Source of the DNA: Candidatus Omnitrophota bacterium
GTDB taxonomy: Bacteria; Omnitrophota; Gorgyraeia; Aquiviventales; Aquiviventaceae
DNA length: 64,000 bases
NCBI GenBank assembly: GCA_016206685.1
Contig: JACQRB010000014.1
Coordinates: 9,152-73,151 of the forward strand
Direction: 5' to 3'
A program made the position numbers and the translations under genes. Numbering within the stretch: position 1 is the stretch's first letter; every line of letters starts with the position of its first letter. Of the stretch, positions 1 to 64,000 are shown one piece after another. The notes beneath the pieces were generated by a model that was given only the letters and a program-made list of their open reading frames with translations, was not told where the DNA came from and ran no database searches.

Positions 1-8755: not shown

Positions 8756-9873
8756 CGGACCGGGCGCTGCGGCAAGTTTTAGTGCTGATCATCGCCACCC
8801 TCATCGGCCTGGGGTGCGTGGCGGTGTATTCCACGACGGCGATCATGGCGCATGAGACCTATGGGTCCAGCCTCCACTTCGTCGTGACGCACCTCTTGGC
8901 CGTTGCCATTGGGCTGGGACTGAGTCTGGCCGTCCTGGCCATTCCGTATCCCCTCCTGCGGGGCAGCGCCAAGTGGCTGCTCCTGGTGAGCGTGGTGCTG
9001 TTGGTCCTGGTGTTGGTGTGCGGCCTGCAGGTGGGGGGCGCGCGTCGCTGGTTTCGGCTGTGGCACGTGAGCATTCAGCCGTCGGAATTCGCGCAGCTGG
9101 CGCTGGTGATCTACCTGGCTGACTTCCTGGCGCGCAAACAGGCCGTCGTCGAGCGGTTTCGGGACGGCTTTCTGCCTCCGGTGTTGGCGACGGGGATCAC
9201 GGCGGGCCTGGTGCTGCTCCAGCCGGATCTGGGGACGGCGATCGTCATGGGGGCCGTGGCGATGTTGCTGCTCATGATGGCGAAGGCGCGCTGGCAGCAC
9301 GTGGGATGGCTCACGGTGCTGGGGGCCGTGGCGCTGGCGGTGCTCATCGGCGCCGAGGGGTATCGGCGCAGACGCATGCTGGCGTTCCTGAATCCGTGGC
9401 AGGATCCAGCCGGCGTGGGATTTCAAATTCTCCAGTCCTACGTGGCCTTTGCCAATGGCGGGCTACCGGGGGTGGGGATCGGCGCGTCCATGCAGAAACT
9501 GTTTTATCTCCCCGGCGCTCACACCGATTTCATTTTTGCGATCGTGGCGGAAGAGCTGGGGCTGATCGGGACGACCGCGGTGCTGGCCCTCTTCGCGCTG
9601 TTCGTCGGCTGCGGCATCCGCATGGCCTTGGGCGTCGAGGATCCGTTTAACAAGTATCTGATCTGTGGGTGCGTGGGGCTGGTGGGTCTTGAAGCGATCA
9701 TCAACGTGGCGGTCGTCACCGGCTTGCTGCCCACGAAGGGACTCCCGATGCCCTTGGTGTCCTACGGCGGGACGGCGATGGTCAGCAATCTCTTGGCCTG
9801 CGCGCTGATTCTCCATGCCAGCCGCCGACGCCCGTGCGGCGTGCGGAGTGCGGCGTGCGGAGTAGATTCGTAA
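8752..9873 (+). CDS. ftsW: SEDS-family peptidoglycan polymerase FtsW
   Basis: About 10 TM segments with IQPSEFAQLALVIYLA, PDLGTA and THTDFIFA..EELG blocks. The last roughly 12 codons are encoded by the left arm of a heptamer repeat. Confidence 0.9.
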   Translation: MTDRALRQVLVLIIATLIGLGCVAVYSTTAIMAHETYGSSLHFVVTHLLAVAIGLGLSLAVLAIPYPLLRGSAKWLLLVSVVLLVLVLVCGLQVGGARRWFRLWHVSIQPSEFAQLALVIYLADFLARKQAVVERFRDGFLPPVLATGITAGLVLLQPDLGTAIVMGAVAMLLLMMAKARWQHVGWLTVLGAVALAVLIGAEGYRRRRMLAFLNPWQDPAGVGFQILQSYVAFANGGLPGVGIGASMQKLFYLPGAHTDFIFAIVAEELGLIGTTAVLALFALFVGCGIRMALGVEDPFNKYLICGCVGLVGLEAIINVAVVTGLLPTKGLPMPLVSYGGTAMVSNLLACALILHASRRRPCGVRSAACGVDS

Positions 9874-9943
9874 CATGCCAGGCGCTGTGTGTGAGCGTGA
9901 AACACCGTTACTCCGAACTCCGAACTCCGAACTCCGAACTCCA
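9834..9943. repeat. Heptamer tandem-repeat module (gtgcggN x4 ... actccga x5) at the ftsW/murG junction
   Basis: The left block gtgcggc gtgcgga gtgcggc gtgcgga lies at 9834-9861. After a 45-nt spacer, the right block actccga x4 plus actccac lies at 9909-9943. The arms are largely complementary. Confidence 0.85.
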
Positions 9944-9961
9944 CAAGGTATTCGCGTCTTG

Positions 9962-11062
9962 ATGGTGGCGGAAGGCAGCGGCGGTCATCTCATCCCGGCC
10001 CTGGAGGTGGCGCGCGGCTTACGCCGCGGGGGGGCCTCGGTCAGGGTGGTGTATGCCCGGCGCGCTCGGGTGGGAGGGTTGCTGGAAGAGATCGTGTTGG
10101 AGGCCGAAGCCGACGGCGTACAGCTGCATCCGATTGACGTGTCGAGGGTGTCCCATCGAGCGATACGACTGTTTGGGCGGCTGGCCCAGGCGGGGCGGGC
10201 ATGGCGCCTCGCGCGCACCCTGTTTTGCGCGTCCCCTCCCCAAGTCGTGGTGGGGTTCGGGGGATGGGTGTCGGCGCCTGTAGTGCTGGCGGCGCGCCGT
10301 GCGGGGATCCCCGTGCTGCTCCATGAGCAAAACGTGCGCCTGGGCCGCGCGAATCGGTTTCTCCGTCGCTGGGCGCAGATGATCGCCGTGTCGTTCGAGC
10401 AGTCGCGCCAGGAGTGCCGGGGAACACCCGTGGTGGTGAGCGGCTTGCCGATCCGCCGCGCGATCGGGACCGCCGCCCGCGAAGAGGCGGCCGCGCATCT
10501 TGGCCTGGATCCGGATGCGTTGACCGTGCTCATCCTGGGCGGCAGCCAAGGGGCACGCGCCCTCAATCAACTGGCCTGCGGCCTGGTGAACGAGTTGACG
10601 GATCGCGAGCGGGCCTCATGGCAATTCATGCATCTGGCCGGCGTGTCGGATCACGCAGCCGTGCAGGCGGCCTATGCGGCCGCGCGCGCCCGTGGGTGGG
10701 TGGCGGCGCATCTGGGCCGCATGGACTGGGCCTATGCTGTGGCCGACGTCGTCATCGCGCGGGCCGGGGCCTCGACGATCGCCGAGTTGGCCCGCTGTGG
10801 GCTGCCCGCGCTCTTGGTCCCCTATCCGTATGCGAATGGACATCAGCGTGAGAACGCCCGTGTGGTCGCCTCCACCGGGGCGGGGGCATGGCTCGAGGAG
10901 TCGGCCGCCAGCCCGACGCGCCTGCTGCAGTCCCTTCGCGCGCTGCTGACGGATGCCGGCCGCCGAGTGAGGATGGGGGCTCAGATGGCGCGGTTGTCCA
11001 GACCCGACGCCACCACGCAACTGGCCTCGGCCATTGTCCAGCTTGCGAGGGTGCATGCTTAA
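9962..11062 (+). CDS. murG: UDP-GlcNAc:lipid I GlcNAc transferase (MurG)
   Basis: MVAEGSGGHLIPALEVA is the typical MurG N-terminus, and GGSQGA and ARAGASTIAEL blocks follow. The track start at 9875 would add a leader encoded by the repeat, so the start is ambiguous. Confidence 0.85.
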   Translation: MVAEGSGGHLIPALEVARGLRRGGASVRVVYARRARVGGLLEEIVLEAEADGVQLHPIDVSRVSHRAIRLFGRLAQAGRAWRLARTLFCASPPQVVVGFGGWVSAPVVLAARRAGIPVLLHEQNVRLGRANRFLRRWAQMIAVSFEQSRQECRGTPVVVSGLPIRRAIGTAAREEAAAHLGLDPDALTVLILGGSQGARALNQLACGLVNELTDRERASWQFMHLAGVSDHAAVQAAYAAARARGWVAAHLGRMDWAYAVADVVIARAGASTIAELARCGLPALLVPYPYANGHQRENARVVASTGAGAWLEESAASPTRLLQSLRALLTDAGRRVRMGAQMARLSRPDATTQLASAIVQLARVHA

Positions 11063-12434
11063 CGGCAAGCAGTTGCACTTCCTCGGCATCGGCGGCATCG
11101 GGATGAGCGGGCTGGCCCGCATCTGTCATGAGCGCGGCTACGCCGTCAGCGGCTGCGATGTGAGCGAGGGGCTGTCCCAGCGCCTCCTCCAGCAAGCCGG
11201 GATTCCTGTCGGCATCGGGCATCATCCCAGCCATCTCACGCATCAGGTCGGCCTGGTCGTCTATAGCTCAGCGGTGTCACCGCGCGAGCCTGAGCTGGTT
11301 GAGGCGCGCGCGCGGGGAATCCAGGCCGTGAGCCGCGGCCGGCTCTTAGCCGAGTTGGCGTCTGGCGCCAAGCTCGTGGCCGTCGCGGGCGCGCATGGCA
11401 AGACCACGACCTCAGGGATGGCCGCCCAGCTCTTGACGCAAGCGGGATGGGATCCGACGGCGGTGGTGGGCGGGCAGGTGCGCTCGCTGGGCAGCAACGC
11501 GCGCAACGGCCGCGGCCGCTACTTCGTGGCGGAGACGGATGAGTCGGATGGCTCCTTTTTGCTCCTGAAACCGTCGGTGGCCATCGTGACGAATATCGAT
11601 CGCGAGCACCTGAATTACTATCACACCTTTGAGAACCTGATCGCCGCGTTTCGGCAATTCGTGGGGCAGGTCGAGCCGGGCGGCATGCTCATTCGCTGCG
11701 AGGACGATCCCATGGTGCGGCTGCACCTGCCGCGATACCCGCATCAGATCAGCTATGGGCTCACCGCGCAGGCCGACGTGACCGCCGAGGCGATCCAGCC
11801 GCGCGGCTGGGGAGGCGAATTTCTCGCGCGCTACCAGGGGCAGCAGCTGGGCTCGTTTCGGCTGTGGGTCCCGGGCCGCCACAACGTGCAAAACGCCCTG
11901 GCCATCATCAGCTTGGGGCTTGCGCTGGATCTGCCGCTGGCGCTGATCCGGGAGGCGCTGGATGCCTACCGAGGCACCTCCCGGCGGTTTGAGCTGTTCC
12001 AGCTGTCGCAGGATGTCTGGTTTGTCGAGGACTACGCGCATCATCCCGCGGAGATCCGCGCCACGCTGACGGCCGATCCGTTCGTCGGACGCCATCGCCT
12101 GGTGGTGTTTCAACCCCATCGGTTTTCCCGGACGAAGCTGCTCGAGCAGGAGTTTGCGCGCTGCTTCGAGTCGGCCGACGGGCTCGTCATCACGGATATC
12201 TACCCGGCGTTCGAGGCCCCCATCCCCGGCGTGTCGGGGGAGCGGGTGGCCACCCTGATCAAGGCGCAAGGGCACCCGTGCGTGCGCTACGTCCCGCGTC
12301 CCGAACTCTCACGATACCTCGCGCATGTCATTCAGCCTCAGGACACGGTGTTTTTCCTGGGAGCAGGCGACATCGGAGAACTGTGCCATGAGCTGGCCAC
12401 CCACTGGCGTCCGCCGAGCGGAATCGCTCGCTAA
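11055..12434 (+). CDS. murC: UDP-N-acetylmuramate-L-alanine ligase (MurC)
   Basis: Contains HFLGIGGIGMSGLA, AGAHGKTTTSGM and DYAHHPAEI. Confidence 0.9.
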   Translation: MLNGKQLHFLGIGGIGMSGLARICHERGYAVSGCDVSEGLSQRLLQQAGIPVGIGHHPSHLTHQVGLVVYSSAVSPREPELVEARARGIQAVSRGRLLAELASGAKLVAVAGAHGKTTTSGMAAQLLTQAGWDPTAVVGGQVRSLGSNARNGRGRYFVAETDESDGSFLLLKPSVAIVTNIDREHLNYYHTFENLIAAFRQFVGQVEPGGMLIRCEDDPMVRLHLPRYPHQISYGLTAQADVTAEAIQPRGWGGEFLARYQGQQLGSFRLWVPGRHNVQNALAIISLGLALDLPLALIREALDAYRGTSRRFELFQLSQDVWFVEDYAHHPAEIRATLTADPFVGRHRLVVFQPHRFSRTKLLEQEFARCFESADGLVITDIYPAFEAPIPGVSGERVATLIKAQGHPCVRYVPRPELSRYLAHVIQPQDTVFFLGAGDIGELCHELATHWRPPSGIAR

Positions 12435-13281
12435 CCATACCAGCTTCCGCATCGGCGGACCGGCTGAGTGGTTTGCCGAGCCCTCCACCGTGGAGGACCT
12501 GATCGCGCTGCTGCGCTCCGCCGCCCACCGGGACACGCCGGTGTCCGTCATCGGCGGCGGCACCAACTCCTTGGTCGCGGATCGGGGGATCCACGGGTTG
12601 GTGCTGCGCTTGGGCAGGGGCTTCCGGATGGTCGAGCCGCTCTCTGACGCTCAGGATGATCACGCGCGCGTGCGCTGCGGCGCGGCGGTGGTCACGCAGC
12701 GATTGGTCTCGCTGGCGTGTCAGCACGGCTGGGGGGATCTGGAGGCCTTGGCGGGATTGCCCGGGCAGGTGGGTGGCGCGGTCGTGATGAACGCGCAGAA
12801 CATCGGTCAATTTGTCGAACGGCTGACGCTGGTGTCCTTGGGTGGCGACGTGGAGCAGCTGACGAGCGCGCAGATGCAGTTCGCGTATCGGTATACCGCG
12901 CTGAAGCCCGGCATCATTACGGACGTGATGTTCCGCTTCCCGCGCGCGCCGGTTGGCGTGTCGGCCGATCGCATCCATCAAGCGCTGTGCCGCCGCAACG
13001 ACAGCCAAGAGACCCGCTTGCCCTCGGCCGGCTGCGCCTTCAAGAATCCGCCGGGCACCTCGGCTGGGCGCTTGATCGATCAGGCGGGCTTGAAGGGCAC
13101 GCGCATCGGCGATGCGCGGGTGTCAGGGCGGCATGCCAACTTCATCGTGAATGTGGGCCAGGCGACGTGCGATGACGTCGTGTCGCTGATGGAGCATATT
13201 CAACGCCGGGTCGTCCAGCGGTTTGGGGTGCGGCTGGAGCCGGAAGTGCGGCTGTTCGGGGAGCGATGGGATCACGTCTGA
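12388..13281 (+). CDS. murB: UDP-N-acetylenolpyruvoylglucosamine reductase (MurB)
   Basis: Contains SFRIGGPAEWF, an FAD-binding GGGTNSLV motif, AGCAFKNP and GGAQVS-like GDARVSGRHANFIVN. The start is uncertain (12325 or 12388). Confidence 0.85.
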   Translation: MSWPPTGVRRAESLANHTSFRIGGPAEWFAEPSTVEDLIALLRSAAHRDTPVSVIGGGTNSLVADRGIHGLVLRLGRGFRMVEPLSDAQDDHARVRCGAAVVTQRLVSLACQHGWGDLEALAGLPGQVGGAVVMNAQNIGQFVERLTLVSLGGDVEQLTSAQMQFAYRYTALKPGIITDVMFRFPRAPVGVSADRIHQALCRRNDSQETRLPSAGCAFKNPPGTSAGRLIDQAGLKGTRIGDARVSGRHANFIVNVGQATCDDVVSLMEHIQRRVVQRFGVRLEPEVRLFGERWDHV

Positions 13282-14273
13282 TGCATCCGGAGCGCGTGGC
13301 GGTGGTGATGGGCGGGCCCTCGGCCGAGCATGCGATCTCCGTCAGGAGCGGGCAGGGGGTGGTGGCCGCGTTGATGCGGCGAGGCTGGCGGGTGCATCCG
13401 CTCTTGTTGCTGGAGACCCTGACGGTGGAAGAAGCCGGCCGCGCCACCCGCGCCGCGCTGGAAGCCGCCGAGCCCGACGCGGTCTTCCTCGCCTTGCACG
13501 GATCGTTTGGCGAGGACGGCACGATTCAAGCCATCTGCGAGGAACGCCAGGCGGCCTACACGGGTTCCGACGTCACGGCGAGCCGCCTGGGCTTACAGAA
13601 AGTGGCCAGCCGCCTCCGGTTTGAAGAGGCGGGCTTGCGCGTGCCGCGTTGGCGGGTGATCAATCCGCAGGATCCGGGCGCGCTCCAGGAGGCCATCGAG
13701 CAGGTGGGCGTGCCCGCCGTGGTCAAGCCCACCAACCAAGGCTCCAGCATCGGCGTGTCCATCGTGACGGAGCCCGGGGAGTTGGCGCGCGCCGTGCACG
13801 CGGCGGCTCGCTATGATACCCAGGTCCTCGTGGAAGCCTATGTCAGAGGCCGAGAGCTCACGGTGGGGATTCTGGATCGCGAGACCTTGCCGCTGGTGGA
13901 GATTTGTCCGAAGGCCCACCAGTTTTTTGACTACACGGCCAAGTACACGCCGGGACAGACCGAGTATCTCGTCCCGGCCTCGCTCAGCGCCTCGCTGACC
14001 CGGCGCGTTCAGGAAGCCGGGTTGCGCGCCCACGACGCCATCGGGTGCCGGCATTTTTCCCGGGTGGATGTGATCCTCGATCAAGCCGGGGAGCCGGTGA
14101 TCCTGGAGGTCAACACGATCCCCGGCCTGACGGCCACCAGTTTGCTGCCCAAGGCGGCGGCCTGCGCCGGGATCGCGTATGAAGAGCTGTGCGAGCGGCT
14201 GGTGACCATGGCGTTGCAGGGGGGGATGCGTACGCTGCTGGCGCAGTTGGCCGGCGTCGCGGCGCACGACTAA
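13281..14273 (+). CDS. ddl: D-alanine-D-alanine ligase
   Basis: Contains VVMGGPSAEHAISVRSG, ALHGSFGEDGTIQ, VVKPTNQGSSIGV and an ATP-grasp C-terminus ending EVNTIPGLT. Confidence 0.9.
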   Translation: MHPERVAVVMGGPSAEHAISVRSGQGVVAALMRRGWRVHPLLLLETLTVEEAGRATRAALEAAEPDAVFLALHGSFGEDGTIQAICEERQAAYTGSDVTASRLGLQKVASRLRFEEAGLRVPRWRVINPQDPGALQEAIEQVGVPAVVKPTNQGSSIGVSIVTEPGELARAVHAAARYDTQVLVEAYVRGRELTVGILDRETLPLVEICPKAHQFFDYTAKYTPGQTEYLVPASLSASLTRRVQEAGLRAHDAIGCRHFSRVDVILDQAGEPVILEVNTIPGLTATSLLPKAAACAGIAYEELCERLVTMALQGGMRTLLAQLAGVAAHD

Positions 14274-14291
14274 AGCGGGGTCGGCATCCGA

Positions 14292-15083
14292 ATGGCAACT
14301 CGTCGTCGAACGATCCGTGGCGTGCTTCCCCGGCTGGTCTCCACGCTCATGGCGGGCGTGCGCTGGACCATGAGGCATCCACGCGGGCTGATCGCGCTGG
14401 GGGTGGTCCTGGCCTGTGGCTGGACGGCGTGGCGGTCGGCCACCACGAGCGACGCCTTTCGCATCACCGACGTGCGCATTCCAGCCGAGAGCCATCTGAG
14501 CGTCCCGGTTTCCTCTCTGAAAGGCCGGAATCTCTGGACGGTGGACCTCAAGGCGCTCGAAGCGGACCTGAAAGCGCAACGGCCCCACCTCAAACGCGTG
14601 CGGGTCATCCGGATCTTGCCGCGCACGCTTGGGCTGGAGGTGGTGGAGCGCGTGCCGGTGGCCCAGCTCTTCCTGGGTGGCTGGCATCCGGTGGATGCCG
14701 GCGGCTACATCCTCCCGCAAGCCAGCTCCGCGCCCCTGGGGCAGTTGGTCCTGCTCAAAGGCATCGACAGCCCCAAACAGCCGCTGAAAGTCGGGCAAGC
14801 CAACGCCAACGAACGGTTGAGCAGGGCGCTGCAGATCGCGGAGCAGCTGCATCGCTCCCCGCTGCTCGCGGGCCATCGGCTCACCACGGTTGACGTCGCG
14901 GATCCGGCGCAGCTGACCTTCGTGATCGACGGAGACGTGGAAATTCGCTGCGGCAACGACACGCAGCTCGCCAGCCACTTGCGGCGCCTGCGCGCGGTGC
15001 TGCAGCAGGTGGCCAAGCACGGCCTGGCAATCCGCTACATTGATCTGCGGTTTTCAGACCCGGTGATCGGCCCGCGAACATGA
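14292..15083 (+). CDS. ftsQ: Cell division protein FtsQ (POTRA domain)
   Basis: N-terminal TM followed by a POTRA-like segment (FRITDVRI...LWTVDLKALEADLKAQRPHLKRVRVIRILPRTLGLEVVER). It sits in the ddl-ftsQ-ftsA position. Confidence 0.75.
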   Translation: MATRRRTIRGVLPRLVSTLMAGVRWTMRHPRGLIALGVVLACGWTAWRSATTSDAFRITDVRIPAESHLSVPVSSLKGRNLWTVDLKALEADLKAQRPHLKRVRVIRILPRTLGLEVVERVPVAQLFLGGWHPVDAGGYILPQASSAPLGQLVLLKGIDSPKQPLKVGQANANERLSRALQIAEQLHRSPLLAGHRLTTVDVADPAQLTFVIDGDVEIRCGNDTQLASHLRRLRAVLQQVAKHGLAIRYIDLRFSDPVIGPRT

Positions 15084-15192
15084 TCCCACCACCTGCCTCT
15101 CAGCTTCCGGCTGGCGCACTCGCGCCAAGCTGGATTGTTGTGGTCACAGCGAGTGCGCGGCCAGCCCGTGGCTGGCCGAGGCAGGTGGTGGG
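15084..15192 (+). repeat. Structured intergenic element, copy B
   Basis: Same outer arms as copy A (15085-15099 / 15178-15192) and the same central hairpin. The 3' inner hairpin differs in sequence but still pairs (ggccagcc/ggctggcc versus gccccgcc/ggcggggc). It lies between the ftsQ TGA and the ftsA ATG. Confidence 0.85.
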
Positions 15193-16371
15193 ATGACCAC
15201 CAAACCCCTGGTCGTGTTGGATATCGGCTCCACCAAGGTCGCCTGCGCGGTCGGTCGCAGCCCCATCGTGCTGCGACCAACCGAGCAGGCCACCTGTGAG
15301 GTGATCGGGACGGGTGTGGCCTCCTATCCGACGCTCAAGAGCACGTGGCCGTGCGACCAGGCGCTGTTAGCCAGGACCATCGAGCAGGCCCTGGAGGAGG
15401 CGCATCTGGACACCTGGCCGGATCGGGCCATCGTCATCCTCACGCATCCTGCGCTGTCCCATCGAGCCGTGACGGCTCAACTGGATCTGGCTGATGAGCC
15501 GGTGACGATCCGCGGGCGGGACCTCGAGCGGCTGCACGCGCAGGCCGTCAGTCAGGCGCTCGAAGTGGATCGCGAGCCGCTGTTGCTGGATCCCTTGGGA
15601 TATGCGGGCAACGGGTTCGACGCGGCCGGCGATCCGCGGGGGCTGGTCGCGACTCGCGTCCACGGACGATTTCAGTTGATCGGGATCCCGATGGCGGTCA
15701 AACGCGCCGTCTTGCAGGCCCTGGACGCGGTCGGCCTTGAGTTGGACCGCGTGGTCTACAGTCTCCAGGCGGTCGTGGCCGCGTGCGTGGAAGAGTCGTG
15801 GTGGTCCAAGCGCGTGCTGCTGGTGGATCTGGGCGGCTGCTGCACGGATCTCGCCCTCTGGGACAACGGGCATCTGGTGCGCAGCACCTCCATTCCCTGG
15901 GGCGGGATGACCCTCGTCGAGGCCATCGCCACCGACGCTCGCATGACGATGGACCACGCCCTGACGGCGAGCCTGGAGGGAGTGAGCAGTCCCCACCCGA
16001 TCGTCCGGAAGGTCTTCAACGAACAACTGCGACTGGTGGAATCTTCGCTTCGTCACCTCCTGGAAGAGACCGCGCATCCTGACCGGGCCATCGTCACAGG
16101 CCGGGGGGCGTTGATCGGGGGGCTGGTGGAATGGGTCGAGCAGGTCAGCCGCACCAAGGCCGTGCTGGGGCGCAGTCCCCTGGCGAAAGGCCTGGGCGAT
16201 CTTGGGCGCCAGATGGCCCTGAGTCCTTCGCTGGGCCTGCTCCAACGCATCTGCCAGACGGCCGCCGCCTCCTCACGCGGCGCGCCGAGCCGCGTCGGGA
16301 TTCAAGGATCCGGCCGGCTTATTGACCGCCTCCTTGCGCGCACCCGGTCCCTCCTGATCGAATACTTCTAG
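15193..16371 (+). CDS. ftsA: Divergent actin-like division protein FtsA
   Basis: Contains VVLDIGSTKVACAV, VDLGGCCTDLALW and GGMTLVEAIA blocks of the FtsA/actin ATPase fold. It sits after ftsQ but is quite divergent. Confidence 0.75.
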   Translation: MTTKPLVVLDIGSTKVACAVGRSPIVLRPTEQATCEVIGTGVASYPTLKSTWPCDQALLARTIEQALEEAHLDTWPDRAIVILTHPALSHRAVTAQLDLADEPVTIRGRDLERLHAQAVSQALEVDREPLLLDPLGYAGNGFDAAGDPRGLVATRVHGRFQLIGIPMAVKRAVLQALDAVGLELDRVVYSLQAVVAACVEESWWSKRVLLVDLGGCCTDLALWDNGHLVRSTSIPWGGMTLVEAIATDARMTMDHALTASLEGVSSPHPIVRKVFNEQLRLVESSLRHLLEETAHPDRAIVTGRGALIGGLVEWVEQVSRTKAVLGRSPLAKGLGDLGRQMALSPSLGLLQRICQTAAASSRGAPSRVGIQGSGRLIDRLLARTRSLLIEYF

Positions 16372-16394
16372 TTTTTCGGTTCGACTCCTCGTCG

Positions 16395-16424
16395 TTGACG
16401 CTGCCTTCCCGGCTGTGTTACAGT
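16395..16424 (+). promoter_or_regulatory. Putative sigma70-type promoter for yggS (possibly leaderless mRNA)
   Basis: TTGACG (16395-16400), an 18-nt spacer, then TACAGT (16419-24). The GTG start at 16432 lies only 7 nt after the -10 box. Confidence 0.4.
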
Positions 16425-16431
16425 ACCCCTC

Positions 16432-17094
16432 GTGTTGAGCGAGAACCTGGCGCGCGTCCGTGCGCGGATTCGACAAGCCTGCCACCGTTGCGGTCGCGAT
16501 CCCGCGTCTGTCACGTTGGTCTGCGTGACGAAGGGGATCGCGATTGAGGCGATTCAGGAAGCGGTGTCGCTGGGCGTGACGGATCTCGGGGAAAACCGCG
16601 TCCAGGAAGCGAAGCCCAAGCGTGCGGCGTTCGCGGCGGGAGAGGCCCGCTGGCATCTGATCGGCCATCTGCAGCGCAACAAGGCCAAAGACGCCATTGG
16701 GCTGTTTGGGGTCATCCATTCGCTCGACTCCGTGGCGCTGGCGGAAGAGCTTGAGCGCCAGGCCGCCAAGCGGCAGCAGATCCTCGACGCGTTGGTGCAG
16801 GTCAACGTGTCGGGTGAGGCCACGAAATTCGGCTGCACGCCTGCAGAGGCCCCGTCGCTGGCTCAAGCGATTGGCCGGCTACCGCATCTGCGATTGATGG
16901 GATTGATGACCATGGCTCCCTTCGTTGAAAATCCAGAACACGCTCGTCCGTATTTTCGTCGCTTGCGTCTCTTGCGTGAGGAGCTCTTGCGCTCATCACT
17001 GCTCTTATCAATGGGCATGTCCAACGATTTCGAAGTGGCGATTGAAGAAGGGGCCGATTTCGTCCGCATCGGCTCCGCCATTTTCAAGCCATGA
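16432..17094 (+). CDS. yggS: PLP-binding homeostasis protein YggS/YlmE family
   Basis: Contains LVCVTKG (Lys for PLP), HLIGHLQRNK, LVQVN and LSMGMSNDFEVAIEEGADFVRIGSAIF. Confidence 0.85.
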   Translation: MLSENLARVRARIRQACHRCGRDPASVTLVCVTKGIAIEAIQEAVSLGVTDLGENRVQEAKPKRAAFAAGEARWHLIGHLQRNKAKDAIGLFGVIHSLDSVALAEELERQAAKRQQILDALVQVNVSGEATKFGCTPAEAPSLAQAIGRLPHLRLMGLMTMAPFVENPEHARPYFRRLRLLREELLRSSLLLSMGMSNDFEVAIEEGADFVRIGSAIFKP

Positions 17095-17963
17095 AACCTC
17101 AATCACTCCGGAAGTTGCAGATCGGAGTGATTGGCGCAGGCAATATGGGCCGGGCGCTGATCCGGGGGCTCCTCCGAGCGGGTGTCCCGTCAGGACGCGT
17201 GGTCGTGGCGGAGGCCGATGCCTCGACGAGGCAGCGGGTGCGCCGGGCATTTCGCGTGCGCGGCGCGCTCTTGGATGAGATGGCGAGGCGCTGCGACGTG
17301 ATTGTCATCGCCGTGAAGCCCCAGGATCTGCCGCCGGTGCTGGATCAGCTCGCTCGCGGTCTTCGCGCGCGCGGGCCTGCCCGCCCCGGGTCTCGCGGGG
17401 CAGGCGGGCGTCAACCGCTCGTCATCTCGATTGCGGCGGGGGTGAGGCTGGCCGCGCTTGAGGGCAGGCTCAGCCGGGTGCCGGTGGTGCGCGTGATGCC
17501 CAACCTGCCGGCCAAGGTGGGCTGTGGGATTTCAGCCATGGCGACCGGCCGCGCGGTTGGCGCCTCGCATCTGGCCATCGCCAGAGCGATCTTTGGCTGT
17601 GTGGGAGAGGTCGTCGAGCTGCCCGAGCGGCTGTTTGATGCCGTGACGGCCATCAGCGGCTCAGGGCCGGCCTACTTTTTCCTCATCTTCAAGGCGTTGC
17701 GCGATGCCGGCTCGCGCGCCGGGCTGCCGAACGCGATCGCGCAGCGGTTGGCGCTTCGCACCGCCTCCGGCAGCGTCGCGCTGGCCGAGGCTTCGTCCCA
17801 ACCGCTTGAAGACCTGATCGCCCAAGTGGCCTCGAAGCGCGGGACGACGGAGGCGGCCTTGAACGTGTTTCGCCGGTATCGCTTGGCCGAGAGCATCCAA
17901 GCGGGTGTGGCGGCTGCCGTCCGGCGTTCACGCGCGTTGTCGAAAGAACATCGGGGACGTTGA
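17091..17963 (+). CDS. proC: Pyrroline-5-carboxylate reductase
   Basis: Contains IGVIGAGNMGRALI, AVKPQD, RVMPNLPA, SGSGPAYFF and SKRGTTEAAL. It carries a short R/G-rich insertion. Confidence 0.85.
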   Translation: MKPQSLRKLQIGVIGAGNMGRALIRGLLRAGVPSGRVVVAEADASTRQRVRRAFRVRGALLDEMARRCDVIVIAVKPQDLPPVLDQLARGLRARGPARPGSRGAGGRQPLVISIAAGVRLAALEGRLSRVPVVRVMPNLPAKVGCGISAMATGRAVGASHLAIARAIFGCVGEVVELPERLFDAVTAISGSGPAYFFLIFKALRDAGSRAGLPNAIAQRLALRTASGSVALAEASSQPLEDLIAQVASKRGTTEAALNVFRRYRLAESIQAGVAAAVRRSRALSKEHRGR

Positions 17964-17975
17964 GGAGGGCGTGAG

Positions 17976-18278
17976 ATGTTCGTGTTTGGGAATTTCCTGA
18001 GCGCGGCGGCGGCCATTCTCGATCAGATCCTGTGGTTGTATAACCTCGTGGTGTTCGTGGCGGTGGTGCTCTCCTGGGTGAGCGCGGATCCGTTCAACCC
18101 GATTGTCCGGGCGCTGCGGTCCGTCACCGAACCGGTGTTCGCCTGGGTTCGGGCTCGTCTGCCATTCGCCATGCTGGGGATGCTCGATCTCTCCCCGATG
18201 ATCGTGCTCTTTGCGATCTGGTTTGCCCGGTTGTTTCTGGTGCGCTCCCTCCTGGATCTGGCGCAGCGCCTGCACTAG
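17976..18278 (+). CDS. yggT: YggT/YlmG family membrane protein
   Basis: About 100 aa with 2-3 TM segments, a ...SWV..DPFNPIVRALRSVTEP block, and the conserved yggS-proC-yggT order. Confidence 0.75.
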   Translation: MFVFGNFLSAAAAILDQILWLYNLVVFVAVVLSWVSADPFNPIVRALRSVTEPVFAWVRARLPFAMLGMLDLSPMIVLFAIWFARLFLVRSLLDLAQRLH

Positions 18279-18286
18279 CAGACGAC

Positions 18287-19111
18287 ATGGCCGCCTCAGT
18301 CACCCAACAGCTTCACGACACGCTCAAGGCGATTGGGCGGCAGGTGCGCAGCGCCCCGACGATCGGCATCATCCTGGGCACGGGCCTGACCAAGCTGCTG
18401 GGCGAGGTCGAGCAGACGGCCGCCATTGCGTATGCGTCGCTGCCGCATATGCCCGCCTCGACCGCCCCCGGCCACCACGGCCGCCTGGTGTTCGGCACCG
18501 TGGCGGGCAAGACCGTCGTGATCATGGACGGACGCTTTCATCTCTATGAGGGCTACAGCGCCCAGGACATCGCGTATCCGGTGCGCCTGATGAAGGCCCT
18601 GGGCGTCAAGACGCTGCTGGTGTCGAACGTCGCCGGCGGGCTCAACCCGGCGTTCCACATCGGCGATCTCATGCTGATTGACGACCACATCAACCTCTTG
18701 GGCACCAGCCCCCTCATCGGGCCCAACGCCGATGAGCTGGGGCCGCGCTTTCCCGACATGAGCCGGCCCTACGACGCGCAGTTGTTGACGCTGGCCCAGC
18801 AGGTCGCCGGCGCCGAGCGGTTGCCGGTTCGTCGAGGGGTGTACGTCGCCATGCCCGGGCCGCAGCTGGAGACCAAGGCCGAGTACCGCTGGCTGCGCGC
18901 GGCCGGCGCGGATGCCGTGGGGATGTCCACGGTGCCGGAGGTCATCGCCGCGGTGCACGCGGGCCTGCGCGTGATGGCGGTCAGCCTCATCTCGGATCTG
19001 TGCATCCCGGAGACGCTCAAACCCGTCGCCATCGAGGAGATCCTCGCCGTGGCGGACCGGGCGGAGCCGTTGCTGACGAAACTGTTCGTGGGAGTCATCA
19101 CGCAGCTCTAA
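18287..19111 (+). CDS. punA: Purine nucleoside phosphorylase (trimeric PNP/PunA family)
   Basis: Contains [30 protein letters not shown] and GMSTVPEVI. Confidence 0.8.
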
Positions 19112-21919
19112 TGGAGTATAAATCCACGCTCAATCTGCCCAAGACCGGCTTCGCGATGAAAGCGGACTTGCCTGCGCGCGAGCCGCAGATCCTCGCGCGC
19201 TGGGAGGAGCTGGGGTTGTATGAACAGATCCAGCAAACGAGGAAGGGGAGACCAGCGTTTGTCCTGCACGACGGGCCGCCCTATGCCAACGGCGACATCC
19301 ACATCGGCCATGCCCTGAACAAAATCCTCAAGGACCTCATCGTGCGCTACAAGACGATGCGCGGGTTCGCCGCGCCCTACGTGCCGGGCTGGGACTGCCA
19401 CGGCATGCCGATCGAGCATCAGCTCTTCAAGGAGCTGATGCTCACCAAGCCGCAGATCAATCAGGCGAGCTTCCGCGAGAAAGCCCGCGCCTACGCGCAG
19501 AAGTACGTAGACATCCAGCGGGAGCAGTTCAAGCGGCTGGGCGTGTCGGGCGACTGGGGGAAACCGTATCTGACAATGTCCAAAGACTACGAGCTGACCA
19601 TCCTCCGGGTGTTCAAGGAACTGGTCGCCGCCGGCTACATCTAGAGGGAAGAAGCCGGTCTACTGGTGCGCCACCTGCGAGACTGCCCTGGCGGAGGCCG
19701 AGGTCGAGTACGAAGATCGGGCCGACACCTCGATCTATGTCGCGTTTCCCGTGACCAAACCGCCTCGACAACTTCCTGAGACGTTATTGGCGGCTTTTCA
19801 GCATCGGACCCAGACACCCTTGGCCGTGGCGGTGTGGACCACCACTCCCTGGACGCTGCCTGCCAATGTAGCCTTATGCTTTCATCCGACGGCCAAGTAC
19901 GTGGTGCTGCATCAACAAGGGTGGGCGTATAACCTGATCGTTGCCGAAGCCTTGGCGTCGGCATTGGCGGCACGGCTCAAGGCCACCAGTCCTCTGAACA
20001 CGGGATGGGGCACGGGACAGGATTTCGCAGGGATACAATGCGGCAATCCATTGACCGGCCGTCCATCTATGGCCGTGACCGACGAGAGTGTGTCGATGAG
20101 CGAAGGCACCGGCGTTGTGCACATCGCACCGGGGCATGGGCAGGAAGACTATACGGTCGGGCAACGATACAAGTTGGAGGTCTTCTCACCGGTGGATCAT
20201 CAGGGGAAATTTACCCAGGATGTCCCCCCATTCGCCGGCCAGTCGGTATTTGAGGCCAACCCGAAGATAATCGCCGACCTGGCGCAGCGCGGCCTCTTAT
20301 TAAAGGAAGAGCCGATCACCCACTCCTACCCGCATTGCTGGCGGTGCAAGCAGCCGGTGATTTTCCGCGCGACCCCGCAGTGGTTTTTGCGCATCGAGGA
20401 CGCCTTCCGCAGCAAGCTGCTCGAGTGCGCCAGGCAGGTCCGCTGGTTTCCGGACGCGGGCCTGGGCCGCATGTCCGGGATGCTCCAGAGCCGCCCGGAC
20501 TGGTGCCTCTCGCGCCAGCGCTACTGGGGAAGCCCCATCCCGGTGTTTCACTGCACGCGCTGCGAGCAGCCACTCTTGGATCCTCGCCTCATCGAGCAGA
20601 CCATCGAAGCGCTTGCGCAGCGCGGCATTGAGGCGTGGTTCCGCGCCTCGCCAGAGGAGTTGGTTCCGGGAGCGGCGTGTCCATGCGGCAGCCGCGAGCT
20701 GACGAAAGACCCGGACATCCTCGACGTGTGGTTTGATTCCGGCGTGAGCCACGAGGCCGTGCTGAAGGCGCGCCGGGAATTGACCTGGCCGGCCCAGCTC
20801 TACCTCGAGGGCTCCGACCAGCACCGCGGCTGGTTTCAGGTCTCGCTCATCCCATCGGTGGCGCTGCACGCTCGCGCGCCCTACGAGCAGGTGCTCACGC
20901 ATGGCTTCGTCGTTGACGGCGAGGGGCGCAAGATGTCCAAGAGCCTGGGCAACGTCATCGCCCCGCAGGAAGTCATCCAGCGCTATGGGGCGGATATCCT
21001 GCGCTTGTGGGTGGCCTCCTCCGATTACCGCGAGGACGTGCGCCTCTCGGAGGCGATCTTGGAGCAGGTGATCGAAGCCTACCGCAAGATCCGCAACACG
21101 TTTCGTTATCTGTTGGCGAACCTCTACGATTTCCAGCCCGCGCACCGGCAGCCCTATGAGCGGTTGCCTGAGCTGGATCGGTGGGCCCTCCAGCGCGCGC
21201 AGCGCCTCCTCGATGAGGTGACCCAGGCCTACGACGCCTACCAGTTCCATCAGGCCTTCCGCGCCATCTATCAATTTTGCGTCCTGGAGCTGTCGGCCTT
21301 CTACCTGGATGCGCTGAAGGACCGCCTCTACACGGAAGCGGCCCAGTCCGAAAAGAGACGCTGTGCGCAAACGAGCCTCTGTGCTATACTATCCGGCCTT
21401 GTGAGGATGCTCGCGCCCGTGCTGGCCATGACCGTGGAGGAGATCTGGCAGGCCATGCGCGCCTTGCACCTGATTGAAGAGCCGTCGGTGCACTTGGCGC
21501 AGTGGCCGCAGCCGCTGGTGCCGGCGAGCGATGAGCCATTGGAGCAGCGGTGGAACACGGTGCTGGCGGTGCGCGAGGTCGTGATGAAAGCGCTTGAAGA
21601 CAAGCGGATGGCGAACGTGATCGGCAGCTCCTTGGAGGCCCGCGTGACGTTGATAGTGACGGATCCGACGCTGCAGCGCCTGTTGCAGGAGTCTCGCCAG
21701 ACGCTCGCCGAGGCGTTCATCGTGTCAGACCTTGAGGTCGCTGGTAGCGCCGGGCCTGCAGGCGGGACGTCGCTGGCGGGGCTGGCAGGCGTGACCGTCG
21801 AGCGCGCCGCCGGGGCCAAGTGCCAGCGCTGTTGGAAGTACCTGCTCACGGTCGGCGAGGATCCCGCGCATCCGGCGCTCTGCGGCCGGTGCGCAACTGT
21901 GGTGAACGCCCTCGCATGA
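19111..21919 (+). CDS. ileS: Isoleucyl-tRNA synthetase, interrupted by a frameshift near 19640
   Basis: The N-terminal part 19111-19644 ([13 protein letters not shown] = HIGH motif) ends ...AAGYI-TAG. The IleRS continuation [23 protein letters not shown] is in the +1 frame from 19643 and runs to 21919 (KMSKS present, C-terminal Zn-ribbon CQRCW...CGRC). Confidence 0.85.
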
Positions 21920-22293
21920 GTTTGAGCAAACAACAGATCAAGCAATTCAAACAGTTGCTCCTGCAGGAGCGGGCGAAGTTTGCCGGGGAAATTCGCACCC
22001 TCGCCCAGGAGGCCTCCAAGAACCCGCGCGAGGCCTCGGGGGATCTCTCCTCCTATCCGGTCCACATGGCCGATATGTCGGCCGACACCTCCGAGCGGGA
22101 GCTGGTCAGCAACCTCGCCTCCAACGAGCAAGCGGTCCTCTATCAGATCGAAGACGCGCTCAAGCGCATCGACGAGGGCACCTACGGCGTCTGCCAACAG
22201 TGCCAGAAGCCCATAGCCTTAAGCCGCCTTCGCGCCGTGTCGTACACCTCGTTGTGCATCGGCTGCCAGCGCACCAAAGAACAAAAAAAGTAA
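21916..22293 (+). CDS. DksA/TraR-family C4 zinc-finger protein
   Basis: A coiled-coil N-terminal part is followed by GTYGVCQQCQKPI...SLCIGCQ, a C4 zinc finger. ATG 21916 overlaps the ileS stop. Confidence 0.8.
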   Translation: MSLSKQQIKQFKQLLLQERAKFAGEIRTLAQEASKNPREASGDLSSYPVHMADMSADTSERELVSNLASNEQAVLYQIEDALKRIDEGTYGVCQQCQKPIALSRLRAVSYTSLCIGCQRTKEQKK

Positions 22294-22352
22294 CCGCTAG
22301 ACCTTGTCCCATTAGCCCCGAGCCCAGAACCCCGAACCAACAGCGGTTTTCA

Positions 22353-22808
22353 GTGCGGCGCTGGCCGTGGCTGGTGGTGGCGCTGACGCTCGCCGGCGAT
22401 CAAGCCACCAAACTCCTCGTCTGCGCCTCGCTGGATCCGGCGGACAGCCTGCCGCTGATTCCCTCCGTCTTGCATCTGACGTACGTGCAGAACACCGGCG
22501 TGGCCTTCGGATTGTGGCGCGGCTACTCCAACGTGGTCGTGCTGGGGTCCGTGGTCATCGCCGCCTGGGTCCTCATGGAGCTCTTGCAGCGGCGCGACCG
22601 CCGCTGGCCCGTTCCGCTGGGGCTATCGCTGATTCTGGGCGGGGCGCTGGGCAACCTGATTGACCGGGTGCGCGTCGGCTATGTCATCGATTTTCTGGAC
22701 GTGCGCGTCTGGCCGGTCTTCAACGTGGCGGACTCCGCCATCAGCGTCGGGGTGGGGCTGCTGCTCTGGTCGACACTGAGGCGGAGACGCGTCTACGATG
22801 TATCCTGA
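22353..22808 (+). CDS. lspA: Lipoprotein signal peptidase II
   Basis: DQATKLLV, YVQNTGVAFG, GGALGNLIDR and FNVADSAI are LspA catalytic-Asp blocks. The start is GTG 22353. Confidence 0.85.
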   Translation: MRRWPWLVVALTLAGDQATKLLVCASLDPADSLPLIPSVLHLTYVQNTGVAFGLWRGYSNVVVLGSVVIAAWVLMELLQRRDRRWPVPLGLSLILGGALGNLIDRVRVGYVIDFLDVRVWPVFNVADSAISVGVGLLLWSTLRRRRVYDVS

Positions 22809-23577
22809 GCTGTGTCGCCTGGGTCCGTTCGCGATTCATACCTACGGCGTGGCGCTGGCGGCGGCGTTTCTGCTGACGCTCATCCTGGCGCGGCAGGCCC
22901 TCCGTCAGGACCTCAAGGGCCTGGTTCCGATGGATGAGCCGGCGCTGGCCGACTGGGCCGTGTGGGCGATGGGCGGCGGGATCCTCGGCGGGCGGGCCTT
23001 CTATGTGGCGTTGAACTGGGGCGTCTACGCGGCGCATCCGCTTGAGATCGTCGCGCTGTGGCACGGAGGCCTGGTCTGGTACGGCGGTCTTGCAGGAGGC
23101 GTCCTCGCCACCTGGGCATACCTGGCGCGGCGGGGCCTGGGATTCCGGCGGGGGATGGATCAGGTGATTCCGTTTGTCGTGCTGGGCCATGCCCTGGGGC
23201 GCCTGGGATGTTTTGCCAATGGCTGCTGCGCGGGCATCCCCACGCGCGCTTGGTGGGGGGTGCAGTTTCCCGGCACCGTTGAGCGCGTGGTGCCGACCCA
23301 GGTGTTGGAATCCGCGAGCTTGGTCGTGCTCTACCTCGTCCTGCGAGTCTTGCAGCGTCCGGCGATCTTGCGCGCTCCCGGGAGGCTGTTTGGGATGTAT
23401 CTGCTTGGCTATGGTCTCATCCGCTGGACAGTGGAGTTCTGGCGGGCGAACGAACGTCTGTGGGGCGGGTGGACGATCTATCAGGGTCTGAGCCTTGCCG
23501 TGATGATCGTGGGGGCCACGCTTATGAGGCGACGGACCACGCATGGCGCAAACCTATCAGTTTGTCGTGGGGCCTGA
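22798..23577 (+). CDS. lgt: Prolipoprotein diacylglyceryl transferase
   Basis: Contains IHTYGVALA, GGRAFYV, WHGGLVWYGGLAGG, GRLGCFANGCC and PTQVLES. Confidence 0.9.
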   Translation: MYPELCRLGPFAIHTYGVALAAAFLLTLILARQALRQDLKGLVPMDEPALADWAVWAMGGGILGGRAFYVALNWGVYAAHPLEIVALWHGGLVWYGGLAGGVLATWAYLARRGLGFRRGMDQVIPFVVLGHALGRLGCFANGCCAGIPTRAWWGVQFPGTVERVVPTQVLESASLVVLYLVLRVLQRPAILRAPGRLFGMYLLGYGLIRWTVEFWRANERLWGGWTIYQGLSLAVMIVGATLMRRRTTHGANLSVCRGA

Positions 23578-24577
23578 CGAAGCCCGTCTGCGGATCGATC
23601 GCTATCTGCTGCGGCATCTGCCTCAGGGCTTCTCCAGAACGATCATCCAACGCGCCATTCGCGGGGGCGCGATCACCATCGCCGGCCGCGCGCTCAAGGC
23701 GCATCGCCGGCTGCGAGCCGGCGAGACCGTCGTGGCACGCGTGGCCGGCCCGAGCGCCGGTCCCGATCCCCAGACGGTCGTGCCTGAGCCCATGGCGCTT
23801 GCCGTCGTGTATGAAGATGCGCACGTGCTGGTGGTGAATAAGCCCCCACGCCTCGTGACGCACCCGGCACCGGGCCATCCCTCCGGGACGCTGGTCAACG
23901 CCATCGCCTGGCACCTCTCTCAACATGCGGAATGCGGAACGCGGAATGCGGAACGAAGTGCGTCCACTCCGCACTCCGCACGCCGCACTCCGCACCTACC
24001 CAGGGCGGGAATCGTGCATCGGCTCGATCAGGATACCTCCGGGCTGTTGGTCGTCGCCAAAACGGCGCTGGCGCTGCGCGAGCTGGCCAAGCAGTTGAAA
24101 GCCCGCACCATGAGCCGCCGATACCTGGCGCTTGTCGAAGGGCATGTCCCTGTTGACGAGGGGACGATCAATGTCGGCGTGGGGCGTCACTTGACGCACC
24201 GGAAGGAGATGGCGGTCCGCTACCTCGGCGGCCGTGAAGCGGTCACGCATTATCGCGTGTTGAAACGCTTCAGTCTCTCGCTTGCCTACACGCTGCTCGA
24301 GCTGCGGCTGGAGACGGGGCGGACGCATCAAATCCGGGTACACCTGGCCCACCTTGGGTATCCCGTCCTGGGTGATGCGCTCTACAGCCGCCGTTCAGCC
24401 GGCTCCTGGAACGCGCTCGGCATCGCGCGGCAACTCCTGCATGCCTATGCCGTGCGGTTCATGCATCCGGCGACGCATCAACCACTCGAGCTGAGCGTCG
24501 GCCTCCCGGTGGATATGCAACACTGGCTTGATGGTTTTGATGCGCGGGCAGCGGTGGCCGTGAAAAGGAGGAGGTAG
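23543..24577 (+). CDS. rluD: 23S rRNA pseudouridine synthase RluD family, carrying an in-frame repeat insertion
   Basis: An S4 domain N-terminus is followed by VVNKPPRLVTHP, GIVHRLDQDTSGLLVVAK and TGRTHQIRVHLAHLGYPVLGD. The heptamer module at 23925-23997 encodes about 25 extra aa just before the catalytic HRLD block. Confidence 0.9.
   Translation: MAQTYQFVVGPDEARLRIDRYLLRHLPQGFSRTIIQRAIRGGAITIAGRALKAHRRLRAGETVVARVAGPSAGPDPQTVVPEPMALAVVYEDAHVLVVNKPPRLVTHPAPGHPSGTLVNAIAWHLSQHAECGTRNAERSASTPHSARRTPHLPRAGIVHRLDQDTSGLLVVAKTALALRELAKQLKARTMSRRYLALVEGHVPVDEGTINVGVGRHLTHRKEMAVRYLGGREAVTHYRVLKRFSLSLAYTLLELRLETGRTHQIRVHLAHLGYPVLGDALYSRRSAGSWNALGIARQLLHAYAVRFMHPATHQPLELSVGLPVDMQHWLDGFDARAAVAVKRRR
23925..23997. 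repeat. Heptamer tandem-repeat hairpin module inside rluD
   Basis: atgcgga atgcgga acgcgga atgcgga, a 13-nt spacer, then actccgc actccgc acgccgc actccgc. The total length keeps the rluD frame and introduces no stop. Confidence 0.9.
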
Positions 24578-24581
24578 GAAC

Positions 24582-25022
24582 ATGCAGCGGCAAGGCTGGT
24601 GGCTGGTGGGAGCGGTGGTGGGCGGCGGTCTGTTAATGGTGGGGCTTCGCGCGCAGGAGCGCCAGGCCGGTCGTCCGCCCGCGTCGAAGGCTGCAGACGG
24701 TTCGGCGCAAGCGGTCGTCTTCACCTTTGCGGATGAGGCTGGAGTCCAGGCCTTCGCCAACGTCTGGCGCCAGCGGGAGCAGGTGTTAGCGAGGTTGGCG
24801 ACGCTCCAGGAGTACTGGGCTCGCGAGCAGCAGGAGCTCGCCGGACTCACCCAACGTCTGGCTGCGGAGTATCATGTGGATGTGGCCAAATCCTACGCCT
24901 TGGATCCGCAGCGCAAGGTGCTCATCGAACAGTCGCCTTCTTCCCCCCCGGCCCCTGTGCTACCCCAACCGACCGAACCCCCTCCTGTAATGAACGGAAG
25001 AACGGAAGAACTAAAGAACTGA
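24582..25022 (+). CDS. Hypothetical exported protein (N-terminal TM/signal, coiled coil, Pro-rich tail)
   Basis: The ORF has an N-terminal hydrophobic segment (WWLVGAVVGGGLLMVGL). I recognise no family. Its last codons lie in the octamer repeat. Confidence 0.5.
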   Translation: MQRQGWWLVGAVVGGGLLMVGLRAQERQAGRPPASKAADGSAQAVVFTFADEAGVQAFANVWRQREQVLARLATLQEYWAREQQELAGLTQRLAAEYHVDVAKSYALDPQRKVLIEQSPSSPPAPVLPQPTEPPPVMNGRTEELKN

Positions 25023-25061
25023 AGAAGCGTTCTTCAGTTCTTAGGTTCCTTGGTTCTTCAG
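24992..25061 (+). terminator. Octamer tandem-repeat hairpin; likely transcription terminator or RNA-stability element
   Basis: (gaacggaa)x2 gaactaaa gaactgaa, spacer gaagcg, then ttcttcag ttcttagg ttccttgg ttcttcag. This is a long imperfect inverted repeat spanning the stop codon at 25020-25022. No clear U-tract follows. Confidence 0.5.
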
Positions 25062-25216
25062 TCAGTCAAGAGCGTACAGTTTCTCTTGACCAGGCAAGCA
25101 GAATATGATATACGTACCGGTTTACCTTGAAGTCAACAGGAACGCGCGACAGAACCCTTCGGATCGCTAAAGGAGCGATGGAGGAGGGGCGTCGCTGCCC
25201 GGACGGCGGATGCGAT

Positions 25217-25290
25217 GGCCCCATCGTCTAGCCCGGCTTAGGACGCTTGGTTCTCAGCCAAGAAACACCGGTTCAAATCCGGTTGGGGCT
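25217..25290 (+). tRNA. tRNA-Glu (anticodon CUC)
   Basis: I folded the cloverleaf manually. Acceptor GGCCCCA/TGGGGCT (G1-U72 wobble), D arm GTCT..GGAC, anticodon stem CTTGG/CCAAG with loop TTCTCAG, T arm ACCGG-TTCAAAT-CCGGT. CCA is not encoded. The 5' half resembles bacterial tRNA-Glu. Confidence 0.9.
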
Positions 25291-25370
25291 GTTATCTCAT
25301 GGTGGGGTTCTCCGCCCACCTGGAAAGTGCTCGGGGCGGATCAGCCCCCAGCAAGAACAGGTGGGCTGAA

Positions 25371-25387
25371 AATCCGGTTGGGGCTGC
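25371..25387 (+). repeat. Direct repeat of the tRNA-Glu 3' end (aaatccggttggggctg)
   Basis: This 17-nt sequence is identical to 25275-25291. The roughly 80-nt interval contains the inverted repeat gcccacctg/caggtgggc. Confidence 0.7.
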
Positions 25388-25416
25388 TCTCGTCAGGTCA
25401 CAAACAGGAGGGGGGC

Positions 25417-25683
25417 ATGGCGCAATCGTACAAGTTCCTGCGCGCAAGCACCGTGGTGTTTAAGGTGTTGGCGTGGGTGTCGTTGGTGCTGCAAGTCGTG
25501 ACCGGGGTCATCCTCTTGGTCGTCGGGGGCGAGCCGGTTGCGATCGGCGGGATCGGCGTGCCAGCGCGGGTGGTGGGCGTGTTGAATTTCGTCGTGGCCG
25601 GCATGTATTTCTTTTCATTGTGGTTGATGGCCAATCTGATCCGGCTGTGGCTCGACATCCGTGACCGTCTCCCCGGATCATAA
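25417..25683 (+). CDS. Small integral membrane protein (about 88 aa, 2-3 TM), first gene of the pilus locus
   Basis: A strong SD (aggagggggg) precedes ATG 25417 and the protein is hydrophobic (VLAWVSLVLQVVTGVILLVVGG...VVAGMYFFSLWLMANLI). The track ORF start at 25210 overlaps the tRNA and is rejected. Confidence 0.55.
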   Translation: MAQSYKFLRASTVVFKVLAWVSLVLQVVTGVILLVVGGEPVAIGGIGVPARVVGVLNFVVAGMYFFSLWLMANLIRLWLDIRDRLPGS

Positions 25684-25698
25684 CGAGCCGTCAGCCGT

Positions 25699-26997
25699 AT
25701 GGAGGCGCGGCTGCGTACCACGGAGCAGGTGACGGGGCGGCTGCGGGGTCGTCTGGTGGAGCTCTTGAATGGGATGCCGGATGACCGGCGGGCGCACGTC
25801 AGTTCCCAGGTCCTCAAAGAGCGGCTGCGGCAGGAGCTGCGGGCGATGCCCGTTGACGACTACCGGGTGCTGCAGGTCTCGCGCCAGGGCGAGGAAGACC
25901 GCTTTCTCCAGAAGATCATTGATGAAACCCTGGGCTTGAGCCCGTTGGACCGGCTGCTGGTGGACCCGACCATCAGCGAGATTATGGTCAACGGACCGCA
26001 TGAGGTCTTCGTGGAGCGGGGAGGCCGGCTGCAGCGTCTTGCCAATGTCCAGTTCCGTGACACCCCGCATCTGATGGCCGTCATCGAGCGGCTCCTCAAC
26101 TCGCAGGGGCTGTCGGTGAACGAGTCCAATCAGGTGTGCGATGCCAGCCTCCCGGACGGCTCCCGCATCAACGTCATCATCCCGCCGCTGACCCTGAACG
26201 GACCCGTGGTCACCATCCGTCGCAAGCTGCGCGAATGGACCATGGAGGAGTACGTGGCGACGCTGGCGCTCAATCAGCAAGCCGCCGAGTTCCTCCAAGC
26301 CTGCGTGCGCGCCCGGGTGAACTGCATCGTCTCGGGCGGGACCTCCAGCGGCAAGACCACCCTCGTCAGCATCCTCTCGGCATTCATCCCGCCGCACGAG
26401 CGCGTGATCACCATCGAGAACGTCGCGGAGTTGACCTTGGTGAACCGCCAGCATTGGATCCGCTTGGTCTCCAAAGCCCCCAATCTCGAAGGACGCGGCG
26501 AGATCCCCCTGCGGACGTTGGTCCGCAATGCCCTGCGGATGCGCCCGGACCGCATCATCCTCGGCGAAGCGCGGGGGGGAGAGGCCCTGGATGTGGTGCA
26601 AGCCATGCATACCGGACATGAGGGCGTCATCACCGTCCTGCACGCCAACTCCCCGCAAGCCGCCCTGGAGCGGCTGGAGACCCTGATGTTGATGAGCGGA
26701 TTGGAGCTGCCGCCGCAGGCCTGCCGGATGCAGGTGACGAGCGTGGTGGACCTGGTGATCCATCTGGCGCGCTTTGCGGACGGGAGCCGCCGGATCGCGA
26801 CCATCACCCAGGTGCTCGGTGGCTCGCAGGAGGGCTTTCAATTGGAGGATCTCTGTGTCTTTGAGGTGGAAGGGTTCTCAGCGGATGGACGGATGCGCGG
26901 GGCCCTGCGCTATACGGGAGCGCGTCCAAAATTTCTGCAGAAGTTTCAGTTGAACAACGTCCCGTTGCCGGGATGGATGACACGACAGGAGGGGTGA
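25699..26997 (+). CDS. cpaF: CpaF/TadA-type secretion ATPase (paralog 1)
   Basis: Contains ISEIMVNGPHEVFVERGG, Walker A SGGTSSGKTTLVSIL, IITIENVAEL, RMRPDRIILGEARGGEALDVVQAMHTGHEG and TVLHANSP. Confidence 0.9.
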   Translation: MEARLRTTEQVTGRLRGRLVELLNGMPDDRRAHVSSQVLKERLRQELRAMPVDDYRVLQVSRQGEEDRFLQKIIDETLGLSPLDRLLVDPTISEIMVNGPHEVFVERGGRLQRLANVQFRDTPHLMAVIERLLNSQGLSVNESNQVCDASLPDGSRINVIIPPLTLNGPVVTIRRKLREWTMEEYVATLALNQQAAEFLQACVRARVNCIVSGGTSSGKTTLVSILSAFIPPHERVITIENVAELTLVNRQHWIRLVSKAPNLEGRGEIPLRTLVRNALRMRPDRIILGEARGGEALDVVQAMHTGHEGVITVLHANSPQAALERLETLMLMSGLELPPQACRMQVTSVVDLVIHLARFADGSRRIATITQVLGGSQEGFQLEDLCVFEVEGFSADGRMRGALRYTGARPKFLQKFQLNNVPLPGWMTRQEG

Positions 26998-27001
26998 CAC
27001 G

Positions 27002-28003
27002 ATGAGATCGCGGATGCGTCGGGGCGTGGGGCCACTGTGCGTGGGGATCGCGGCGCTGGCGCTGGCGGGATGCGAGCGGTTCCCGTGGGAAAGCGGCGGG
27101 GGATCGAGCGCCAAGCCCGCCGCAAGCGCGCCCGAATCAGCGGGGCCGCCCCCTGTGCCGTTTGTGCCGGAGCAGGAAACGGTGGCGAAGGTGAACCAGA
27201 CCCCGGTCTCGACGACCGATGTGGAGCTCGCCCTCTCGGAGCTGAAACGCCTCATGCAGGCGTACCAGCAGACCTGGGAGCCGTTGCCGGTGGACGACAC
27301 CCCGGACCGGCTGGACCTGCCCGACGTGGTGAACAATTTGGTGGACTCGGAGCTCAGGACGCAGGATCTCCTGGCTCGGGGCTTAAGTGCGGACGCCAAG
27401 CGCCGCTGGACGTATGTCCAACGGAGTTTCTATTCGCAGGAATGGGACCGATGGCAGCGGGAGCGCGCCCTGCCCGCCGACGAGGAAGTCCACCAGTTCT
27501 ACGAGCAGAACAAAGCGGGCTTCTCGGAGCCGGAGCGCATCCGGGCGAGCCAGGTCGTCATGGACACGCTGGCAGAAGCGGAAGCGGTGCGCTCGCAGGC
27601 GGTCCAGGGAGCCGTCTTCTCCCAGCTCGCCCGTGAGCGGTCCGTCGGGGCGGGCAAGGAGCAGGGGGGAGACATCGGCTGGCATCTGCGGGCGGTGGAC
27701 AAGGAACGGTTGCGGTTGATGGGCCAGCCCTCGCCGGAGCAGGTGTTCTTCCCGCAGCTGGAGCCCGTCGCCTTTGCGTTGGAGGTCAATCAGGTGAGCC
27801 AGCCGGTCAAGGGACCCGACGGCCGCTACTACGTCATCCAGTTGCAGGAACGCAAGTCCGCCCGCCAGCAGACCGAGCTGGAAGTGCGGGACGCCATCAA
27901 GGAACTTCTGACCCTGCAACAGGTCCAGCGCCAACTGGAGCAGTTGCGCCAGAAGGCGCAGGTGGAGCGGTTTGGGGAACGCCTGAACGCGGTGAAGCAG
28001 TGA
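27002..28003 (+). CDS. PpiC/parvulin-type peptidyl-prolyl isomerase lipoprotein (SurA/PrsA-like)
   Basis: A lipobox LALAGC sits near the N-terminus. A parvulin block follows (IRASQVVM...ARERSVGAGKEQGGDIGW...GPDGRYYVIQL). Confidence 0.75.
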   Translation: MRSRMRRGVGPLCVGIAALALAGCERFPWESGGGSSAKPAASAPESAGPPPVPFVPEQETVAKVNQTPVSTTDVELALSELKRLMQAYQQTWEPLPVDDTPDRLDLPDVVNNLVDSELRTQDLLARGLSADAKRRWTYVQRSFYSQEWDRWQRERALPADEEVHQFYEQNKAGFSEPERIRASQVVMDTLAEAEAVRSQAVQGAVFSQLARERSVGAGKEQGGDIGWHLRAVDKERLRLMGQPSPEQVFFPQLEPVAFALEVNQVSQPVKGPDGRYYVIQLQERKSARQQTELEVRDAIKELLTLQQVQRQLEQLRQKAQVERFGERLNAVKQ

Positions 28004-28130
28004 TCCCCCCACCTGTTGGGCTTCGCCGCCACCAGTCTGAGACGCGACCGAAGGCGAAGCGGTCGCTGTCCCTGCGGCATTCCTTGCGTCGTGACAGCGA
28101 CCGGCCTTTGGCCAACCAACAGGTGGGGGG
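28004..28130 (+). repeat. Structured intergenic element, copy C (same architecture, different sequence)
   Basis: The outer 15-bp arms are ccccccacctgttgg (28005-28019) / ccaacaggtgggggg (28116-28130). Inner hairpins are gcttcgcc/ggcgaagc, ggtcgctgtc/gacagcgacc and ggcc/ggcc. It lies between the PpiC TGA and the cpaB ATG 28131. Confidence 0.8.
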
Positions 28131-29009
28131 ATGATCCCGTTGAGCGCGCCGGTCAAGAAATTCCTCCCCCTGATCTTTGCCGTGGTGATGGGGCTGCTGG
28201 CGGTCGGCTTGGTTCGTCGGTACCTCGGCCAGCAACGCCGGGCGTTGGAGCTTGAGCGTCAGCGGCTCATGGTGAATTACCAGGATCCGGTCGAGGTGGT
28301 GGTGGCGGCGAAGGACCTCCCTGCCGGGGTCACGTTGGAGCCGGCGCATTTGACGCTCGCCAAGGTCCCCGAGCGGTTCATGCAGCCCTATGCCACCCGC
28401 ATGCCGCAGCCACTGGTGGGCATGGTCACGGGCGCCCCCATCGCCGAAGGGGAGCAGGTCTTGCTCAACAAAATCCGCCGCCCGGAAGACGTTCCAACTA
28501 ATGCGACACTCTCCGATCTCACCCCCAAAGGCAAGCGGGCGGTCACCGTCTCGGTGGATATCATCACCGGCGTCGGCGGATTCATTCAGCCCGGCGATAC
28601 CGTGGACGTCCTCTGGACCTTAAAACTGCCCGCGGCAGGAGGGCAAGATGGCCAGGTGGTCACGTTGACCTTGTTCCAGGATGTCCCGATTCTCGCGGTG
28701 GCGCACGAGTTCCTGGGGCAGGGCAAGCGACCGGTGAAACCTGCTGAAGCGGAACACACGGTGACGCTCGCGTTGAGCCCGCAGGAAACCGCCTTTCTGC
28801 TCTTTGCGAGGGAGCAGGGACGGATTCAGCTCAGCCTGCGCTCCCAGTTGGATGGCGATGCGCAGGTGACCGTCGCCCCGGCGAGCATCAACACGCTGAT
28901 GGAGCAACTCCTGGGCAGTCAAGCCGGGGCGCCGACGAAAGCCCCTCGTCAGGTCGAAGTCTACAAGGGGCTCAAGCGGGACGTCGTGGTGCTCTCGGAA
29001 CAGCAATGA
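28131..29009 (+). CDS. cpaB: Flp pilus assembly protein CpaB/RcpC
   Basis: An N-terminal TM is followed by a SAF-like segment (VVVAAKDLPAGVTLEPAHLTL..VP) and an RcpC-like C-terminal domain. Confidence 0.8.
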   Translation: MIPLSAPVKKFLPLIFAVVMGLLAVGLVRRYLGQQRRALELERQRLMVNYQDPVEVVVAAKDLPAGVTLEPAHLTLAKVPERFMQPYATRMPQPLVGMVTGAPIAEGEQVLLNKIRRPEDVPTNATLSDLTPKGKRAVTVSVDIITGVGGFIQPGDTVDVLWTLKLPAAGGQDGQVVTLTLFQDVPILAVAHEFLGQGKRPVKPAEAEHTVTLALSPQETAFLLFAREQGRIQLSLRSQLDGDAQVTVAPASINTLMEQLLGSQAGAPTKAPRQVEVYKGLKRDVVVLSEQQ

Positions 29010-30634
29010 TGAGGAAGCGCTTCGCGCTGCTGGGGCTGATGCTTGCCGGGCTGTGGGTCGCCTCGGCGTGGGCGCAGCCGGTTTCCGCCGAGCGCGACGC
29101 CACGGCATCCTCGCCGGCCGCCAGCCAGGATCAGAGCGTCCCTGCCATCATCTTCCTTGAGCCCAGGCAAATCCGCAGCATGGCGGTGGAGGACGTCAAA
29201 CGGATTGCGGTGGGCGATCCGGACATCGTGGATGTGACGATCGTCTCCTCCAACGAAGTCCTCCTGCACGCCAAGGCGGCCGGCACGACGAACCTCATCC
29301 TGTGGGATCATCAGGGGCAGCGTGTCACCAACGTCGAGGTCGTGGACCGGCTGCCGGAAGCCCTTGAAGCCCAACTGCGCCAGCTCCTCACCCAGCTCAA
29401 CGTGCCGGGGGTGCAGGTGAAGCGGGAACACGGCAAGCTCTTTCTCATCGGGCAAGTCTTCAGGAAAGAGGAGTTCGAGCGTCTGGAGCAGATGCTCTCC
29501 GCCTATCCCGGCGTCACAAACCTGGCGCAAATCTCCGAGTCGGCCCCTGCGCCCTCGCTGCTGCCGCCGTTGGTGAAATTGTCGGTTCAAGTGATCGAGA
29601 TTAACCGCTCGGACCTGGAGCGGTTGGGCGTGCGCTGGTCGGAGTCCGTGGCATTCACCGAGCCGGAGGCGACCGACCGGACCGCGCACGACGCGCTCTT
29701 GCGGTGGGGCACCTCGCTCACGCGGGGCAGCACCTCCTGGACGCTGAACGCCCTGGTCAAACAGAACCGGGCGCGCATCCTTGCCGAACCGAAGCTCGTC
29801 ACCGCCAACGGCAAGCAAGCCTCCTCCTTCATCGGGGTGGAAGTGCCGGTGATCACGGCGACGACCTTCAGCACCACGACCTCGGCGGTCAGCACCAGCA
29901 TCGAGTTCCGCCAGACCGGGGTGTTGTTGAAGATGACGCCGAATATCCACACCAGCGACCATAAGATCACGACGGCCATCGAGGCCGAGGTCTCAAGCGT
30001 GGATAACTCGGTGGCGCTGAGCGTGCCGGTCGGCAACCAGACGGTGGCGGTGCCGGGCTTTTCGGTGCGCAAAGCGAATACGGAAGTGACCACCGCCTCA
30101 GGCGAGACCGTCATGATCGCCGGCTTGTTGCAGACCGAGGACACCAAGGATGTCAGCCAGGTGCCGGGCTTGGGCGGCATGCCGGTGGTGGGTCGTCTCT
30201 TCCGCTCACCGGAAACCGAGTCCACGCAGCGGGAACTGGTCATCGCGGTCACGCCGGAACTCCTCGGCGAGGAGGAGGTCAGTCCCGAGAAGGCGCTGAC
30301 GGTGGAGGAAGCGCTGTCGGTTGCGGAAAACGCCGCCTCGGCGGAGAACCCGCGGTTGCGCTACGTGCTGCAGGTCGAGGAGCGCATCGCCAAGTCCCTG
30401 CGGTATCCGACCCGCGAAAAGGACCTCAATGCGAGCGGGCAGGTGAAGCTGCGCGTCCACCTGTTGCGGGACGGCACCCTCAAGCAAGCGGTCATCTCCG
30501 AGTCCTCCGGGTTTGAGGCCTTTGACCAGGCTGCCCTCAACGCGGCACGGAGCCAATCCCCCTTCCCGCCGTTTCCCTCCGACCTGACCCAAGGGGAGCT
30601 GTGGCTTGAGCTGCCGGTCCTCTTTCGTCCCTAG
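29006..30634 (+). CDS. cpaC: Secretin (CpaC/RcpA-like) with a C-terminal TonB-C-like domain
   Basis: A signal peptide precedes the secretin core (ARILAEPKLVTANGKQASSFIGVEVP...VPGFSVRKANTEVTTASGETVMIAGLL...VPGLGGMPVVGRLFRS...ELVIAVTPELL). The last roughly 95 aa (YPTREKDLNASGQVKLRVHLLRDGTLKQAVISESSGFEAFDQAALNAAR..SPFPPFP) resemble TonB_C. Confidence 0.8.
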   Translation: MMRKRFALLGLMLAGLWVASAWAQPVSAERDATASSPAASQDQSVPAIIFLEPRQIRSMAVEDVKRIAVGDPDIVDVTIVSSNEVLLHAKAAGTTNLILWDHQGQRVTNVEVVDRLPEALEAQLRQLLTQLNVPGVQVKREHGKLFLIGQVFRKEEFERLEQMLSAYPGVTNLAQISESAPAPSLLPPLVKLSVQVIEINRSDLERLGVRWSESVAFTEPEATDRTAHDALLRWGTSLTRGSTSWTLNALVKQNRARILAEPKLVTANGKQASSFIGVEVPVITATTFSTTTSAVSTSIEFRQTGVLLKMTPNIHTSDHKITTAIEAEVSSVDNSVALSVPVGNQTVAVPGFSVRKANTEVTTASGETVMIAGLLQTEDTKDVSQVPGLGGMPVVGRLFRSPETESTQRELVIAVTPELLGEEEVSPEKALTVEEALSVAENAASAENPRLRYVLQVEERIAKSLRYPTREKDLNASGQVKLRVHLLRDGTLKQAVISESSGFEAFDQAALNAARSQSPFPPFPSDLTQGELWLELPVLFRP

Positions 30635-30723
30635 CCAGGCCTCCTCCGGTTTCTCCCCGGTCTTTATTGTTTTTTCAGCGATTTTGAGGCATACTTTGTC
30701 ATGATAACAGTTTTTTGAATCCG

Positions 30724-32754
30724 ATGCAGGTGAAACCACAGGTCATCTCGTGTTTCAGCACCAAAGGGGGGGTCGGCAAGACGCTCATCGTGACGAATCT
30801 TGCCACGACCCTGAGCCGCCATCAGTTCCGCAAGACGGCGCTCATCAGTCTCGCCCCGATCGAGCATGACGTCACCGCGATGCTCGATTCCTCGAACGTC
30901 CATCGGGTCACCGAGCTCCTCACGCCCGCCTCGTTGCCCGGCGTGCTGGCCACGCTGCGACAGGCCTACAGCTTCGTGGTGATTGACGCCGGCTCGGTGT
31001 TCAGCGAGCTGGCGCTGGCGGCGTTTGAGCACTCCAATCTCCTCCTCCTCGTCACCACGCCGGACGTGATTGCCATCCGCCATGCCGTCAAATCTGCGGA
31101 AGCCCTGGAAGCCATGCGGGTGCCGCTGCGCATGGTCAAAGCCGTGATCAACCGGGCGGAGAGCCGGGGGAACTTCCGCTCCGCCGAAGTCAGGGCGCAC
31201 CTGCCCATCGAGGTCGTCGCCGAGATCCCCTCGGAGGGGCGGTTGGTCGGGCTGTCCCTGAATCAGGGGCGCCCGCTCGTGCTGGCCAACGAGCGCGGGC
31301 GGATTACCGATGCGTTCCTGCGGTTTGGGCGGTTCCTCGTCGAGCACCCCGAGCTGTTTGTGGAGCACGTCGAGTTGGACCGCTCCAAGCGGCCCTCCAT
31401 GCCGATCCCTCAGCCGGTGTCGCTGGCCAGCCTGGCGCATCAAGCCGGGCTCCCCGACGCCCACGAGCCGGAGGACCCCGTCGTGGCGCTGAAGCGCCGG
31501 GTCCATGCCCGCTTGCTGGAAAAATTCGACTTGAAGCGGCTCGACACCCAAACCGCCAATAACCCCACGGTGGTGGGCCAACTGCGGGAACAGACGGGCA
31601 AGGCCGCCCTGGAGCTCCTCGTCGAAGAGGGAGGGTTCGTGCCGGGCGCGGATGCGCGGGAGCAGCTCGTCAAAGAAATCGTGGATGAGGCGCTGGGATT
31701 GGGGCCCCTGGAAGACCTGATCGCCGACGACGAGGTCTCCGACATCCTGGTCAACGGCAAGGACCAGATCTACATCGAGAAGCGCGGCAAGCTCCACCTG
31801 ACCGACAAGCGGTTCGTCTCCAACGACCAGGTGCTGACCGTCATCGAGCGCATCATCGCCCCCCTGGGGCGGCGCATTGACGAGTCCACCCCCATGGTGG
31901 ACGCCCGCTTGCCCGACGGGTCCCGTGTCAATGCGATTATTCAGCCGCTGTCTCTCCGCGGCCCGATGCTCTCCATCCGGAAGTTCCGGACCGAGCGCTT
32001 CTCCATGGAGGACCTCATCCGTCTGGGGACCCTCACCCCGGCGATGGCGCAGTTCCTCACCGTGTGCGTGAAAGCGCGCAAGAACATCATCGTGTCCGGC
32101 GGGACCGGCTCCGGCAAGACGACGACGTTGAATGTGCTCTCCGGCTGTATCCCGCCCGGTGAGCGCATCGTGACGATTGAGGACGCCGCGGAATTGCGCC
32201 TCCACCAGGAGCACTGGGTGCCGCTGGAAGCGCGTCCCCCGAACATCGAGGGCCGGGGGATGATCACGATCCGCCAGTTGTTCCGCAACGCCCTGCGCAT
32301 GCGCCCGGACCGCATCATCATCGGCGAGTGTCGTGGGGATGAGACGCTCGACATGCTCCAAGCCATGAATACGGGGCACGACGGCTCGCTCACGACGCTC
32401 CATGCCAACTCGCCGCAGGATGTCATCTCGCGGCTGGACTCCCTCATCCTGATGAGCAACGTGGAACTCCCCGTGAGGGCCGTGCGGGAGCAAATCGTCT
32501 CGGCGATCCACCTCATCGTGCACACCGCCCGCCTGTCGGACGGCTCCCGCAAGGTCACCCATATCACCGAGATCACGGGGATGGATGAGCATACCGGTGT
32601 GACGTTCGGGGATCTGTTCCTGTTCCACCAGCGCGGCGTCGGGGCTGGGAACGAGGTCCTTGGCGAGTTCAAGCCGGCGGGGCGGCTGCCCTCGTTCCTG
32701 GATGAGCTGCGGGCCAAGGGGCTTGCGCTGGATGAGGCGATGTTTCACCCGTAG
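30724..32754 (+). CDS. Fusion of a CpaE/TadZ-like ParA/MinD ATPase domain with a CpaF/TadA secretion ATPase (paralog 2)
   Basis: The N-terminus has a deviant Walker A (VISCFSTKGGVGKTLIVTNLA..VVIDAG). The C-terminal half is CpaF (VSDILVNGKDQIYIEKRG, SGGTGSGKTTTLNVL, RMRPDRIIIGECRGDETLDMLQAMNTGHDGSLTTLHANSP). The start is TTG 30715 or ATG 30724. Confidence 0.85.
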   Translation: MQVKPQVISCFSTKGGVGKTLIVTNLATTLSRHQFRKTALISLAPIEHDVTAMLDSSNVHRVTELLTPASLPGVLATLRQAYSFVVIDAGSVFSELALAAFEHSNLLLLVTTPDVIAIRHAVKSAEALEAMRVPLRMVKAVINRAESRGNFRSAEVRAHLPIEVVAEIPSEGRLVGLSLNQGRPLVLANERGRITDAFLRFGRFLVEHPELFVEHVELDRSKRPSMPIPQPVSLASLAHQAGLPDAHEPEDPVVALKRRVHARLLEKFDLKRLDTQTANNPTVVGQLREQTGKAALELLVEEGGFVPGADAREQLVKEIVDEALGLGPLEDLIADDEVSDILVNGKDQIYIEKRGKLHLTDKRFVSNDQVLTVIERIIAPLGRRIDESTPMVDARLPDGSRVNAIIQPLSLRGPMLSIRKFRTERFSMEDLIRLGTLTPAMAQFLTVCVKARKNIIVSGGTGSGKTTTLNVLSGCIPPGERIVTIEDAAELRLHQEHWVPLEARPPNIEGRGMITIRQLFRNALRMRPDRIIIGECRGDETLDMLQAMNTGHDGSLTTLHANSPQDVISRLDSLILMSNVELPVRAVREQIVSAIHLIVHTARLSDGSRKVTHITEITGMDEHTGVTFGDLFLFHQRGVGAGNEVLGEFKPAGRLPSFLDELRAKGLALDEAMFHP

Positions 32755-32755
32755 G

Positions 32756-33106
32756 ATGGCCGTGCTCATGAATGTGACGCGCCACCACGTCGTGGCGCAG
32801 CGCGCGCAGGCGGCCAGAGGGCTCCTGGCACGCATGGTCGGCTTGCTGGGTCGTGACGCCTTGCCGGCGGGGGAGGCGATGGTGTTTCCCTGGTGCAACT
32901 CCATCCATACCGTGGGGATGCGCTTTCCCATTGATGCGATCTTTGTTGATCAGCAGTGGCAGGTGGTGTCGTGGCGATCCGGCGTGCGTCCGTGGAGGGT
33001 GGTGTGGCCGGTGCGGGGAGCCTGGGGAGTGGTCGAGATGGCCCAGGGGACCCTGGATCGCCTGGGGCTGAAGGTCGGTGATCAGCTCCATCTAGCCGAG
33101 TCGTAA
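32756..33106 (+). CDS. DUF192 (COG1430) family protein
   Basis: About 116 aa containing GLLGRDALPAGEAMVFPWCNSIHTVGMRFPIDAIFVD and a final GVVEM..G block typical of DUF192. Confidence 0.7.
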   Translation: MAVLMNVTRHHVVAQRAQAARGLLARMVGLLGRDALPAGEAMVFPWCNSIHTVGMRFPIDAIFVDQQWQVVSWRSGVRPWRVVWPVRGAWGVVEMAQGTLDRLGLKVGDQLHLAES

Positions 33107-33156
33107 CACGAAGCGGTGGAAGGGGAAAGATGAGAGATTTTGGGCTTGAGTTTGGC

Positions 33157-33186
33157 TTGACAAGCGCGCCCGGCGTTCACTATACT
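33157..33186 (+). promoter_or_regulatory. Consensus sigma70-type promoter of the pilin operon
   Basis: TTGACA (33157-62), an 18-nt spacer, then TATACT (33181-86). It lies in a 260-nt intergenic region directly upstream of the riboswitch. Confidence 0.6.
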
Positions 33187-33194
33187 TGTAAGTA

Positions 33195-33318
33195 CCGTGA
33201 GGCCGAGAAAGGCAAACTCGCCGAAAGGCGGGGTCGCAAAGCTTCGGGTCTTCACTCTCTGAACACACGCTGTGGGAGGCGTGTGGCGTTCTCGGGGAGC
33301 AGATAGCCGGGCTGCCGA
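33195..33318 (+). promoter_or_regulatory. c-di-GMP-I (GEMM-I) riboswitch aptamer
   Basis: AGGCAAACUCGCCGAAAGGCGGGGUCGCAAAGCUUCGGG aligns almost position-for-position with the Vibrio Vc2 aptamer core GGGCAAACCAUUCGAAAGAGUGGGACGCAAAGCCUCCGG (GNRA loop, GCAAAGC bulge). A second helix ends ...CGGGGAGCAGAUAGCCGGGCUGCC, compared with CCGGUAGGUAGCGGGGUUACC in Vc2. Confidence 0.78.
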
Positions 33319-33338
33319 ATAGGCGGACCGGTTTTTTA
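33307..33338 (+). terminator. Intrinsic terminator forming the riboswitch expression platform
   Basis: The stem ccgggctgcc / ggcggaccgg (one mismatch, one G-U) is followed by TTTTTT. Its 5' arm overlaps the 3' end of the aptamer. Confidence 0.65.
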
Positions 33339-33365
33339 TTTGGAGATAATCTAAAAAGATATAAA

Positions 33366-33566
33366 ATGGCTCTTCATATGATTGTATTAGTTATAGTAAA
33401 TGTCGTTAGGCGGAGCAGGACAAGCGGGCAAGCGATGATCGAGTACGCGATCCTCTTCGCGGTGATCGCGGTGCTCACCGTCATCGGCGTGACGACCTTC
33501 GATGACTCGGTCAAGACCGCCTTGCAAGGCTTCTTCAATGCGGCAGCCAACAAGATCGCCAAATAA
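33366..33566 (+). CDS. flp: Flp-family pilin (short, classical type), paralog 1
   Basis: Leader ...RRSRTSG then QAMIEYAILFAVIAVLTVIG. This is the G/xxxxEY prepilin motif with a hydrophobic helix and a short tail. The exact start is uncertain because the 5' region is AT-rich. Confidence 0.75.
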   Translation: MALHMIVLVIVNVVRRSRTSGQAMIEYAILFAVIAVLTVIGVTTFDDSVKTALQGFFNAAANKIAK

Positions 33567-33567
33567 A

Positions 33568-33635
33568 ATGCGGAATGCGGAATGCGGAATGCGGAATGTC
33601 AATCGCCACGCCGCACGCCGCACTCCGCACTCCGC
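33568..33635. repeat. Heptamer tandem-repeat hairpin module between pilin 1 and pilin 2
   Basis: atgcgga x4 (33568-33595), a 12-nt spacer, then acgccgc x2 plus actccgc x2 (33608-33635). Its first ATG is the in-frame candidate start of pilin 2. Confidence 0.9.
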
Positions 33636-33801
33636 ACTTGGAAAGGGACAGGCGGTGCTGGAATACGCCGTCCTGATTGGGATCGTCGCCGCGGCGCTCA
33701 TCGCCATGCAGCTCTACGTCCGGCGATCCATCCAGGCGAACCTCAAGGTGCTGGAAGACCAGGTGAACGCGGAAGCGGTGAAACCTGTACTCGTCCAGTA
33801 G
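33568..33801 (+). CDS. Flp-like pilin, MQxYxxR subfamily, paralog 2
   Basis: ...GKG then QAVLEYAVLIGIVAAALIAMQLYVRRSIQANLKVLEDQV. The leader peptide is encoded by the heptamer module, and the start could be 33568 or 33589. Confidence 0.7.
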   Translation: MRNAECGMRNVNRHAARRTPHSALGKGQAVLEYAVLIGIVAAALIAMQLYVRRSIQANLKVLEDQVNAEAVKPVLVQ

Positions 33802-33876
33802 ATTAGTACGCAGAACTAACCGCGGTCTTCGCAGTCGCTCTGCGGTTTCCGCGGTTGCAAAGGGAGGGGAGACAGC

Positions 33877-34092
33877 ATGAAGAAGAGGCGACTGGTTACT
33901 GGTTACTGGTCACTGGTCACTACCAGAGGGCAGAGCACGCTGGAATACATCCTGGTGCTGGCTGCCATTATTGCCGCAATCGCGATCGCGGCGGGCACGC
34001 TCATTAAACCGGCGGTGACCAAGACGATGAACGACACCAAAACGGTGATCGAGGACGCGACAGGGAAGCTCAAGGACGGGCTGAGCCTGTGA
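33877..34092 (+). CDS. Flp-family pilin (short type), paralog 3
   Basis: SD gggagggg precedes the start. The leader MKKRRLVTGYWSLVTTRG is followed by QSTLEYILVLAAIIAAIAIAAG. The leader contains a 4x heptamer tract (33892-33926). Confidence 0.8.
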   Translation: MKKRRLVTGYWSLVTTRGQSTLEYILVLAAIIAAIAIAAGTLIKPAVTKTMNDTKTVIEDATGKLKDGLSL

Positions 34093-34127
34093 AGGGCGCG
34101 AGCCCGACGGGAGGAGGTGAGCAGACG

Positions 34128-34490
34128 ATGACGCGCAGGGGCATGGGAGGACAGTCCACGGCGGAGTACGTCATCCTCATCAGCGTGGTGCTGGCGGCGA
34201 CGGTCGCCATGCAGATGTACGTCAAGCGCGGATTGCAGGGCAAGGTCAAGGACGTGACCGATAACGTGGGCTTTGGCCTGAAGGACGCCGGCTTCACGGC
34301 GCTGACCAACCAGTACGAGCCTTACTATGCGGTCTCGGACTTCAACGTCAGCCAGAAGCAGAGCACCAAGACCAGCGTGACGGACGGCTACAAGGTGAGC
34401 CGCGTGACCGATCTCGATGAGACGAAGCGGACCGGGGTGTCCAAGCAAGAGGTGGACCTCAGCAAAGACAATCAGTGGCTCGCGCAGTAA
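34128..34490 (+). CDS. Flp-like pilin with extended C-terminal domain, paralog 4
   Basis: SD GGAGGAGG precedes the start. MTRRGMGG is followed by QSTAEYVILISVVLAATVAMQMYVKRGLQGKVKDV and a tail of about 80 aa. Confidence 0.8.
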   Translation: MTRRGMGGQSTAEYVILISVVLAATVAMQMYVKRGLQGKVKDVTDNVGFGLKDAGFTALTNQYEPYYAVSDFNVSQKQSTKTSVTDGYKVSRVTDLDETKRTGVSKQEVDLSKDNQWLAQ

Positions 34491-34497
34491 CACGCAC

Positions 34498-34881
34498 ATG
34501 GCGAAGGGGGTGAAGGTGACAATGAGCAGGCTGACAGGGCGACGCGGGCCCCGTAGGACGTTTGTCCAACGGGGCGGGCAGAGCACGGTGGAGCTCGCCG
34601 TGCTGGTTGCCGTGATTACGGGGGCGCTCCTGGCGATGCAGATTTACGTCAAGCGCGGCGCGATGGGCAAGCTCCGGGACGCCGCGGACCAAGCCGGCGA
34701 GCAATTCACGCCGTTGAACACCACCTCCGAATTCACGGTCACCAGGAACAGCGCCAGGACGGAAAAGACCGAGGCGACCGGACTGACGACGGCGACCCTC
34801 ACGCAAGATGACCAAACCCGCACGGGAGCGGAACAGGTGACCACGCGGCTCGATGAGGAAAAGCTCTTCAAGCAACCATAA
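34498..34881 (+). CDS. Flp-like pilin with extended C-terminal domain, paralog 5
   Basis: ...FVQRGG is followed by QSTVELAVLVAVITGALLAMQIYVKRGAMGKLRDAADQAGEQF. The alternative start is ATG 34522. Confidence 0.8.
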   Translation: MAKGVKVTMSRLTGRRGPRRTFVQRGGQSTVELAVLVAVITGALLAMQIYVKRGAMGKLRDAADQAGEQFTPLNTTSEFTVTRNSARTEKTEATGLTTATLTQDDQTRTGAEQVTTRLDEEKLFKQP

Positions 34882-35299
34882 GCGCGTTGCCGCTTGCGCC
34901 GCGCAGTCCGTGACGGAATACGCCGTCCTGATCGGGCTGCTGACCGCCGCGGTGCTCGGGATGCAGCTCTACCTCAAGCGCGGCATCCAGGCCGGCGTCA
35001 AGGTGGCGGCGGACCAGATGAGCCCGCACGCCAACGACCCGACCGGAGAGAAGGCGCAGGTTGATGGCATGCGCTACGAGTCCGGCGAACGGAGCCAGGC
35101 CGTCGTCGCCACGGGCAGCGTCTTGGAGCGGAAGTCGGCGGCGCGGACGCTGCGCCAGCGGACCGCCAACATGACCGCCACCACAGGCGGCGGGGTGCAG
35201 CGGCAGATTGCCACGGATACCGCCGCCACGTCGGGCGTCCTGCCGGAAGGGGGAAGTGGGGTGGCGTCTCGCTCGGAGGTGGTGGTGGATGTGCGCTAA
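34853..35299 (+). CDS. Flp-like pilin with extended C-terminal domain, paralog 6
   Basis: ...ACAA is followed by QSVTEYAVLIGLLTAAVLGMQLYLKRGIQAGVKVAADQM. Ala replaces Gly at the -1 position. It overlaps the previous gene by 29 nt. Confidence 0.7.
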   Translation: MRKSSSSNHKRVAACAAQSVTEYAVLIGLLTAAVLGMQLYLKRGIQAGVKVAADQMSPHANDPTGEKAQVDGMRYESGERSQAVVATGSVLERKSAARTLRQRTANMTATTGGGVQRQIATDTAATSGVLPEGGSGVASRSEVVVDVR

Positions 35300-35636
35300 G
35301 CGCGGGCAAAGTCTGGTGGAATACGCCGTCTCCCTGGCGGTCATCATCGCCGCGCTCCTCGCCGTCCAGATCTACCTCAAACGGGGCGTGGCGGGCAAGC
35401 TGCGCACCGCCGCGGATTCCATCGGGGAGCAGTACGCCCCCCGGCAGACCACCTCCAGCCTCATCTTCCAGACCCACAGCGACACCGTCACCGAGTCCAA
35501 GCTGGAAAAGGACAAACTCATCGGGGGCGGCAAGAAGGCGGATGTCATGGTCACCACCACGACGATCAACGATGAGACGACGCAACGCACCGGCACGGAA
35601 ACCGTGGACTCCCTCGGCACCGACCTCTGGGACTAA
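35289..35636 (+). CDS. Flp-like pilin with extended C-terminal domain, paralog 7
   Basis: SD ggaggtgg precedes the start. MCAKRG is followed by QSLVEYAVSLAVIIAALLAVQIYLKRGVAGKLRTAADSIGEQY. Confidence 0.8.
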   Translation: MCAKRGQSLVEYAVSLAVIIAALLAVQIYLKRGVAGKLRTAADSIGEQYAPRQTTSSLIFQTHSDTVTESKLEKDKLIGGGKKADVMVTTTTINDETTQRTGTETVDSLGTDLWD

Positions 35637-35637
35637 C

Positions 35638-36660
35638 ATGACCAGCGACCAGCGACCAAATCACTTGGTCTCATGTCTCATGTCTCATGTCTCATGTCTT
35701 CGTGCCAACAAGGGTCAAGCCCTCCTTGAACTCGCCATCTTCGGCTCGCTCTTCATCCTGGTCCTCGGCGTGCTCCTGAACTATGGGCTCAACGCCGACT
35801 ACAGCCAGCGCGCCAAGATGGAAGCCTTTCGGCAAGCCCTCGCCCTGTCATCCGATTCGAACATCACCGGAGGCGGCTCGTACGCCCTGGCGAAAGATCG
35901 CTACATCCCCAACCCCTCCAACCCCTTCGCCCTCGGCTCGGACATTCCGGTGTCTGAGTCAGGCAGCGTCATTCGTGATTTCCGGTTGGACGAAACCGCG
36001 GATACGGTCAGTGAGCTGCCGCGCGTCAACATCACGGTGAACGGAGAGCCGTTTGATTGCCCCAGCGCGGGCACCGGCTGCACGACAGCCGGCTTTCGCA
36101 CCGAGCCGCTGACCGGCTCCCTGGACCGCTACCAGGAGGTCTACGGCAGCTCCAACGTCAACGGCGGCGGCGACACCGTCACGGTCATTGATTCCTGCGA
36201 GGGCGAGGTCGTCAGCTTTGAGAGCTGCGTGCGCCAGGCGCGGATGATCGTGGATTCCGACGCCTGCACCGCCGAGTGCAAGCGGGGGAAGTTCGAGGGC
36301 AGCGACGACTGCGCCTCGACCTGTGCTGCGCCCATGACCGTGCCGTGGTACGCCCAGGGCGCCGTCAAAGATACAAGCGGCAAATGGACGTTTCCGAACT
36401 TGAATACGCTCTTTACCGGCATCACGACGACGGGACTGCAGCGCGGCTCGAGCCGCCACACCACGATGGCAAGCACCTTGCACAAGCAGGAAACCGCCTC
36501 AGCCGTCAGCACCACCGACTCGGTCAACTGGCGCGATGACGTCACCCGCAAAGTCGTGTATAAACCACTTGGCGACACAAGCGGAACCCCCGTGACGCAG
36601 TCGGTCACCACCACGCCTAAAGATGAGCAGAACAGCACGACCTGGACAACCCCCTGGTAA
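35638..36660 (+). CDS. TadE-like pseudopilin with Cys-rich C-terminal domain
   Basis: ...RANKG is followed by QALLELAIFGSLFILVLGVLLNYGLNADYSQRAKMEAFRQA, a TadE/G-like N-terminus. The 5' end is built from two heptamer tracts (35640-35702). The C-terminal half has at least 8 Cys. Confidence 0.7.
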   Translation: MTSDQRPNHLVSCLMSHVSCLRANKGQALLELAIFGSLFILVLGVLLNYGLNADYSQRAKMEAFRQALALSSDSNITGGGSYALAKDRYIPNPSNPFALGSDIPVSESGSVIRDFRLDETADTVSELPRVNITVNGEPFDCPSAGTGCTTAGFRTEPLTGSLDRYQEVYGSSNVNGGGDTVTVIDSCEGEVVSFESCVRQARMIVDSDACTAECKRGKFEGSDDCASTCAAPMTVPWYAQGAVKDTSGKWTFPNLNTLFTGITTTGLQRGSSRHTTMASTLHKQETASAVSTTDSVNWRDDVTRKVVYKPLGDTSGTPVTQSVTTTPKDEQNSTTWTTPW

Positions 36661-36664
36661 CCCA

Positions 36665-36925
36665 ATGCGGAACTTAGCTCGGACACTCCGCACTCCACAC
36701 TCCGCACTCCGCATGCGGAGGGGTCAAGCATCGCTGGAAATGACCGTCGCGCTCATCGGGGCGCTTCTTTTGTTGTTCGGTAGCTTAAAAGTTTTCTTAT
36801 GGATCAATGAACGGCTGGTGAAGCGACAGGTCAGCTATGAAGACACGCGGGTAGCCGCTGGGAGTCAGGATTCCCTGAAGCTGTGGGAGGAACCCACGGA
36901 GCCGCTCAAGATCTTCAATGAGTGA
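36665..36925 (+). CDS. Small TadE-like pseudopilin
   Basis: ...MRRG is followed by QASLEMTVALIGALLLLFGSLKVFLWINERL. The leader is encoded by the heptamer module at 36665-36719. The start is 36665 or 36713. Confidence 0.65.
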   Translation: MRNLARTLRTPHSALRMRRGQASLEMTVALIGALLLLFGSLKVFLWINERLVKRQVSYEDTRVAAGSQDSLKLWEEPTEPLKIFNE

Positions 36926-36931
36926 CGCAAC

Positions 36932-39040
36932 ATGATCCGTCTTCTCAGGAAGCTGCTTTCTGTTGCGAATCTGAGGCGCAAGCGGGCGCAGGCGCGAGGA
37001 CAGATTGCGACCGTCCTCCTGCTGGCGATCGTCGCGGTGTTGCTCTTCACCCTCATGACTGCCAACCTCGGGCAGGTGTCGCTCGTCGCCACCAACGCCG
37101 CCAACGCCTCCGACTCCGCCAGCCTCTATCTTGCCAGCCAGCTCTCGACCAAGTCCCACCAGTTGTGGGAATCGCTGGGGCATAAGACCCAGAAGTGCCA
37201 GAAGAAAGGCTTCTTCGGATCGCTCTTTGCCATCATCTTTGCCATCGTCATGATCGTCCTTCAGCAGTATGAGTTCCTCCCGGTAGCGTTCGCCCCTACC
37301 ACTACAGGTGCTATTGCCGCAGCGTTTGGCTCTACCACAGCTCCAATAGTCGCTGCGGGTGCCATAGGAGGTTTCGTCGGTGGCGCAATTGGAGGTGCCG
37401 TCACCGGCACCAATCCGTTGATCGGCGCCTTGCAAGGCGCCTTGATTGGCGCCTCGATTGGCTTTGGGGTAGGCTCAGCGCAGAACCTTGCTGCCAGTTT
37501 TGCGAGTTCCGCAGGAACGAAAGCAGGGGCTGCCGCTGCGGCCGTCGGAACAGGGAGCGAGTTTGAGATCGCGTTGGCCTTCGCGAAGGAGTTTAACGCA
37601 TTCATGGCCTCCTACGCTGCACCCTTTGCCATCGGTGGTGGCGCCTTCTCTGCCGGCACGAGCCTCTTCAACTCGGTCATGTCGGATCTGGCGAAGTCGG
37701 ATGCCATCGCGGCGGCTGCCAAAGCCTTGAGCGGGCTGCCGGAGACATTGCGCATCCAGCAGGGCGTCATCTTCCGCGCGCTGTCCGAGACCGTGGATGA
37801 CCCGACGAAAGTCCAGGATGTCCATGACGCGGATGGCGACGGTGACACCCAGGAGCAGATTCCCCGATTCCTCTCATGGTGGGATCAACGGGTGAAAGCC
37901 TTAAAAGACAACATCCCCACGATGGCGGACACCGTCAGCCAGTTTGTCAACGGTCCGATGACGACCTTTCACGACGCCGCGGAGGCGACCTATAAGAAAC
38001 CTCCTGATCCAGGCATGTTCGCCAGGCAGGAGGTGGAGGGCAGCGGGATGGAGGGCAGCGACGGAGAGCTGGTGGACCTGGCGCGCCGTCTTGAAAATGC
38101 CGGCCACCCGATCTCCTTCTGGGCGCCCGGACCGACCGCGGCGCAGATTGACGACTCCGAGTGCGAGGAATCCGCCTGCGACGCAGCCCCCCTGCCCCCC
38201 GGCTGGGATGAGGTGGACGAGACCATCGAGCGCCTCCAACAGCTTGCAGGGACCGGCGGAGCAACCGACGAAGACAAAGGCATGATTGACAACCTCAAAG
38301 ATCAGACCGTCACCCACAACACCGCGACCTGGGAGTCCTGGTCCAAGCTGTTCTATGACCCCGATCCCCAGGAGACCGATGACTTCTATGACGAAGCTGC
38401 TGTGCTAGTCAACGGCGGCGTCTTCGAAGGGGAGTCGTTCAAGGGGATCAAAGCGTGGAAGGAGGAGCTGCAGAGCGTGAAGGTGTCGCTGCCCCAATGC
38501 CAGCCCCAGTACGACGAGGAGGACGACCAGCTCATCGGCGTGTCCAACCCGCCCTGCCAGGATCTCGCGGGGAGCCTCCTGGGTGAGCCCTTTGCGACGT
38601 CCGACGCGGATTTCGCCGACGAGTTCGTCCCTGTGGAAACCAAGCTGAATCAACTGGTTTCGGACATCGAGAGCTTCCGCCCGGCGTCCAAAGATTTCGT
38701 GACCACCATGACAACGCTCTCCGAGGGGATCACGACGGACTTCGGTGGCAAGAACCCCGCCGGCTACGCGTGGAGCGATTCGCGCGGGGACCTGTCGGTT
38801 GAGGTCGAGGTGGGACCCTTCAAGGTCGCCCGGACGAAGAAGAAATCCAGCTTCAAGAAAATCTGCATCGTCCTGAAAGACTACGCCGACGACGGCTCGC
38901 GAAGCTGGGTGAAGATCACCCGGCAGGACCCGGTGCGGGATGCGGGGTTCTGGCGCTGGAACGACTACGGCGGCAAGACGGCCAAGCTCTCGCGCTCGGC
39001 GTACAGTTTTAACTTCGTGAAGATTGCCGGGACGCAGTGA
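36932..39040 (+). CDS. TadG-like large pseudopilin / pilus-associated protein (702 aa)
   Basis: The N-terminus RGQIATVLLLAIVAVLLFTLMTANLGQVSLVATNAANASDSASL resembles the TadG N-terminal (Tad_N) motif. A Gly/Ala-rich hydrophobic block and then an acidic globular region follow. Confidence 0.65.
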   Translation: MIRLLRKLLSVANLRRKRAQARGQIATVLLLAIVAVLLFTLMTANLGQVSLVATNAANASDSASLYLASQLSTKSHQLWESLGHKTQKCQKKGFFGSLFAIIFAIVMIVLQQYEFLPVAFAPTTTGAIAAAFGSTTAPIVAAGAIGGFVGGAIGGAVTGTNPLIGALQGALIGASIGFGVGSAQNLAASFASSAGTKAGAAAAAVGTGSEFEIALAFAKEFNAFMASYAAPFAIGGGAFSAGTSLFNSVMSDLAKSDAIAAAAKALSGLPETLRIQQGVIFRALSETVDDPTKVQDVHDADGDGDTQEQIPRFLSWWDQRVKALKDNIPTMADTVSQFVNGPMTTFHDAAEATYKKPPDPGMFARQEVEGSGMEGSDGELVDLARRLENAGHPISFWAPGPTAAQIDDSECEESACDAAPLPPGWDEVDETIERLQQLAGTGGATDEDKGMIDNLKDQTVTHNTATWESWSKLFYDPDPQETDDFYDEAAVLVNGGVFEGESFKGIKAWKEELQSVKVSLPQCQPQYDEEDDQLIGVSNPPCQDLAGSLLGEPFATSDADFADEFVPVETKLNQLVSDIESFRPASKDFVTTMTTLSEGITTDFGGKNPAGYAWSDSRGDLSVEVEVGPFKVARTKKKSSFKKICIVLKDYADDGSRSWVKITRQDPVRDAGFWRWNDYGGKTAKLSRSAYSFNFVKIAGTQ

Positions 39041-39042
39041 CC

Positions 39043-39483
39043 ATGCGCATAGATTCGCCTGAGCTCAAGTATATCGCAGTGACGCTGCTCGTCGTGGTCG
39101 CGCTGATTGGCGCGCTGCGCCTGACCAGGAGCGACGTCGCCCGCTGCCGGGAGGTCTTCCAGGACTTGGCGCGGGGAAAGCGCTCGGTGCAGCAGCGCAT
39201 TGACTGGGGGCAGCTCCACGCCATAGGGGTCAACGTGGGCGCCACCTATGCGGGTCTGCCGGATGAAGGGGCGAGGGTGACCTATCGGCGGCTCTTCGTC
39301 GAGCATTTCTCCAAGGGATTCCTGCAGACGGGGGCGAGGCTCGATGAGTTTGTGCGCTGGCGCGTCCACGAGCGGACACCCGAGCAGGTGGTGGTCGCGG
39401 CGGACTATCCGGCGAAGCAGAAGACGCTGCTGCTGACGATGGCTGTTTCAGGGAAGAAGCTCGAGGGCATCCAATGGCAATGA
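39043..39483 (+). CDS. Hypothetical single-TM protein in the pilus operon
   Basis: ORF with N-terminal TM (YIAVTLLVVVALIGAL), tightly packed between the TadG-like gene and a pilin gene. I recognise no family. Confidence 0.5.
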   Translation: MRIDSPELKYIAVTLLVVVALIGALRLTRSDVARCREVFQDLARGKRSVQQRIDWGQLHAIGVNVGATYAGLPDEGARVTYRRLFVEHFSKGFLQTGARLDEFVRWRVHERTPEQVVVAADYPAKQKTLLLTMAVSGKKLEGIQWQ

Positions 39484-39662
39484 CCCAGCGGGGGGGTCAA
39501 ACGGCAGTGGAATACGCCGTCTTGATCGTGGTCGTCGTGGCGGCGCTGCTGGCGATGGCGGTGTACGCCAAGCGCGCGCTGACGGGGAAATGGCGCGAGG
39601 TCGGCGACACCTTCGGCTACGGCCGCCAGTATGAACCGGGTGCAACAGCAGTGAGTCAGTGA
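39474..39662 (+). CDS. Flp-like pilin, paralog 8
   Basis: MAMTQRGG is followed by QTAVEYAVLIVVVVAALLAMAVYAKRALTGKWREVGDTFGYGRQY. Confidence 0.8.
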   Translation: MAMTQRGGQTAVEYAVLIVVVVAALLAMAVYAKRALTGKWREVGDTFGYGRQYEPGATAVSQ

Positions 39663-40543
39663 TGATAAACCTGATGCTCGAGTGGCTGATCTATCTCTTG
39701 GCGATGGGGGCGGTCATCTGCGCCGCGTTCATCGCGTATCCGCTCATCATGCGCGCCCTGACCCGTTCCGCCAGCCGGATTGAGCAGTTCCAGCAGGGCA
39801 AGGTGGAGCAAGCCACCAAGGCGCTGGATGACATCTTTGTCGAGGTCAAGCCCCGGTGGCTGGCGCTCGCCTACGGCGTGGGACCCGTGACGGCGGGACT
39901 GCTGGTGTTTGTCCTGACGGACAACATGCTCTTTGCGCTGCTCGGGGCGGTGGTCGGCGTGATTCTTCCGGACGTCTGGGTCAGGCAGACGCGCGCGATC
40001 CGCAAGCGCACCTTCCGCGCGCAGCTCGTGGATGCGCTCTTCATCCTCTCCAGCAGCCTGCGGGCCGGGCTCTCCCTGACGCAGGCGTTTGAGCAGTTGG
40101 AATCGGAGATGAGCCCGCCGGCATCGCAGGAGTTCGGCCTGATGATGAAAGCCCACCGGCTCGGGCGCACGCTGGACGAATCGCTCCAGCGGTTGAACCA
40201 GCGCATCCCCTGTGAGGAGCTGGAGCTGATGACGACCGCGCTGCTCGTCGCGCGGGAAACCGGCGGCGATGTCACCGGCATCATCGGCCAGCTCATCGCC
40301 ACCATCCGGGAGCGCAAGAAGCTCAGCGAGAAGGTGGTCACCCTGACCCTGCAGGGACGGCTGCAGGCCTACATCATGAGCTCGGTGCCGCTGGCGTTCT
40401 TTTTCTTCGTGCGCGCCTTCAACCCGCGGTACTTCGAGCTGCTCCTTGTCAGCGAGACTGGCAAGACCATCCTGGCAACGGCAATCGGGTTGTGGCTGGT
40501 GGGGATCTTCCTCCTGTTCCGGTTCAGCCGAGCGGAGGTCTGA
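39659..40543 (+). CDS. tadB: TadB-type inner-membrane platform protein (T2SSF domain)
   Basis: TM segments flank a cytoplasmic T2SSF-like domain (FRAQLVDALFILSSSLRAGLSLTQAFEQL...). Confidence 0.8.
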   Translation: MMINLMLEWLIYLLAMGAVICAAFIAYPLIMRALTRSASRIEQFQQGKVEQATKALDDIFVEVKPRWLALAYGVGPVTAGLLVFVLTDNMLFALLGAVVGVILPDVWVRQTRAIRKRTFRAQLVDALFILSSSLRAGLSLTQAFEQLESEMSPPASQEFGLMMKAHRLGRTLDESLQRLNQRIPCEELELMTTALLVARETGGDVTGIIGQLIATIRERKKLSEKVVTLTLQGRLQAYIMSSVPLAFFFFVRAFNPRYFELLLVSETGKTILATAIGLWLVGIFLLFRFSRAEV

Positions 40544-40547
40544 GGCG

Positions 40548-41441
40548 ATGGTGACGGTGATCTACCTGGCGATGTTCCTGTGTGTGGCGGGGGTGGCGGT
40601 GGCGTTGCTGCCGCAGCCGCAGGTGGATTTTCCCCGGTTGACCGAAGGACAGTTGCCGCCCAGCCGCCCGCTGGAGGCCCCGTTGATGGGCGCCCGCCGC
40701 GGATTCCTGCGGGCCCTCCTGTCGCTCGTGGGGCGGTTGGTGCCGTGGATTCGAAAGCGCGAGGAACGCCGGGGGCAGCTCGTGGATACCGCCTCGAACC
40801 TCACGACGGAAGAGTTTGAAGGCATCAAGGTCCTCGCGGCAGGCGGCGGAGCGTTGCTGGCGATGGTGATTCTTCAGGAGCTCCGAGAGGTGACGCCGCT
40901 GTGGGTGATGGCGGCGGCGGTCCTGGGGTTCGTGATGCCGGATGCCTGGCTGCGCGCCCGGCTGGCGCGGCGGCACAAGGCGATGATGAGGCTGCTGCCG
41001 GAGATCATTGACATCCTGGCGTTGTGCGTGGGCGCGGGGCTGGATTTTCTCGGGGCGCTCAACAAAGTCGTGGCGGTCAAGGATTGGAAGCGCGAGCCGC
41101 TGAGCGAGGAGCTCGCTGCGGTCTTACAGGACATCAAGCTGGGCAAGCGGCGGGGGGAAGCCTTGCGGGCGATGGCCAAGCGGGTCAAGATGCCCGAGAT
41201 GACGTCCTTTGTCCGCACGCTGATCCAGGCGGACCGCATGGGCACCCCCATCGGGGAAGCCCTGGCCATTCATGCCGAGGACCTGCGGTTCCAGCGGTTC
41301 ACCAAAGCCGAGCGGCTGGCGCTCAAAGCGCCTATCAAGATTCTCATCCCGCTCATCTTCTGCATCCTGCCTAGCGTGGCGTTGATCGTGGGCGCGCCCA
41401 TCTTCATGCAGTTCGTGCAGCAAAACCCCTTCGGGAGATGA
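40548..41441 (+). CDS. tadC: TadC-type inner-membrane platform protein (T2SSF domain)
   Basis: Contains LPEIIDILALCVGAGLDFLGALNKVV...GKRRGEALRAMAKRV and a C-terminal TM pair. The start is ATG 40548. Confidence 0.8.
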   Translation: MVTVIYLAMFLCVAGVAVALLPQPQVDFPRLTEGQLPPSRPLEAPLMGARRGFLRALLSLVGRLVPWIRKREERRGQLVDTASNLTTEEFEGIKVLAAGGGALLAMVILQELREVTPLWVMAAAVLGFVMPDAWLRARLARRHKAMMRLLPEIIDILALCVGAGLDFLGALNKVVAVKDWKREPLSEELAAVLQDIKLGKRRGEALRAMAKRVKMPEMTSFVRTLIQADRMGTPIGEALAIHAEDLRFQRFTKAERLALKAPIKILIPLIFCILPSVALIVGAPIFMQFVQQNPFGR

Positions 41442-41456
41442 GGGTGTTGGTGAGCG

Positions 41457-44400
41457 ATGCGCATTGACCGCTGGCTCCAACTGAAACGCACGAAGGCGTT
41501 CTGCATCAGCCTGGCGATGCTCTTCGCCGCGGAGCAGTGCGTCTGGGGCGCGGACCTCAACCTGCTCCACACCCTGCAGCTCTCCGGCGAGCAGCAGCGC
41601 CAGCTCGACCAGGCGCTCTCTGCCGCGGTCCTGACCATCTACCAAGACCTCTACAGCCGCGAACCCTCTTCCGAAGAGCTGCGTGAGGCGCTGGAGTTCC
41701 TGCGCCGCTCGCCCCAACTGGCTCACTTGGTGGAACGGCTCAGCCAATCCCCGGAATCCCGCTGGAGACTCCGCCAGCTCAACCCCGAGCGGATCAAGCA
41801 GCGCAAGGCGGAAGCCGCCCAGATTTCGCAAGCCGTCAGCCGCACCGTCGGCGGCTTCCTCCGCGACGTATTGCACTCATCACTCATCACTCATCACTCA
41901 TTACTGGTCATTACACCCACCCTCACCCTCCAACCTGCCCCGATAGTTCTGGCACAACTTGACGAGCCGGCAATTCAGTCCATCGAATCCTGGCTCCGCC
42001 AACCCGATACCCTGTGCGCCAACTGCGCCCCCAACGCCCTCGCTCCCTTACTGGGGATGGTCGGCGTGAACGTCTCCCGTGAGACCCTCACCGCCCAGGC
42101 GTTTCTCCTGGACTACCTCAGTGGGAATGCGGAATTCGGAATACTCCGCACTCCGCACTTCGAAGGTCCGTTGTTCATCAGCATGGATACCGTCCAACGC
42201 CTCGCCCAAGCGTACGGCTTGACGCTGAACGCCGTCGAGCTCACCAGCGACGAGCTCCTCCTGCTGAAGTACCCCATGATTGCCGCCCTGGACCTCACGC
42301 AGGACGGACAAGCCGACCACTACGTCGTCGTGCAGGACGCCAATGAGGCGCGGGTGGTCTACTACGAATCCGACGGCACGCGCGAATCCCTGCCCACGCA
42401 TGAGTTCCTACGGCTCTTCACCGGCTTTGCCCTCGTGGCCTCAGCCGACTCGTATGGGCGACTCTTGAATCAATCCCAAACGAGGACCATCGCTGGCGGA
42501 AGGTCCCGCCGGCAAGAGCTTCCGGACCTCGACAAACTCTTTGAGGAGCCCTCGCTTGGCGACACCTTGATGTCGGTCGGGATGAGCCTTGCCTCGGCGT
42601 ATTTTTCGCCGATGGGCTCCGGTGATTTCCTGTCGAATTTCGGCAGCTCGGCGCTGTACTCCCAAGTCAGCCAAGGCGCCACCCACCTCGCCGTCCGCAC
42701 CTTCGGCTGGAGTCCCGGGGCGGCTCAAATCTTCGGCTATGGCGTCACCGGCGCGTTGAGCGGAGCGACCACTGGCGCCTATCAGTCAAATTACCGGTGG
42801 AACAGCGACTCGTGGCTAGGGAGTACCATGGGGGGGTGGTTTGACATTCAGGCATATCCCATCTCCACAGGGGCAGCCATGGGAGCCCTCAAGGGTGCCG
42901 CGATCGGCGGGGGCTCGCTCCTCGCCTACGAAGCCCTCAAGGACACCAGCTTCTACGAGAGCAATCCCTTTGTGGCACGGCAGATGACGTCGCTGGTGGG
43001 AGGGGCAGGGGGCTACCTCGGCTTTTACGGTCTGACCTCGCTGGCCGGCATTGATCCCGCAATCACCGTTTCGAAAAGTTACGTCGATGCGCAACAGGAC
43101 TTCAAACTCGGGAACGCGACGCTGGCAAACCTCACCCTCATTCCGGAAGCCTTTGAAAAGCAGGGGGGCTATCAGGTGTGGGCCTCGCAGGCATTTGGGG
43201 GCGCTCTTGGCGGGTTGTACCTGGCATTCTCCGATCCTGCCTTCCAGACCAGCCTGGTGTCTCAGGGCATCGGGCTCGCCGCTGAGTACGCCGTACCCAA
43301 CTCCAGATATTCCCGCCTCTTGGGTCAAAGTGCTGGCTCCCTCGGCGCAGCCGCCTTGGGGTATGGAAGCGTCGGGTGGCCTGAGGTCCTCAGGGACGCG
43401 GCGATCTCCGGTCTCTCATCACTCGCCCTACAATCCCTGGGCGGCGGATTCGACCGCAACACGGGCAAGAACAACTGGGGGCTTACGCCCGTCCAGATGG
43501 CGGCGGTCGAGTATGCGGGGACCACCCTCCTGCGCGCGACATGGGACAGCGGCGCGGGATGGTACAGGGGGTCGAATGATGCTCTGTCGTCCACCTTCAC
43601 CGACTCCCTTGGTCGCAACCTCAGAAACCTCTCCCTGGACTATGCGACCTTCGGCAGGACCACCCCGGCTTGGACGCGCGGGGCAGGCGGCTGGGTGGAG
43701 GCGCAGTACATCGAGAAGCTCGCCCAGGTGTCCGGCATCGCCAACTTCAAAGCCAATGCCGACCACGCCATGCAAACCACCGGTCAGTCCTGGAATCAAT
43801 TCGTCAAAAGCGGTCGGCTGGATGACATCCTGCCCTCTCCGGCATTCTCCCTGGTGGACTATACGGCTTCCACCCTCCACTCCGCCGCCGTTGAGAACCT
43901 GGCGTTTCCGATGAGAGACTTTGCCTCACGGATGCTGCCGCAAACGCCGCCTCAGTCAATTCCCTTTAAGGATGGTACGATCGGCAAGCTCCAGGTCGCC
44001 GGAGCCACCTTCGGTCCTCCTGGAGGATCAGACCTCGTGGTGAACAGCTACGCGCTCTACAAAGACGGTCAGGAGCTTGGTCAGTATGTTGGAGTTGACC
44101 CGAAAACAGGCACGATCCGCGTCGCTGGCGACATCGAGGGCGATGCTGTTCAGTACTATGATGACCAGGGCAAGCTGACCGCAGCCATCACCGAGACGGG
44201 CATCCTGACGCCCCAGGTCGCCGGCGCGACCTTTCGTTCGCCAGTAGGGACTGACACCTTCACCGTTGACACCTACGAGCTCCGTGACTTCAGCGGCACC
44301 CCGTTGGGGCAGTTCATCGGCTTCGATGCCCAGGGCAAAGTCCGCGTCGCCGGTGACCTCGAAGGCGCCCAGGTGCGGTACTTCGATCAGGCTGGTCAGC

Positions 44401-47400
44401 TCACTGCGAACATCTCTTATGACACGACTGCGAAGGAGTTCCTGGTTACTCACCTGTTTAGCAAGAACGCGACCTTGGCGCTGGAGGACACCTCAATCAC
44501 AGGCGCCCTCTGGCAGACTACTGACCTTGCGGGCAACGTCATAGGAAGGGCGATCTACAACGACGACCAGCTCGTGGCGACCATCAGCCCTGATAACCGG
44601 GTGGTCACGCCCGAGCTGAAAGGCGTGCAATTCAACATCCCCAATGAAGGGACCGCGACGCTTGACATCCACGCGGTGCATGACCTCGTCAGCGGCAAGC
44701 GCCTCGAGTCTGTGGCGGTTGATCCGAAGACCGGTCAGACCAGAGCCGGTTGGGGACCTCAAGACGCCTCTACCGCGTTCCATTATCCAACGCCGACAGG
44801 AGGCTTGCGCATTGATCGCGTGAACGTTGACCCCGACACCGGAGAGATGGGTCCAGTGGGCATCAAAGCCTACTTCGACGAGCACAAGCGACTGCTTGGC
44901 GTCGTTGACTCAACCACGCCCGAGCACCCTGTCACGCGGATTGCGGCTGCCCAGAATGAGATTACTGAGCCAGCCAGACAGCTTGGATTCGAAGATGGCG
45001 AGGTGTTCGACATCCACGTCGGTGAGGATTCCGTGAAGCCGATCACGCAGGTCGCTTCCCGGGAGGGTCTTGGACAGTATGTCTTTAACTATGCGAGAGA
45101 CACAGCTATCTTTCAGACAGAACCAGGCGCCTCAACCCAAAGCCTCGTGAAGCAGCTCTTGGGTCCTGAGGTGATAGTCCCAGAATCCGCCAGCGCGACC
45201 GTCGTCTTTGACAAAACCGGCACCCCTGTCGTCCTCCTCCCGACGCCGCAGGCTGAGCAGCCCATGCGGGTGTTTGAAGTCAATTGGCAGGAGGAAAGCC
45301 CGCTCGACCTGATGAAGCGATTCATCGAGGAAACCAGTCAACCCTCAAGCACCGGATCGCCACTGAACCTCGAGTCCGCCGACCTGACCCTCCAGCAGAA
45401 GCCGGTGGGCAACGACATCACCGGAACGTCCCAAGCCAAGGCGGCTTTGGTCGAACTCATCCACTACGGCATGGGACCGGAGGGCATGACCGTCTTCACA
45501 GGCAAAGACGGTCAGCAGCGGCTTGCCAGTTTGGAGTCCAAGACTCCAGAAACTCATATCTATCGGTTTGCGGATGATGGCAGCAAGGTGGGCATTAACC
45601 CTACGAGCGGCACAGTGGTCTTCGCCGAAGATGCAACCGGTAAGCGGTTCCTAAACGAATCGGGCAAGCTCACAAGGCTTGAGCTCAATCCAAGACAGGC
45701 AGAAACCCTTGACTTGCAAGGTCGAGGTAACCTTGAACTGAAGGCTGGCGATGCTCCAGCGACCTTCACCGCTGATTCCAAAGGTCAGCTTCGCCTCATC
45801 GAGGGTACTGCTACAGCCACCGGACCCGATGCCTTCACCCAGAACCTCTCTGTAGCCACTGGAGATGCCCTAGTCGGTAAACCCCTATCCCAGCAGACGC
45901 AGGCGTCTACGTCGTTGGTGCGCCAGTTCCAGCAGGAATTCAATGACAAGGGCTATCCGGCGGTGTTTGGTGTGGCACCCCTCGCAGTTGACGGGATAGC
46001 TGGTGAGCAGACCAAGCAAGCAGCCCAGCTTGCGCTAGGGCGTGAACTGTCAGTCATCAACGCGCAAGGTGAGCAAGCGCGGTTGACAGCGGACAAAATG
46101 GTGGAGTACGTCAGGCAGAATCCAGGGAAACTGTCAGCGCTGACCAATCCGTTCATTTCACCGGAAGAAAAGGCTGCGGCGTTGCGTGAAATAGAGGGGA
46201 CGCGTTCGCCCACATTAGATATGCGGGAGCGGCGCCTCCAGGGGCTCGCTACCGCAATTCAGAAGGGTGACTACGAACAAGCCTTGGTCGGTCGTGAACA
46301 GTACAAAGTTGCTGTAGCGCTATCGTACAACTTAAATGCGTTAAAGAGTCTCGATTCTCTGAAGCCGGTACCAGACGACGTTCGACCAATGTTGGAGTCG
46401 GCTGAGCGCAAGTTAGTGATTGGAGATATTGCTGGATCTCAACTTGAATTAGGCAAGGCAAAATTGGCAGCTCAAGTCAATGACACGATCCGCAACTATA
46501 TCCGTGTTCTTGATGCGCCGATTCAGACAGAATTTGACGTTGTACGCAACAATATCTATGCAGGATATGAAGCAGCATCTGACGTTATCAGTAACTCTAT
46601 CAGTACGATCCCTGGTCTTGAGACGTCCCGTGATCGTGATACGCCGCTTGGAGCTCGGGGCGACGCAGCTCCGGACCGGATAGAACCTTACCTCAAGGTC
46701 CTGGAAGGTATTAAGGCAACGCTTGCCGATCCGGATCTGACACCTAACGGGCTTCGGGTGGCTCAGGAGAAGTTTCAGCAAGTTCAGATCTTGGTCCAGC
46801 GTGATCAATCCAGAGATCTGGCTGACGCAAACGCATGGGCTCGTGGATACGCAACCCTGTTCGACCAAGCACTTAATGACGTTCGAGCTGGGACGTTTGA
46901 CTCCACTATGAGTAAATACGGGGGACCGATAAACAAACTCTCCTACAGCGAAGTTAGGGATCTATTTGGCAAAGCGCTTGCTGGTGATCAGGCGGCTCAA
47001 GAAATAGGCAGACTTGGACCCGACCTTACTGCTGTCAATCAAGCACTTCGAGACGCGATGCCCATGGAGCAAAAAGCTTTCATGGCTGCCCACCACGGAA
47101 CTCTGATGGTGGCTGCAAGGTCGGCAGGCGCAGGACTTGCGCTAGGACCTGCTGCTTGGTTCGCGCCTTTGTCCACTGGGATCAGCGCTCTTCTTTTAAC
47201 TAGCACCTTAGGAACTCAGTCTCTTGCTCAAGCATTCGAGACGAGCATTCGAGAACAGTCTGCCTTTGACGAAGCACCCGTTAAACAAGCAATGATAAAA
47301 ATGGCTTTTGATACCGTGAATCTGTGGAACGTTGGGATTGGTTACTTTTCAGACGCCCGGCTCTTTTTCATCCCAAGTCTTCTCTTTAGCTATAAGCCAT

Positions 47401-50400
47401 ATGTCAGTGAGGGGAGTTTTGCTAAGAGCTACGAGGTTCCGCTTGCCATCGCTGCGACTTTTGCAGCAGCAGGCTTCAGCTTTCCGACATACGAAGCGGG
47501 CAAGACGATACCTGGGGTGCTCCGTGAGGCATATCAGCAAGGGAGTCGTACCCCGGTGTGGGGCAGTGAAGTTCTGGGTGGTTTTAGGGAGATATTCGGA
47601 TCGGGTGGGCCGGCAGCAAAGACGTCATGGCGCAGCTTGACGTTGGCTGAGGAAACGGCAGGGCTTAGCAAGAGCGCTCAAATGGTCATGGCGCCATCCC
47701 AAACCGCCACCTTGGCTGCGGGCATCATGAGGGATGCTGCAATATTTAACGCAGGGGTTGGTCTTGTTACTGGTGGACATTCTGCTCTGGACTTGATGTA
47801 TCAAACCATCACCGATCCAAACATGAAAGCCTTCGCTTTAGCAGCACCTTTCCTCACCCCCATCGCCTCTCCTATTCTCCAGAGAGCGCCAATAGCCGGG
47901 AGAATTGCTAATCTGTTTGAGAAGGGCAACGAAACATTTTTTGCCGAAACGTTGGGACGTGGAGTTCTGGCTAGGGCAGAAAGGTATTTCGTTGAAGAAT
48001 TTATAAAAGAACCTTTGATATCCAAGTCGGTACTGATGTCTCAGTATTTACCTGATGGCGCTCGCGAAATAGCTGAAGAGCTATTTGATAGGACTCCAAA
48101 CATCAGCTCTCACATAAGTGGAGCAACCAGCAGAACGTCAGGAGTGCCCTTCCACAACTCGATGGGTGTGCTGGGAGTGCTGCAGGGTGGACAGTTCCAG
48201 GAAATCCCGACTGGCATAACTGAGCCGAAGATTCTCTACGGAGCAAGTGGGGAGCCGGTTCGGATGCTCATGCCGGGTGAGGCGGCTTCGGTGGACGTCA
48301 GTGCCCAACAGACACCGGTGACGCTCGTGAATGAGCTTGGCAGGCCGTTTGGTCAGGAGCTTGCTCAGCCTGTGACGCTGTTCGGTACTGACAATCAACC
48401 GGTAACAGGATCACCCATTGACGTCGCTGCGTCTTCACCAGCGCTGTTCGATGCGTCTGGAAACCAACCCCTTACTGAGCCGGTCAAGGTCTATAGTCCA
48501 GGCCAGTTGTTTGACGCCTCTGGCAAAGAAGTCGTTCCCGCTCCTGTACTAGCTGAAGTAGCTTCAGACATTAGAGCGAAATCATTCCCAACAGTTGACC
48601 AACCATTGACGCCCCCTGCGGTTGTGGACGTCGCACTGTTGCCTAAGACATTTGTGCAGGAACATCGGCTCACTAGCCCGGTTACCGTTGACCGCTGGAC
48701 CTATGACTCCACGAGCAATCTCTACGAGGCGCAAGCGAACCTCCCAGGTGCCAGCGCACCACTGACGTTCCAGTTCAACCCTACGAGTGGTCCGAGGGTT
48801 GACACCATCCAACTTGGTGACACCACGTATGACCACACTGGAATTTCCCGCATCTTCGAGCCTGGTCTGCATCAGTTTGGTGATCGCGTCTACGCCTTTG
48901 AGACACCACTGAAGCTGCCTGTCGCCAACGGCACACCTAACCTGACCACGCTGCCACCTTCGATTGTTGATGTGACCCCGCTGATGGGCTTGCTGCCAGC
49001 GAATCTGCCGACTGAGCTGCGCAACGACCTGGCGCTCAAGCTAACGCGCCATGAGGGCAACGTCGCCGAGATTTTGAACCGACCTGAGCTTGCCCTTCAG
49101 GACCGGACGCTCATCATGACCTATTTTGCAATTCAAGACCTTATTGACCCAGCTCAACTCAAACCGGCAGAGGAATCGAAGCTCGTGCAGGCTGTCCATG
49201 ACCTGGTCGGTCAGGGGATTCCGAAGATTCCTGTCCGCGAGCTGGCGACACGATATGCTCTTCCTATGAGATCTGAGGTGCTTGCCACTGATACCATCCT
49301 CCTCATTCCCCAGTTCAAAACAGCGACCGGCGAACGCTCGCCTCCGCCTGCAGCCGGCGCTCAAGTGATCCCCCTTCATACCGTGCCTTCATTCGGGGCT
49401 GCCCCAAGCGCACCAGAAATGCAGATAGCCGCCAGCGCTGAATCAGTCCCCTTGCCGCAGCTACCTCGTAAGCAAGAACCCCTCATCGAAGAGCCCATTA
49501 CAGAGCCAGGTGTACCTCCTCTGTCAACTCCCATCCCAACACCTAGCCCTCTTTCATGGCAATCTCGCGTCAGGGGTACATTGCGCCACGGCAGCAGCTA
49601 CCTCCAAACCGAACGACCGGTGGAGACGATGCTGGGAAGCGGCTTGGCGCTGTCGGCGCTGAGTGTGTTCCTGACCGGTGGAGCGACGCTGCCGCTGGTG
49701 GCGACGGCTCTCGCGACGGGAGCGGCGGCGTTCTTGAAGCAGGCTCAAACCGAAACGCCTGCCGTCGTGCCGCCCGTGGTGGAGCAGGGCGAAGAGCCTA
49801 TCCGGAAGCCTGCGGAAGTCGTGAACCTCGCTGAGTGGCGAGCGCGCCTGATGCGAGGCGCCAAAACCGTTCCTGCCCAAGCCTGGAAGATCGCGGCTGG
49901 GATTTTTGGAACCCTGACCCTCTCGGACTGGACGAAGTGGTCCGGCAGGGTGGGGCTGTTCGCAGTGGCAATGGTGCTCGGGTTCCCAGGAGTCGTGTTG
50001 GCGCATCAGTTTCTCGCAAAGGCGACGGGACTGTTGGCAGCTCCGGAAGCATGGACGGCGATCAAAGCCTCTGAGAATACGCTCTGGGGTATTGCGCGGG
50101 ATGTACTACGAGCCAACGGGATCGAGCCGACGAACACCCAGATTGCGAATCTGGTCAATGAGATCGCTCAGCACAACGGCATCGCGAGCCCCGACGTCAT
50201 CCGGATCGGCCAACAGATCGACGTTCCAAGCCAATACGCGACGCCGGAGGCCATCGCCCAGCTCACTGGTCAGACTGTTCCGGCTCCTCAGCCACCTGTG
50301 GCAGAAACGCCCGCATCGGCTGTTGAGCAGGCCCCACCGACTGCGGAGCAGGTCGCGCCTCCTGCCCAGGTTCAACCGGCTGCGGGAGAACAGCTCCAAG

Positions 50401-53400
50401 AGACGTCGTCTGCGGCGCTATCCGCCTGGCAACAGGCGCTGGATGGGCTGACCGTGAATGCGGAGTGGCTCAGCAGCGCGTTCCTCATCCTCGCCGGCGT
50501 AGCAATCCTCGGCATCGCATCGCTCCTCATCTTCCGCTGGTGGTCCCGCCGTCGCTCGCAGGTTTCCCAGCCCGTTGCCGAGCCGAAATTTGTCGAGCCA
50601 GACGAGGCGATCCCAGTTGAGCAGCCAACCTCTGGCCGGATCATTATGTTAGATGACCAGGCCGTTGGTGAAGTCAAGCAGCCTGGAGACATCAAGGAGG
50701 TTGAAGGCCGCATCTTGTATGGTCGCCTTGAGCAAGAGCGGGTTCAGCTCATGCAGCGGTATTTGGCTGGTGATCAATCTGTCGAGGCGCGAATCCGCAA
50801 GCTCGAAGCACAGCGCAATGACGCCTTGGATCAACTCAAGGTGGCTGCCGAACAGTATGACGATGACGTGCTCCTGAGTTTGCTTAACCCGGACGGACAG
50901 CAACGGTTTGCAGTGGGCCAGCAGATCTCGCGGGATGAGCGGGGCGGCCGCAACGTGATTGGCGAAATTCTCGAAGCACGCAGAGCCACAGAAGAAGCGG
51001 CCAAGCAGCAGGCGCGCGATGCCATCTTGAGCGACGTGGATCAGGCGATTTCTGCCAGCACGGAAGCGTGGCAACTTGAACAACACAAGCGAACCTTCCT
51101 GGACAATGTCCTTGACCCTGCCAAGCTCGCCAGCCAAGAGTTCACTGATGACGAGGTGGCAGCGCTTCGCCAGGAAGTTGTGCGACGCTTTGAGCAGGCC
51201 GGAGAGCGGCTCATTGTGACGGAGGCCAAAGCAGAGGAAGCCGTCGCGCAGAAGTTGGCCGAACGACAGTTGGCTGAGTCAGCTCTCGAAGAGGTTTTAA
51301 AGACACGAGAGGTTTACTATCGCGCCTTTGATGAGCGAAAGACCCTGGGGCTCCAAAAGGTCGAAGAAGCAGGAGAGCCTTATCGACAAGCGCAGACGGA
51401 AGCTGCTCAGGCATGGCTGCAGAGCCGAAGGGAGGTAGTCCGTCATCTCCTTAGGCTCTGGGTACCTCTATGGAAGACAGGACCTAGGGAAGGAGAAACG
51501 CCTGAAGCGAAAGTTGAGCGTCTCACGAATACGTTGTTAGAACGGTTCGAGCGTATCGTTCAGTCTGGCCGATACAGCAACGAAGACGCTTTGCACTTCT
51601 TAGATCAACTTGTTCGAGCTAGGACTACTTTTGAGCGGGAAGGTTTGGCTGAAGAACGGGCGCTTGTTGAACGGCACATCCAAGACCTGATCGCCATGAT
51701 TGAAGCCGTTTCGGATGGCACTGTCTATTGGGAAGGCAATCTCGTCGGTCAAGACTTCAACAAGCTCTTCAAAGCGGGCCTTCCTGTGGCCATACTAGGG
51801 GATGAGGCCGAAGGACAGCAGCCTCCTTACACGATCACAGTGGTGACTTCGTCAGGGTTCAAGGGCCGTCGAGAATACATTGGTGATCAAGAGGTCAGCG
51901 CTCAGGTAAGCGTACGTGGCACGGCACCTGCCGAGGTCAAAATCGGACCGACCATCGAAGCCAAAGAAGCCGCCAAACCAGCAGAGGTAGAGGAAGCCGC
52001 CGCGCCGACCGACGGCGAAGCCAGCGCGGTGCGGGCCGATGCCGATATTGTGAGAGTTCGAGTTGAGGGCTCAAAGGTTGTCACTGTAGCAGAAGCGTTG
52101 GAAGCTGCCAAAGAGCGTGGAGTTGTCACGGAAGAGGTGATCAACCGGGTGTCTCAGGGAGCATACCGAGTTGAAGTAGAAATCCAGCGGAGGGACGGTT
52201 CCGTTGGAGCGACGATCGATGCCAGACTCATGGGTGGACTCGAATATGGAGTGGCCCCAGGCAGTTCCATTATCCTTACTCCAACAGCGCCCACCGCCAA
52301 GGAGCCACGGCCGGGTGGGCTGGAAGGACAAGCTGGGTTTGCGCTGGTCGAGGTCCTGCCGGGGGTGGCAGGAGGCGTGCTCGTCAGTATCGCGCTCTAC
52401 CCGCTGATCGGCTGGCTCGGAGGACTGGCAGGCTTGGCGGTGCTGGGAGGGCTGTGGTTGGTGGCGTCGCGGATTCGGGCGCCGGCGGAAGAGAAAGCGT
52501 CAGGGCTTGCGGTGGGCGTGCCGCGCCTGTCGGTCTTGGAGCCAGACGACGGCGGCGATGGCCAGCGCGAACAGGACCATGCCTCCGAAGATGATATACA
52601 GGCCCACTTCTCGTTGTTCGATCATCTTCGCTCCTTATTGAGCCACGTGGCAACGCTGTACAGGATCACCAGCATCCCAATGCCACTGATGAAGATCGTT
52701 GGACGAAAGGGAGAAGGAGAAACCACTTGGCCAATTACCACGCTCGCCAGAAAGATGTTCGCTGCGTTGTATAACGCGTTCGCGAGCCCCTTCCGCTGGC
52801 TTTCATCGAGCTTCATCAACTCAAGTATATCGCTCGTCTGGAGCCCTGTCAATGTCACGCTCACCCCCACACTCCTCAGCCTTGGCTTCCTGCTCGCCTG
52901 GGCCCTCGGCTGGATTCCGGATGTCACGCTCGGCGCCGACGGCTGGCACGGCTCGCTGCCGTATTTTAGCTTTGGTGGGCTGGCGAAGATCATCAAAGAA
53001 TCCGGTGAGGGTGGAGACAAGTCGACTACGAAGGAACTGGTGTTCACCACGCAAGAAGTCGCAGCTCTGCTCAGAGTCCACCTTAGCACCGTCTACCACT
53101 TGATCGACAAGGGTCTATTGAAGGCTTCTAGAATCAGCTCTCACATCATCCGTATCCACCGTGATGCACTCGAGGAGACATTTGGCGCAGGAGCACCTGA
53201 GGTGAAGTGGTTGACCGTGGAAGAGGTCGCGAAGCGAGTCAAGCTTCACTATAGAACACTGCTACGTCGGATCCATGCGAAAGGACTAAAGGCGTATCGG
53301 CTCGGGGGCGGCGAGGGAGACTTTCGCATCCGCCAGGATGATCTTAACGCCTTTCTCACCGCCAGGAAGACAAATCCTGCGCTCACGCCGCCCGCCGCCA

Positions 53401-56400
53401 GGAGCGGGCAGACAGGGTCCGAAGTCTTCCCAGGGCCATGGTTCCCGCCGATGCGCTCCGATCCAACGTCGCCGTGGAGGGAGAGGGACCGAGGAGGAGT
53501 GGAGTTTGGGGATCTGGGACCTTTCAACGAACCCCCGGCCTCACCCGGGAAGATTGAGCCCAATGATTCCGCCGATGCCGTGGTCGCGGTCCTTGTGCGA
53601 TGGTCCGAGCAGGGAATCTCGAAGGCCCAGTTCGAGTCGGTCCTGAGCTGGTGGGATCCTGATAAGGAGCGAGAGGAGGAGGCGTTAAGGCCTCAACTTA
53701 GGTCTGGGGATCCGCTGACAGGCTGGCTCCTCGGCGCACTCGAGCAATACCAGCAGGAATACCAGCAGGAGCCGACGAACCCTACCTTGGCCGTCGCCGC
53801 CAAGACGCTCCGGGAATTCCTGTCCCCCCCGCCTGTGGCCGAGCCGCAGCAGGGCGGCAGGGCGCAGACGAAGGAAGAGGAGGCGCTCGTAGAAAAGCAG
53901 AAGCTGGAACAACGGGTCAGGACGACGTTCCATGACCTGGCGATTCCTGTCAACGTGATCATAGGCAGCGTCGAGTTCATCAGGGAGGCGTTGGGCCAGC
54001 ACCCCGAGGCGAAACCACTGGTTCAGCAGCTCACGAAGCTCATGGGTGAGCTCAACGCCAAGCTTAACCACGCGAGGGCTCGCGTCGTGAAGGTCCTTTG
54101 GGAAGAGGCACGCTCCACTCAGGATGCGCGGACACGGCTCATGGAGCTGGTAGATGGGATCAGAACGTCCCTCGAGGATCTGGCGCGCTGGTGGGACCTC
54201 CATCAGGATGACCTTCTCCAATACGTCAGGGACACACCAGGCGAGCCTCGCGTTGCGTGGGCAAGAGACCGGATCTCAAAAGTGCTTCCGCAAGCTCGCG
54301 AATTGCTCGATCAGGTCCTCGAGGAGGAAGCGCCGACCGAGGTGGATCTGGGATCACTCGTGACGCGCGTACAAGCAGACTTCCCGGCGACCGACTCTCT
54401 CACAGTCACCCTTGCTGACTTGCCGCCTGTGCTCCCGCGTGTGCGGGTGAAGGCCTTCGGGCTGCGCCGGGGTCTGTGGAACATCCTGCGCAACGCGGAG
54501 GAGGCGGGGGCGACACGCGTGGGAATCCGCCTTACACTCGTTCCCCTCACGCCCATCCCTGGGGCGCCGCCAGGGATCGCGATCGAGGTGGCCAATGACG
54601 GACCTGCCATTGAAGAGGGGGTGCTTGCGAAGCTGTTCAAGGAGCAGGTGACCGGTAAGGAACACGGCCACGGCATTGGCATGGACGCGCTTGGCAGGCT
54701 TGTGAGGGCATCGGGTGGCACGATCAGGGCGGACAACCGTGAGGGCCACCCGGTCTTCACGATCTGGCTACCGGCCTTTACGCCAACCGTGGGCGGCGGG
54801 GCGCCGAGCGGAAAAACAGTAGAGCTCAAGCGCAGCGGGATGGAGGCAGTGAGGCAGTTGCGCGAGCTCTATACCAGAGCGCTTGAGCTGCTCGACCAGC
54901 CAACACAACTCCCCGCGCTCATGACTGAAGCCAGCCGCGCGGTGGATCAGATTCTAGTCGGCGAAGCGCGCCGGATGGCGAAGGACCTCCTGAATCCCCT
55001 CAGCGGGCTCCAGCTCGCTGTTGAGCTCTCATTGCGGCGACAGAAGGGTTGGCTGCCAGGGGAACGGGAGGGTCTCTCCTCGATGTTGCGCCGGCAACTT
55101 GAGGAGTTGGACGATATCAACCGCGCGTTGGAGGGATGGCCGGACGACCAGCCGTTACCCATCGAAACGCTTCGGGAGGGTTTGCCCGCCATACTCGATT
55201 GGCGCGCGATCCTTGCCGTCGCGCCGGCGAAAGCCGAGCGTTTCTACCAAACGGCAATCAAAACGGTTGAATCGCTCGCATCCCGTCACAACGTCTTTCG
55301 GGAACTGCTTGACTTCACAGAGCGCATCACCCTGGAAGACGCAGTAAAAATTTATGCTGAGACCGTGCGGAGCTATCTAAACGGAGCCTATAAAGATCAA
55401 GACCCAGGCGCCCTGATAGCTGCTTCAGACTGGCGTGATGTCTTTGAGAATAAATTGACGCCATTCTCTTCAGATATGCGGCTCTTTGGGGGTCAAGAAA
55501 CGCAAACGTTCGACAAGAAATCAATAGAGAAAGTCAGAGAGATTGGCCGCGTCGTGATTGCGCTCCATACGTTGAAGAGCAAGATGCAATCCGGAGAGTG
55601 GGATCCCGAAGTCGTCAAGAGGGCGTTCGCGAAAGCCGCCATGGAGGGAGCCTTCTTGCAGCATGTGAAGAACGCGTTAACGGACCGCGACCAGCGTGAC
55701 TGGTCACAGAAGGACTTGGAGGAACTGGCTCGGAGTCTGGGCATTACGGAATTGAAGTTGAATGATCTCATCGACGACCTAGCGGCTCGTCAAGCCATTC
55801 CTGTTGAACCTGGTCTGGTCATCCGTATCGAACGCGAGTCAGGAGGGTTCCAAGTCTCGCTCCCGACGATCAACAAAAGCAGGCCATCCTCGACCCGCAA
55901 GCGCCTGATGGCCTGGGCGGTCACGAGTGTCGTGATGAGCGCTCTCGCGGCGTGGGCGAAGATGTCTGTCGGCGCTGCCGAACCTGGGACGTTCAGCCAG
56001 TTTGTGGGCGACCTCTTGGGGGCTGGGTTCCTCGGCGCGGTCACTGCACTCTTGGCCGCCGTGGTCATGCTGCCGGTGGTGCTGATGGGTCGCCACCCCG
56101 CCCCACGCAGAGGAAGCGGCACGCTCGCCGAGCTTTCCGATTGGCTCGCTGGCGATATCCCAAGCTCCATGGATGCCGGCAAGTGGAAGGAGCGGCTCGA
56201 GACCTTCAGGCAAGAGGCAGGATACGCTCACGTTCCAGAAGCGGACTTCGTGGAGGCGGTTCAAGGAATCATTCACGAGGACAAGCAGTGGATCCGGAAG
56301 CAGGTCGAGTTCCTGAGCCTGTCGGCCAAGGAGGAAGACGCGCGAGGCAGCGCTGCTGAGCGCATTGCTCGCAAAGCCCAGGAGACGGCTCCAGACAATC

Positions 56401-59400
56401 CGGACGCGCCGACCTATCTGATTCTTCTGACCACCGCAGAGCTGATTGCCGCCGTGCTGTCCCGCCCCGAGCCAGGCGGCAAGGGCATCACGCGCCGCCA
56501 GATACTCAGGTCTGCGCTGCTACTAGGAGGGGCAAGGCTACTGGGGCTGCGTTCGCAGGCTCGTGCCGCAGAGCCGCCGCAGAATCCCGCCGACGCGCAA
56601 GCGATTCTGGCTCGCATCGTGACGCCCCAGCGGCGCCGTGCCATCGAGCGAGCGGCGCGTCTGTTGGACGTGGAGCCGGAGCTGATTGAAGCCTTCCTTA
56701 TCGAAGAGGTTCTGTATCGCGAATCAAAGAGTAGATGGGGTCGGTGGTTAGCGGATACGAAAGACCTACTTTCCTCACGGGCGAGCCGGGGGGTGATGCA
56801 AGTTAGGATGGACACGATCCTTGGGACAAAGACAACCAGCCGGCATCTCTTGACATTCTTGAAAGAGCTGCGAGCGTTTGGCGAAGACGGGGAACCGCGC
56901 ACTGACGAAGAGCGGGACGCCCGGGAGGCGCTTCGCGAAGTCATGACGGCGTGGGACACGTATGAGACTGTGGCGAAACCATTAGGGAAGAAGCTGAAAG
57001 ACTATCTCTACGAGTCAGTTGCCAAGCTGCTGCTCTACGACCGGTTCAATATCCTGGCAGGGGCGTTCGTCATGCGTATAAAAGCCGGGCAAGATGGAGC
57101 GGCAAACAAGGACAAGGGTCCCAGGATCCACTCACGCCACTGGAAGGCGGAGACGCTCGAGCGGGTGGCGAAGTTCTATTCGGGCGCAGAAAAATCAAAC
57201 CGCGGCAAGCATAAGCTGGCGTGGTACCGGATCCTGAAGCCGGAAGCTCCGAGCCGTCAACGGGTGCCGCAGAAGCGGAAGGTCAGCGTCCCGGACGCAA
57301 CGGGTAGAGCAGCAGTCGAAAGCGGCCTGATCCTGGCGACGGACTGGAAGGGGCGCAAGGAGGACGAGCTCAAGCAGCTTGATGAGCGGATGGGGCTCAC
57401 GCCGGAACGGCTGAAGAAACTCCGGGTGCTGAATGCCAACCTGAAGCAGGTCATGTGGGAAGTTCTGCAGATGTATAAGCATGCGCCTAACCAGAGATAC
57501 CATGTGGAGAGTTTCGCCTTCTTCGGCAGCATCGTGACAGCTTCGCCGGAGGAGTTCCTACGTCGCTTGGATGATCCGGAGCATGATGAGCACGGTCTGC
57601 CGACGCACGACGTGGACGTCGCCGTCAATGTGACCCCTCGCGACAATGTTCCCGTGCAACGATATCAGCCAATCTGGTACAGGCGGCGCCGCATCAACGT
57701 GGTGACGTCTGGGGTGACGGGAGGGGGTCCATCCGCACTCCTGGACGTGAAGCGGTTGGAAGCTTCCGAGAATTACCTGCTCGAGTTCCTGCGCGAGCGC
57801 GTCGCCAGCCTCTCGCCGGAGGAGCGCCTGGCGCTTTTCGATAGAACGGTGCTCGACAAGGTGGCTGACGAACTCATTGCCCACTGGAAGCGACAAGAAA
57901 AAGACGGGAAGCCGTTACTCGCCCTGCAGATGGGTCTGGCTACGAGCCCTGGTCTCACCGACAGAGAATCCAAAGCGCTCATCGTCTCTTTGCGCAAGCA
58001 GGAGGAAGCCATCGTCCAGATTCTCATGGATATCTATCGGGCTCGGGAGCGCGACAAACTCGGGTGGGAAATGGAGGGACCGTTGACGCAGGTGTTGCAT
58101 GAGCGCGTGCGCCAGGAAATCAGCCGGGAACTCGCAATGAGTTGGCTCGAACGAAGCCCTGACGCGGTCAACGTCGCCTCTCAAGACTATGTCCGGCAGA
58201 TTGATCAAGATGATGCGCTCCGTCCGATGCTGACCACGGTGATTTCGCGGTCTGAGAATGTCAAAGACCGATTGGAAGCGCTCGCGCTCATCATGAATAC
58301 GATGCAGGACAGACAATCGCGGGGAGTCGATGTGTTTGAGCCGCTTTGGGACAACATGATGAAGGAACTCCTGTCGCAAGGCGTCGCTCAGTTGAATCCG
58401 CAAGACATCGCGATGGCAGAGCTCATCCGGCTCGAAATCTTTGCAAGCCTCTTGGCTCGCGCCAGAACCCTCAATAGTTCGGAGGCCACGACCGTTCAGG
58501 CAACATTCGGGGTGGCCTTTGCCGCGGCGTTTGCCCCGAAGCTCCTCAGTGTCCTGGGATTGAGTGCGCCCATCATCCCCATGATGGCGTGGCCCGTGGC
58601 GTTCCTGGCGCTAGGATATGGCATCTGGTTCAAGCGGGCCCTCTTTGGTCAGATTCACCAGGCAGTCAGGGGCTGGTTGGGTAGACCGCCGGTCGTTTCG
58701 GGCAAGCTGGATGTTGACGCATTGGCCAGGGAGGTCACTGACTCTCTGGATCTGATCGAGCGAGGGACCATCGAGTTGTTTAGTCTCAAGGAGATGGATG
58801 AGGAAGGAGCACGGGCAGCCGCCGCAGCCTACGGCTTGGCTCTCGAGGCACTGCGCAACAGCATCATCGGGGCATTGAAGCGGGACAGACGGCCTTATGA
58901 CGACAAGATCGTTGATGCGATCCAAGAGCGCGCTGTGCAACTCCTGCGGCCTGGATCTGTTGTCTCGCAGGAGACCGGAGAGCGCTTGCCAAGTTCAGCC
59001 AACGGATGGCGGACGCTCCATTCCTGGCTCGTGCCGCTGGTGGGGGCTGGGCTCCTTTCCCTCTACGGCTTCGGCGGGGACTTCTCGTGGGGCTTGGTGG
59101 GGCTGACGCTGGCGATGCTTGGCGGGCTGGCGGCGGTGAGCTACTTGGCTTCGACGGCTTCGAGCCGGCTTGCGAACTTCTTCAGGTCGTCCCGCAGCAG
59201 TTTGACTTGGAGCTCAAGGGCTTCAAGCTTCTTCTCGATGTCAAAGCTGCACGTCTTGAGGACAGACGTGTCATTTTTCAGCCGGTCGATCTCATCGGTG
59301 TTTTTGCGGCCAATCAGCTTGAGCAGATCAATATCTTCGACCATCTGGTTGACCTTCGGTTCCATTCGCTCCACAGACTTGCGAACCCCTGAGAGTCCTT

Positions 59401-62400
59401 CACCAAATGTCCGAAACTCTCCACGTAACTCTTCCAGCAGGGCGTTGGTCCGCCCGGATTCAGCGCTTGAAGACGGCTTGCGTGCAGGGGACATTACTTC
59501 TTCTCCTTCTAGTTCTAGGCCTTTAGACATACACCACCAGCAATCACGTGTCAATCCGAAATTCTTGGGCCTGCTCCTGCGACAGATTGCGGCTGGGCTG
59601 CGCAGCCTCTGGGCCGGCAAGGTGAGCCCGGCTCACGCACCGCCACAGCCACAGGTTCGCTCCTGGATCAGCCGCATCAGACCGCTCATCATCTCCTTCT
59701 TTGTCATTGCCACGACGCTCTTCCTGCCGACCCTTGGCTGGGCTGGCACCTACGTTGTCCGGCAAGGCGACAGCCTCTGGCGCATCGCCAAAGCACAGCT
59801 TGGCGATCCCCTGCGCTGGACTGAAATTCATCAAGCCAATCCGGCGATTATCAATCCGGACCTCATCTTTCCAGACCAACCGATTACCATTCCTGAACCG
59901 TCCGGGACCTCAGACGCCATCACCCAGCTGGCTGGTCAGCCAGCCGGTGGAGAACAAGCGCCGTTTGGACCGCAGAGCGTGCCTGACACAGGAGGTCTGG
60001 CCGACCTGATCACGCAAGCCATCCAGGCTCATCCGGATGTGTTGCTGGCCATCGGCGCCGTCGGACTTGCATGGCTCGGCTATGTCGCCTACCGCTGGTG
60101 GACCCGCCGCCCATCGAACCCCTCTCTCTCGCGTGATCTGCAAATTCGCTGGCTCTGGATGACGTTTGGATTCCGGCAATTCCTGAAAGAGCTGCGACCG
60201 CGATTCAACACAGCCTTCGTGGCATTACTGCTCTACGTGCTGACCAGTTTCAACGGGGTGTTAGTGGCTGCCTTCGCAGGCGCATTGTCTTCGACTAAAC
60301 CCGCAGCTCAAACAGGTCAACTGCAACGCTCGCCGCTACCAGACTTCACGTCTTCTCCGTTATTTATCGCTCCCACCCTCGAGGAGATCAAGTACTACGG
60401 CGATCTGCGCAAAGCCATAGGCAAGGTGGAAGAATCCAAGCGCTGGGTCGCCCTCATGGAACGGCTGTGGACGAAGACGGACGGCACGCGCTTCATGTTG
60501 ACTTCATTGAAGGAAGGAGAACTCTACACACCGGTTCCGGTCGAAGGTGCGGATGGTCCGGACAAACAGTTCGTGACCACGAAGCGGTTCATGGACTTCG
60601 TGCGGGATGAGAAGACGGCGTCCCGAGTCTATGCCGCCCCCTCTATCCCGGGACCGCTCGACCTCGCGAAGATCAAGGAAGACTGGCGCCAGATCACCAA
60701 CCCGCGCGAGCTGGAGCGGGCTCACGAGAAGCGAGAGCGGCTGTACGTGGTCTTCACCTGGCGGGAAGCCGACGGCACGCTGAAGGAAGGCCTGCTGGAA
60801 GCCGGCAAGCTCGCCGCCGAGGACACCGAGCGGCTCTCCAAGGCGTTTCTCAACGGGTTGTTTCTGTCGAGCCAATTGCTTGACGTGCTTGCCATCAGCA
60901 ATCCCCAGGCGCAAGCCAAGGAAATCAAGGCACGGTTTGGCATAGATATAGATGTTGAGGTAGGGAAGCAACCCTATGCCGCGGTGGACGTCAAGCGGGA
61001 TGAGCTGGGCAACATCACTCAGGTGGTTGGATTCTATCGGGACGATGACATTGAGGTGGAGCCGAATTGGGAGACTAAGCGGGCTGAGCTCATCCTCAAG
61101 GAGAAGGACGGGAATAAGAGCCCGCTCAAATTCTGGCCACTTAACAAGGACGAGATGGGGCTGACGTTCGCCAGGAAAACGCCGAATGAGATCGAGCGCG
61201 AGATAGGCGTGAGAGCAGGCAAAGAGTACGAAGGGGAGCGGTATGACCTCGAGAAGGACGGTGAGCCATTGGCGCGAGGCGAGATCATCCTCGGTCAAAA
61301 CTTCCTTGAGTCGCGGCTGGTGGATAACAAGATGGCGCAACTCCTCCTGCACGTGCAAATGGAGTCGTTGCTGCACTCCGTGGACTTTTTGGAGAAGCGA
61401 AGGGTCCTGGACCTGATCCTGGTGCCCATCAATATCGGTTTGGCTGTGGCGGGGAAGGGCGTGCCGATTCCCATTAGCAACATCGCCCGGATGGCTTTTG
61501 AAGCCCTGTATCATGACAAGCTGAAAGCTGCGACCCCCACGCCGGAGCAACAGGTGGAGTTCTTTGCACAATTCTTGATGGTTCGGCAGAAAGCACAGCG
61601 GGCTGGTCAGCGATTGAGCGACGACGAATTCGCACGCGAGAGTGAAACCGCCAAGGAGCAGTGGGCTGCGCTCAAGCCCGAGGAGCAATCCCGTCTGCGC
61701 GACGACGCCAAGACGTATCTGGTGGAGCGCTTCAGCGACTTCGATGACGAGCGGTTCTTCCATTTTGTCAGAGCCCAACGGACCGAGCAGACCGCGCGCT
61801 TCCTTCTGAACGCCTTCACGCTGTTTGCGGATATCGCCGGGGCAGTCCTTGAGCAGGACACCGTCAAAGTGCGGGGGGGATTCAAAGGGACCCAGCAGAT
61901 TGTGTTTGACCAGCCCAGGTTTAAGCTGGCGGTGGATATCCTCCGCGCGAAATACCTCTCCCTCACCGAGGTCAACCTTGGTCAGCTCATCTCCCTGGCG
62001 GCGACCGGTCGCCAACTGAACCTGATGAGCGTCCGCGAATTCGGTCGCGGGTCATTCCTGAATACGTTCTTCAGCGCGGTGAGCTTGAGGCCTGACACCC
62101 TGAGCGTGGTCAATGCGCTCCACAAGGCGTTCGCCCCGCCTGAGACGGCTTGGCAGAAAGTGTTTGAGACGTCGCCAAGCACCCCGCGCTTCATTGTGGA
62201 GCTCTTCGGCTTTCCCATCCAGACTTTCTCGGAGCTCGCCCTGAAGAAGGACGTGTTGCGGGCGATGTCCGAGTCGCATGCGTACGAAGTGACCGACGGG
62301 TGGTTCTCGTCCTCAGTCACCCCATACACGCAAGAGCGGTTCGAGCATCTTGACAAGATCCCCATTGGTAAAGTGATTCAGCTCGAATCGGGACAGCAGG

Positions 62401-64000
62401 TCAAGATTCCGGTGTATCTGGGCATCGAGCGGCTTCCGGACGGCGGGGAGAGATACCGCGTCATCATGATGGGCAAGAAGGGTCTTGAGCAGGCTGAGAA
62501 AGAGGTTCACAAGGATCTTGAGCGATACGACGGGTGGAGGAAGGGACTGAAGGAAGGCGGCTTCATCCAGCAGGTCTCAGCCCTCGCCGGCACGTACCGG
62601 CAGCGCATCTGGACCTGGCTTTTTGAAGGACACGATTGGGAAGCGCGGTTGTACCGCGCCAGCGCCTACCTGTGGGACCAGGCATTGATGGCGCACCGGG
62701 CGATGCTGTCAGGCAGTTGGGATATCGCCGAGGGAATCTTTGAGTACTTAACAGCTGTCGCTCAAGCTCAGAAGGACAGCCCGGTCGGAAAATTCGGCGG
62801 ATTCGCGGCAGCCTTTGACGCGTATCGTCGCGGCTCGTTCGAGGAACCCACCGTCGGTCCGAACGCAGCCATCGGTCTGGCATTTCTGACCTACGAGGCG
62901 AAGACAGGCGATACACGGTATCACCACCTGGTTGAGGATATCGCGGATTGGCTCGTGGAGATGCAGGGTGCCTCGAACGGCGGTGGAGTCAAGCAGTCGG
63001 CGCGGCTGACCAAACAATTTGGAGAGCCGAACGCCCTCGTCCATGCTTTCCTCAAGGCAGCCGGTCGCCCAGAGGCGGCGGCGCAGATTCGCACGTGGGT
63101 GGGGGAGCGCATGTGGGATCCCAGTAAGGGGCTGATGAGGGCTGAGGAAGGGCAGGATCAATACTCAGCCGACGCCCAGAGCCGCTGGATTCTCAGCGAG
63201 ACGGACCTGTTCTTCGATTCAAAGGACAAGGGCGGGCTTGGCATGGACGCGGACGCCTTCTGGAGTTATCTGGAGCGCATCGAGAGCCGGTTCGGGGTGA
63301 CGGAGAATTACACCAAGCGGGACGGAACGTTTGTCAAGGACTTGAAGCTGTTCGACTTGGCTGACAAAGACAATGCCGGCAGGATTGCGCGGCGGCATGT
63401 TGACACAGACGGCAAGGCGCTCCGGGCAGGGTTCGCCGAGGTGACTGGCGAAATGATCCTGGTCTATAAAACGGCAGCCAGGAAGTTTTCCGCGCTCGGT
63501 CGGAAGGGCCTTGCGGACAAGGCGCTTGAGAAAGCGAAATTCTACGCCGACCAACTGGAGCGCATGAAGGGCGAGGATGGCACGTTGCCGCAAGCAACCC
63601 GCAAAGACTTCTGGTCAGGGTTTGGCTGGTACACGCCGTTGGGTTATGCGTCGGTGGCATCCAAAGGGCAGGATGGCATAGCCAGATATGGGGATAACTT
63701 CCTCACCCCCTTCACCGACGAATCGAAGGAAGACTCCTCCTCGGTTCAATTGGAGCCGATTACGCGACCGCCTGTTGAGGCAACCATCACCAAGGAACAA
63801 GCCGTCTATCCAATAGCCGAGCTCGGCAAGGAGAAGCGCGAGCCGAAGAAGGAGCTGTTTGCCGGTTTGGTGGAGCGCAAGCTCCTTCGTGACAAGCGAA
63901 ACGACGGCTCCATCACGCCTGATGAACTCAAGAAGTTAGCTAAGTTCGAGGAGCGCCAGGAGAAACTGATCTACTACAACCCTGACGGCAGCGAGTTCGT
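41457..64000 (+). CDS. Giant multi-domain, multi-TM protein; 5' end present, 3' end beyond the window (more than 7,514 codons in window)
   Basis: A frame-0 TGA at 41451 is followed by ATG 41457, and then there is no stop through 63998 (hand-translated across the whole length; codon phase cross-checked at 46200, 52620 and 59100). The ORF track shows no + ORF in this frame after 41441. The N-terminus is signal-peptide-like. The start lies 15 nt downstream of tadC on the same strand. Confidence 0.85.
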   Translation, partial: MRIDRWLQLKRTKAFCISLAMLFAAEQCVWGADLNLLHTLQLSGEQQRQLDQALSAAVLTIYQDLYSREPSSEELREALEFLRRSPQLAHLVERLSQSPESRWRLRQLNPERIKQRKAEAAQISQAVSRTVGGFLRDVLHSSLITHHSLLVITPTLTLQPAPIVLAQLDEPAIQSIESWLRQPDTLCANCAPNALAPLLGMVGVNVSRETLTAQAFLLDYLSGNAEFGILRTPHFEGPLFISMDTVQRLAQAYGLTLNAVELTSDELLLLKYPMIAALDLTQDGQADHYVVVQDANEARVVYYESDGTRESLPTHEFLRLFTGFALVASADSYGRLLNQSQTRTIAGGRSRRQELPDLDKLFEEPSLGDTLMSVGMSLASAYFSPMGSGDFLSNFGSSALYSQVSQGATHLAVRTFGWSPGAAQIFGYGVTGALSGATTGAYQSNYRWNSDSWLGSTMGGWFDIQAYPISTGAAMGALKGAAIGGGSLLAYEALKDTSFYESNPFVARQMTSLVGGAGGYLGFYGLTSLAGIDPAITVSKSYVDAQQDFKLGNATLANLTLIPEAFEKQGGYQVWASQAFGGALGGLYLAFSDPAFQTSLVSQGIGLAAEYAVPNSRYSRLLGQSAGSLGAAALGYGSVGWPEVLRDAAISGLSSLALQSLGGGFDRNTGKNNWGLTPVQMAAVEYAGTTLLRATWDSGAGWYRGSNDALSSTFTDSLGRNLRNLSLDYATFGRTTPAWTRGAGGWVEAQYIEKLAQVSGIANFKANADHAMQTTGQSWNQFVKSGRLDDILPSPAFSLVDYTASTLHSAAVENLAFPMRDFASRMLPQTPPQSIPFKDGTIGKLQVAGATFGPPGGSDLVVNSYALYKDGQELGQYVGVDPKTGTIRVAGDIEGDAVQYYDDQGKLTAAITETGILTPQVAGATFRSPVGTDTFTVDTYELRDFSGTPLGQFIGFDAQGKVRVAGDLEGAQVRYFDQAGQLTANISYDTTAKEFLVTHLFSKNATLALEDTSITGALWQTTDLAGNVIGRAIYNDDQLVATISPDNRVVTPELKGVQFNIPNEGTATLDIHAVHDLVSGKRLESVAVDPKTGQTRAGWGPQDASTAFHYPTPTGGLRIDRVNVDPDTGEMGPVGIKAYFDEHKRLLGVVDSTTPEHPVTRIAAAQNEITEPARQLGFEDGEVFDIHVGEDSVKPITQVASREGLGQYVFNYARDTAIFQTEPGASTQSLVKQLLGPEVIVPESASATVVFDKTGTPVVLLPTPQAEQPMRVFEVNWQEESPLDLMKRFIEETSQPSSTGSPLNLESADLTLQQKPVGNDITGTSQAKAALVELIHYGMGPEGMTVFTGKDGQQRLASLESKTPETHIYRFADDGSKVGINPTSGTVVFAEDATGKRFLNESGKLTRLELNPRQAETLDLQGRGNLELKAGDAPATFTADSKGQLRLIEGTATATGPDAFTQNLSVATGDALVGKPLSQQTQASTSLVRQFQQEFNDKGYPAVFGVAPLAVDGIAGEQTKQAAQLALGRELSVINAQGEQARLTADKMVEYVRQNPGKLSALTNPFISPEEKAAALREIEGTRSPTLDMRERRLQGLATAIQKGDYEQALVGREQYKVAVALSYNLNALKSLDSLKPVPDDVRPMLESAERKLVIGDIAGSQLELGKAKLAAQVNDTIRNYIRVLDAPIQTEFDVVRNNIYAGYEAASDVISNSISTIPGLETSRDRDTPLGARGDAAPDRIEPYLKVLEGIKATLADPDLTPNGLRVAQEKFQQVQILVQRDQSRDLADANAWARGYATLFDQALNDVRAGTFDSTMSKYGGPINKLSYSEVRDLFGKALAGDQAAQEIGRLGPDLTAVNQALRDAMPMEQKAFMAAHHGTLMVAARSAGAGLALGPAAWFAPLSTGISALLLTSTLGTQSLAQAFETSIREQSAFDEAPVKQAMIKMAFDTVNLWNVGIGYFSDARLFFIPSLLFSYKPYVSEGSFAKSYEVPLAIAATFAAAGFSFPTYEAGKTIPGVLREAYQQGSRTPVWGSEVLGGFREIFGSGGPAAKTSWRSLTLAEETAGLSKSAQMVMAPSQTATLAAGIMRDAAIFNAGVGLVTGGHSALDLMYQTITDPNMKAFALAAPFLTPIASPILQRAPIAGRIANLFEKGNETFFAETLGRGVLARAERYFVEEFIKEPLISKSVLMSQYLPDGAREIAEELFDRTPNISSHISGATSRTSGVPFHNSMGVLGVLQGGQFQEIPTGITEPKILYGASGEPVRMLMPGEAASVDVSAQQTPVTLVNELGRPFGQELAQPVTLFGTDNQPVTGSPIDVAASSPALFDASGNQPLTEPVKVYSPGQLFDASGKEVVPAPVLAEVASDIRAKSFPTVDQPLTPPAVVDVALLPKTFVQEHRLTSPVTVDRWTYDSTSNLYEAQANLPGASAPLTFQFNPTSGPRVDTIQLGDTTYDHTGISRIFEPGLHQFGDRVYAFETPLKLPVANGTPNLTTLPPSIVDVTPLMGLLPANLPTELRNDLALKLTRHEGNVAEILNRPELALQDRTLIMTYFAIQDLIDPAQLKPAEESKLVQAVHDLVGQGIPKIPVRELATRYALPMRSEVLATDTILLIPQFKTATGERSPPPAAGAQVIPLHTVPSFGAAPSAPEMQIAASAESVPLPQLPRKQEPLIEEPITEPGVPPLSTPIPTPSPLSWQSRVRGTLRHGSSYLQTERPVETMLGSGLALSALSVFLTGGATLPLVATALATGAAAFLKQAQTETPAVVPPVVEQGEEPIRKPAEVVNLAEWRARLMRGAKTVPAQAWKIAAGIFGTLTLSDWTKWSGRVGLFAVAMVLGFPGVVLAHQFLAKATGLLAAPEAWTAIKASENTLWGIARDVLRANGIEPTNTQIANLVNEIAQHNGIASPDVIRIGQQIDVPSQYATPEAIAQLTGQTVPAPQPPVAETPASAVEQAPPTAEQVAPPAQVQPAAGEQLQETSSAALSAWQQALDGLTVNAEWLSSAFLILAGVAILGIASLLIFRWWSRRRSQVSQPVAEPKFVEPDEAIPVEQPTSGRIIMLDDQAVGEVKQPGDIKEVEGRILYGRLEQERVQLMQRYLAGDQSVEARIRKLEAQRNDALDQLKVAAEQYDDDVLLSLLNPDGQQRFAVGQQISRDERGGRNVIGEILEARRATEEAAKQQARDAILSDVDQAISASTEAWQLEQHKRTFLDNVLDPAKLASQEFTDDEVAALRQEVVRRFEQAGERLIVTEAKAEEAVAQKLAERQLAESALEEVLKTREVYYRAFDERKTLGLQKVEEAGEPYRQAQTEAAQAWLQSRREVVRHLLRLWVPLWKTGPREGETPEAKVERLTNTLLERFERIVQSGRYSNEDALHFLDQLVRARTTFEREGLAEERALVERHIQDLIAMIEAVSDGTVYWEGNLVGQDFNKLFKAGLPVAILGDEAEGQQPPYTITVVTSSGFKGRREYIGDQEVSAQVSVRGTAPAEVKIGPTIEAKEAAKPAEVEEAAAPTDGEASAVRADADIVRVRVEGSKVVTVAEALEAAKERGVVTEEVINRVSQGAYRVEVEIQRRDGSVGATIDARLMGGLEYGVAPGSSIILTPTAPTAKEPRPGGLEGQAGFALVEVLPGVAGGVLVSIALYPLIGWLGGLAGLAVLGGLWLVASRIRAPAEEKASGLAVGVPRLSVLEPDDGGDGQREQDHASEDDIQAHFSLFDHLRSLLSHVATLYRITSIPMPLMKIVGRKGEGETTWPITTLARKMFAALYNAFASPFRWLSSSFINSSISLVWSPVNVTLTPTLLSLGFLLAWALGWIPDVTLGADGWHGSLPYFSFGGLAKIIKESGEGGDKSTTKELVFTTQEVAALLRVHLSTVYHLIDKGLLKASRISSHIIRIHRDALEETFGAGAPEVKWLTVEEVAKRVKLHYRTLLRRIHAKGLKAYRLGGGEGDFRIRQDDLNAFLTARKTNPALTPPAARSGQTGSEVFPGPWFPPMRSDPTSPWRERDRGGVEFGDLGPFNEPPASPGKIEPNDSADAVVAVLVRWSEQGISKAQFESVLSWWDPDKEREEEALRPQLRSGDPLTGWLLGALEQYQQEYQQEPTNPTLAVAAKTLREFLSPPPVAEPQQGGRAQTKEEEALVEKQKLEQRVRTTFHDLAIPVNVIIGSVEFIREALGQHPEAKPLVQQLTKLMGELNAKLNHARARVVKVLWEEARSTQDARTRLMELVDGIRTSLEDLARWWDLHQDDLLQYVRDTPGEPRVAWARDRISKVLPQARELLDQVLEEEAPTEVDLGSLVTRVQADFPATDSLTVTLADLPPVLPRVRVKAFGLRRGLWNILRNAEEAGATRVGIRLTLVPLTPIPGAPPGIAIEVANDGPAIEEGVLAKLFKEQVTGKEHGHGIGMDALGRLVRASGGTIRADNREGHPVFTIWLPAFTPTVGGGAPSGKTVELKRSGMEAVRQLRELYTRALELLDQPTQLPALMTEASRAVDQILVGEARRMAKDLLNPLSGLQLAVELSLRRQKGWLPGEREGLSSMLRRQLEELDDINRALEGWPDDQPLPIETLREGLPAILDWRAILAVAPAKAERFYQTAIKTVESLASRHNVFRELLDFTERITLEDAVKIYAETVRSYLNGAYKDQDPGALIAASDWRDVFENKLTPFSSDMRLFGGQETQTFDKKSIEKVREIGRVVIALHTLKSKMQSGEWDPEVVKRAFAKAAMEGAFLQHVKNALTDRDQRDWSQKDLEELARSLGITELKLNDLIDDLAARQAIPVEPGLVIRIERESGGFQVSLPTINKSRPSSTRKRLMAWAVTSVVMSALAAWAKMSVGAAEPGTFSQFVGDLLGAGFLGAVTALLAAVVMLPVVLMGRHPAPRRGSGTLAELSDWLAGDIPSSMDAGKWKERLETFRQEAGYAHVPEADFVEAVQGIIHEDKQWIRKQVEFLSLSAKEEDARGSAAERIARKAQETAPDNPDAPTYLILLTTAELIAAVLSRPEPGGKGITRRQILRSALLLGGARLLGLRSQARAAEPPQNPADAQAILARIVTPQRRRAIERAARLLDVEPELIEAFLIEEVLYRESKSRWGRWLADTKDLLSSRASRGVMQVRMDTILGTKTTSRHLLTFLKELRAFGEDGEPRTDEERDAREALREVMTAWDTYETVAKPLGKKLKDYLYESVAKLLLYDRFNILAGAFVMRIKAGQDGAANKDKGPRIHSRHWKAETLERVAKFYSGAEKSNRGKHKLAWYRILKPEAPSRQRVPQKRKVSVPDATGRAAVESGLILATDWKGRKEDELKQLDERMGLTPERLKKLRVLNANLKQVMWEVLQMYKHAPNQRYHVESFAFFGSIVTASPEEFLRRLDDPEHDEHGLPTHDVDVAVNVTPRDNVPVQRYQPIWYRRRRINVVTSGVTGGGPSALLDVKRLEASENYLLEFLRERVASLSPEERLALFDRTVLDKVADELIAHWKRQEKDGKPLLALQMGLATSPGLTDRESKALIVSLRKQEEAIVQILMDIYRARERDKLGWEMEGPLTQVLHERVRQEISRELAMSWLERSPDAVNVASQDYVRQIDQDDALRPMLTTVISRSENVKDRLEALALIMNTMQDRQSRGVDVFEPLWDNMMKELLSQGVAQLNPQDIAMAELIRLEIFASLLARARTLNSSEATTVQATFGVAFAAAFAPKLLSVLGLSAPIIPMMAWPVAFLALGYGIWFKRALFGQIHQAVRGWLGRPPVVSGKLDVDALAREVTDSLDLIERGTIELFSLKEMDEEGARAAAAAYGLALEALRNSIIGALKRDRRPYDDKIVDAIQERAVQLLRPGSVVSQETGERLPSSANGWRTLHSWLVPLVGAGLLSLYGFGGDFSWGLVGLTLAMLGGLAAVSYLASTASSRLANFFRSSRSSLTWSSRASSFFSMSKLHVLRTDVSFFSRSISSVFLRPISLSRSISSTIWLTFGSIRSTDLRTPESPSPNVRNSPRNSSSRALVRPDSALEDGLRAGDITSSPSSSRPLDIHHQQSRVNPKFLGLLLRQIAAGLRSLWAGKVSPAHAPPQPQVRSWISRIRPLIISFFVIATTLFLPTLGWAGTYVVRQGDSLWRIAKAQLGDPLRWTEIHQANPAIINPDLIFPDQPITIPEPSGTSDAITQLAGQPAGGEQAPFGPQSVPDTGGLADLITQAIQAHPDVLLAIGAVGLAWLGYVAYRWWTRRPSNPSLSRDLQIRWLWMTFGFRQFLKELRPRFNTAFVALLLYVLTSFNGVLVAAFAGALSSTKPAAQTGQLQRSPLPDFTSSPLFIAPTLEEIKYYGDLRKAIGKVEESKRWVALMERLWTKTDGTRFMLTSLKEGELYTPVPVEGADGPDKQFVTTKRFMDFVRDEKTASRVYAAPSIPGPLDLAKIKEDWRQITNPRELERAHEKRERLYVVFTWREADGTLKEGLLEAGKLAAEDTERLSKAFLNGLFLSSQLLDVLAISNPQAQAKEIKARFGIDIDVEVGKQPYAAVDVKRDELGNITQVVGFYRDDDIEVEPNWETKRAELILKEKDGNKSPLKFWPLNKDEMGLTFARKTPNEIEREIGVRAGKEYEGERYDLEKDGEPLARGEIILGQNFLESRLVDNKMAQLLLHVQMESLLHSVDFLEKRRVLDLILVPINIGLAVAGKGVPIPISNIARMAFEALYHDKLKAATPTPEQQVEFFAQFLMVRQKAQRAGQRLSDDEFARESETAKEQWAALKPEEQSRLRDDAKTYLVERFSDFDDERFFHFVRAQRTEQTARFLLNAFTLFADIAGAVLEQDTVKVRGGFKGTQQIVFDQPRFKLAVDILRAKYLSLTEVNLGQLISLAATGRQLNLMSVREFGRGSFLNTFFSAVSLRPDTLSVVNALHKAFAPPETAWQKVFETSPSTPRFIVELFGFPIQTFSELALKKDVLRAMSESHAYEVTDGWFSSSVTPYTQERFEHLDKIPIGKVIQLESGQQVKIPVYLGIERLPDGGERYRVIMMGKKGLEQAEKEVHKDLERYDGWRKGLKEGGFIQQVSALAGTYRQRIWTWLFEGHDWEARLYRASAYLWDQALMAHRAMLSGSWDIAEGIFEYLTAVAQAQKDSPVGKFGGFAAAFDAYRRGSFEEPTVGPNAAIGLAFLTYEAKTGDTRYHHLVEDIADWLVEMQGASNGGGVKQSARLTKQFGEPNALVHAFLKAAGRPEAAAQIRTWVGERMWDPSKGLMRAEEGQDQYSADAQSRWILSETDLFFDSKDKGGLGMDADAFWSYLERIESRFGVTENYTKRDGTFVKDLKLFDLADKDNAGRIARRHVDTDGKALRAGFAEVTGEMILVYKTAARKFSALGRKGLADKALEKAKFYADQLERMKGEDGTLPQATRKDFWSGFGWYTPLGYASVASKGQDGIARYGDNFLTPFTDESKEDSSSVQLEPITRPPVEATITKEQAVYPIAELGKEKREPKKELFAGLVERKLLRDKRNDGSITPDELKKLAKFEERQEKLIYYNPDGSEF
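41874..41901 (+). repeat. (cactcat)x4 heptamer tract inside the giant ORF
   Basis: Four perfect tandem heptamers encode HSSLITHHS. A unit that is not a multiple of 3 means any copy-number change shifts the frame. Confidence 0.9.
41985..42450 (+). other. Peptidase C39-like (papain-fold cysteine peptidase) domain of the giant ORF
   Basis: The candidate nucleophile context is LCANCAPNALAPLLGMVG (Cys codon at 42014). The downstream DHYVVVQDANEARVVYYESDG (His codon at 42318) matches the C39 Cys...His layout. A heptamer module (42126-42170) is inserted in-frame. Confidence 0.55.
43995..44440 (+). repeat. Two tandem 74-aa protein repeats (222-nt period) in the giant ORF
   Basis: VAGATFGPPGGSDLVVNSYALYKDGQELGQYVGVDPKTGTIRVAGDIEGDAVQYYDDQGKLTAAI aligns with VAGATFRSPVGTDTFTVDTYELRDFSGTPLGQFIGFDAQGKVRVAGDLEGAQVRYFDQAGQLTANI. 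A degenerate third unit lies near 44620-44800. Confidence 0.8.
45912..46040 (+). other. Peptidoglycan-binding domain (PG_binding_1-like) in the giant ORF
   Basis: SLVRQFQQEFNDKGYPAVFGVAPLAVDGIAGEQTKQAAQLALG fits the V..LQ..L...GY....DG..G..T..A pattern. Confidence 0.6.
50061..50228 (+). other. LysM domain 1 of the giant ORF, flanked by TM segments
   Basis: IKASENTLWGIARDVLRANGIEPTNTQIANLVNEIAQHNGIASPDVIRIGQQIDVP is LysM-like. TM-like segments lie at about 49930-50000 and 50465-50530. Confidence 0.6.
52500..52625 (-). CDS. Candidate 41-aa single-TM peptide, antisense-embedded in the giant ORF
   Basis: MIEQREVGLYIIFGGMVLFALAIAAVVWLQDRQARHAHRKP. It has SD AGGAG 5 nt upstream, and its ATG overlaps the stop of the upstream minus-strand ORF (ATGA). 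Confidence 0.5.
   Translation of the reverse strand: MIEQREVGLYIIFGGMVLFALAIAAVVWLQDRQARHAHRKP
52622..52816 (-). CDS. Candidate 64-aa two-TM protein, antisense-embedded in the giant ORF
   Basis: MKLDESQRKGLANALYNAANIFLASVVIGQVVSPSPFRPTIFISGIGMLVILYSVATWLNKERR. The ATG lies 7 nt after a consensus -10 box, giving a leaderless configuration. Confidence 0.5.
   Translation of the reverse strand: MKLDESQRKGLANALYNAANIFLASVVIGQVVSPSPFRPTIFISGIGMLVILYSVATWLNKERR
52824..52852 (-). promoter_or_regulatory. Consensus sigma70-type promoter on the minus strand inside the giant ORF
   Basis: The minus strand reads TTGACA (52852-52847), a 17-nt spacer, then TATACT (52829-52824). These are the same hexamers as the pilin-operon promoter. 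Confidence 0.55.
53040..53360 (+). other. Two tandem excisionase/MerR-type HTH (HTH_17-like) domains in the giant ORF
   Basis: The two copies are FTTQEVAALLRVHLSTVYHLIDKGLLKASRISSHIIRIHRDALEETF and WLTVEEVAKRVKLHYRTLLRRIHAKGLKAYRLGGGEGDFRIRQDDLNAFL. Confidence 0.65.
53890..54775 (+). other. Histidine-kinase core (HisKA-like H-box plus HATPase_c) in the giant ORF
   Basis: H-box TTFHDLAIPVNVIIGSVEFIRE, N-box LWNILRNAEEAGATRV, G1 IEVANDGPAI, G2 GHGIGMDALGRLVRASGGTI, ending HPVFTIWLP. Confidence 0.7.
56484..56567 (+). other. Internal twin-arginine (Tat) signal-peptide-like segment in the giant ORF
   Basis: GITRRQILRSALLLGGARLLGLRSQARA then AEP. It has an RRxxL motif, an h-region and an AxA site, and sits immediately upstream of the SLT-like domain. 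Confidence 0.5.
56590..57090 (+). other. Lytic transglycosylase (SLT, goose-lysozyme-like) domain in the giant ORF
   Basis: LIEAFLIEEVLYRESKSRWG...SRGVMQVRMDT...YDRFNILAGAFVM fits the SLT pattern of a catalytic E-S, GxMQ and AY/N..G. Confidence 0.55.
59141..59494 (-). CDS. Candidate 117-aa coiled-coil protein, antisense-embedded in the giant ORF
   Basis: MSPARKPSSSAESGRTNALLEELRGEFRTFGEGLSGVRKSVERMEPKVNQMVEDIDLLKLIGRKNTDEIDRLKNDTSVLKTCSFDIEKKLEALELQVKLLRDDLKKFASRLEAVEAK. SD AGGAG lies 8 nt upstream and the stop is TAG. The sense-frame translation here is S/R-rich low complexity. Confidence 0.55.
   Translation of the reverse strand: MSPARKPSSSAESGRTNALLEELRGEFRTFGEGLSGVRKSVERMEPKVNQMVEDIDLLKLIGRKNTDEIDRLKNDTSVLKTCSFDIEKKLEALELQVKLLRDDLKKFASRLEAVEAK
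59526..59554 (-). promoter_or_regulatory. Sigma70-type promoter on the minus strand inside the giant ORF
   Basis: The minus strand reads TTGACA (59554-59549), a 17-nt spacer, then TATGTC (59531-59526), about 30 nt upstream of the SD-ATG of the coiled-coil ORF. Confidence 0.5.
59748..59894 (+). other. LysM domain 2 of the giant ORF, flanked by TM segments
   Basis: TYVVRQGDSLWRIAKAQLGDPLRWTEIHQANPAIINPDLIFPDQPITIP is a canonical LysM. It is preceded by the TM segment IRPLIISFFVIATTLFLPTLGWA and followed by VLLAIGAVGLAWLGYVAYRWW. Confidence 0.75.

Follow-up and report, generated by a model that had tools for sequence, protein, structure and literature searches.

The window, a stretch of 64,000 nucleotides of DNA from an Omnitrophota MAG, contains a series of small modules in which about four tandem G-rich heptamers are separated by a loop from about four inverted heptamers. 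They are members of a family of hairpin-forming modules, ~60-90 bp long and of the form (GCGGART)~4 / loop / (AYTCCGC)~4, that is widespread and apparently undescribed. The architecture of these modules is long-lived, with a period of 7, ~4 units, complementary arms and the G-rich arm first. The heptamer sequence evolves in concert across both arms, loops turn over quickly, and modules are gained, lost or replaced among relatives that are ~92% identical in DNA. As the best explanation we tentatively propose a selfish hairpin repeat family, comparable to REPINs and RPEs, that is tolerated in coding DNA.

Heptamer modules in the window

Exact period-7 tandem runs occurred 7 times in the window, compared to 0.1 expected from dinucleotide shuffles; among the periods from 4 to 15, enrichment was confined to 7. 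Every module listed in the preliminary description was found. The index module lies at the junction of ftsW and murG. Its 5′ arm (9834-9863) reads GTGCGGC GTGCGGA GTGCGGC GTGCGGA GT, i.e. (GTGCGGM)x4 plus GT, and shows 14-nt super-units; its 3′ arm (9910-9942) consists of (ACTCCGA)x4.7. The arms agree with the preliminary description, but the loop (9864-9909) measures 46 nt instead of 45 nt. Both the ftsW stop codon TAA (9871-9873) and the ATG of the murG ORF (9875) are located within it. The module indeed overlaps the 3′ codons of ftsW and the 5′ codons of the murG ORF without adding stops. The last 12-13 FtsW codons are arm 1, their product being the C-terminal tail PCGVRSAACGV, and the Pfam domain of FtsW ends earlier, at residue 359 of 373. 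Arm 2 lies inside a stretch of 27 codons that precedes the GT28 domain of the murG ORF as an N-terminal extension. At this junction the element would simply supply FtsW with its tail and MurG with an extended N-terminus.

A module with 4+4 units, (ATGCGGA)x4 / 10-13 nt loop / (ACTCCGC)x4, is found at 23925-23995, in frame in the PseudoU_synth_2 domain of a gene for an RluD-like pseudouridine synthase (23543-24577), where it encodes residues 129-151, HAECGTRNAERSASTPHSARRTPH. A further 4+4 module, (AATGCGG)x4.6 / loop / (CACKCCG)x4.6 at 33567-33638, lies at the 5′ end of an ORF for a Flp-type pilin (33502-33801) or in its leader peptide. The module at 36664-36718 is truncated to 1+4 units (5′ unit AATGCGGAA, loop, (CACTCCG)x4) and is positioned immediately ahead of, or within, the N-terminus of a TadE-like ORF (..MRRGQASLEM). 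A short, loopless 2+2 module (42124-42162) lies in frame in a giant ORF starting from 41457 (..SGNAEFGILRTPHF..). Between mraZ and rsmH, a degenerate module spans 319-439, with the 5′ arm GTGGATT GCGAATT GCGGAAT GGGGATT at 319-346. This is the weak module previously placed at 322-360, which exists, but whose 3′ arm at 410-439, formed by two 14-mers (CCATCCGAACGCCG x2), had been overlooked. The start of rsmH is inside its long loop, and the counterpart in the relative L230 is clearer.

The octamer version at 24992-25061, (GAACGGAA-like)x4.4 / GCG / (TTCTTCAG-like)x4, is located ~150 nt 5′ of a tRNA-Glu. In addition, the + strand carries arrays that lack a matching inverted arm. A second Flp-type pilin has the array (ACTGGTY)x4.4 at 33891-33921 in its leader peptide (MKKRRLVTGYWSLVTTRG/QSTLEY), and only a partial inverted unit comes after it. 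Two arrays at 35640-35699, (GACCAGC)x2.7 and (GTCTCAT)x4.6, whose arms are not complementary to each other, fall within the leader at the N-terminus of a TadE-like ORF. Solo arrays were found within the giant ORF, (CACTCAT)x4.6 at 41874-41905, and at 22316-22338, where the array is C-rich, (CCCCGAA)x3.3.

Distribution, strand symmetry and coding context of the family

The module set comprises genome loci and metagenome contigs, and all metagenome figures cover the matches listed. We found the family at 102 genome loci, and the MAGs concerned carry the labels of many phyla, at least eight in total: Omnitrophota, Planctomycetota, Acidobacteriota, Gemmatimonadota, Verrucomicrobiota, Chloroflexota, Nitrospirota and Armatimonadota. 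It was also present in many metagenome contigs among the matches listed. Since only three matches came from viral contigs, the family is not phage-borne. All 276 modules have the arrangement of one long hairpin, with two inverted units and a spacer, and in none of the 276 was the arm order swapped; the number of units per arm has a strong mode at four. The outer boundary of modules is RRT...AYY, each arm has four G-runs, and the arm itself is not self-complementary. Most copies within one genome have wholly different loops, and 25 of ~115 modules with 4+4 units form a discrete 72-nt class with a semi-conserved 16-nt loop at unrelated loci. Besides GCGGART, other units such as TTCRAGG and GGGTSAA were found; in L231, for instance, the TTCRAGG family is present at two sites, murE-murF and mraY-murD. 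Among unrelated heptamers, the G-rich arm also came first in 28 of 34.

Sequence and keyword searches did not find the repeat sequence in the papers covered, and no module had an Rfam match at the gathering threshold, the only hits being miRNA-hairpin noise far below it. In 121 modules, flank matches for k = 2-9 equalled the shuffled control, so that neither a TSD nor a target motif was apparent. A crude motif scan for RAYT-like genes, run on the window and ~1.6 Mb of loci translated in six frames, revealed none, and no long-range arm pairs enclosing an ORF were seen near modules. A blastn search with the consensus module against plasmids and phages gave no match, a search in which the low-complexity filter may mask matches. 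The 30-aa module peptide had 9 matches among 1.8 billion protein representatives, the query being too short to inform.

The preliminary description regarded the modules as oriented, with one recurrent mismatch per unit. A mismatch that is A.C on the + and G.U on the − strand is indeed shared by the modules at 23925, 33567, 36664 and 42124, but the index module has mismatches of the G.A and C.U types. Predicted RNA folds of A.C/G.U-type modules reached −40.6 and −42.5 kcal/mol on the + strand versus −53.2 and −56.1 kcal/mol on the − strand, and the index module RNA folds alike on both strands (−48.1 versus −49.3). In the unbiased metagenome sample (matches listed), the variable R:Y position was AT 90, GC 50, GT 57 and AC 51 times. 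The R:Y states of the two arms are nearly independent, and A.C mismatches are as common as independence predicts. On the sense strand, A.C-rich and G.U-rich modules were balanced in this sample (28 versus 27); only in the sample selected for A/C did A.C predominate on the sense strand, by 2:1 (63 versus 31). Weakening of the sense-strand hairpin (66 versus 34 in the A/C-selected sample) was absent from the unbiased sample, and we do not claim it.

These data bear on whether the modules are oriented cis-acting RNA elements at operon junctions, with a role in transcript processing, attenuation or translational coupling. The predicted hairpins are highly stable (−40 to −56 kcal/mol, z-scores −6 to −9), and four copies in the window are of the A/C type on the + strand. 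Moreover, in the ftsW-murG and mraZ-rsmH modules the loop carries the stop and start codons, so that a ribosome terminating there would open the first arm. Nevertheless, the consensus module is its own reverse complement and showed no orientation bias relative to transcription in the unbiased sample, so that the claim of orientation did not hold. A role in processing or attenuation is likewise not supported in view of the strand symmetry, the copies within genes and the lack of selection against A.C. Also at odds with such a role are the missing Rfam family and the close relative L230, which has the identical operon in ~92% identical DNA and no junction module. Unlike intrinsic terminators, the 3′ arms are followed by ACAAGGTATT, ACCTACCC and CACTTGGAAA, with no T-run and hence no U-tract in the RNA. 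Overall, we consider an RNA element of this kind very unlikely.

Modules had been described as lying at gene junctions. Intergenic and gene-end modules made up ~63%, compared to ~18% of bases outside called ORFs, and modules are depleted in ORFs relative to the coding fraction. Intergenic and gene-end sites are thus enriched, but not exclusive: besides the window copies in the RluD-like gene and the giant ORF, 74 of the 265 unique family members outside the window (~28%) lie deep inside ORFs. In-frame copies were flanked on both sides by Pfam domains in the same frame in RluD, aaRS, DnaE, PurL, SNF2, GlnE and GH95. Such modules add ~20-26 residues to housekeeping proteins that are unrelated to one another, in their loops or linkers; the other sites are intergenic DNA, gene ends and cleaved leader peptides. 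The modules can persist in coding DNA because they are stop-free in all six frames. As ~50-70% of heptamers share this feature, we rejected it as a special property of the family. The length of in-gene modules modulo 3 is uninformative, their boundaries being set by unit edges. In L027, GlcD and GlcE were called as a single ORF through a module, and in MAG annotation generally modules cause false N-terminal extensions and gene fusions.

Evolution at orthologous sites

At the RluD site, the module was kept in nearly all of 41 Omnitrophota orthologs. In its arms, 82.9% of cells were paired, compared to 72.2% after shuffling. Both sides had changed in 15 of 24 pairs, and none of 500 shuffles matched the observed percentage paired, the number of double-changed pairs or the covariation score. 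Arms of the same module paired at 21.2 of 28 positions, arms of different orthologs at 16.9. For deviations of single units, no compensation was seen. The arms remain near the consensus at a distance where synonymous sites are saturated, with six of the seven unit positions conserved far beyond those sites. Furthermore, 4+4 units were retained across orthologous groups with a flank identity of 72-95%.

At the junction of ftsW and murG, L230, whose FtsW is 93% identical and whose operon has the same order, lacks the module. Growth of the arms around the ancestral junction was rejected, as the module-less linker of L230 and the loop in the window are not significantly similar. FtsW proteins from one cluster of at least 90% identity end in about six distinct tails. 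Between the window, L231 and L236, which alike have 4.7 units at this junction, all 4.7 units changed in concert in situ, with the loop still homologous. Homologous loops were flanked by arms of differing heptamers, and the changes were compensatory. Between mraY and murD, we observed three different states among relatives ~92% identical in DNA.

The stable copy number at these sites, both the 4.7 units at ftsW-murG and the 4+4 units of the orthologous groups, also bears on whether the arrays are simple-sequence contingency loci, in which slippage of the heptamer copy number toggles reading frames (phase variation), for example in pilin genes. Phase variation driven by heptanucleotide repeats has been described for Haemophilus (PMC8262952). 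As in such loci, units that are not divisible by three lie in the 5′ coding or leader regions of surface-structure genes, here four consecutive Flp/TadE-like genes. Besides having a stable copy number, however, the arrays of the family are paired with an inverted array, and for most copies, which reside in housekeeping genes, switching would be lethal. We regard this as most improbable.

The concerted in-situ changes, with their compensation between arms, could also arise as a self-organising by-product of replication and repair without a dedicated enzyme. Once a short inverted tandem array is present, slippage would homogenise the units of one arm, template switching in the quasi-palindrome would copy changes between arms, and selection against long palindromes and frameshifts would cap the arms at ~30 nt. 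The correction of quasi-palindromes by template switching, well established as a mutational mechanism (cf. PMC3820800), counts in its favour, as do the 14-nt super-units of the index arm and of 410-439, which indicate duplication of unit pairs, and the absence of a TSD. It leaves unexplained, however, the exclusivity of period 7, the dominance of GCGGART in many phyla, the 72-nt class with its common loop at unrelated loci, the G-rich-first polarity and the origin of modules at new sites. Such an origin appears unlikely to us.

Candidate origins and comparison with known repeats

As selfish hairpin repeats, the modules would be small and non-coding, with a variable loop that separates about four G-rich 7-nt units from about four inverted ones, and their spread and homogeneity would come from a process acting on the hairpin. 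A candidate is a trans-acting enzyme of the RAYT/IS200 kind that recognises the single-strand hairpin, and conversion between units and between arms, by slippage or by template switching within the palindrome, may contribute. The modules would then be selfish or neutral passengers that do not regulate the flanking genes. Copy-like spread is suggested because the 72-nt class with its semi-conserved loop occurs at unrelated loci. Against a selfish repeat stand the lack of a mobilising gene in the crude RAYT motif scan of 1.6 Mb and the loop divergence between copies in one genome, which is unlike typical MITEs or REPINs. In addition, the G-rich-first order across unrelated heptamers is not predicted by independent transposon families, and a selfish repeat does not explain why the unit is fixed at 7 nt and the size at four copies. 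The uncompensated deviations of single units also count against it.

Retention and covariation at the RluD site could equally mean a host function. The modules would then be DNA cruciforms, protein-binding sites or RNA hairpins whose architecture is held by selection while the sequence drifts. As has been proposed for BIMEs, nucleoid, gyrase or repair proteins might bind such sites. The heptamers change, yet the architecture is conserved and the arms stay complementary through covariation, retention in the 41 orthologs is near-universal, and the conservation of six of the seven unit positions exceeds that of saturated synonymous sites. Moreover, the GCGGART unit, common to many phyla and with one degenerate R/Y position, resembles a protein-binding motif, and the G-rich-first polarity holds across families. 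In contrast, host genes and positions are unrelated and share no context, and presence or absence varies at essential-gene junctions of 92%-identical relatives without obvious consequence. Differing heptamers at one site speak against a single sequence-specific binding protein, and a function as RNA is countered by the absent strand preference and by A.C mismatches at independence frequency. A host function is unlikely in our view.

An unrecognised, largely sequence-independent machinery that measures out units of 7 nt and a copy number of about four, with the modules as scars or maintained products of a new bacterial activity of break healing or repeat synthesis, seems very unlikely. On both strands, the G-rich repeats run 5′ to 3′ towards the centre and never in reverse, as in two telomeres fused head to head. 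Such a topology would result if, at a double-strand break, both 3′ ends gained templated short G-rich repeats and were then joined, and the four G-runs per arm would also permit formation of a G-quadruplex. Readings as Chi sites, DNA uptake sequences or G-quadruplexes were considered and not adopted; AGTGCGG is identical to the core of the Haemophilus uptake sequence.

If confirmed, the family would represent a common, seemingly uncatalogued repeat class in poorly studied phyla, and in-frame 'selfish DNA in genes', known chiefly from Rickettsia, would be widespread. Essential proteins would gain loops, tails and leader extensions of 20-26 residues from modules. The family would also offer a clean natural case of a palindromic tandem array under concerted, compensatory evolution, and its strict 7-nt unit, four copies and G-rich-first polarity point to a novel mechanism of spread or maintenance. 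The modules mark hypervariable sites, which are potentially useful for strain typing.

Among known systems, CRISPR differs by its arrays of 28-37 nt direct repeats with unique spacers of similar length; the modules have inverted arms and a single pair per locus and are, as first stated, not CRISPR. With MITEs such as Correia/NEMIS and ERIC, the family shares a short, non-coding, multi-copy form in which terminal inverted repeats flank a small core, but it has no TSD, most copies lack a conserved core, and we know of no related insertion sequence. Elhai et al. (2008) reportedly found small cyanobacterial repeats embedded in tandem heptamers (STRR). The STRR consensus units, CCCCAGT, TTGGTCA and CAACAGT, are those of heterocystous cyanobacteria. 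Both are dispersed, multi-copy tandem 7-nt units, but the family has GCGGART, TTCRAGG and GGGTSAA units in non-cyanobacterial MAGs. To our knowledge, neither a fixed 4+4 inverted architecture nor in-frame gene copies or concerted arm evolution have been described for STRR.

The REP/BIME/REPIN elements are similarly small, multi-copy and TSD-free, with two inverted arms and a spacer that yield a hairpin of 60-100 nt. Several families per genome are possible, and copies persist at orthologous sites with lineage-specific sequences. REPs are defined as imperfect palindromes of 20-40 bp with a GTAG or CGTC tag at one end, and occasional copies occur inside genes (PMC3733652). As already proposed, our family differs from them in being built of tandem heptads: its arms are four tandem heptamers instead of short self-palindromes and have no GTAG/CGTC tag. 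Roughly one copy in four is not extragenic but sits deep within an ORF, with hosts confirmed by Pfam; the unit sequence is common to many phyla, and the motif scan found no RAYT. RPEs are known only from Rickettsia, measure 100-150 bp and are not known to be built of tandem heptamers. The heptamer family is unrelated to them in sequence and has hosts in at least eight phyla. According to PMC3733652, RPEs are palindromic repeats that lie in frame in functional protein-coding genes and add a peptide segment, and the heptamer family is likewise inserted in frame into functional ORFs.

Heptamer modules of the window and their coding context

At the ftsW|murG junction the module claimed in the preliminary description exists, with a 5′ arm at 9834-9863 (GTGCGGC GTGCGGA GTGCGGC GTGCGGA GT), a loop of 46 nt and a 3′ arm at 9910-9942 (4.7 copies of ACTCCGA). 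The other modules listed there were all found as well: those at 23925-23995 and 33567-33638 have 4+4 units, 36664-36718 has 1+4 units and 42124-42162 has 2+2 units without a loop. An octamer version is located at 24992-25061, and in the module described as weak the 5′ arm spans 319-346, while a 3′ arm at 410-439 is an addition to the earlier account. Heptamer arrays with other unit sequences start at 22316, 33891, 35640, 35668 and 41874. The heptamer runs of the window exceed chance by far (7 exact period-7 runs versus 0.1 in dinucleotide-preserving shuffles), and no enrichment of other periods from 4 to 15 was found in the window with the same shuffle test. The octamer module lies ~150 nt upstream of tRNA-Glu.

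The window is part of a Candidatus Omnitrophica/Omnitrophota MAG; NCBI holds MAG proteins identical to its RluA-family protein and to its FtsW. The overlap with the 3′ codons of ftsW and possible 5′ codons of murG is borne out by the ORF and Pfam domain limits. The 5′ arm of this index module encodes the last residues of FtsW, whose Pfam domain stops earlier, at residue 359 of 373; the stop codon of ftsW is in the loop together with an ATG, and the 3′ arm falls within 27 codons of the murG ORF ahead of the GT28 domain. Further along, 15193-17963 holds ftsA, then a YggS-like PLP protein (16432-17094) and ProC (17091-17963), and the window has no ftsZ at the position where dcw clusters usually end.

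The 23925 module is away from any junction: an RluD-like gene contains it in frame, within its PseudoU_synth_2 domain, flanked by ..GTLVNAIAWHLSQ and PRAGIVHRLDQDTSG.. A giant ORF with its start at 41457, which extends past the window end, contains the module at 42124 as well as the array at 41874. This ORF (41457-64000, + strand) has more than 7,500 codons, with a Peptidase_C39-like domain near its N-terminus; from ~44 kb on, GC content is 0.52-0.61, down from ~0.65. Heptamer arrays are also found in the leader/5′ regions of four consecutive Flp/TadE-like genes (33502, 33877, 35638 and 36623). These pilin-like genes, two Flp-type and two TadE-like, each have an array, and 5 of the ~11 arrays or modules of the window are concentrated in these 3.2 kb (33500-36720). 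Upstream of the pilus cluster, a c-di-GMP-I-GGC riboswitch aptamer was detected at 33202-33320 (+ strand; Rfam RF03167, 69.3 bits, gathering score 59).

Distribution, orientation and position relative to genes

When one genome per species was scanned with the pattern GCGGAATGCGGAA-N(1-31)-ACTCCGCACTCCGC, 102 loci were obtained, all from MAGs and none from an isolate genome. By record title these belong to Acidobacteriota, Gemmatimonadota, Planctomycetota, Verrucomicrobiota, Chloroflexota, Nitrospiraceae, Omnitrophota, Armatimonadota and a few others. A second pattern, degenerate at the variable R/Y position, matched at least 120 loci in metagenome contigs and only 3 among 2.9 million viral contigs. 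Several module-bearing contigs are binned as Bifidobacteriaceae; they may be mis-binned, since one of the genome matches (L015) encodes a long protein that by eye is Planctomycetota-like. Dense groups of GCGGART-type arms surround putative tRNA genes in a Gemmataceae MAG (L087, 3870-5270) and a metagenome contig (L218, 70-310).

Among the matches listed, the genome, metagenome and viral samples together gave 276 modules built as (GCGGART)n / loop / (AYTCCGC)n, with a strong mode of four units per arm, a median loop length of 15 nt (range 0-68 nt) and no case (0/276) of swapped arm order. The same loci also hold inverted period-7 modules of very different units (e.g. GAGACAG, GGGATGA, TTCRAGG, GGGTSAA and CGGTRTT). 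Of 222 GCGGART-like modules, 220 begin with the G-rich arm, and so do 28 of 34 modules with other units.

The preliminary description viewed the modules as oriented elements at gene junctions, with A-C mismatches on the + transcript and G-U pairs on the minus transcript. The uniform A/C type on the window + strand is real, and for two window modules the predicted + strand hairpins are 12-14 kcal/mol weaker than those of the - strand. However, this asymmetry is a local feature of the window in which the index module does not share. The GCGGART consensus is identical to its own reverse complement, and therefore orientation can be read from the R:Y position only. In the unbiased sample, among the matches listed, R:Y pairs between the arms are nearly independent (AT 90, GC 50, GT 57, AC 51), and sense strands are A.C-rich in 28 and G.U-rich in 27 modules. 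The module is strand-symmetric, and no selection against A.C mismatches is seen. Moreover, a quarter of the copies are deep within unrelated genes, the 3′ arms are not followed by a U-tract and Rfam matches are absent at the modules. An oriented RNA element at gene junctions is therefore not supported.

The location at junctions held in part. Using a self-trained ORF caller, we placed 265 unique modules (among the matches listed): 95 are intergenic, 39 are in the first 150 nt and 9 in the last 90 nt of a called ORF, 25 overlap an ORF end, 23 are at contig ends and 74 are deep inside ORFs. Called ORFs make up 82% of bases, which means that modules are over-represented at gene ends and between genes. 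Nevertheless, many copies are truly intragenic. Pfam domains on both sides of a module, in one frame of a single host protein, were found for a class I aminoacyl-tRNA synthetase, DnaE and PurL (three modules); in a SNF2 helicase the module is within the SNF2 domain, and GlnE and a GH95 glycosidase are further in-frame hosts confirmed by Pfam. The encoded peptides are of the type SAECGVRNAE..loop..HSALRTPHSA. We infer that the modules would be translated rather than cut out of the RNA, because the two flanks share a single frame in every one of 41 RluD orthologs. GCGGART arrays have zero stop codons across six frames, in line with the earlier remark that no stops are introduced; 50-70% of heptamers are likewise stop-free, so that this is a permissive property and nothing special. 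At L027 (2828-2892), GlcD-like and GlcE-like coding regions (identified from the translation by eye) are fused by a module into one uninterrupted ORF, an example of how stop-free repeats make apparent gene fusions in annotation.

Spread, turnover and concerted evolution

A discrete 72-nt class with a semi-conserved 16-nt loop (nGAnGGnCGnnCnTCG) makes up 25 of the ~115 4+4 modules among the matches listed and occurs at unrelated loci, and TTCRAGG units are present at two different junctions of the genome of the close relative L231. One class at unrelated loci and one unit family at different sites of one genome indicate copy-like spread. No target-site duplication or target motif was found around the modules.

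Turnover between close relatives is fast. Across the dcw cluster the window, L230 and L231 share ~92% DNA identity. The ftsW|murG module is common to the window and L231 (arms 60/61 identical, loops ~78%), whereas L230 has unrelated sequence in its place. At mraY|murD the window has no module, L231 has (TTCGAGG)4..(CCTCGAA)4, and the junction of L230 holds a GGGTSMA module of greater length. Within one FtsW cluster (at least 90% identity) the tails are CGVRSAACGVDS, NAECGLRIAD, NAECGMRIAD, NVECGMR.., HCGLPIANCGLD and CGSWIVDRGSE, besides a module-free tail. A 115-nt palindromic insertion between ftsI and murE (3363-3477), with outer arms CCCACCACCTGCCTC / GAGGCAGGTGGTGGG and inner hairpins, is not heptamer-built and is missing from the 92%-identical L230. 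A 108-nt in-frame murD segment bounded by the direct repeat CGACCGAGG is present in L230 (9310-9418) and L231 (4883-4991) and missing from the window at ~8180-8192.

In the DNA of two FtsW-cluster members the loop is homologous to the window loop, yet every arm unit differs. The window arms are GTGCGGM/ACTCCGA, those of a further ftsW|murG locus (L236) TTGTGGA-like/AATCCAA x4.7; both differences that run through the whole array, C-G to T-A and G-C to T-A, are compensatory, and the arrays have kept their number of units. The ftsW|murG arms thus evolve in concert in place. Phase variation was also considered; the constancy of the unit number contradicts it.

At the RluD site, 4+4 modules are present in all nine orthologs with DNA (window, L226-L229 and L232-L235) and between them belong to five heptamer types. 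Pairing of each 5′ arm is better with its own 3′ arm (21.2 of 28 positions) than with the arms of other orthologs (16.9 of 28). In the fitted alignment 82.9% of cells are paired versus 72.2% in shuffles, both sides have changed in 15 of 24 pairs, and 0 of 500 shuffles attain the values of the real alignment for percentage paired, double-changed pairs or covariation score, with the register fitted per sequence and the signal carried by few independent lineages; in slid controls pairing is at most 48%. In five orthologs the GCGGART arms stay near consensus despite 55-66% protein identity, and synonymous third positions are saturated (40-53% identity), which means that the arms are conserved beyond synonymous saturation. 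In the GCGGART family, young deviations that affect a single unit are rarely compensated (3 of 158). A second module hot spot lies ~110 residues downstream of the first in RluD orthologs (L226 1065-1130, L227 2227-2289, L233 1332-1391), where the window gene has no module.

Comparison with known repeats

A survey of prokaryotic REPs (PMC3733652) describes GTAG- and CGTC-tagged palindromes and also REPs inside genes; unlike our modules, none of these is heptamer-built. Searches of the literature by sequence and keyword did not find the repeat or a description of it. The modules are thus apparently undescribed; in unit type, the cyanobacterial STRR heptamers are the closest known parallel.

With low to moderate confidence, the modules fit best among the small hairpin-forming repeats. 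Spread and maintenance would then proceed via the hairpin form, and slippage together with arm-to-arm template switching would lead to concerted evolution. This does not account for several features: the unit is exclusively 7 nt long, the size is four copies, the G-rich arm comes first even among unrelated units, GCGGART dominates in many phyla, and no candidate enzyme was found. The modules may therefore instead serve the host as DNA elements or have a self-organising origin in repair. As small hairpin-forming repeats, they resemble REPINs in shape, absent target-site duplication and long residence at orthologous sites, and RPEs in having in-frame copies in genes.

Follow-up and report, generated by a model that had tools for sequence, protein, structure and literature searches.

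The described system closest in kind to the repeat family analyzed here is MIRU, the mycobacterial interspersed repetitive units (Supply et al. 1997). As summarized in later accounts, MIRU insert at start codons and carry an internal ORF coupled at -4 spacing (PMC12548453; PMC3184786), and they are reported to have tetranucleotide direct repeats, inverted repeats that are imperfect, GC-rich repeats in their interior, and both filled and empty sites (PMC3184786). Measured against these summaries, our family likewise consists of short repeats inside operons (about 40 to 100 bp in MIRU), has empty and filled sites with short direct repeats flanking a start-codon insertion, carries an internal ORF overlapping its neighbors at -4 (ATGA; 11 of 12 sites here) in an arrangement that would preserve downstream expression, contains GC-rich internal inverted repeats, and can form tandem arrays (loci L007 and L008). 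The same summaries set MIRU apart by their host, Actinobacteria instead of the Omnitrophota-like genomes found here; by imperfect inverted repeats, whereas ours are perfect over 16 to 17 bp and close a four-way junction; by a tetranucleotide duplication, whereas ours is TGA (3 bp); and by variable-number tandem arrays, as opposed to the single units of the 64-kb window studied here. Given the different host phylum, common descent with MIRU is presumably unlikely.

MITEs such as Correia/CREE, ERIC, Nezha, Chunjie, and RUP resemble the family in being small, lacking a transposase, carrying terminal repeats and a target duplication, occurring in multiple copies, forming very stable RNA stem-loops, and being co-transcribed within operons. 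Our repeat has the features by which a MITE is recognized, namely, small size, terminal inverted repeats, a target duplication evident from filled and empty sites, and dispersed multiple copies. However, Correia duplicates TA and Chunjie 9 bp, and the MITE descriptions reviewed contain no start-codon targeting, no in-phase bridging ORF, and no rebuilt ATG and Shine-Dalgarno-like motif. Rickettsia palindromic elements (RPE) are likewise palindromic mobile repeats, constrained in length and frame so that host expression survives, but they lie inside coding sequences and are translated in frame as part of the host protein, whereas the present elements are intergenic with a separate relay ORF. With IS200/IS605-derived PATEs and REP/BIME (RAYT) elements the family shares structure-conserved subterminal hairpins, a short specific target, and orientation specificity; those elements lack long terminal inverted repeats and target duplications, both of which are present here, and REPs carry GTAG. 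Assignment to REP/BIME (a 20- to 40-nt imperfect palindrome with 5' GTAG) was rejected on account of the 16-bp repeats, the TGA duplication, and the missing GTAG, and attC, Correia, and REP signatures were absent on reading the sequence. The kind is already known (MITE/MIRU-like), and the family itself, as an Omnitrophota repeat or a TGA-specific MITE, is without prior description in Rfam or in the literature searched.

The window, that is, the whole 64-kb stretch of DNA analyzed here, contains a dcw cluster from mraW to ftsA, with yggS-like and proC genes directly after ftsA (15193-17963). No ftsZ follows ftsA in this cluster, and the ftsA-yggS-proC order is also found on a relative's contig. 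Homologs of proteins encoded in the window are annotated as Candidatus Omnitrophica, and an exact-sequence query with its FtsQ returned no entry. One copy of the repeat, copy B, fills exactly the gap between the ftsQ stop codon and the ftsA start codon (Table 1), and its right terminal repeat includes a Shine-Dalgarno-like AGGTG 5 nt upstream of the ATG. The sequence-only reading of this DNA had reported copy B together with a copy A, which lies at the ftsI/murE junction; the copy B sequence was as it described, and its true end is the terminal A at 15193, one base past the 15192 it gave. The flanking (A/G)TGA ... TGA, the open mini-ORF, and the exact 3-nt difference between A and B were not part of that reading, and neither was a third copy, C, which brings the total in the window to three. 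Four occurrences of the arm 15-mer were counted in the window, where 0.32 would be expected (0 of 100 shuffles). A match of CAGGTGGTGGGG at 1501-1512 was discarded as a chance match inside an ftsL-like coding sequence, without a partner arm. Copies A and B each fold into a closing stem (17 bp in both) plus three hairpins, at -91.6 kcal/mol for A (z -9.4) and -85.5 kcal/mol for B (z -9.0), with 0 of 200 shuffles as stable in either case, and the fold buries the Shine-Dalgarno-like motif and the ATG.

Table 1. Positions of the repeat copies and their parts, and of a second repeat class, in the 64-kb window
Feature	Position	Strand	Sequence	Remark
Copy B left ATGA	15080-15083	+	ATGA	TGA 15081-15083 is the ftsQ stop and the left target duplication copy
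Copy B mini-ORF	15080-15196	+	MIPPPASQLPAGALAPSWIVVVTASARPARGWPRQVVG, then stop	38 codons
Copy B mini-ORF start	15080-15082	+	ATG	Original ftsA start; empty site cgaacATGAccacc in L010
Copy B, whole	15084-15193	+	TCCCACCACCTGCCTC-t-CAGCTtccGGCTG-GCGCACTCGC-25 nt-GCGAGTGCGC-GGCCAGCCcgtGGCTGGCC-GAGGCAGGTGGTGGGA	
Copy B left terminal inverted repeat	15084-15099	+	TCCCACCACCTGCCTC	
Copy B 5' hairpin (hp1)	15101-15113	+	CAGCT tcc GGCTG	One U.G pair inside
Copy B central hairpin	15114-15158	+	GCGCACTCGC / GCGAGTGCGC	Stem around 25-nt variable interior
Copy B 3' hairpin (hp3)	15159-15177	+	GGCCAGCC cgt GGCTGGCC	Module unlike that of copy A
Copy B right terminal inverted repeat	15178-15193	+	GAGGCAGGTGGTGGGA	Ends in the A of the ftsA ATG
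Copy B right ATGA	15193-15196	+	ATGA	ATG 15193-15195 is the ftsA start
Copy B right TGA	15194-15196	+	TGA	Right target duplication copy and in-phase mini-ORF stop
Copy A, whole	3366-3478	+		
Copy A left repeat	3366-3381	+		
Copy A hp1	3383-3395	+		
Copy A central stems	3396-3405, 3431-3440	+		
Copy A hp3	3441-3462	+	GCCCCGCC ggtg GGCGGGGC	
Copy A right repeat	3463-3478	+		
Copy A left target duplication	3363-3365	+	TGA	
Copy A mini-ORF	3362-3481	+		39 codons; ATG 3362-3364 overlaps ftsI stop TGA 3360-3362 by one base
Copy A mini-ORF stop	3479-3481	+	TGA	Overlaps murE ATG 3478-3480
Copy C, divergent subfamily	28004-28131	+	TCCCCCCACCTGTTGG / CCAACAGGTGGGGGGA	Inverted repeats; from a relaxed search of the window
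Copy C inner hairpins		+	GCTTCGCC..GGCGAAGC, GGTCGCTGTC..GACAGCGACC, GGCC ttt GGCC	
Copy C mini-ORF	28000-28134	+		44 codons, GTG start; left TGA 28001-28003 is the upstream stop
Copy C right TGA	28132-28134	+	TGA	Overlaps downstream ATG 28131-28133
Heptamer repeats	23922-23995, 33565-33643, 36664-36720, 9828-9863, 42143-42171			Second, unrelated class

A PpiC/SurA-like gene lies on one side of copy C, and a CpaB-like gene follows it on the other. Elsewhere in the window, a c-di-GMP-I-GGC riboswitch (33202-33320, plus strand; Rfam RF03167, 69.3 bits) is located upstream of six paralogous short genes (33645-35383, 39494-39574) with conserved 81-nt 5' segments, which look like Flp-type pilin N-termini; this suggests that a Flp/Tad pilus locus is controlled by c-di-GMP. 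The second class of intergenic repeats, unrelated to the first, consists of three to four GCGGAAT heptamers, a short spacer, and three to four ACTCCGC heptamers. The two runs are imperfectly complementary. The mismatch in each heptad would be A.C on the plus strand and G.U on the minus strand, so that greater stability would be expected of an RNA hairpin from the minus strand.

The wider copy set was assembled by several routes. Two-arm pattern scans, in which 60 to 95 nt were allowed between the arms, were run on species-representative genomes and metagenome contigs. The former yielded three copies in two Omnitrophota MAGs (L001 to L003), the latter L004 (of the same sequence as L001), L005, and L006; MAG JAUYPJ01 carries two copies on different contigs. 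Searching a 5.8-billion protein set with the mini-ORF peptides as a concatenated query returned only the ORFs of tandem arrays, P0001 and P0002, which led to a three-unit array (L007) and a two-unit array (L008, 51 to 56% GC). An exhaustive profile search with the mini-ORF gave one true match, P0202, belonging to a relative of copy C (L015); its second match, an unrelated 1939-aa protein, was discarded. A further subfamily, sitting on a murE start (L013), was reached through a search for MurE homologs. Viral contig scans and plasmid BLAST recovered no copies. Overall, the window, the Omnitrophota MAGs, and the metagenome contigs provided 12 independent sites. Within the window the occupied junctions are ftsI/murE, ftsQ/ftsA, and ppiC-like/cpaB-like; the others are rpoB/rpoC, clpP/aminotransferase, hydrolase/GDPD, dehydrogenase/ppc (PEP carboxylase), ABC-binding protein/livH, polyprenyl synthase/tatA (the L007 array), L008, L013 (murE start), and L015 (an epimerase gene).

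The elements are about 98 to 128 nt long, with a terminal repeat core TCCCACCACCTG / CAGGTGGTGGGA and perfect terminal inverted repeats of 16 to 17 bp in copies A, B, and C, L001 to L006, L013, and L015. Counted as units, they measure 96 to 175 nt, contain a mini-ORF of 34 to 44 codons as their sole ORF, and are without a transposase gene. No autonomous partner or transposase with these inverted repeats was found by scan patterns spanning 60 to 95 nt between the arms, and no candidate gene for a mobilizing enzyme was seen in the flanks examined. In L004, a terminator-like hairpin beside an A-run (11903-11931; GTCCCCCCACCTG-cga-CAGGTGGGGGGAC) has as its stem the same 12-mer as the copy C inverted repeat, without an interior and without TGA flanks; it could be a collapsed element, a source of the repeat, or chance (roughly a few in a hundred by our estimate).

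Empty sites in close relatives identify the repeat as an insertion. In L010 to L012, whose FtsA is 88% identical, ftsQ and ftsA meet in the element-free overlap cgaacATGAccacc, and the filled site in the window reads cgaacATGA[TCCC...GGGA]TGAccacc. The TGA that is single in the empty site is present twice in the filled one, which defines a 3-bp target duplication, TGA. In L005, the element termini are C...G instead of T...A, a compensated change, and TGA still stands on both flanks; AT or ATGA as the duplicated target was rejected, since L005, L002, and copy C fit TGA only. Tandem units in L007 and L008 have a single TGA in common. The murE junction is element free in relatives with 81% and 83% identical MurE, where it reads ...ATGATGATGAcc and ...TGATGATGAcg, corresponding to the filled site in the window minus the element core. 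Extra TGA/ATG triplets were seen at element-free junctions, with gaccTGATGAcgATGacc at ftsQ/ftsA (L009, 6960-6985) and ATGATGATGA (L014, 726-735) and TGATGATGA (L016, 254-262) at ftsI/murE; those at murE may be excision footprints or products of triplet slippage.

These comparisons bear directly on the proposal in the sequence-only reading that the repeat is a "bridging" element in the leaders of murE and ftsA. It is instead an insertion, absent at the same junctions in close relatives. The broader idea of a conserved cis-regulatory RNA for ftsA and murE, be it a leader, a thermometer, an RNase site, or a riboswitch, would account for the very stable fold over the Shine-Dalgarno-like motif and start codon, for the covariation described below, and for the presence of two copies inside one cell division operon. 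However, it is largely refuted by the empty junctions, and a target duplication on the flanks and occupancy of unrelated junctions such as rpoB/rpoC, clpP, ppc, livH, and tatA speak against it as well. Rfam at gathering score over the whole window placed no family at the element, and with permissive settings the copy B region yielded only sub-threshold matches to miRNA-precursor hairpins. We regard regulation of this sort as extremely improbable. Copy B is probably one insertion of a non-autonomous, MITE-like repeat of Omnitrophota-like genomes, which would relay ribosomes from ftsQ to ftsA via its mini-ORF.

An (A/G)TGA stands on the left at all 12 sites, the flanking repeat being TGA, or ATGA at 10 of the 12, and at every site the downstream ATG is made up of the last A of the element plus TG. 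In L006 and L007 the upstream stop codon precedes the ATGA by 6 and 2 nt, respectively, which identifies the start codon, not the stop codon, as the target. The single-unit periods of 101, 113, 116, and 131 nt are all 2 mod 3, and the L008 pair (99 + 116) obeys this rule as a whole; as a consequence, reading from the left ATG or GTG leads in phase to the right TGA, which overlaps the downstream ATG. The sole exception to such a mini-ORF is the L007 triple array (120 + 120 + 178, total 1 mod 3), the ORF of which ends 17 nt inside tatA. Gene callers had annotated mini-ORFs with 4-nt overlaps on both sides in two cases (P0002 in L008 and P0202 in L015). All subfamilies but L013 have the AGGTG motif at a distance of 5 nt from the ATG; L013 also lacks PPP codons, so that neither feature is universal. 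A PPP-stalling leader peptide was considered and dropped, since L013 encodes PRP and PPP varies.

The point of entry of the element is thus the TGA within an (A/G)TGA start, often the ATGA overlap of two coupled genes, and this TGA is duplicated. Both neighboring genes are left intact, since the left TGA still stops the upstream gene and the terminal A plus TG rebuild the ATG. From comparative sequence, we propose that ribosomes terminating on the upstream gene, or starting at the old start codon, would translate the mini-ORF and in doing so would melt the very stable fold, giving access to the Shine-Dalgarno-like motif and the ATG hidden in it; they would then terminate at the ATGA and re-initiate on the real gene. 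The same logic has been put forward for MIRU. Translational coupling relayed across the insertion in this way would render the insertion nearly neutral, and translation together with tight folding might also shield the spacer from Rho and RNases.

Coupling could conceivably be achieved without translation of the mini-ORF, if a domesticated element used its closing helix to juxtapose the upstream stop and the downstream ATG for shunt-like re-initiation. In every copy the helix begins directly after the stop codon and its last base belongs to the ATG, and judging from the known ribosome footprint, a terminating ribosome would open much of the left arm and thereby free the right one. Yet the shunt leaves the open, in-phase interior without explanation, and in L006 and L007 the displaced upstream stops lie off the helix base. 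We consider it very unlikely and favor the relay through the mini-ORF.

Several observations on start-codon junctions are recorded here in their own right. The native, unoccupied murD/ftsW overlap in the window (8736-8755; gcAGGTGGgaagATGA) closely resembles the right arm of the element (gcAGGTGGtgggATGA), and the inverted repeat might imitate a ribosome-binding junction of this native type. The yggS/proC junction (17091) is another unoccupied ATGA. On the contig encoding P0085 (ENA ERZ27297570), the region from mraW to ftsL contains two called mini-genes (33 and 46 aa), chained by 4-nt overlaps from the first into the second and from the second into ftsL, and a 250-nt gap separates ftsI and murE; these look like further elements of the family in the dcw cluster of another relative.

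The orientation of the element relative to the genes is identical at all 12 sites, and a generic scan for TGA plus a 12-nt arm followed by the reverse-complement arm plus TGA retrieved family members only, on the gene-sense strand only. All 15 units have an open sense frame, compared with 7 of 15 for the same frame of the flipped element (hypergeometric one-sided p about 0.001, with units that are partly dependent). From a DDE transposon with identical ends, insertions in both orientations would be expected. With seven flipped units open, stop codons in the flipped frame explain the orientation bias only partly, and this brings strand-specific, hairpin-dependent mobility into consideration, either by an HUH/Y1 enzyme as in IS200/IS605-derived PATEs and REP/RAYT, or by a site-specific recombinase with a TGA core. 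If a folded single-stranded DNA four-way junction were the substrate, the hairpins would co-vary and the orientation to the ATGA strand would be fixed. Subterminal hairpins at both ends in every subfamily, the strict trinucleotide target, and sense and antisense folds of equal stability, as expected of a palindrome at the DNA level, agree with this, and so does the junction between the tandem units of L007 and L008, which is a perfect palindrome around TGA. On the other side, perfect repeats of 16 to 17 bp and a true TGA duplication are hallmarks of DDE cut-and-paste transposition, neither of which is found in IS200/IS605, and the GTAG-type REP signature and a candidate enzyme gene in the flanks examined are both missing. 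Such a mechanism of movement therefore seems unlikely to us.

The folded architecture is common to the family. In all 15 units an inverted-repeat stem closes three branches (z -4 to -11), and the GC-rich single units form a three-hairpin four-way junction at -67 to -92 kcal/mol. The divergent subfamilies (copy C, L013, L015, L007, and L008) have the same stem-plus-three-hairpin architecture with unrelated sequences. Across seven copies of the CTGCCTC subfamily (outer stem, hp1, and hp3), 99.5% of the cells are paired and six pairs are changed on both sides, a result reached by 0 of 500 shuffles, and slid controls are paired at 26 to 49%; among the 210 cells are two G.U pairs and one open cell. 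The invariance of the outer stem in this set is partly due to ascertainment, as the search patterns required both arms. In five copies, with the central stem included, all cells are paired and five pairs are changed on both sides (1 of 500 shuffles). By reading the sequences, three more compensated pairs each were found between copy C and L015 and between L013 and copy B. Loops and the central interior vary freely. Judged by these sequence comparisons, the internal hairpins are maintained by compensatory change, and stem-disrupting changes are not as common in this larger set as compensatory ones.

The differences between copies A and B, from which the sequence-only reading had argued, were found as it reported them. 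The outer arms, with 16-nt perfect terminal repeats, and the central hairpin are identical, including a 25-nt interior that is genome specific. The small 5' hairpin differs in two bases, one a stem C-to-T change giving a G.U-compatible pair and one in the loop. For the 3' hairpin, copy A has GCCCCGCC-ggtg-GGCGGGGC and copy B GGCCAGCC-cgt-GGCTGGCC, each with a perfect stem. An origin of this difference by stepwise compensation, however, is implausible, as three pairs, the loop, and the length (+3 nt) of hp3 are changed while the remaining roughly 90 nt differ by two bases. In addition, the hp3 arms of copy A are those of the L013 element, located at the murE site of a relative with 96% MurE identity; the hp3 type of copy B is common to L002, L003, and L006, and L007 unit 2 has a left arm similar to the hp3 left arm of copy A. 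The A/B difference is best read as one module replaced between family members through recombination or conversion with a putative donor. The replacement retained both the stem and the reading frame, the length difference being exactly one codon.

This raises the question of whether the compensatory pattern as a whole might be a mutational by-product, in which quasipalindrome template switching and gene conversion use one arm as the template for its partner. Correction of palindromes by template switching could yield the same covariation without selection. It would fit stems that are perfect and not merely stable, fold energies without strand bias, the replacement of an entire module between A and B, and the identity of the copy A hp3 arms with those of L013 at the same site. 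However, copying of arms alone is insufficient to explain why unrelated subfamilies keep the number and placement of the hairpins and loops of 3 to 4 nt, and indels that keep the reading frame show selection acting on the interior. We deem this origin possible but doubtful, and we continue to favor hairpins maintained by compensatory change within a ribosome-relaying insertion. The claim that conserved structure with diverging sequence reveals selection on RNA or single-stranded DNA structure stands in one part: the stems are kept, and the changes are compensatory across the larger set. A preference for RNA over single-stranded or cruciform DNA does not follow from it, since sense and antisense folds are on average of equal quality, without a consistent bias in minimum free energy or G.U count. 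Candidate roles of the internal hairpins are a compact mRNA spacer resistant to RNases and Rho, or a structure needed for mobility.

It is tempting to speculate about more unusual forms of the element, either a start-codon-homing, strand-specific element whose four-way junction, as single-stranded DNA or RNA, would be the substrate of an undescribed mobilization, or a domesticated device for strict coupling or shunting between essential genes such as ftsQ-ftsA and rpoB-rpoC. Strand-specific mobilization of the four-way junction would explain both the orientation bias at all 12 sites and the covariation of the hairpins. We judge either form to be decidedly unlikely, and the MITE-like insertion that relays ribosomes remains our preferred reading.

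Our analysis advises caution: when a palindromic mobile repeat shows covariation, this alone does not establish a functional RNA. For the annotation of Omnitrophota MAGs, it implies that "intergenic gaps" of about 110 nt within operons, "hypothetical proteins" of 30 to 45 aa with 4-nt overlaps, and spurious N-terminal extensions of downstream genes can be this element; P0003 and P0004, which are 16 and 22 residues longer than the FtsA of the window, come from element-free sites. The clean anatomy, with perfect repeats, a 3-bp duplication, and a rebuilt ATG and Shine-Dalgarno-like motif, makes the relay testable with reporters. If the proposed reading is true, the family would be a second, phylogenetically remote example of the MIRU strategy, in which a selfish start-codon repeat pays its way by relaying ribosomes.

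Follow-up and report, generated by a model that had tools for sequence, protein, structure and literature searches.

The window considered here, a stretch of 64,000 nucleotides from an uncultured Candidatus Omnitrophota bacterium, contains genes of a Tad/Flp-type pilus locus on both sides of a short leader that has the features of a riboswitch. Upstream of the leader and its promoter lie genes for a CpaF-like ATPase, a Rotamase_2 isomerase, a CpaB/RcpC protein, a secretin fused to a TonB C-terminal domain, a CpaE-CpaF fusion, and a DUF192 protein, with the DUF192 gene sitting just upstream of the putative switch; its product is 100% identical to an NCBI protein assigned to a "Candidatus Omnitrophica bacterium" MAG. 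Downstream, and like it on the + strand, are three genes assigned to Flp pilins. The first (33366-33566, beginning at the ATG at 33366 or that at 33378) encodes a prepilin with the processing motif G|QAMIEY and matches Pfam Flp_Fap with an E value of 2.3e-6, although its 27.7 bits are below the curated cut-off of 32.2. The second (33568-33801) carries the processing motif G|QAVLEY, and the third (33877-34092) carries G|QSTLEY and a match to Class_IIIsignal (E 1.3e-3) that is also below the curated cut-off, its assignment being made mainly by motif. Immediately past the stop codon of the first pilin gene, a heptamer-repeat hairpin (33569-33636) that encodes the leader peptide of the second pilin has a predicted folding energy of -42.7 kcal/mol (z -5.6); it could lower expression of everything past the first pilin.

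The remainder of the downstream region is occupied by genes on the same strand. About six pseudopilin or TadE-like genes (34089-36925) encode proteins of 100-372 amino acids that share an N-terminal G|Q-x-x-x-E-[YLM] motif and have no Pfam match. A TadG-like gene follows (36932-39040), identified by a weak match to the Tad domain (E 4e-4), and a 148-amino acid ORF (39037-39483) stands between it and the genes for the TadB-like and TadC-like platform proteins (39659-40543 and 40446-41441), both of which match T2SSF (E 2.8e-16 and 2.4e-17, respectively). Only 13 nucleotides past the stop codon of the TadC-like gene opens a giant ORF (41454-64000) of at least 7,515 codons that runs off the end of the window. 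Its visible part includes Peptidase_C39, LysM, HATPase_c, and HTH_17 domains, and a domain search of these 7,515 residues found no GGDEF domain.

The leader itself begins with a sigma-70-type promoter on the + strand (33157-33186), which is composed of a -35 element TTGACA (33157-33162), an 18-nucleotide spacer, and a -10 element TATACT (33181-33186). This consensus promoter, which had been recognized in an earlier note made from the same DNA, agrees with the consensus at 11 of 12 positions and is the sole such site in the 4.6 kb that were scanned (32600-37200), where shuffled sequence gives 0.7. Transcription is predicted to start at about 33190-33194, some 10 nucleotides 5' of the aptamer. 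At the other end of the leader, a spacer of about 40 nucleotides (33338-33377, + strand) extends from the terminator to the start of the first pilin gene; its GC content is about 36-41% versus about 62% for the region, and a promoter scan for a second promoter within it returned no passing site.

Between these elements lies the aptamer. A cmscan search of Rfam 15 at the gathering threshold yields a single match to the c-di-GMP-I (GEMM-I) clan (CL00126), at 33202-33320 on the + strand, for which the top family is RF03167 (c-di-GMP-I-GGC), with 69.3 bits (gathering score 59), an E value of 2.5e-14, and coverage of the full model (1-80). As cmscan gives the best family per clan, one more family of the clan, which also reached its own gathering score in the window, was masked by clan competition. 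We infer this second family to be RF01051 (gathering score 35) because for nearly every clan match in the metagenome loci scanned with Rfam another family of the clan likewise exceeded its threshold (22 of 23 among the matches listed). In the cmscan alignment, P1 is formed by 33202-33205 with 33316-33320 and comprises only about three pairs, the P2 hairpin spans 33212-33237 and is capped by a GAAA loop (33223-33226), the junction between P2 and P3 consists of A33238-A33239, and P3 extends over 33240-33313. The alignment contains 0 non-canonical pairs across P1, P2, and P3. The core strings are found in the order GGCAAAC, stem, GAAA, stem, and GGUCGCAAAGC, and the architecture is that of two hairpins with a short P1 and an A-rich junction after the conserved CGC; the junction reads CGC-AAA-GC, and according to the original GEMM paper the linker is virtually always AAA. 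Folded in isolation, the aptamer has P2 and P3 in its minimum free energy (MFE) structure (-50.0 kcal/mol, z -2.3).

The positions at which members of this class contact their ligand can be identified from the same alignment. In the Vibrio cholerae riboswitch Vc2, c-di-GMP is contacted by G20, A47, and C92, together with a conserved interhelical C-G pair (PMC4744006; PMC6140456); the corresponding bases are G12, A39, and C104 in Vc1 and G11, A38, and C81 in Bc1. G20 recognizes one guanine of the ligand at its Hoogsteen edge, and C92 makes a Watson-Crick pair with the second (PMC6140456). The equivalents in the window, all on the + strand, are G33211 (model position 10), A33238 (model position 37), and C33315 (model position 75), and the spacing of 27 nucleotides between the G and the A is that of Vc2 (20/47), Vc1 (12/39), and Bc1 (11/38). 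The interhelical C-G pair is described as conserved throughout the GEMM riboswitches (PMC4744006), and at its positions the alignment places C33235, in the P2 bulge (GUC), and its partner G33306, in the AG bulge of P3. By alignment, then, the predicted pocket of the window is the canonical G/A/C set and not G/G/C. The G at the G20 position, which is an adenine in cGAMP riboswitches (PMC6140456), argues for c-di-GMP over cGAMP, and a GEMM-Ib cGAMP riboswitch was rejected on the ground that its defining A is missing at this position.

Other features of the aptamer are less usual. Although the GAAA tetraloop is present, the type I combination of tetraloop and receptor is incomplete, as the P3 sequence GGGUCUUCAC... 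lacks a CUA[AC] motif, and the usual place of the receptor is taken by an asymmetric internal loop with UCA facing C. This receptor-less state is common to 18 of the 37 GAAA-type aptamers in the sample, counted among the matches listed. A lineage-specific extension of P3 (33251-33301, + strand; about 50 nucleotides), which is an insert with respect to both Rfam models, is predicted to form a rod-like structure of two stacked helices with a GUGGGA loop, located where the CUAAG/UAUG tetraloop-receptor module usually is. No homologue has this insert, and its fold is a thermodynamic prediction; other Rfam families for the extension or for the leader were rejected, their matches being at chance level. 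Among the matches listed, the P3 span ranges from 15 to more than 100 nucleotides across 126 aptamers, with 59 in the window, and the extension is the tail of a continuous length distribution. A further oddity is found at the base before the C of the P2 bulge: of 123 distinct aptamers among the matches listed, 97 have A at this position, 25 have G, and a single one, that of the window, has U (U33234).

The aptamer overlaps an intrinsic terminator (33307-33337, + strand) that is composed of a 5' arm CCGGGCUGCC (33307-33316), a GAAUA loop, a 3' arm GGCGGACCGG (33322-33331), and a run of six U residues (33332-33337). The earlier note had claimed that the 3' strand of the aptamer doubles as the 5' arm of a terminator with a stem and U6, and this is confirmed: the arm at 33307-33316 lies entirely inside the aptamer and takes in the 3' strand of P3, G33314 and C33315 of the junction, and the first 3' base of P1. 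Because the whole of the 5' arm is aptamer sequence, the aptamer and terminator folds are mutually exclusive; in the terminator fold, the C92 equivalent C33315 is paired with G33323. A transcript ending at P1 has P2 and P3 as its MFE structure (-49.7 kcal/mol), and the MFE structure of the full leader carries the terminator, at -65.2 kcal/mol versus -56.1 kcal/mol with the aptamer junction enforced. These energies suggest that without ligand the terminator would be favored by about 9 kcal/mol, so that the default would be termination. A helix between the 5' leader GUGAGGCCGAG and the P3 5' strand, seen in the MFE structure of the window and considered as part of an OFF state, was dropped, being absent from the folds of relatives.

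Support for the terminator comes from comparison across lineages. Eleven terminator pairs were aligned over seven lineages, with partners slid by one to three columns serving as controls, and pairing was found in 94.8% of cells as compared with 18-48% in the slid controls. Compensatory GC/AU changes occur at two terminator pairs, one of which involves the junction base beside the C92 equivalent, and a third terminator position alternates between U-A and U-G among the seven lineages. The terminator also appears in the full-leader MFE structures of three relatives (L082, L086, and L097).

The reading to which these observations point is that a riboswitch of the c-di-GMP-I (GEMM-I) class gates the pilin genes as a transcriptional ON switch, with ligand binding and the direction of the response both predicted, and we assign it a probability of roughly 0.8. 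RNA polymerase would start about 10 nucleotides 5' of the aptamer at the strong sigma-70-type promoter, and P2 and P3 would fold first. If c-di-GMP is bound, gripped by G33211, A33238, and C33315, it would close the short P1, locking P3 and P1 so that CCGGGCUGCC is sequestered and polymerase continues into the Flp pilin genes. Without ligand, GGCGGACCGG would displace P3 and P1 to give the 10-pair hairpin followed by U6, and transcription would stop at about 33337. Vc2 has an affinity for c-di-GMP in the picomolar range (PMC6140456), and a Vc2-like affinity could keep P3 and P1 held until polymerase has passed. High c-di-GMP would thus turn the pilin array on and, by their position, the TadG-, TadB-, and TadC-like genes as well, and possibly the giant ORF. 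The ON switch for the pilins that the earlier note had predicted is in this way supported by the family match, the identity of the modeled pocket, the folding energies, the recurrence of the design in related lineages, and the covariation between the terminator and the aptamer strand. Precedents for such a design exist: the original GEMM paper counts 78 instances out of 322 in which a terminator overlaps this hairpin, and names pilus genes, cpaA included, among the targets. Bc1 is an experimentally studied class-I switch in which the terminator opens upon c-di-GMP binding.

Conservation of the arrangement was followed in related contigs reached through DUF192 homologues of 55-70% identity. These DUF192 relatives derive from JGI, ENA, and Logan samples, and the CpaB of the window is present in SRR12113385. 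An aptamer is found downstream of DUF192 in six of six readable lineages (the window, L082/83, L086/87, L084/85, L209, and L211), a count that leaves out L208, L210, the contigs of P0037, and the second P0007 copy, which are without readable downstream sequence; a further relative that came from a pattern scan, L097, has the same design as the window. Rfam scores are about 69.5 bits for the window, L082/83, and L086/87, and they fall to 46.7 for L211, 39.2 for L209, and 24 for L084/85, the last three lying below the gathering score because they have inserts of 52-55 nucleotides within P2 or an insert in the P2-P3 strand. A receptor-like CUAAG...UAUGG hairpin noticed in the P2 insert of L209 was set aside, as it is not in L211 and is possibly due to chance. 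All relatives have A at the A47 position. The promoter, TTGACA-N18-TATACT (or TACACT), also precedes the aptamer in L097, L208, L209, L211, and L084, and each relative's aptamer leads to a hairpin on its own 3' strand, a U-tract, an AT-rich spacer, and, where the contig reaches, Flp-like genes; the AT-rich spacer after the terminator is seen in L082, L086, L097, L209, and L211. A protein-anchored scan with CpaE-CpaF found no riboswitch in L002 and L003, the two closest Omnitrophota loci of the genome collection (46-49% identical), so the element is confined to a subclade. That clade bears inserts of 40-55 nucleotides at three places (P3, P2, and the P2/P3 junction strand) with the core kept, and it provides natural data on the tolerance of the fold; such inserts are also a reason that members fall under Rfam thresholds.

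The same comparisons bear on whether the aptamer still binds a ligand at all. It could have decayed to a non-binding form, leaving the hairpin and U6 as a constitutive attenuator or as the terminator of the machinery operon, with the pilins expressed through residual read-through. In favor of this are the greater stability of the terminator fold, which exceeds that of the aptamer fold by about 9 kcal/mol, and the unusual features, namely U33234, the missing receptor, and the large inserts in the window and its relatives. So is the failure to find c-di-GMP enzymes in the scanned parts of the window: no diguanylate cyclase, phosphodiesterase, or PilZ genes were found in the dcw cluster, the Tad genes, or those 7,515 residues of the giant ORF that lie within the window, the ORFs at 13.3-23.5 kb being outside the scan. 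Metabolism of c-di-GMP in the host is here assumed by analogy with reports on other Omnitrophota. Yet a strong promoter placed before a constitutive terminator makes little sense, and this arrangement is kept in the relatives. The contact bases and core motifs, moreover, are kept in six to seven lineages despite 40-55-nucleotide inserts at three places, a retention that implies selection on the core, and all P1, P2, and P3 pairs of the window remain canonical. Decay of the aptamer is on these grounds an unlikely explanation, and a functional switch remains the preferred reading.

A different concern is raised by the RF03167 label itself. The earlier note had described the element as matching the GEMM-I aptamer nearly base for base and had looked to RF01051 for confirmation. 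The core motifs are indeed exact, the match to clan CL00126 reaches 69.3 bits, and the pocket is canonical by alignment, but the best Rfam family is RF03167 and not RF01051. The core consensus lines of the two families differ at one base, the A47 equivalent, for which RF01051 has ACGC-A-AAgC and RF03167 has ACGC-G-AAgC. They differ further in that the second hairpin of RF01051 contains a CUAAgg...cuAuG tetraloop-receptor module, where RF03167 has a variable loop, and RF03167 also models P1. From the printed Rfam consensus, the name "GGC" would appear to stand for G/G/C at the three contact positions. The hallmark G at model position 37 (CGCGAAgC) is absent from the window, which reads CGC-A-AAGC around A33238 where the RF03167 consensus reads CGC-G-AAgC, and absent likewise from all relatives. 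To our knowledge, no natural ligand has been established for the RF03167 variant family.

Metagenomic sequences illustrate what the label captures. JGI metagenome contigs were scanned with a core pattern that allows either purine at A47, giving at least 120 loci, and A occupies this position in all 126 pattern matches listed, the window and its relatives included. When Rfam was run on 20 of the listed metagenome loci, an aptamer with the canonical A47 pocket was assigned to RF03167 in 16 of the 20 (among the matches listed), with 61-80 bits, many of them above the score of the window. An RF03167 score above 59 is consequently not specific for the GGC variant, as A47 aptamers also reach the RF03167 gathering score in those 16 of 20 loci. 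In Rfam 15, then, a best match to RF03167 marks a receptor-less aptamer rather than a changed pocket, and the earlier c-di-GMP-I call stands despite the top rank of RF03167. Automated annotation would mislabel the element of the window and many others as specificity variants, as the RF03167 model routinely captures receptor-less aptamers with a canonical pocket.

It is against this background that a specificity variant of the GEMM-I fold, either a true c-di-GMP-I-GGC or some other, must be judged, in which the same terminator logic would serve a different signaling molecule. In its favor are the first rank of RF03167, above its gathering score, an aptamer without the RF01051 receptor module, and a U33234 that is unique at its position among the 123 distinct aptamers of the matches listed. 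It is difficult to reconcile with an A, in the window and its relatives, at the sole core position that separates RF03167 from RF01051; with the same A in all 126 listed matches to a pattern that would have accepted either purine; with the assignment of A-bearing aptamers to RF03167 in 16 of 20 loci at up to 80 bits, so that the rank reflects the missing receptor; or, as far as cGAMP is concerned, with the G at the G20 position. A change of ligand is accordingly rated as quite improbable. The least probable alternative, an OFF switch, a translational switch, or control of RNA stability or processing, can draw on known class-I switches of both signs and of dual transcriptional and translational action and on a very stable hairpin after the first pilin gene that points to further RNA-level controls in the operon, but with the 5' arm of the terminator wholly within the aptamer, a ligand that stabilizes the aptamer must work against the terminator. 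The first start codon, moreover, lies about 30-40 nucleotides past the U-tract, inside an unstructured AT-rich spacer for which folding of the leader predicts no pairing between the start codon region and the aptamer.

How far the control exerted by a transcriptional ON switch would extend is a separate issue. The earlier note had taken the machinery genes upstream to be independent of the switch. This holds as regards position for the ATPases, CpaB, and the secretin, which are upstream of the promoter, whereas the TadB-like and TadC-like (T2SSF), TadG-like, and pseudopilin-like genes are downstream of it. Even for the upstream genes the separation is incomplete: there is no terminator between DUF192 and the switch, so transcripts running on from the machinery operon would encounter this gate as well, and the hairpin of the switch probably serves also as a conditional end of that operon. 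In the other direction, the genes from the switch to the giant ORF are on the same strand and overlap or are closely spaced, and scans for promoter and terminator signals between the switch and the giant ORF found none above the shuffled expectation. Co-transcription of the giant ORF with the pilins, and hence its control by the switch, is possible because of this shared strand, the close spacing, and the lack of intervening signals above chance. That the switch actually gates a transcription unit over 30 kb long, comprising the pilins, the pseudopilins, the TadG-, TadB-, and TadC-like genes, and the giant gene with its 7,515 or more codons, is a tentative proposal that we consider doubtful. 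Were it true, c-di-GMP would be the signal on which this Omnitrophota lineage deploys its entire apparatus for attachment or predation.

As a type of switch, the element is ordinary, as a class-I aptamer with a terminator overlapping its second hairpin and an association with pilus genes was described when the motif was discovered. What the alignments and folding models describe is a predicted c-di-GMP-I riboswitch, receptor-less and with a canonical pocket, that would act through a terminator expression platform in an uncultured phylum. It offers a handle on when uncultured and putatively predatory or host-dependent bacteria deploy their pili and perhaps their giant proteins.

Comparison with known systems places it closest to the c-di-GMP-I riboswitches of RF01051, typified by Vc2 of V. 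cholerae and Bc1 of Bacillus thuringiensis, with which it shares the three-helix aptamer, AAAGGCAAAC, a GNRA-capped P2, CGCAAAGC, and AGCCGGGCUGCCGAA, together with the ligand-contact bases and the interhelical C-G pair. In contrast to RF01051, it has no CUAAG/UAUG receptor despite its GAAA loop, a P3 extended by about 50 nucleotides, and a U in place of the P2-bulge purine, and its host, unlike those of Vc2 and Bc1, is an uncultured Omnitrophota bacterium. With the RF03167 variant it has in common the receptor-less P3, the modeled P1 pairs, and the top score, and it differs in having G/A/C where that family has a consensus G at position 37.

Functionally, a parallel is offered by Clostridioides difficile, in which high c-di-GMP turns pilus production on through the pilA1 switch. 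Bordeleau and colleagues reportedly described in 2015 a class-II c-di-GMP riboswitch upstream of this gene for type IV pili. The two would have in common a c-di-GMP riboswitch directly before a major pilin gene and an ON logic; they differ in that the C. difficile aptamer is c-di-GMP-II, the pilus is T4a-like rather than Tad/Flp, and the phylum is another one. The GEMM-Ib cGAMP riboswitches of Geobacter share the fold and an association with genes for pili and other extracellular appendages (PMC6140456; original GEMM paper), but have A at the G20 equivalent where the window has G33211.

The genomic setting, finally, is one that has been reported before. A 2023 preprint by West-Roberts et al. 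describes, upstream of the giant genes of Omnitrophota, a conserved T2SS/Tad-like locus that contains gspD/E/F, rcpC, Rotamase_2, and small genes with class-III signal peptides, and the window has its counterparts: the secretin, RcpC/CpaB, GspE-type ATPases, Rotamase_2, class-III-signal-peptide genes, two GspF/T2SSF proteins, and the giant gene. The word "riboswitch" is absent from that preprint and from the other Omnitrophota literature examined. The same preprint reports that PilZ genes lie downstream of giant genes and that many giant proteins contain GGDEF domains; if the giant gene is indeed gated, the riboswitch would, together with these, complete a c-di-GMP circuit centered on the giant gene, possibly with positive feedback. 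Unlike the locus described there, that of the window is split by an aptamer and terminator into upstream machinery and downstream pilins, platform genes, and giant gene, and a direct second-messenger input would thereby be placed within the conserved pilus and secretion locus that precedes the giant genes of Omnitrophota.

Inserts of substantial size are accommodated in three relatives of the predicted c-di-GMP-I (GEMM-I) riboswitch that precedes the Flp pilin genes of the window. In two of these loci (L209, 2798-2930; L211, 978-1116), approximately 52-55 nt are inserted within the GNRA-capped hairpin P2, and in the third (L084, 4545-4708) an insert of similar size lies in the strand connecting P2 and P3. 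Despite these additions, all three keep the core motifs as well as the overlapping terminator; it is because of the inserts that their Rfam scores (46.7 bits for L211, 39.2 for L209, and 24 for L084) fall below the gathering scores.

Downstream of the predicted transcription start and ahead of the aptamer, a leader motif, GGUCCUUGACAAC, is conserved in four relatives (approximately 4395-4410 in L082, 2760-2775 in L209, 940-955 in L211, and 2570-2585 in L086, where it takes the form GGGACCCUGACAAC) and is followed in each by a small hairpin. The motif is absent from the window, in which GUACCGUGAGG runs directly into the aptamer. Within the window's aptamer itself, the base at the P2 bulge (33234) is U, while the remaining 122 of the 123 distinct aptamers among the matches listed have a purine at the equivalent position (A in 97, G in 25). 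U33234 may weaken or tune aptamer folding.

An issue for annotation is the naming of aptamers that have the canonical ligand-contact pocket (A47) and lack the tetraloop-receptor module in P3. Among 20 metagenome loci scanned with Rfam 15, including L130, L156, L119, and L095, 16 had such a receptor-less aptamer assigned to RF03167, “c-di-GMP-I-GGC,” with 61-80 bits. This specificity variant will be over-called by automated annotation.

Another structural element lies within the pilin genes, where a hairpin at 33569-33636, 3' of the stop codon of the first Flp gene, pairs four copies of the heptamer GCGGAAU with three of GCACUCC (minimum free energy -42.7 kcal/mol, z -5.6) and has no U-tract. 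The same stretch also codes for the Flp2 leader peptide (…RRTPHSALGKG|Q). Repeats of a related kind are found at 326-347, 23927-23979, 36698-36712, and 42129-42143, with 12 matches to the heptamer-type repeat in the window versus 0.4 expected; two of these four other sites are within ORFs, to which a similar TPHSA(L/R)R peptide is added. The hairpin looks like a REP-like element, and a role in setting the ratio of the first pilin to the downstream genes may be envisaged.

A complete division and cell-wall (dcw) cluster (338-13281; mraW, ftsI, murE, murF, mraY, murD, ftsW, murG, murC, and murB) occupies the first 13 kb of the window, and a tRNA gene (25217-25291; 54.3 bits) is directly upstream of the Tad locus. 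The locus includes a stand-alone second CpaF-like ATPase (25699-26997), a CpaC-type secretin fused with a TonB C-terminal domain (29006-30634), and the main ATPase, a CpaE(ParA-like)-CpaF fusion (30715-32754). The giant ORF (41454-64000) has at least 7,515 codons and continues past the window end; its visible part contains Peptidase_C39 (residues 243-330), LysM, HATPase_c (residues 4336-4441), and two HTH_17 stretches near residue 3864, and a domain search of that part found no GGDEF.

Other arrangements of GEMM-I aptamers occur in environmental bacteria. In four metagenome contigs with unrelated aptamers (L151, L134, L178, and L094), the 3' strand of the aptamer, GAUCGCCGGGCUxCCGAAG, is duplicated and the terminator uses the second copy, which may represent an alternative-strand expression platform. 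Paired aptamers share a single contig in L097 (1045-1121 and 1356-1453, minus strand), L124 (96-176 and 653-735), L130 (871-945 and 947-1008), and the Firmicutes loci L016 and L058, which have genes for ATPases related to the CpaE-CpaF fusion of the window; the pairs are tandem in L058 and L130 and spaced by 200-500 nt in the others. In many metagenome contigs (L108, L132, L133, L140, L162, L173, L181, L182, L184, L189, and L206), a gene for a type IV pilin or pseudopilin with the motif G|FTL[IV]EL[LM][VI]V has a receptor-less GEMM-I aptamer approximately 150 nt to its 5' side. Direct control of pilin genes by c-di-GMP riboswitches seems to be common among environmental bacteria.

Follow-up and report, generated by a model that had tools for sequence, protein, structure and literature searches.

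Pilins of the Flp/Fap family (PF04964), such as Caulobacter PilA and Aggregatibacter Flp1, have a leader that ends in Gly, a Glu at +5, a Tyr at +6 and a hydrophobic N-terminal helix, and their genes lie inside a tad locus with those for TadA/B/C, RcpC and a secretin. Known Flps are 50–80 aa long and entirely helical (PMC12075869, PMC11067988). The Kil predatory Tad pilus of Myxococcus xanthus contains the major Flp KilP, the adapter Flps KilK and KilO and tip trimers of KilL/M/N (Herrou et al. 2025, PMC12075869); according to that study, genes for such a tip are essentially restricted to Myxococcales. TadE/TadF proteins (PF07811), also encoded in tad loci, are larger than Flp and combine a prepilin signal with a beta-rich C-terminal part. 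Archaeal class III pilins (PF04021) carry a G/A↓Q-x-x-x-E signal (the arrow marks cleavage). The Omnitrophota are widespread, ultra-small, probably predatory or parasitic bacteria of which there is no isolate, and Ca. Velamenicoccus archaeovorus LiM is the sole predator of the phylum grown in enrichment culture. Judging by the accessible portions of the two reports, the Omnitrophota "T2SS-like" locus (West-Roberts et al. 2023, bioRxiv 10.1101/2023.11.21.568195) and the Velamenicoccia Tad complex (Seymour et al. 2023, PMC10066038) are the same locus as the one analyzed here; those portions leave its pilin families, motif, C/D pairing, predicted fold and riboswitch undefined. For the prey-contact apparatus of Omnitrophota, the leading candidates are the Tad locus and the giant gene adjoining it, and what the locus polymerizes appears to be a large pilin family, unnamed in curated databases, with an added predicted beta-hairpin domain.

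The window is the whole 64,000-nt stretch that was analyzed of a contig from the metagenome-assembled genome (MAG) of an uncultured Omnitrophota bacterium. A Pfam scan revealed a complete Tad/Cpa locus surrounding the pilin array, which lies between the following machinery genes.

25699..26997, + strand: extra T2SSE-family ATPase, 5′ of the locus (Pfam T2SSE, 172 bits)
27002..28003, + strand: PpiC-type peptidyl-prolyl isomerase (Pfam Rotamase_2)
28131..29009, + strand: RcpC/CpaB (Pfam RcpC, 93.9 bits; SAF)
29006..30634, + strand: CpaC/RcpA-type secretin with a fused C-terminal TonB_C (Pfam Secretin, T2SS-T3SS_pil_N, TonB_C)
30715..32754, + strand: fusion of a TadZ-like (ParA/CbiA) protein and a TadA/CpaF ATPase (Pfam CbiA/ParA at residues 9–173, T2SSE at 327–606)
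32768..33106, + strand: DUF192 protein (Pfam DUF192, 69.6 bits), conserved in position; the ORF is open from 32660 and its start is probably 3′ of the TadA stop
39659..40543, + strand: TadB-like platform protein (Pfam T2SSF)
40548..41441, + strand: TadC-like platform protein (Pfam T2SSF), in an ORF open from 40446
41454..64000, + strand: 5′ part of a giant ORF with an N-terminal Peptidase_C39 and no in-frame stop for 22.5 kb (>7,500 codons)

The Omnitrophota locus consistently opens with the gene for the PpiC-type isomerase, which occupies the same place in three related loci (L001, L004 and L088). The giant ORF lies directly downstream of the array locus; its frame stays open to the window end, its true start is somewhere 3′ of 41454, and giant ORFs of up to 27,940 aa are recorded at the same position in relatives. 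No prepilin peptidase (Peptidase_A24) was found among the 42 window ORFs scanned against Pfam, and prepilin processing is therefore assumed.

All eight pilin genes of the original prediction were recovered on the + strand at the coordinates it gave, with the GC3 bias (0.75–0.88) that genuine genes of the genome show. Translation most likely begins at 33568 (P2), 34128 (P4), 34522 (P5), 34853 (P6) and 35289 (P7). The array and the ORFs interspersed with it are as follows.

33366..33566, + strand: P1, short Flp-like, putatively all-helical prepilin lacking the motif, mature 45 aa, SG↓QAMIEY; first gene 3′ of the riboswitch, unannotated in GenBank, with matches only in Logan
33568..33801, + strand: P2, short motif-type prepilin, mature 50 aa, AMQLYVRR; orthologues of ~45–55 aa lie near the start of most arrays
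33877..34092, + strand: P3, short Flp-like prepilin lacking the motif, mature 53 aa, RG↓QSTLEY; named "class III signal peptide-containing protein" by NCBI
34128..34490, + strand: P4 (P0001, HY596_01170), C-type extended pilin, mature 112 aa, AMQMYVKRG...NQYEPYY...RTG; LiM orthologue QAT16251
34522..34881, + strand: P5 (P0002, HY596_01175), D-type extended pilin, mature 100 aa, AMQIYVKRG..GK...AADQAGEQF...RTG...LF; LiM orthologue QAT16252
34853..35299, + strand: P6 (P0013), divergent extended pilin, mature 131 aa, GMQLYLKRG, Ala at −1; the GenBank start is an internal GTG with which the prepilin signal is lost, and its orthologue P0108 combines a normal G↓Q with a similar MR[KR]xSS leader
35289..35636, + strand: P7 (P0006, HY596_01185), second D-type extended pilin, mature 109 aa, AVQIYLKRG..GK...AADSIGEQY...RTG...DLWD; orthologues P0054, P0099 and P0118
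35638..36660, + strand: large TadE/F-like minor pilin candidate, KG↓QALLELAIF, mature ~314 aa; orthologues of 190–450 aa lie 3′ of the extended pilins in most loci
36623..36925, + strand: small minor pilin candidate, RG↓QASLEMTV, mature ~66 aa; LiM orthologue L016:10789-11115
36932..39040, + strand: TadG-like large pilin-like protein (Pfam Tad PF13400, 21.1 bits against a cutoff of 22.3); the L004 gene at this position has a recorded PF13400 hit
39037..39483, + strand: 148-aa protein with no Pfam hit; same-position ORFs have 148 aa (L087) and 143 aa (L089)
39474..39662, + strand: P11, short motif-type prepilin, mature 54 aa, AMAVYAKRA...RQYEP

In a six-frame regular-expression scan, the window proved to contain ten signals of prepilin type, with G/A↓Q-x3-E-[YLM] and then a hydrophobic helix. 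They are confined to the + strand, within 33426–39495, and correspond to the eight reported genes and the larger pilin-like ORFs at 35638–36660 (KG↓QALLEL) and 36623–36925 (RG↓QASLEM). The eight genes all have [GA]↓Q-x3-E-[YL] and then at least 12 hydrophobic residues, and residue +1 is always Gln. The stricter G↓Q..EY signature claimed for them holds in most, with two exceptions: 34522–34881 has E-L and 34853–35299 has Ala at −1. The whole window has exactly six instances of the basic motif [AG][MV][QA]xYx[KR]R (at 33703, 34206, 34633, 34958, 35361 and 39552), in 6/6 cases at mature residues 19–26, compared with a chance expectation of 0.06 per window (mean of 50 codon-shuffled windows). Prepilin signal and motif are thus at fixed positions and far above chance. 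The six genes proposed to share a longer post-helix motif do share this basic part, but only those at 34522 and 35289 carry the full extension GK....AD..GEQ(F/Y); a related NQYEPYY is present in the 34128 gene, and RQYEP in the 39474 gene.

No Pfam or NCBIfam model reached its cutoff on the six motif proteins, and the best E value among 120 homologues was ~1e-3; the motif family is unnamed, as the original prediction had suspected. Flp_Fap (PF04964, cutoff 32.2 bits) scored 27.7 on P1, 22.9 on P11 and 13.3 on P2 without a hit on P3–P7, and gave 16 weak hits in the 120 family members (best E 9e-4). Class_IIIsignal (PF04021, cutoff 23.7 bits) scored 19.1 on P3, 12.6 on P2 and 12.2 on P11, with weak hits in 35/120 (best E 8e-4). 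Among the window pilins TadE (PF07811, cutoff 22.9 bits) matched only P11, at 16.3 bits, and 6/120 family members weakly (best E 5e-3). No T2SS pseudopilin or type IVa pilin Pfam model was among the matches, and the NCBIfam matches were all far below cutoff: PRK10574, a prepilin peptidase-dependent pilin model, on P1 (14.8 bits versus 138) and T2SS XpsH on 5/120 (best E 1e-3). P1 and P3, which had been called classical Flp pilins, are short and Flp-like, but both lie below the respective Pfam cutoffs. By size P1, P2, P3 and P11 (prepilins of 62–77 aa) fall within the 50–80 aa Flp range and P4–P7 (115–148 aa) outside it. The genes are located in a tad/cpa locus with TadA, TadB/C, RcpC/CpaB and a secretin, here and in relatives, which bears out their identification as Tad/Flp-like prepilins. 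A reading in which the motif proteins are no filament subunits, and are instead small membrane-anchored periplasmic or "gas vesicle" proteins sharing a hydrophobic N-terminus only, could draw on the missing curated match and on the IMG label "gas vesicle protein" of some C-type members. It is highly improbable, given that the G↓Q-x3-E-Y signal stands at a fixed position in all members, that the sub-threshold hits (Flp_Fap, Class_IIIsignal, TadE, DUF4244) all fall on the N-terminal helix, that no gas vesicle genes are nearby, and that in the loci inspected the family sits inside Tad loci, between short pilins and TadE/G-like genes.

In family members a short basic leader ending in Gly is followed by Q1, E5 and Y6 and an 18-residue hydrophobic helix, which continues into the conserved M-Q-x-Y-x-K-R-G at mature residues 20–27. 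Members of ~100 residues add a Q-[YF]-x-P loop and a ~40-residue Thr/Ser-rich predicted beta-hairpin, in which a Gly turn is invariant and an R-[TS]-G element occurs; an acidic/aromatic C-terminus is present in most members of the D type and in some of the C type. AF2 placed the helix of P4 at 9–52 and the hairpin at 68–107, and gave the same helix-then-hairpin topology for P5 at low confidence (pLDDT 68 and 59 for the two models, pTM 0.27–0.29, pLDDT <50 in the D-type hairpin); no structural neighbor was found. The tails, described at first as divergent, turned out to be a conserved domain within each orthologous type: 120 homologues show little or no variation in Q-[YF]-x-P, the Gly turn and R-[TS]-G.

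These features set the family apart from the known systems. Unlike Flp/Fap pilins, the window pilins score below cutoff and have Gln at +1 as in archaeal class III signals, and P4–P7 have mature lengths of 100–131 aa, a conserved MQxYxKRG and a predicted beta-hairpin domain, so that the all-helical character of Flps is not predicted for P4 and P5. With TadE/TadF the contrast is that the C/D C-terminal element is much smaller, a single hairpin, that PF07811 is absent or far below cutoff, and that TadE/F-like candidates are already encoded separately in the window locus. Some family members bear the automatic UniProt and NCBI label "class III signal peptide-containing protein", but the family is bacterial, belongs to a Tad locus with a secretin, and has only the signal, not the mature domain, in common with the archaeal pilins. 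The Kil system, a conceptual precedent, likewise is a predator's Tad machine with one locus-associated set of short Flps and TadE/F/G-like proteins, and the size pattern of KilL/M/N (large, small, very large) suits the ORFs at 35638, 36623 and 36932; however, Kil has no counterpart of the C/D extended pilins. The known range of Tad pilins would thereby extend past the helix-only Flp, and the C/D family is a target for a Pfam/NCBIfam model, proteome re-search, AlphaFold3 filament modeling and cryo-ET.

A profile built from the six motif proteins, as had been proposed, uncovered a large family: the exhaustive search returned 2,144 clusters (50% identity) at E≤1e-10 and 5,063 cluster representatives at E≤1e-3. 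A word-index search gave at least 556 family matches, and those that carry a name are without exception "hypothetical" proteins of Omnitrophota. Relatives are encoded at 173 genome loci, the best 80 of which are mostly titled Omnitrophota and include LiM. Family hits and loci that carry names are mostly from Omnitrophota, and the remainder have the same locus architecture. The six motif proteins belong to an un-named extended Flp-like pilin family that is apparently restricted to the phylum. An ordered gene set is common to 83 loci with a median of 9 prepilin-like genes; what was taken originally for an expanded array is the Omnitrophota norm, 8–11 pilin-like genes. The array is not a local expansion because each paralogue has same-order orthologues in genomes of 41%–64% GC. 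P4 scored 198–218 against its cross-genome counterparts and at most 140 against any window paralogue; the top scores of P5 and of P7 are similar whether the match lies in another genome or in the window. Two adjacent genes for pilins of ~100 residues are a near-universal feature; one is of the C type, with QYEP (P4 in the window), and the other of the D type, with GEQ[YF] (P5 and P7 in the window). The C type is present in 80/83 loci, a C gene precedes the D gene in 61/79 cases, and some loci carry C-D-C-D or C-D-C-D-C-D. From this gene adjacency we propose that the C and D types may act as a pair.

Absence of expression or peptides had been named as grounds for abandoning the original prediction; in LiM the orthologues reach 216–1,484 TPM and two were detected as protein (PMC12583861). 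The D-type QAT16252, at 1,484 TPM, tops ~120 listed genes, and the C-type QAT16251 has 637 TPM and riBAQ values of 1906/469/1641 ppm, seventh of ~120 (PMC12583861 supplement). QAT16253 was also detected as protein, while QAT16252 was undetected in the LiM proteome despite its top transcript level. The LiM array genes are all transcribed together at 54–1,484 TPM, and the assembly genes just upstream at 21–27 TPM (same supplement). Within the LiM locus no genes are transcribed more strongly than these orthologues, and the proteome contains abundant C-type protein. Because mass spectrometry detects short Flps poorly, P1 or P3 might yet be the major shaft pilin.

The following regulatory elements were identified around P1.

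33157..33186, + strand: putative sigma-70-like promoter TTGACA-18-TATACT (11/12 matches; by consensus match only)
33202..33320, + strand: c-di-GMP-I-GGC riboswitch aptamer (RF03167; 69.3 bits against a gathering score of 59, E=2.5e-14; full-length, model positions 1–80 of 80)
33300..33342, + strand: terminator-type hairpin with U-run, a terminator-like site (−21 kcal/mol, z=−4.0)
33567..33638, + strand: imperfect hairpin of the heptamers AATGCGG x4.6 and CACTCCG x4.6 (TRF; −44.5 kcal/mol, z=−5.1)

The 5′ arm of the terminator is the 3′ strand of the aptamer, which identifies the hairpin as the expression platform. Most likely the riboswitch acts as an ON switch, a direction suggested by this arrangement; we know of no established ligand for the c-di-GMP-I-GGC variant. 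Aptamers of the c-di-GMP class are located directly 5′ of the first pilin gene in four other loci.

We consider it probable that the eight ORFs and the three larger downstream pilin-like ORFs are the subunit module of an Omnitrophota Tad-type (type IVc) filament machine. Prepilins would insert in the inner membrane and be cut after Gly(−1) by a prepilin peptidase encoded elsewhere, and the TadZ–TadA fusion together with TadB/TadC would polymerize them through RcpC and the secretin, with the N-terminal helices forming the filament core and the hairpins its surface. The C (P4) and D (P5, P7) pilins would be abundant structural subunits, probably major or co-major shaft pilins, the short Flp-like proteins adapters or additional shaft subunits, and the TadE/F/G-like ORFs the tip. 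The array would be driven by its own promoter under control of the c-di-GMP-class riboswitch. A heteropolymeric fiber, as first suggested, is plausible and fits the C-D pairing; the accompanying idea that some subunits serve as alternative tips or adhesins suits the three larger TadE/F/G-like ORFs downstream better than the six motif proteins. A bolder version, which we rate as rather unlikely, makes the C and D pilins partners in a pair of major subunits; the Omnitrophota filament would then be the first Tad-class pilus to have a beta-hairpin-coated heteropolymer as its shaft in place of a helix-only Flp polymer, turned on by a cyclic-dinucleotide riboswitch and working with the giant protein in prey attachment or killing.

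The pilin-like proteins might instead build a short periplasmic T2SS-like pseudopilus that exports or presents the giant protein or other effectors, the paralogues being akin to GspG–K. This would agree with the giant ORF directly 3′ of TadC, here and in relatives, and the same riboswitch class precedes the giant ORF in L001, L004 and L018, which suggests co-regulation. We regard it as unlikely: all parts of the machine are of Tad type (RcpC/CpaB, T2SS-T3SS_pil_N secretin, TadZ–TadA, two TadB/C-like proteins), and the signals are of Flp/class III type (Q1, E5, Y6) with no significant Pfam/NCBIfam match, whereas T2SS pseudopilins carry an N-methylation motif (G↓[FM]-x3-E). The accessible portion of West-Roberts et al. 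(bioRxiv 10.1101/2023.11.21.568195) presents the locus as a T2SS-like system for secretion that is conserved 5′ of giant genes, but the many transmembrane segments it describes in the giant proteins sit poorly with secretin passage. The high abundance of the C type in LiM cells also argues for the Tad-type filament over a pseudopilus.

Where P2, P3 and the two ORFs at 35638 and 36623 encode their leaders, there are arrays of 7-nt repeats with ~4.5 copies each; the heptamer hairpin begins 1 nt past the P1 stop and includes the P2 start codons. A unit of 7 would shift the frame, and together with the several paralogues bearing different tails this could point to alternative major pilins used one at a time (antigenic/phase variation or prey-specific adhesion) with the heptamers as slipped-strand on/off switches. 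Such a role is very unlikely, since each paralogue type has a same-position counterpart across the phylum, the LiM array genes are transcribed together, and copy numbers are identical in two independent metagenome assemblies. The heptamer arrays also occur at unrelated genes (e.g., ftsW/murG and a pseudouridine synthase), indicating a dispersed element rather than a pilin switch. As a separate observation, which tells against C and D as the major shaft pilins, a promoter and riboswitch before P1 and a strong hairpin after it are the classic layout of a major-pilin gene.

The region from 33.1 to 41.5 kb is coding throughout on the + strand, with the composition of a high-GC genome (GC 0.61-0.65, ORF GC3 0.75-0.89). 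A six-frame scan of the window for a prepilin pattern ([GA]|Q-x3-E-[YLFM] and then 12 or more hydrophobic residues) returned ten signals, all lying on the + strand within 33426-39495. They belong to the eight genes of the original prediction (P1-P7 and P11) and to two bigger pilin-like ORFs, 35638-36660 and 36623-36925.

Pilin and pilin-like genes
33366-33566 (+), P1
33568-33801 (+), P2, motif-bearing
33877-34092 (+), P3
34128-34490 (+), P4, motif-bearing
34522-34881 (+), P5, motif-bearing
34853-35299 (+), P6, motif-bearing
35289-35636 (+), P7, motif-bearing
35638-36660, 36623-36925 and 36932-39040 (+), larger TadE/F/G-like pilin candidates
39474-39662 (+), P11, motif-bearing

The basic motif [AG][MV][QA]xYx[KR]R occurs six times in the 64 kb, each time spanning residues 19-26 of a mature prepilin, against a mean of 0.06 in 50 codon-shuffled windows. 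Nucleotide identity among the six genes is 60-74% across 70-100 nt around the motif segment. The scan and the shuffles confirm the predicted array and its six-fold motif with small corrections. The prepilin signature ascribed to all eight genes reads E-L in P5 and has Ala at -1 in P6; the extended motif GK....AD..GEQ[FY], ascribed to all six paralogues, is complete in P5 and P7 only; and the two supposedly classical Flp pilins score under Pfam cutoffs. No cysteine occurs in the mature window pilins. P6 is mis-started in GenBank at an internal GTG, so that its signal peptide is lost. P1, the first pilin gene past the riboswitch, is missing from the GenBank annotation of the MAG, and its exact sequence was found solely in one Logan assembly.

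A search with a profile of the six paralogues, as originally proposed, recovered a large homologue family. It retrieved the window proteins themselves ('hypothetical protein HY596_01170...01185, Candidatus Omnitrophica bacterium', on a 76.6 kb contig) and, at E<=1e-3, at least 556 homologues. Among the 120 of these that were listed, none carries a Pfam domain, and the named ones are 'hypothetical'. With a profile of 120 sequences, an exhaustive HMMER search matched 5,063 representatives of 50%-identity clusters at E<=1e-3, of which 2,144 reached E<=1e-10. Scanning one genome per GTDB species yielded 173 loci, of which 80 were kept, among them that of Ca. Velamenicoccus archaeovorus (LiM). About two-thirds of the kept loci have Omnitrophota or Omnitrophica titles and the remainder are mostly MAGs titled Planctomycetia or Planctomycetales; since the locus architecture is identical throughout, the latter titles are probably wrong. 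The extended pilin family is apparently specific to Omnitrophota.

The family consensus reads R-x-G|QSTAEYAIVI-VVIAA-VAMQ-YVKRGLQGKVKDATD ... QYEPYY ... GG-V-RT ... RTG. Invariant or nearly so are G-1, Q1, E5, Y6, M20, Q21, Y23, K25, R26 and G27 in the N-terminal half and one Q, one P, one Gly and R-x-G in the tail. The extended pilins include a C type (QYEP[YF][YF], mature ~105 aa; P4 in the window) and a D type (G[EQ]Q[YF]-x-P with a C-terminal [DE]-x-L-[FW], mature ~96 aa; P5 and P7). P6, also long but divergent, has orthologues of its own (for example the homologous protein P0108), and P2 and P11 are short forms consisting of helix and motif only. AlphaFold2, run with the family alignment, predicted for P4 a ~44-residue helix followed by a long beta-hairpin (mean pLDDT 68; 77-80 in the hairpin blocks) and, at low confidence, the same topology for the D type. 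Foldseek against the PDB found no structural relative of the P4 model below E=0.5, and a profile search of PDB sequences gave a chance match alone (E=7.9). The invariant tail residues and the predicted hairpin show that the tails, originally described as divergent, form a small conserved domain and do not vary freely.

Searching all 120 members against Pfam and NCBIfam brought up weak matches alone (DUF4244, Class_IIIsignal, DUF3290, Flp_Fap and TadE), confined to the N-terminal helix. The window pilins fall outside PF04964, PF07811 and PF04021 by score; P4-P7 do so by size as well, and P4 and P5, the two modelled, also by predicted fold. Despite this, the extended family most likely works by a Tad pilin mechanism. 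Members are named 'hypothetical' by NCBI and 'class III signal peptide-containing protein' by UniProt; IMG calls the D type 'Flp pilus assembly pilin Flp' and the C type 'gas vesicle protein', an erroneous name ruled out by the signal and the genomic context. The extended Flp-like pilins are a real, conserved family without an entry in the curated libraries, as expected if the motif belongs to no described Flp family. Seymour et al. 2023 (PMC10066038) described the Tad complex of Omnitrophota, and the available portions of that paper and of West-Roberts et al. 2023 (10.1101/2023.11.21.568195) contain no definition of the pilin families of the locus.

When 83 loci were sorted by a single simple set of sequence patterns, a common order emerged: a short Flp, a short motif type (~45-55 aa), a second short Flp (~50 aa), the C type, the D type, further long forms, a TadE/F-like ORF of 190-450 aa and an ORF of 70-80 aa. 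Per-locus medians are nine prepilin-like ORFs and four motif-bearing ones. The C type is present in 80 of the 83 loci, its gene precedes the D gene in 61 of 79 cases, and several loci are arranged C-D-C-D or C-D-C-D-C-D, which suggests from gene order that C and D may function as a pair. For P4, the counterparts in LiM and in a genome of 41% GC give better alignments than any of its paralogues within the same genome; P5 and P7 score about equally well against their best match in another genome and their best match in the window. What had been taken for an expanded array is thus a set conserved in order, which argues for distinct, non-redundant subunits and against recent expansion or interchangeable antigenic variants.

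Pfam annotation places the array within a complete Tad/Cpa locus, downstream of a dcw cell-division cluster. The order is PpiC rotamase, RcpC/CpaB, a CpaC-type secretin fused to TonB_C, a TadZ-like/TadA fusion, DUF192, the pilin array, three pilin-like ORFs (large, small and very large, the last matching Tad PF13400 weakly), a 148-aa ORF of no assigned family, the eighth pilin (P11), TadB and TadC. A Pfam scan of 42 window ORFs turned up no prepilin peptidase. Two fusions in the machinery are unusual and are kept in the related loci L001, L004 and L088.

29006-30634 (+), secretin with C-terminal TonB_C
30715-32754 (+), TadZ-like ParA/CbiA domain joined to TadA ATPase

Just past TadC, a frame without a stop codon runs for 22.5 kb to the window end (41454-64000, +). 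This length, together with a Peptidase_C39 domain near its start (about residues 243-330), identifies it as the 5' part of an Omnitrophota giant gene.

The major pilin is usually taken to be the most highly expressed one, and short hydrophobic Flps are poor mass-spectrometry targets. We drew expression values for LiM from the supplement of a 2025 re-analysis (PMC12583861), mapping accessions to ORFs by three exact matches and gene order.

Expression of the LiM pilin array (PMC12583861); riBAQ in ppm for 10kS cells / 100S aggregates / 100S cells
QAT16252, D type: TPM 1,484, top of ~120 genes in that table part; riBAQ not detected
QAT16251, C type: TPM 637; riBAQ 1906 / 469 / 1641, seventh of ~120
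QAT16253, long form: TPM 595; riBAQ 53 / 15 / 64
QAT16254, second D type: TPM 216; riBAQ not detected
Five short pilins: TPM 54-554; riBAQ not detected
Two genes immediately upstream of the array: TPM 21-27; riBAQ about 0-13

A lack of expression or peptide evidence would have counted against these genes; in LiM the extended Flp-like pilins are transcribed, and two members are seen as protein. By the usual criterion, their high expression makes C and D the best candidates for major subunits, with the cautions that no D product was detected as protein and that short Flps are easily missed by this method. The TadG-like QAT16257 and the product of the next gene, QAT16258, reach riBAQ values of ~1,700 and ~3,100 ppm (PMC12583861), an abundance indicating that tip and accessory proteins are made in quantity.

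By analogy, the Myxococcus Kil pilus is the best candidate functional counterpart. Its major Flp, KilP, is all-helical, its adapter Flps (KilK/O) are weakly transcribed, and its tip consists of TadE/F/G-like trimers, KilL/M/N (PMC12075869). The window ORFs at 35638, 36623 and 36932 match the tip pattern; the short Flps are compatible with roles in the shaft or as adapters. A heteropolymeric C/D shaft coated with hairpins and acting jointly with the giant protein is a tentative and rather unlikely reading.

Control elements lie between DUF192 and P1.

33157-33186, sigma-70-like promoter, 11/12 positions matching
33202-33320 (+), full-length c-di-GMP-I-GGC aptamer (RF03167), 69.3 bits (gathering score 59)
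33300-33342, hairpin followed by a U-run, -21 kcal/mol, z=-4

The 3' strand of the aptamer doubles as the 5' arm of the hairpin, so a ligand-stabilised aptamer should block termination, and we infer that the array riboswitch is an ON switch. Literature searches on the GGC variant yielded no ligand information, and we know of no established ligand for it. Related loci carry canonical c-di-GMP-I aptamers ~60-90 nt ahead of the codon for the cleavage site in the first pilin gene (L010:6856-6993, L024:6893-7021, L029:6824-6962, L048:6625-6747) or GGC variants before the giant ORF (L001:18548-18639, L004:18959-19058, L018:16386-16480); the recurring aptamers of this locus type are RF03167 or RF01051. 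No riboswitch was found before the giant ORF of the window at relaxed thresholds. The closest relatives (L087-L089) and LiM gave no riboswitch hit reaching the gathering score. The further aptamers indicate that control of the pilin and giant-gene module by cyclic dinucleotides recurs in the phylum, in agreement with the PilZ and GGDEF links described by West-Roberts et al. 2023. The accessible parts of the Omnitrophota papers do not mention c-di-GMP-class riboswitches at the locus.

Tandem heptanucleotide arrays occur at 33567-33638, 33891-33921, 35640-35699, 36684-36713, 41874-41905, 42124-42159, 9833-9942 and 23925-23995, with analogous arrays in L087, L088 and L089. Most hold 4.0-4.9 copies (28-34 nt) and three are shorter (2.4-2.7 copies); the unit is constant in length and varies in sequence by site and species. 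Partly complementary arrays are often paired into long imperfect hairpins (33555-33650, -44.5 kcal/mol). Most are located at the ends of genes or within segments coding for leaders, and they account for why P2, P3 and the ORFs at 35638 and 36623 have oddly long leaders; one pair (23925-23995) lies within a pseudouridine synthase ORF. Phase variation through these repeats was rejected, since copy numbers are equal in two independent assemblies, and is also countered by such arrays at unrelated genes. They look like a dispersed repeat element.

Some relatives encode a small four-helix-bundle protein (23S_rRNA_IVP) in or beside the Tad locus (L087:4565-4972, L088:10643-11050, L004:18169-18519 (-)), with a weak bAvd match in L087 and L088. 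Such a protein could hint at a diversity-generating retroelement; none was found among the window ORFs examined. Isoleucyl-tRNA synthetase appears to be split into two ORFs ~100 nt apart (19000-19644 and 19751-21919, +; tRNA-synt_1 positions 1-156 and 184-414), which could reflect a frameshift, an assembly error or an insertion.
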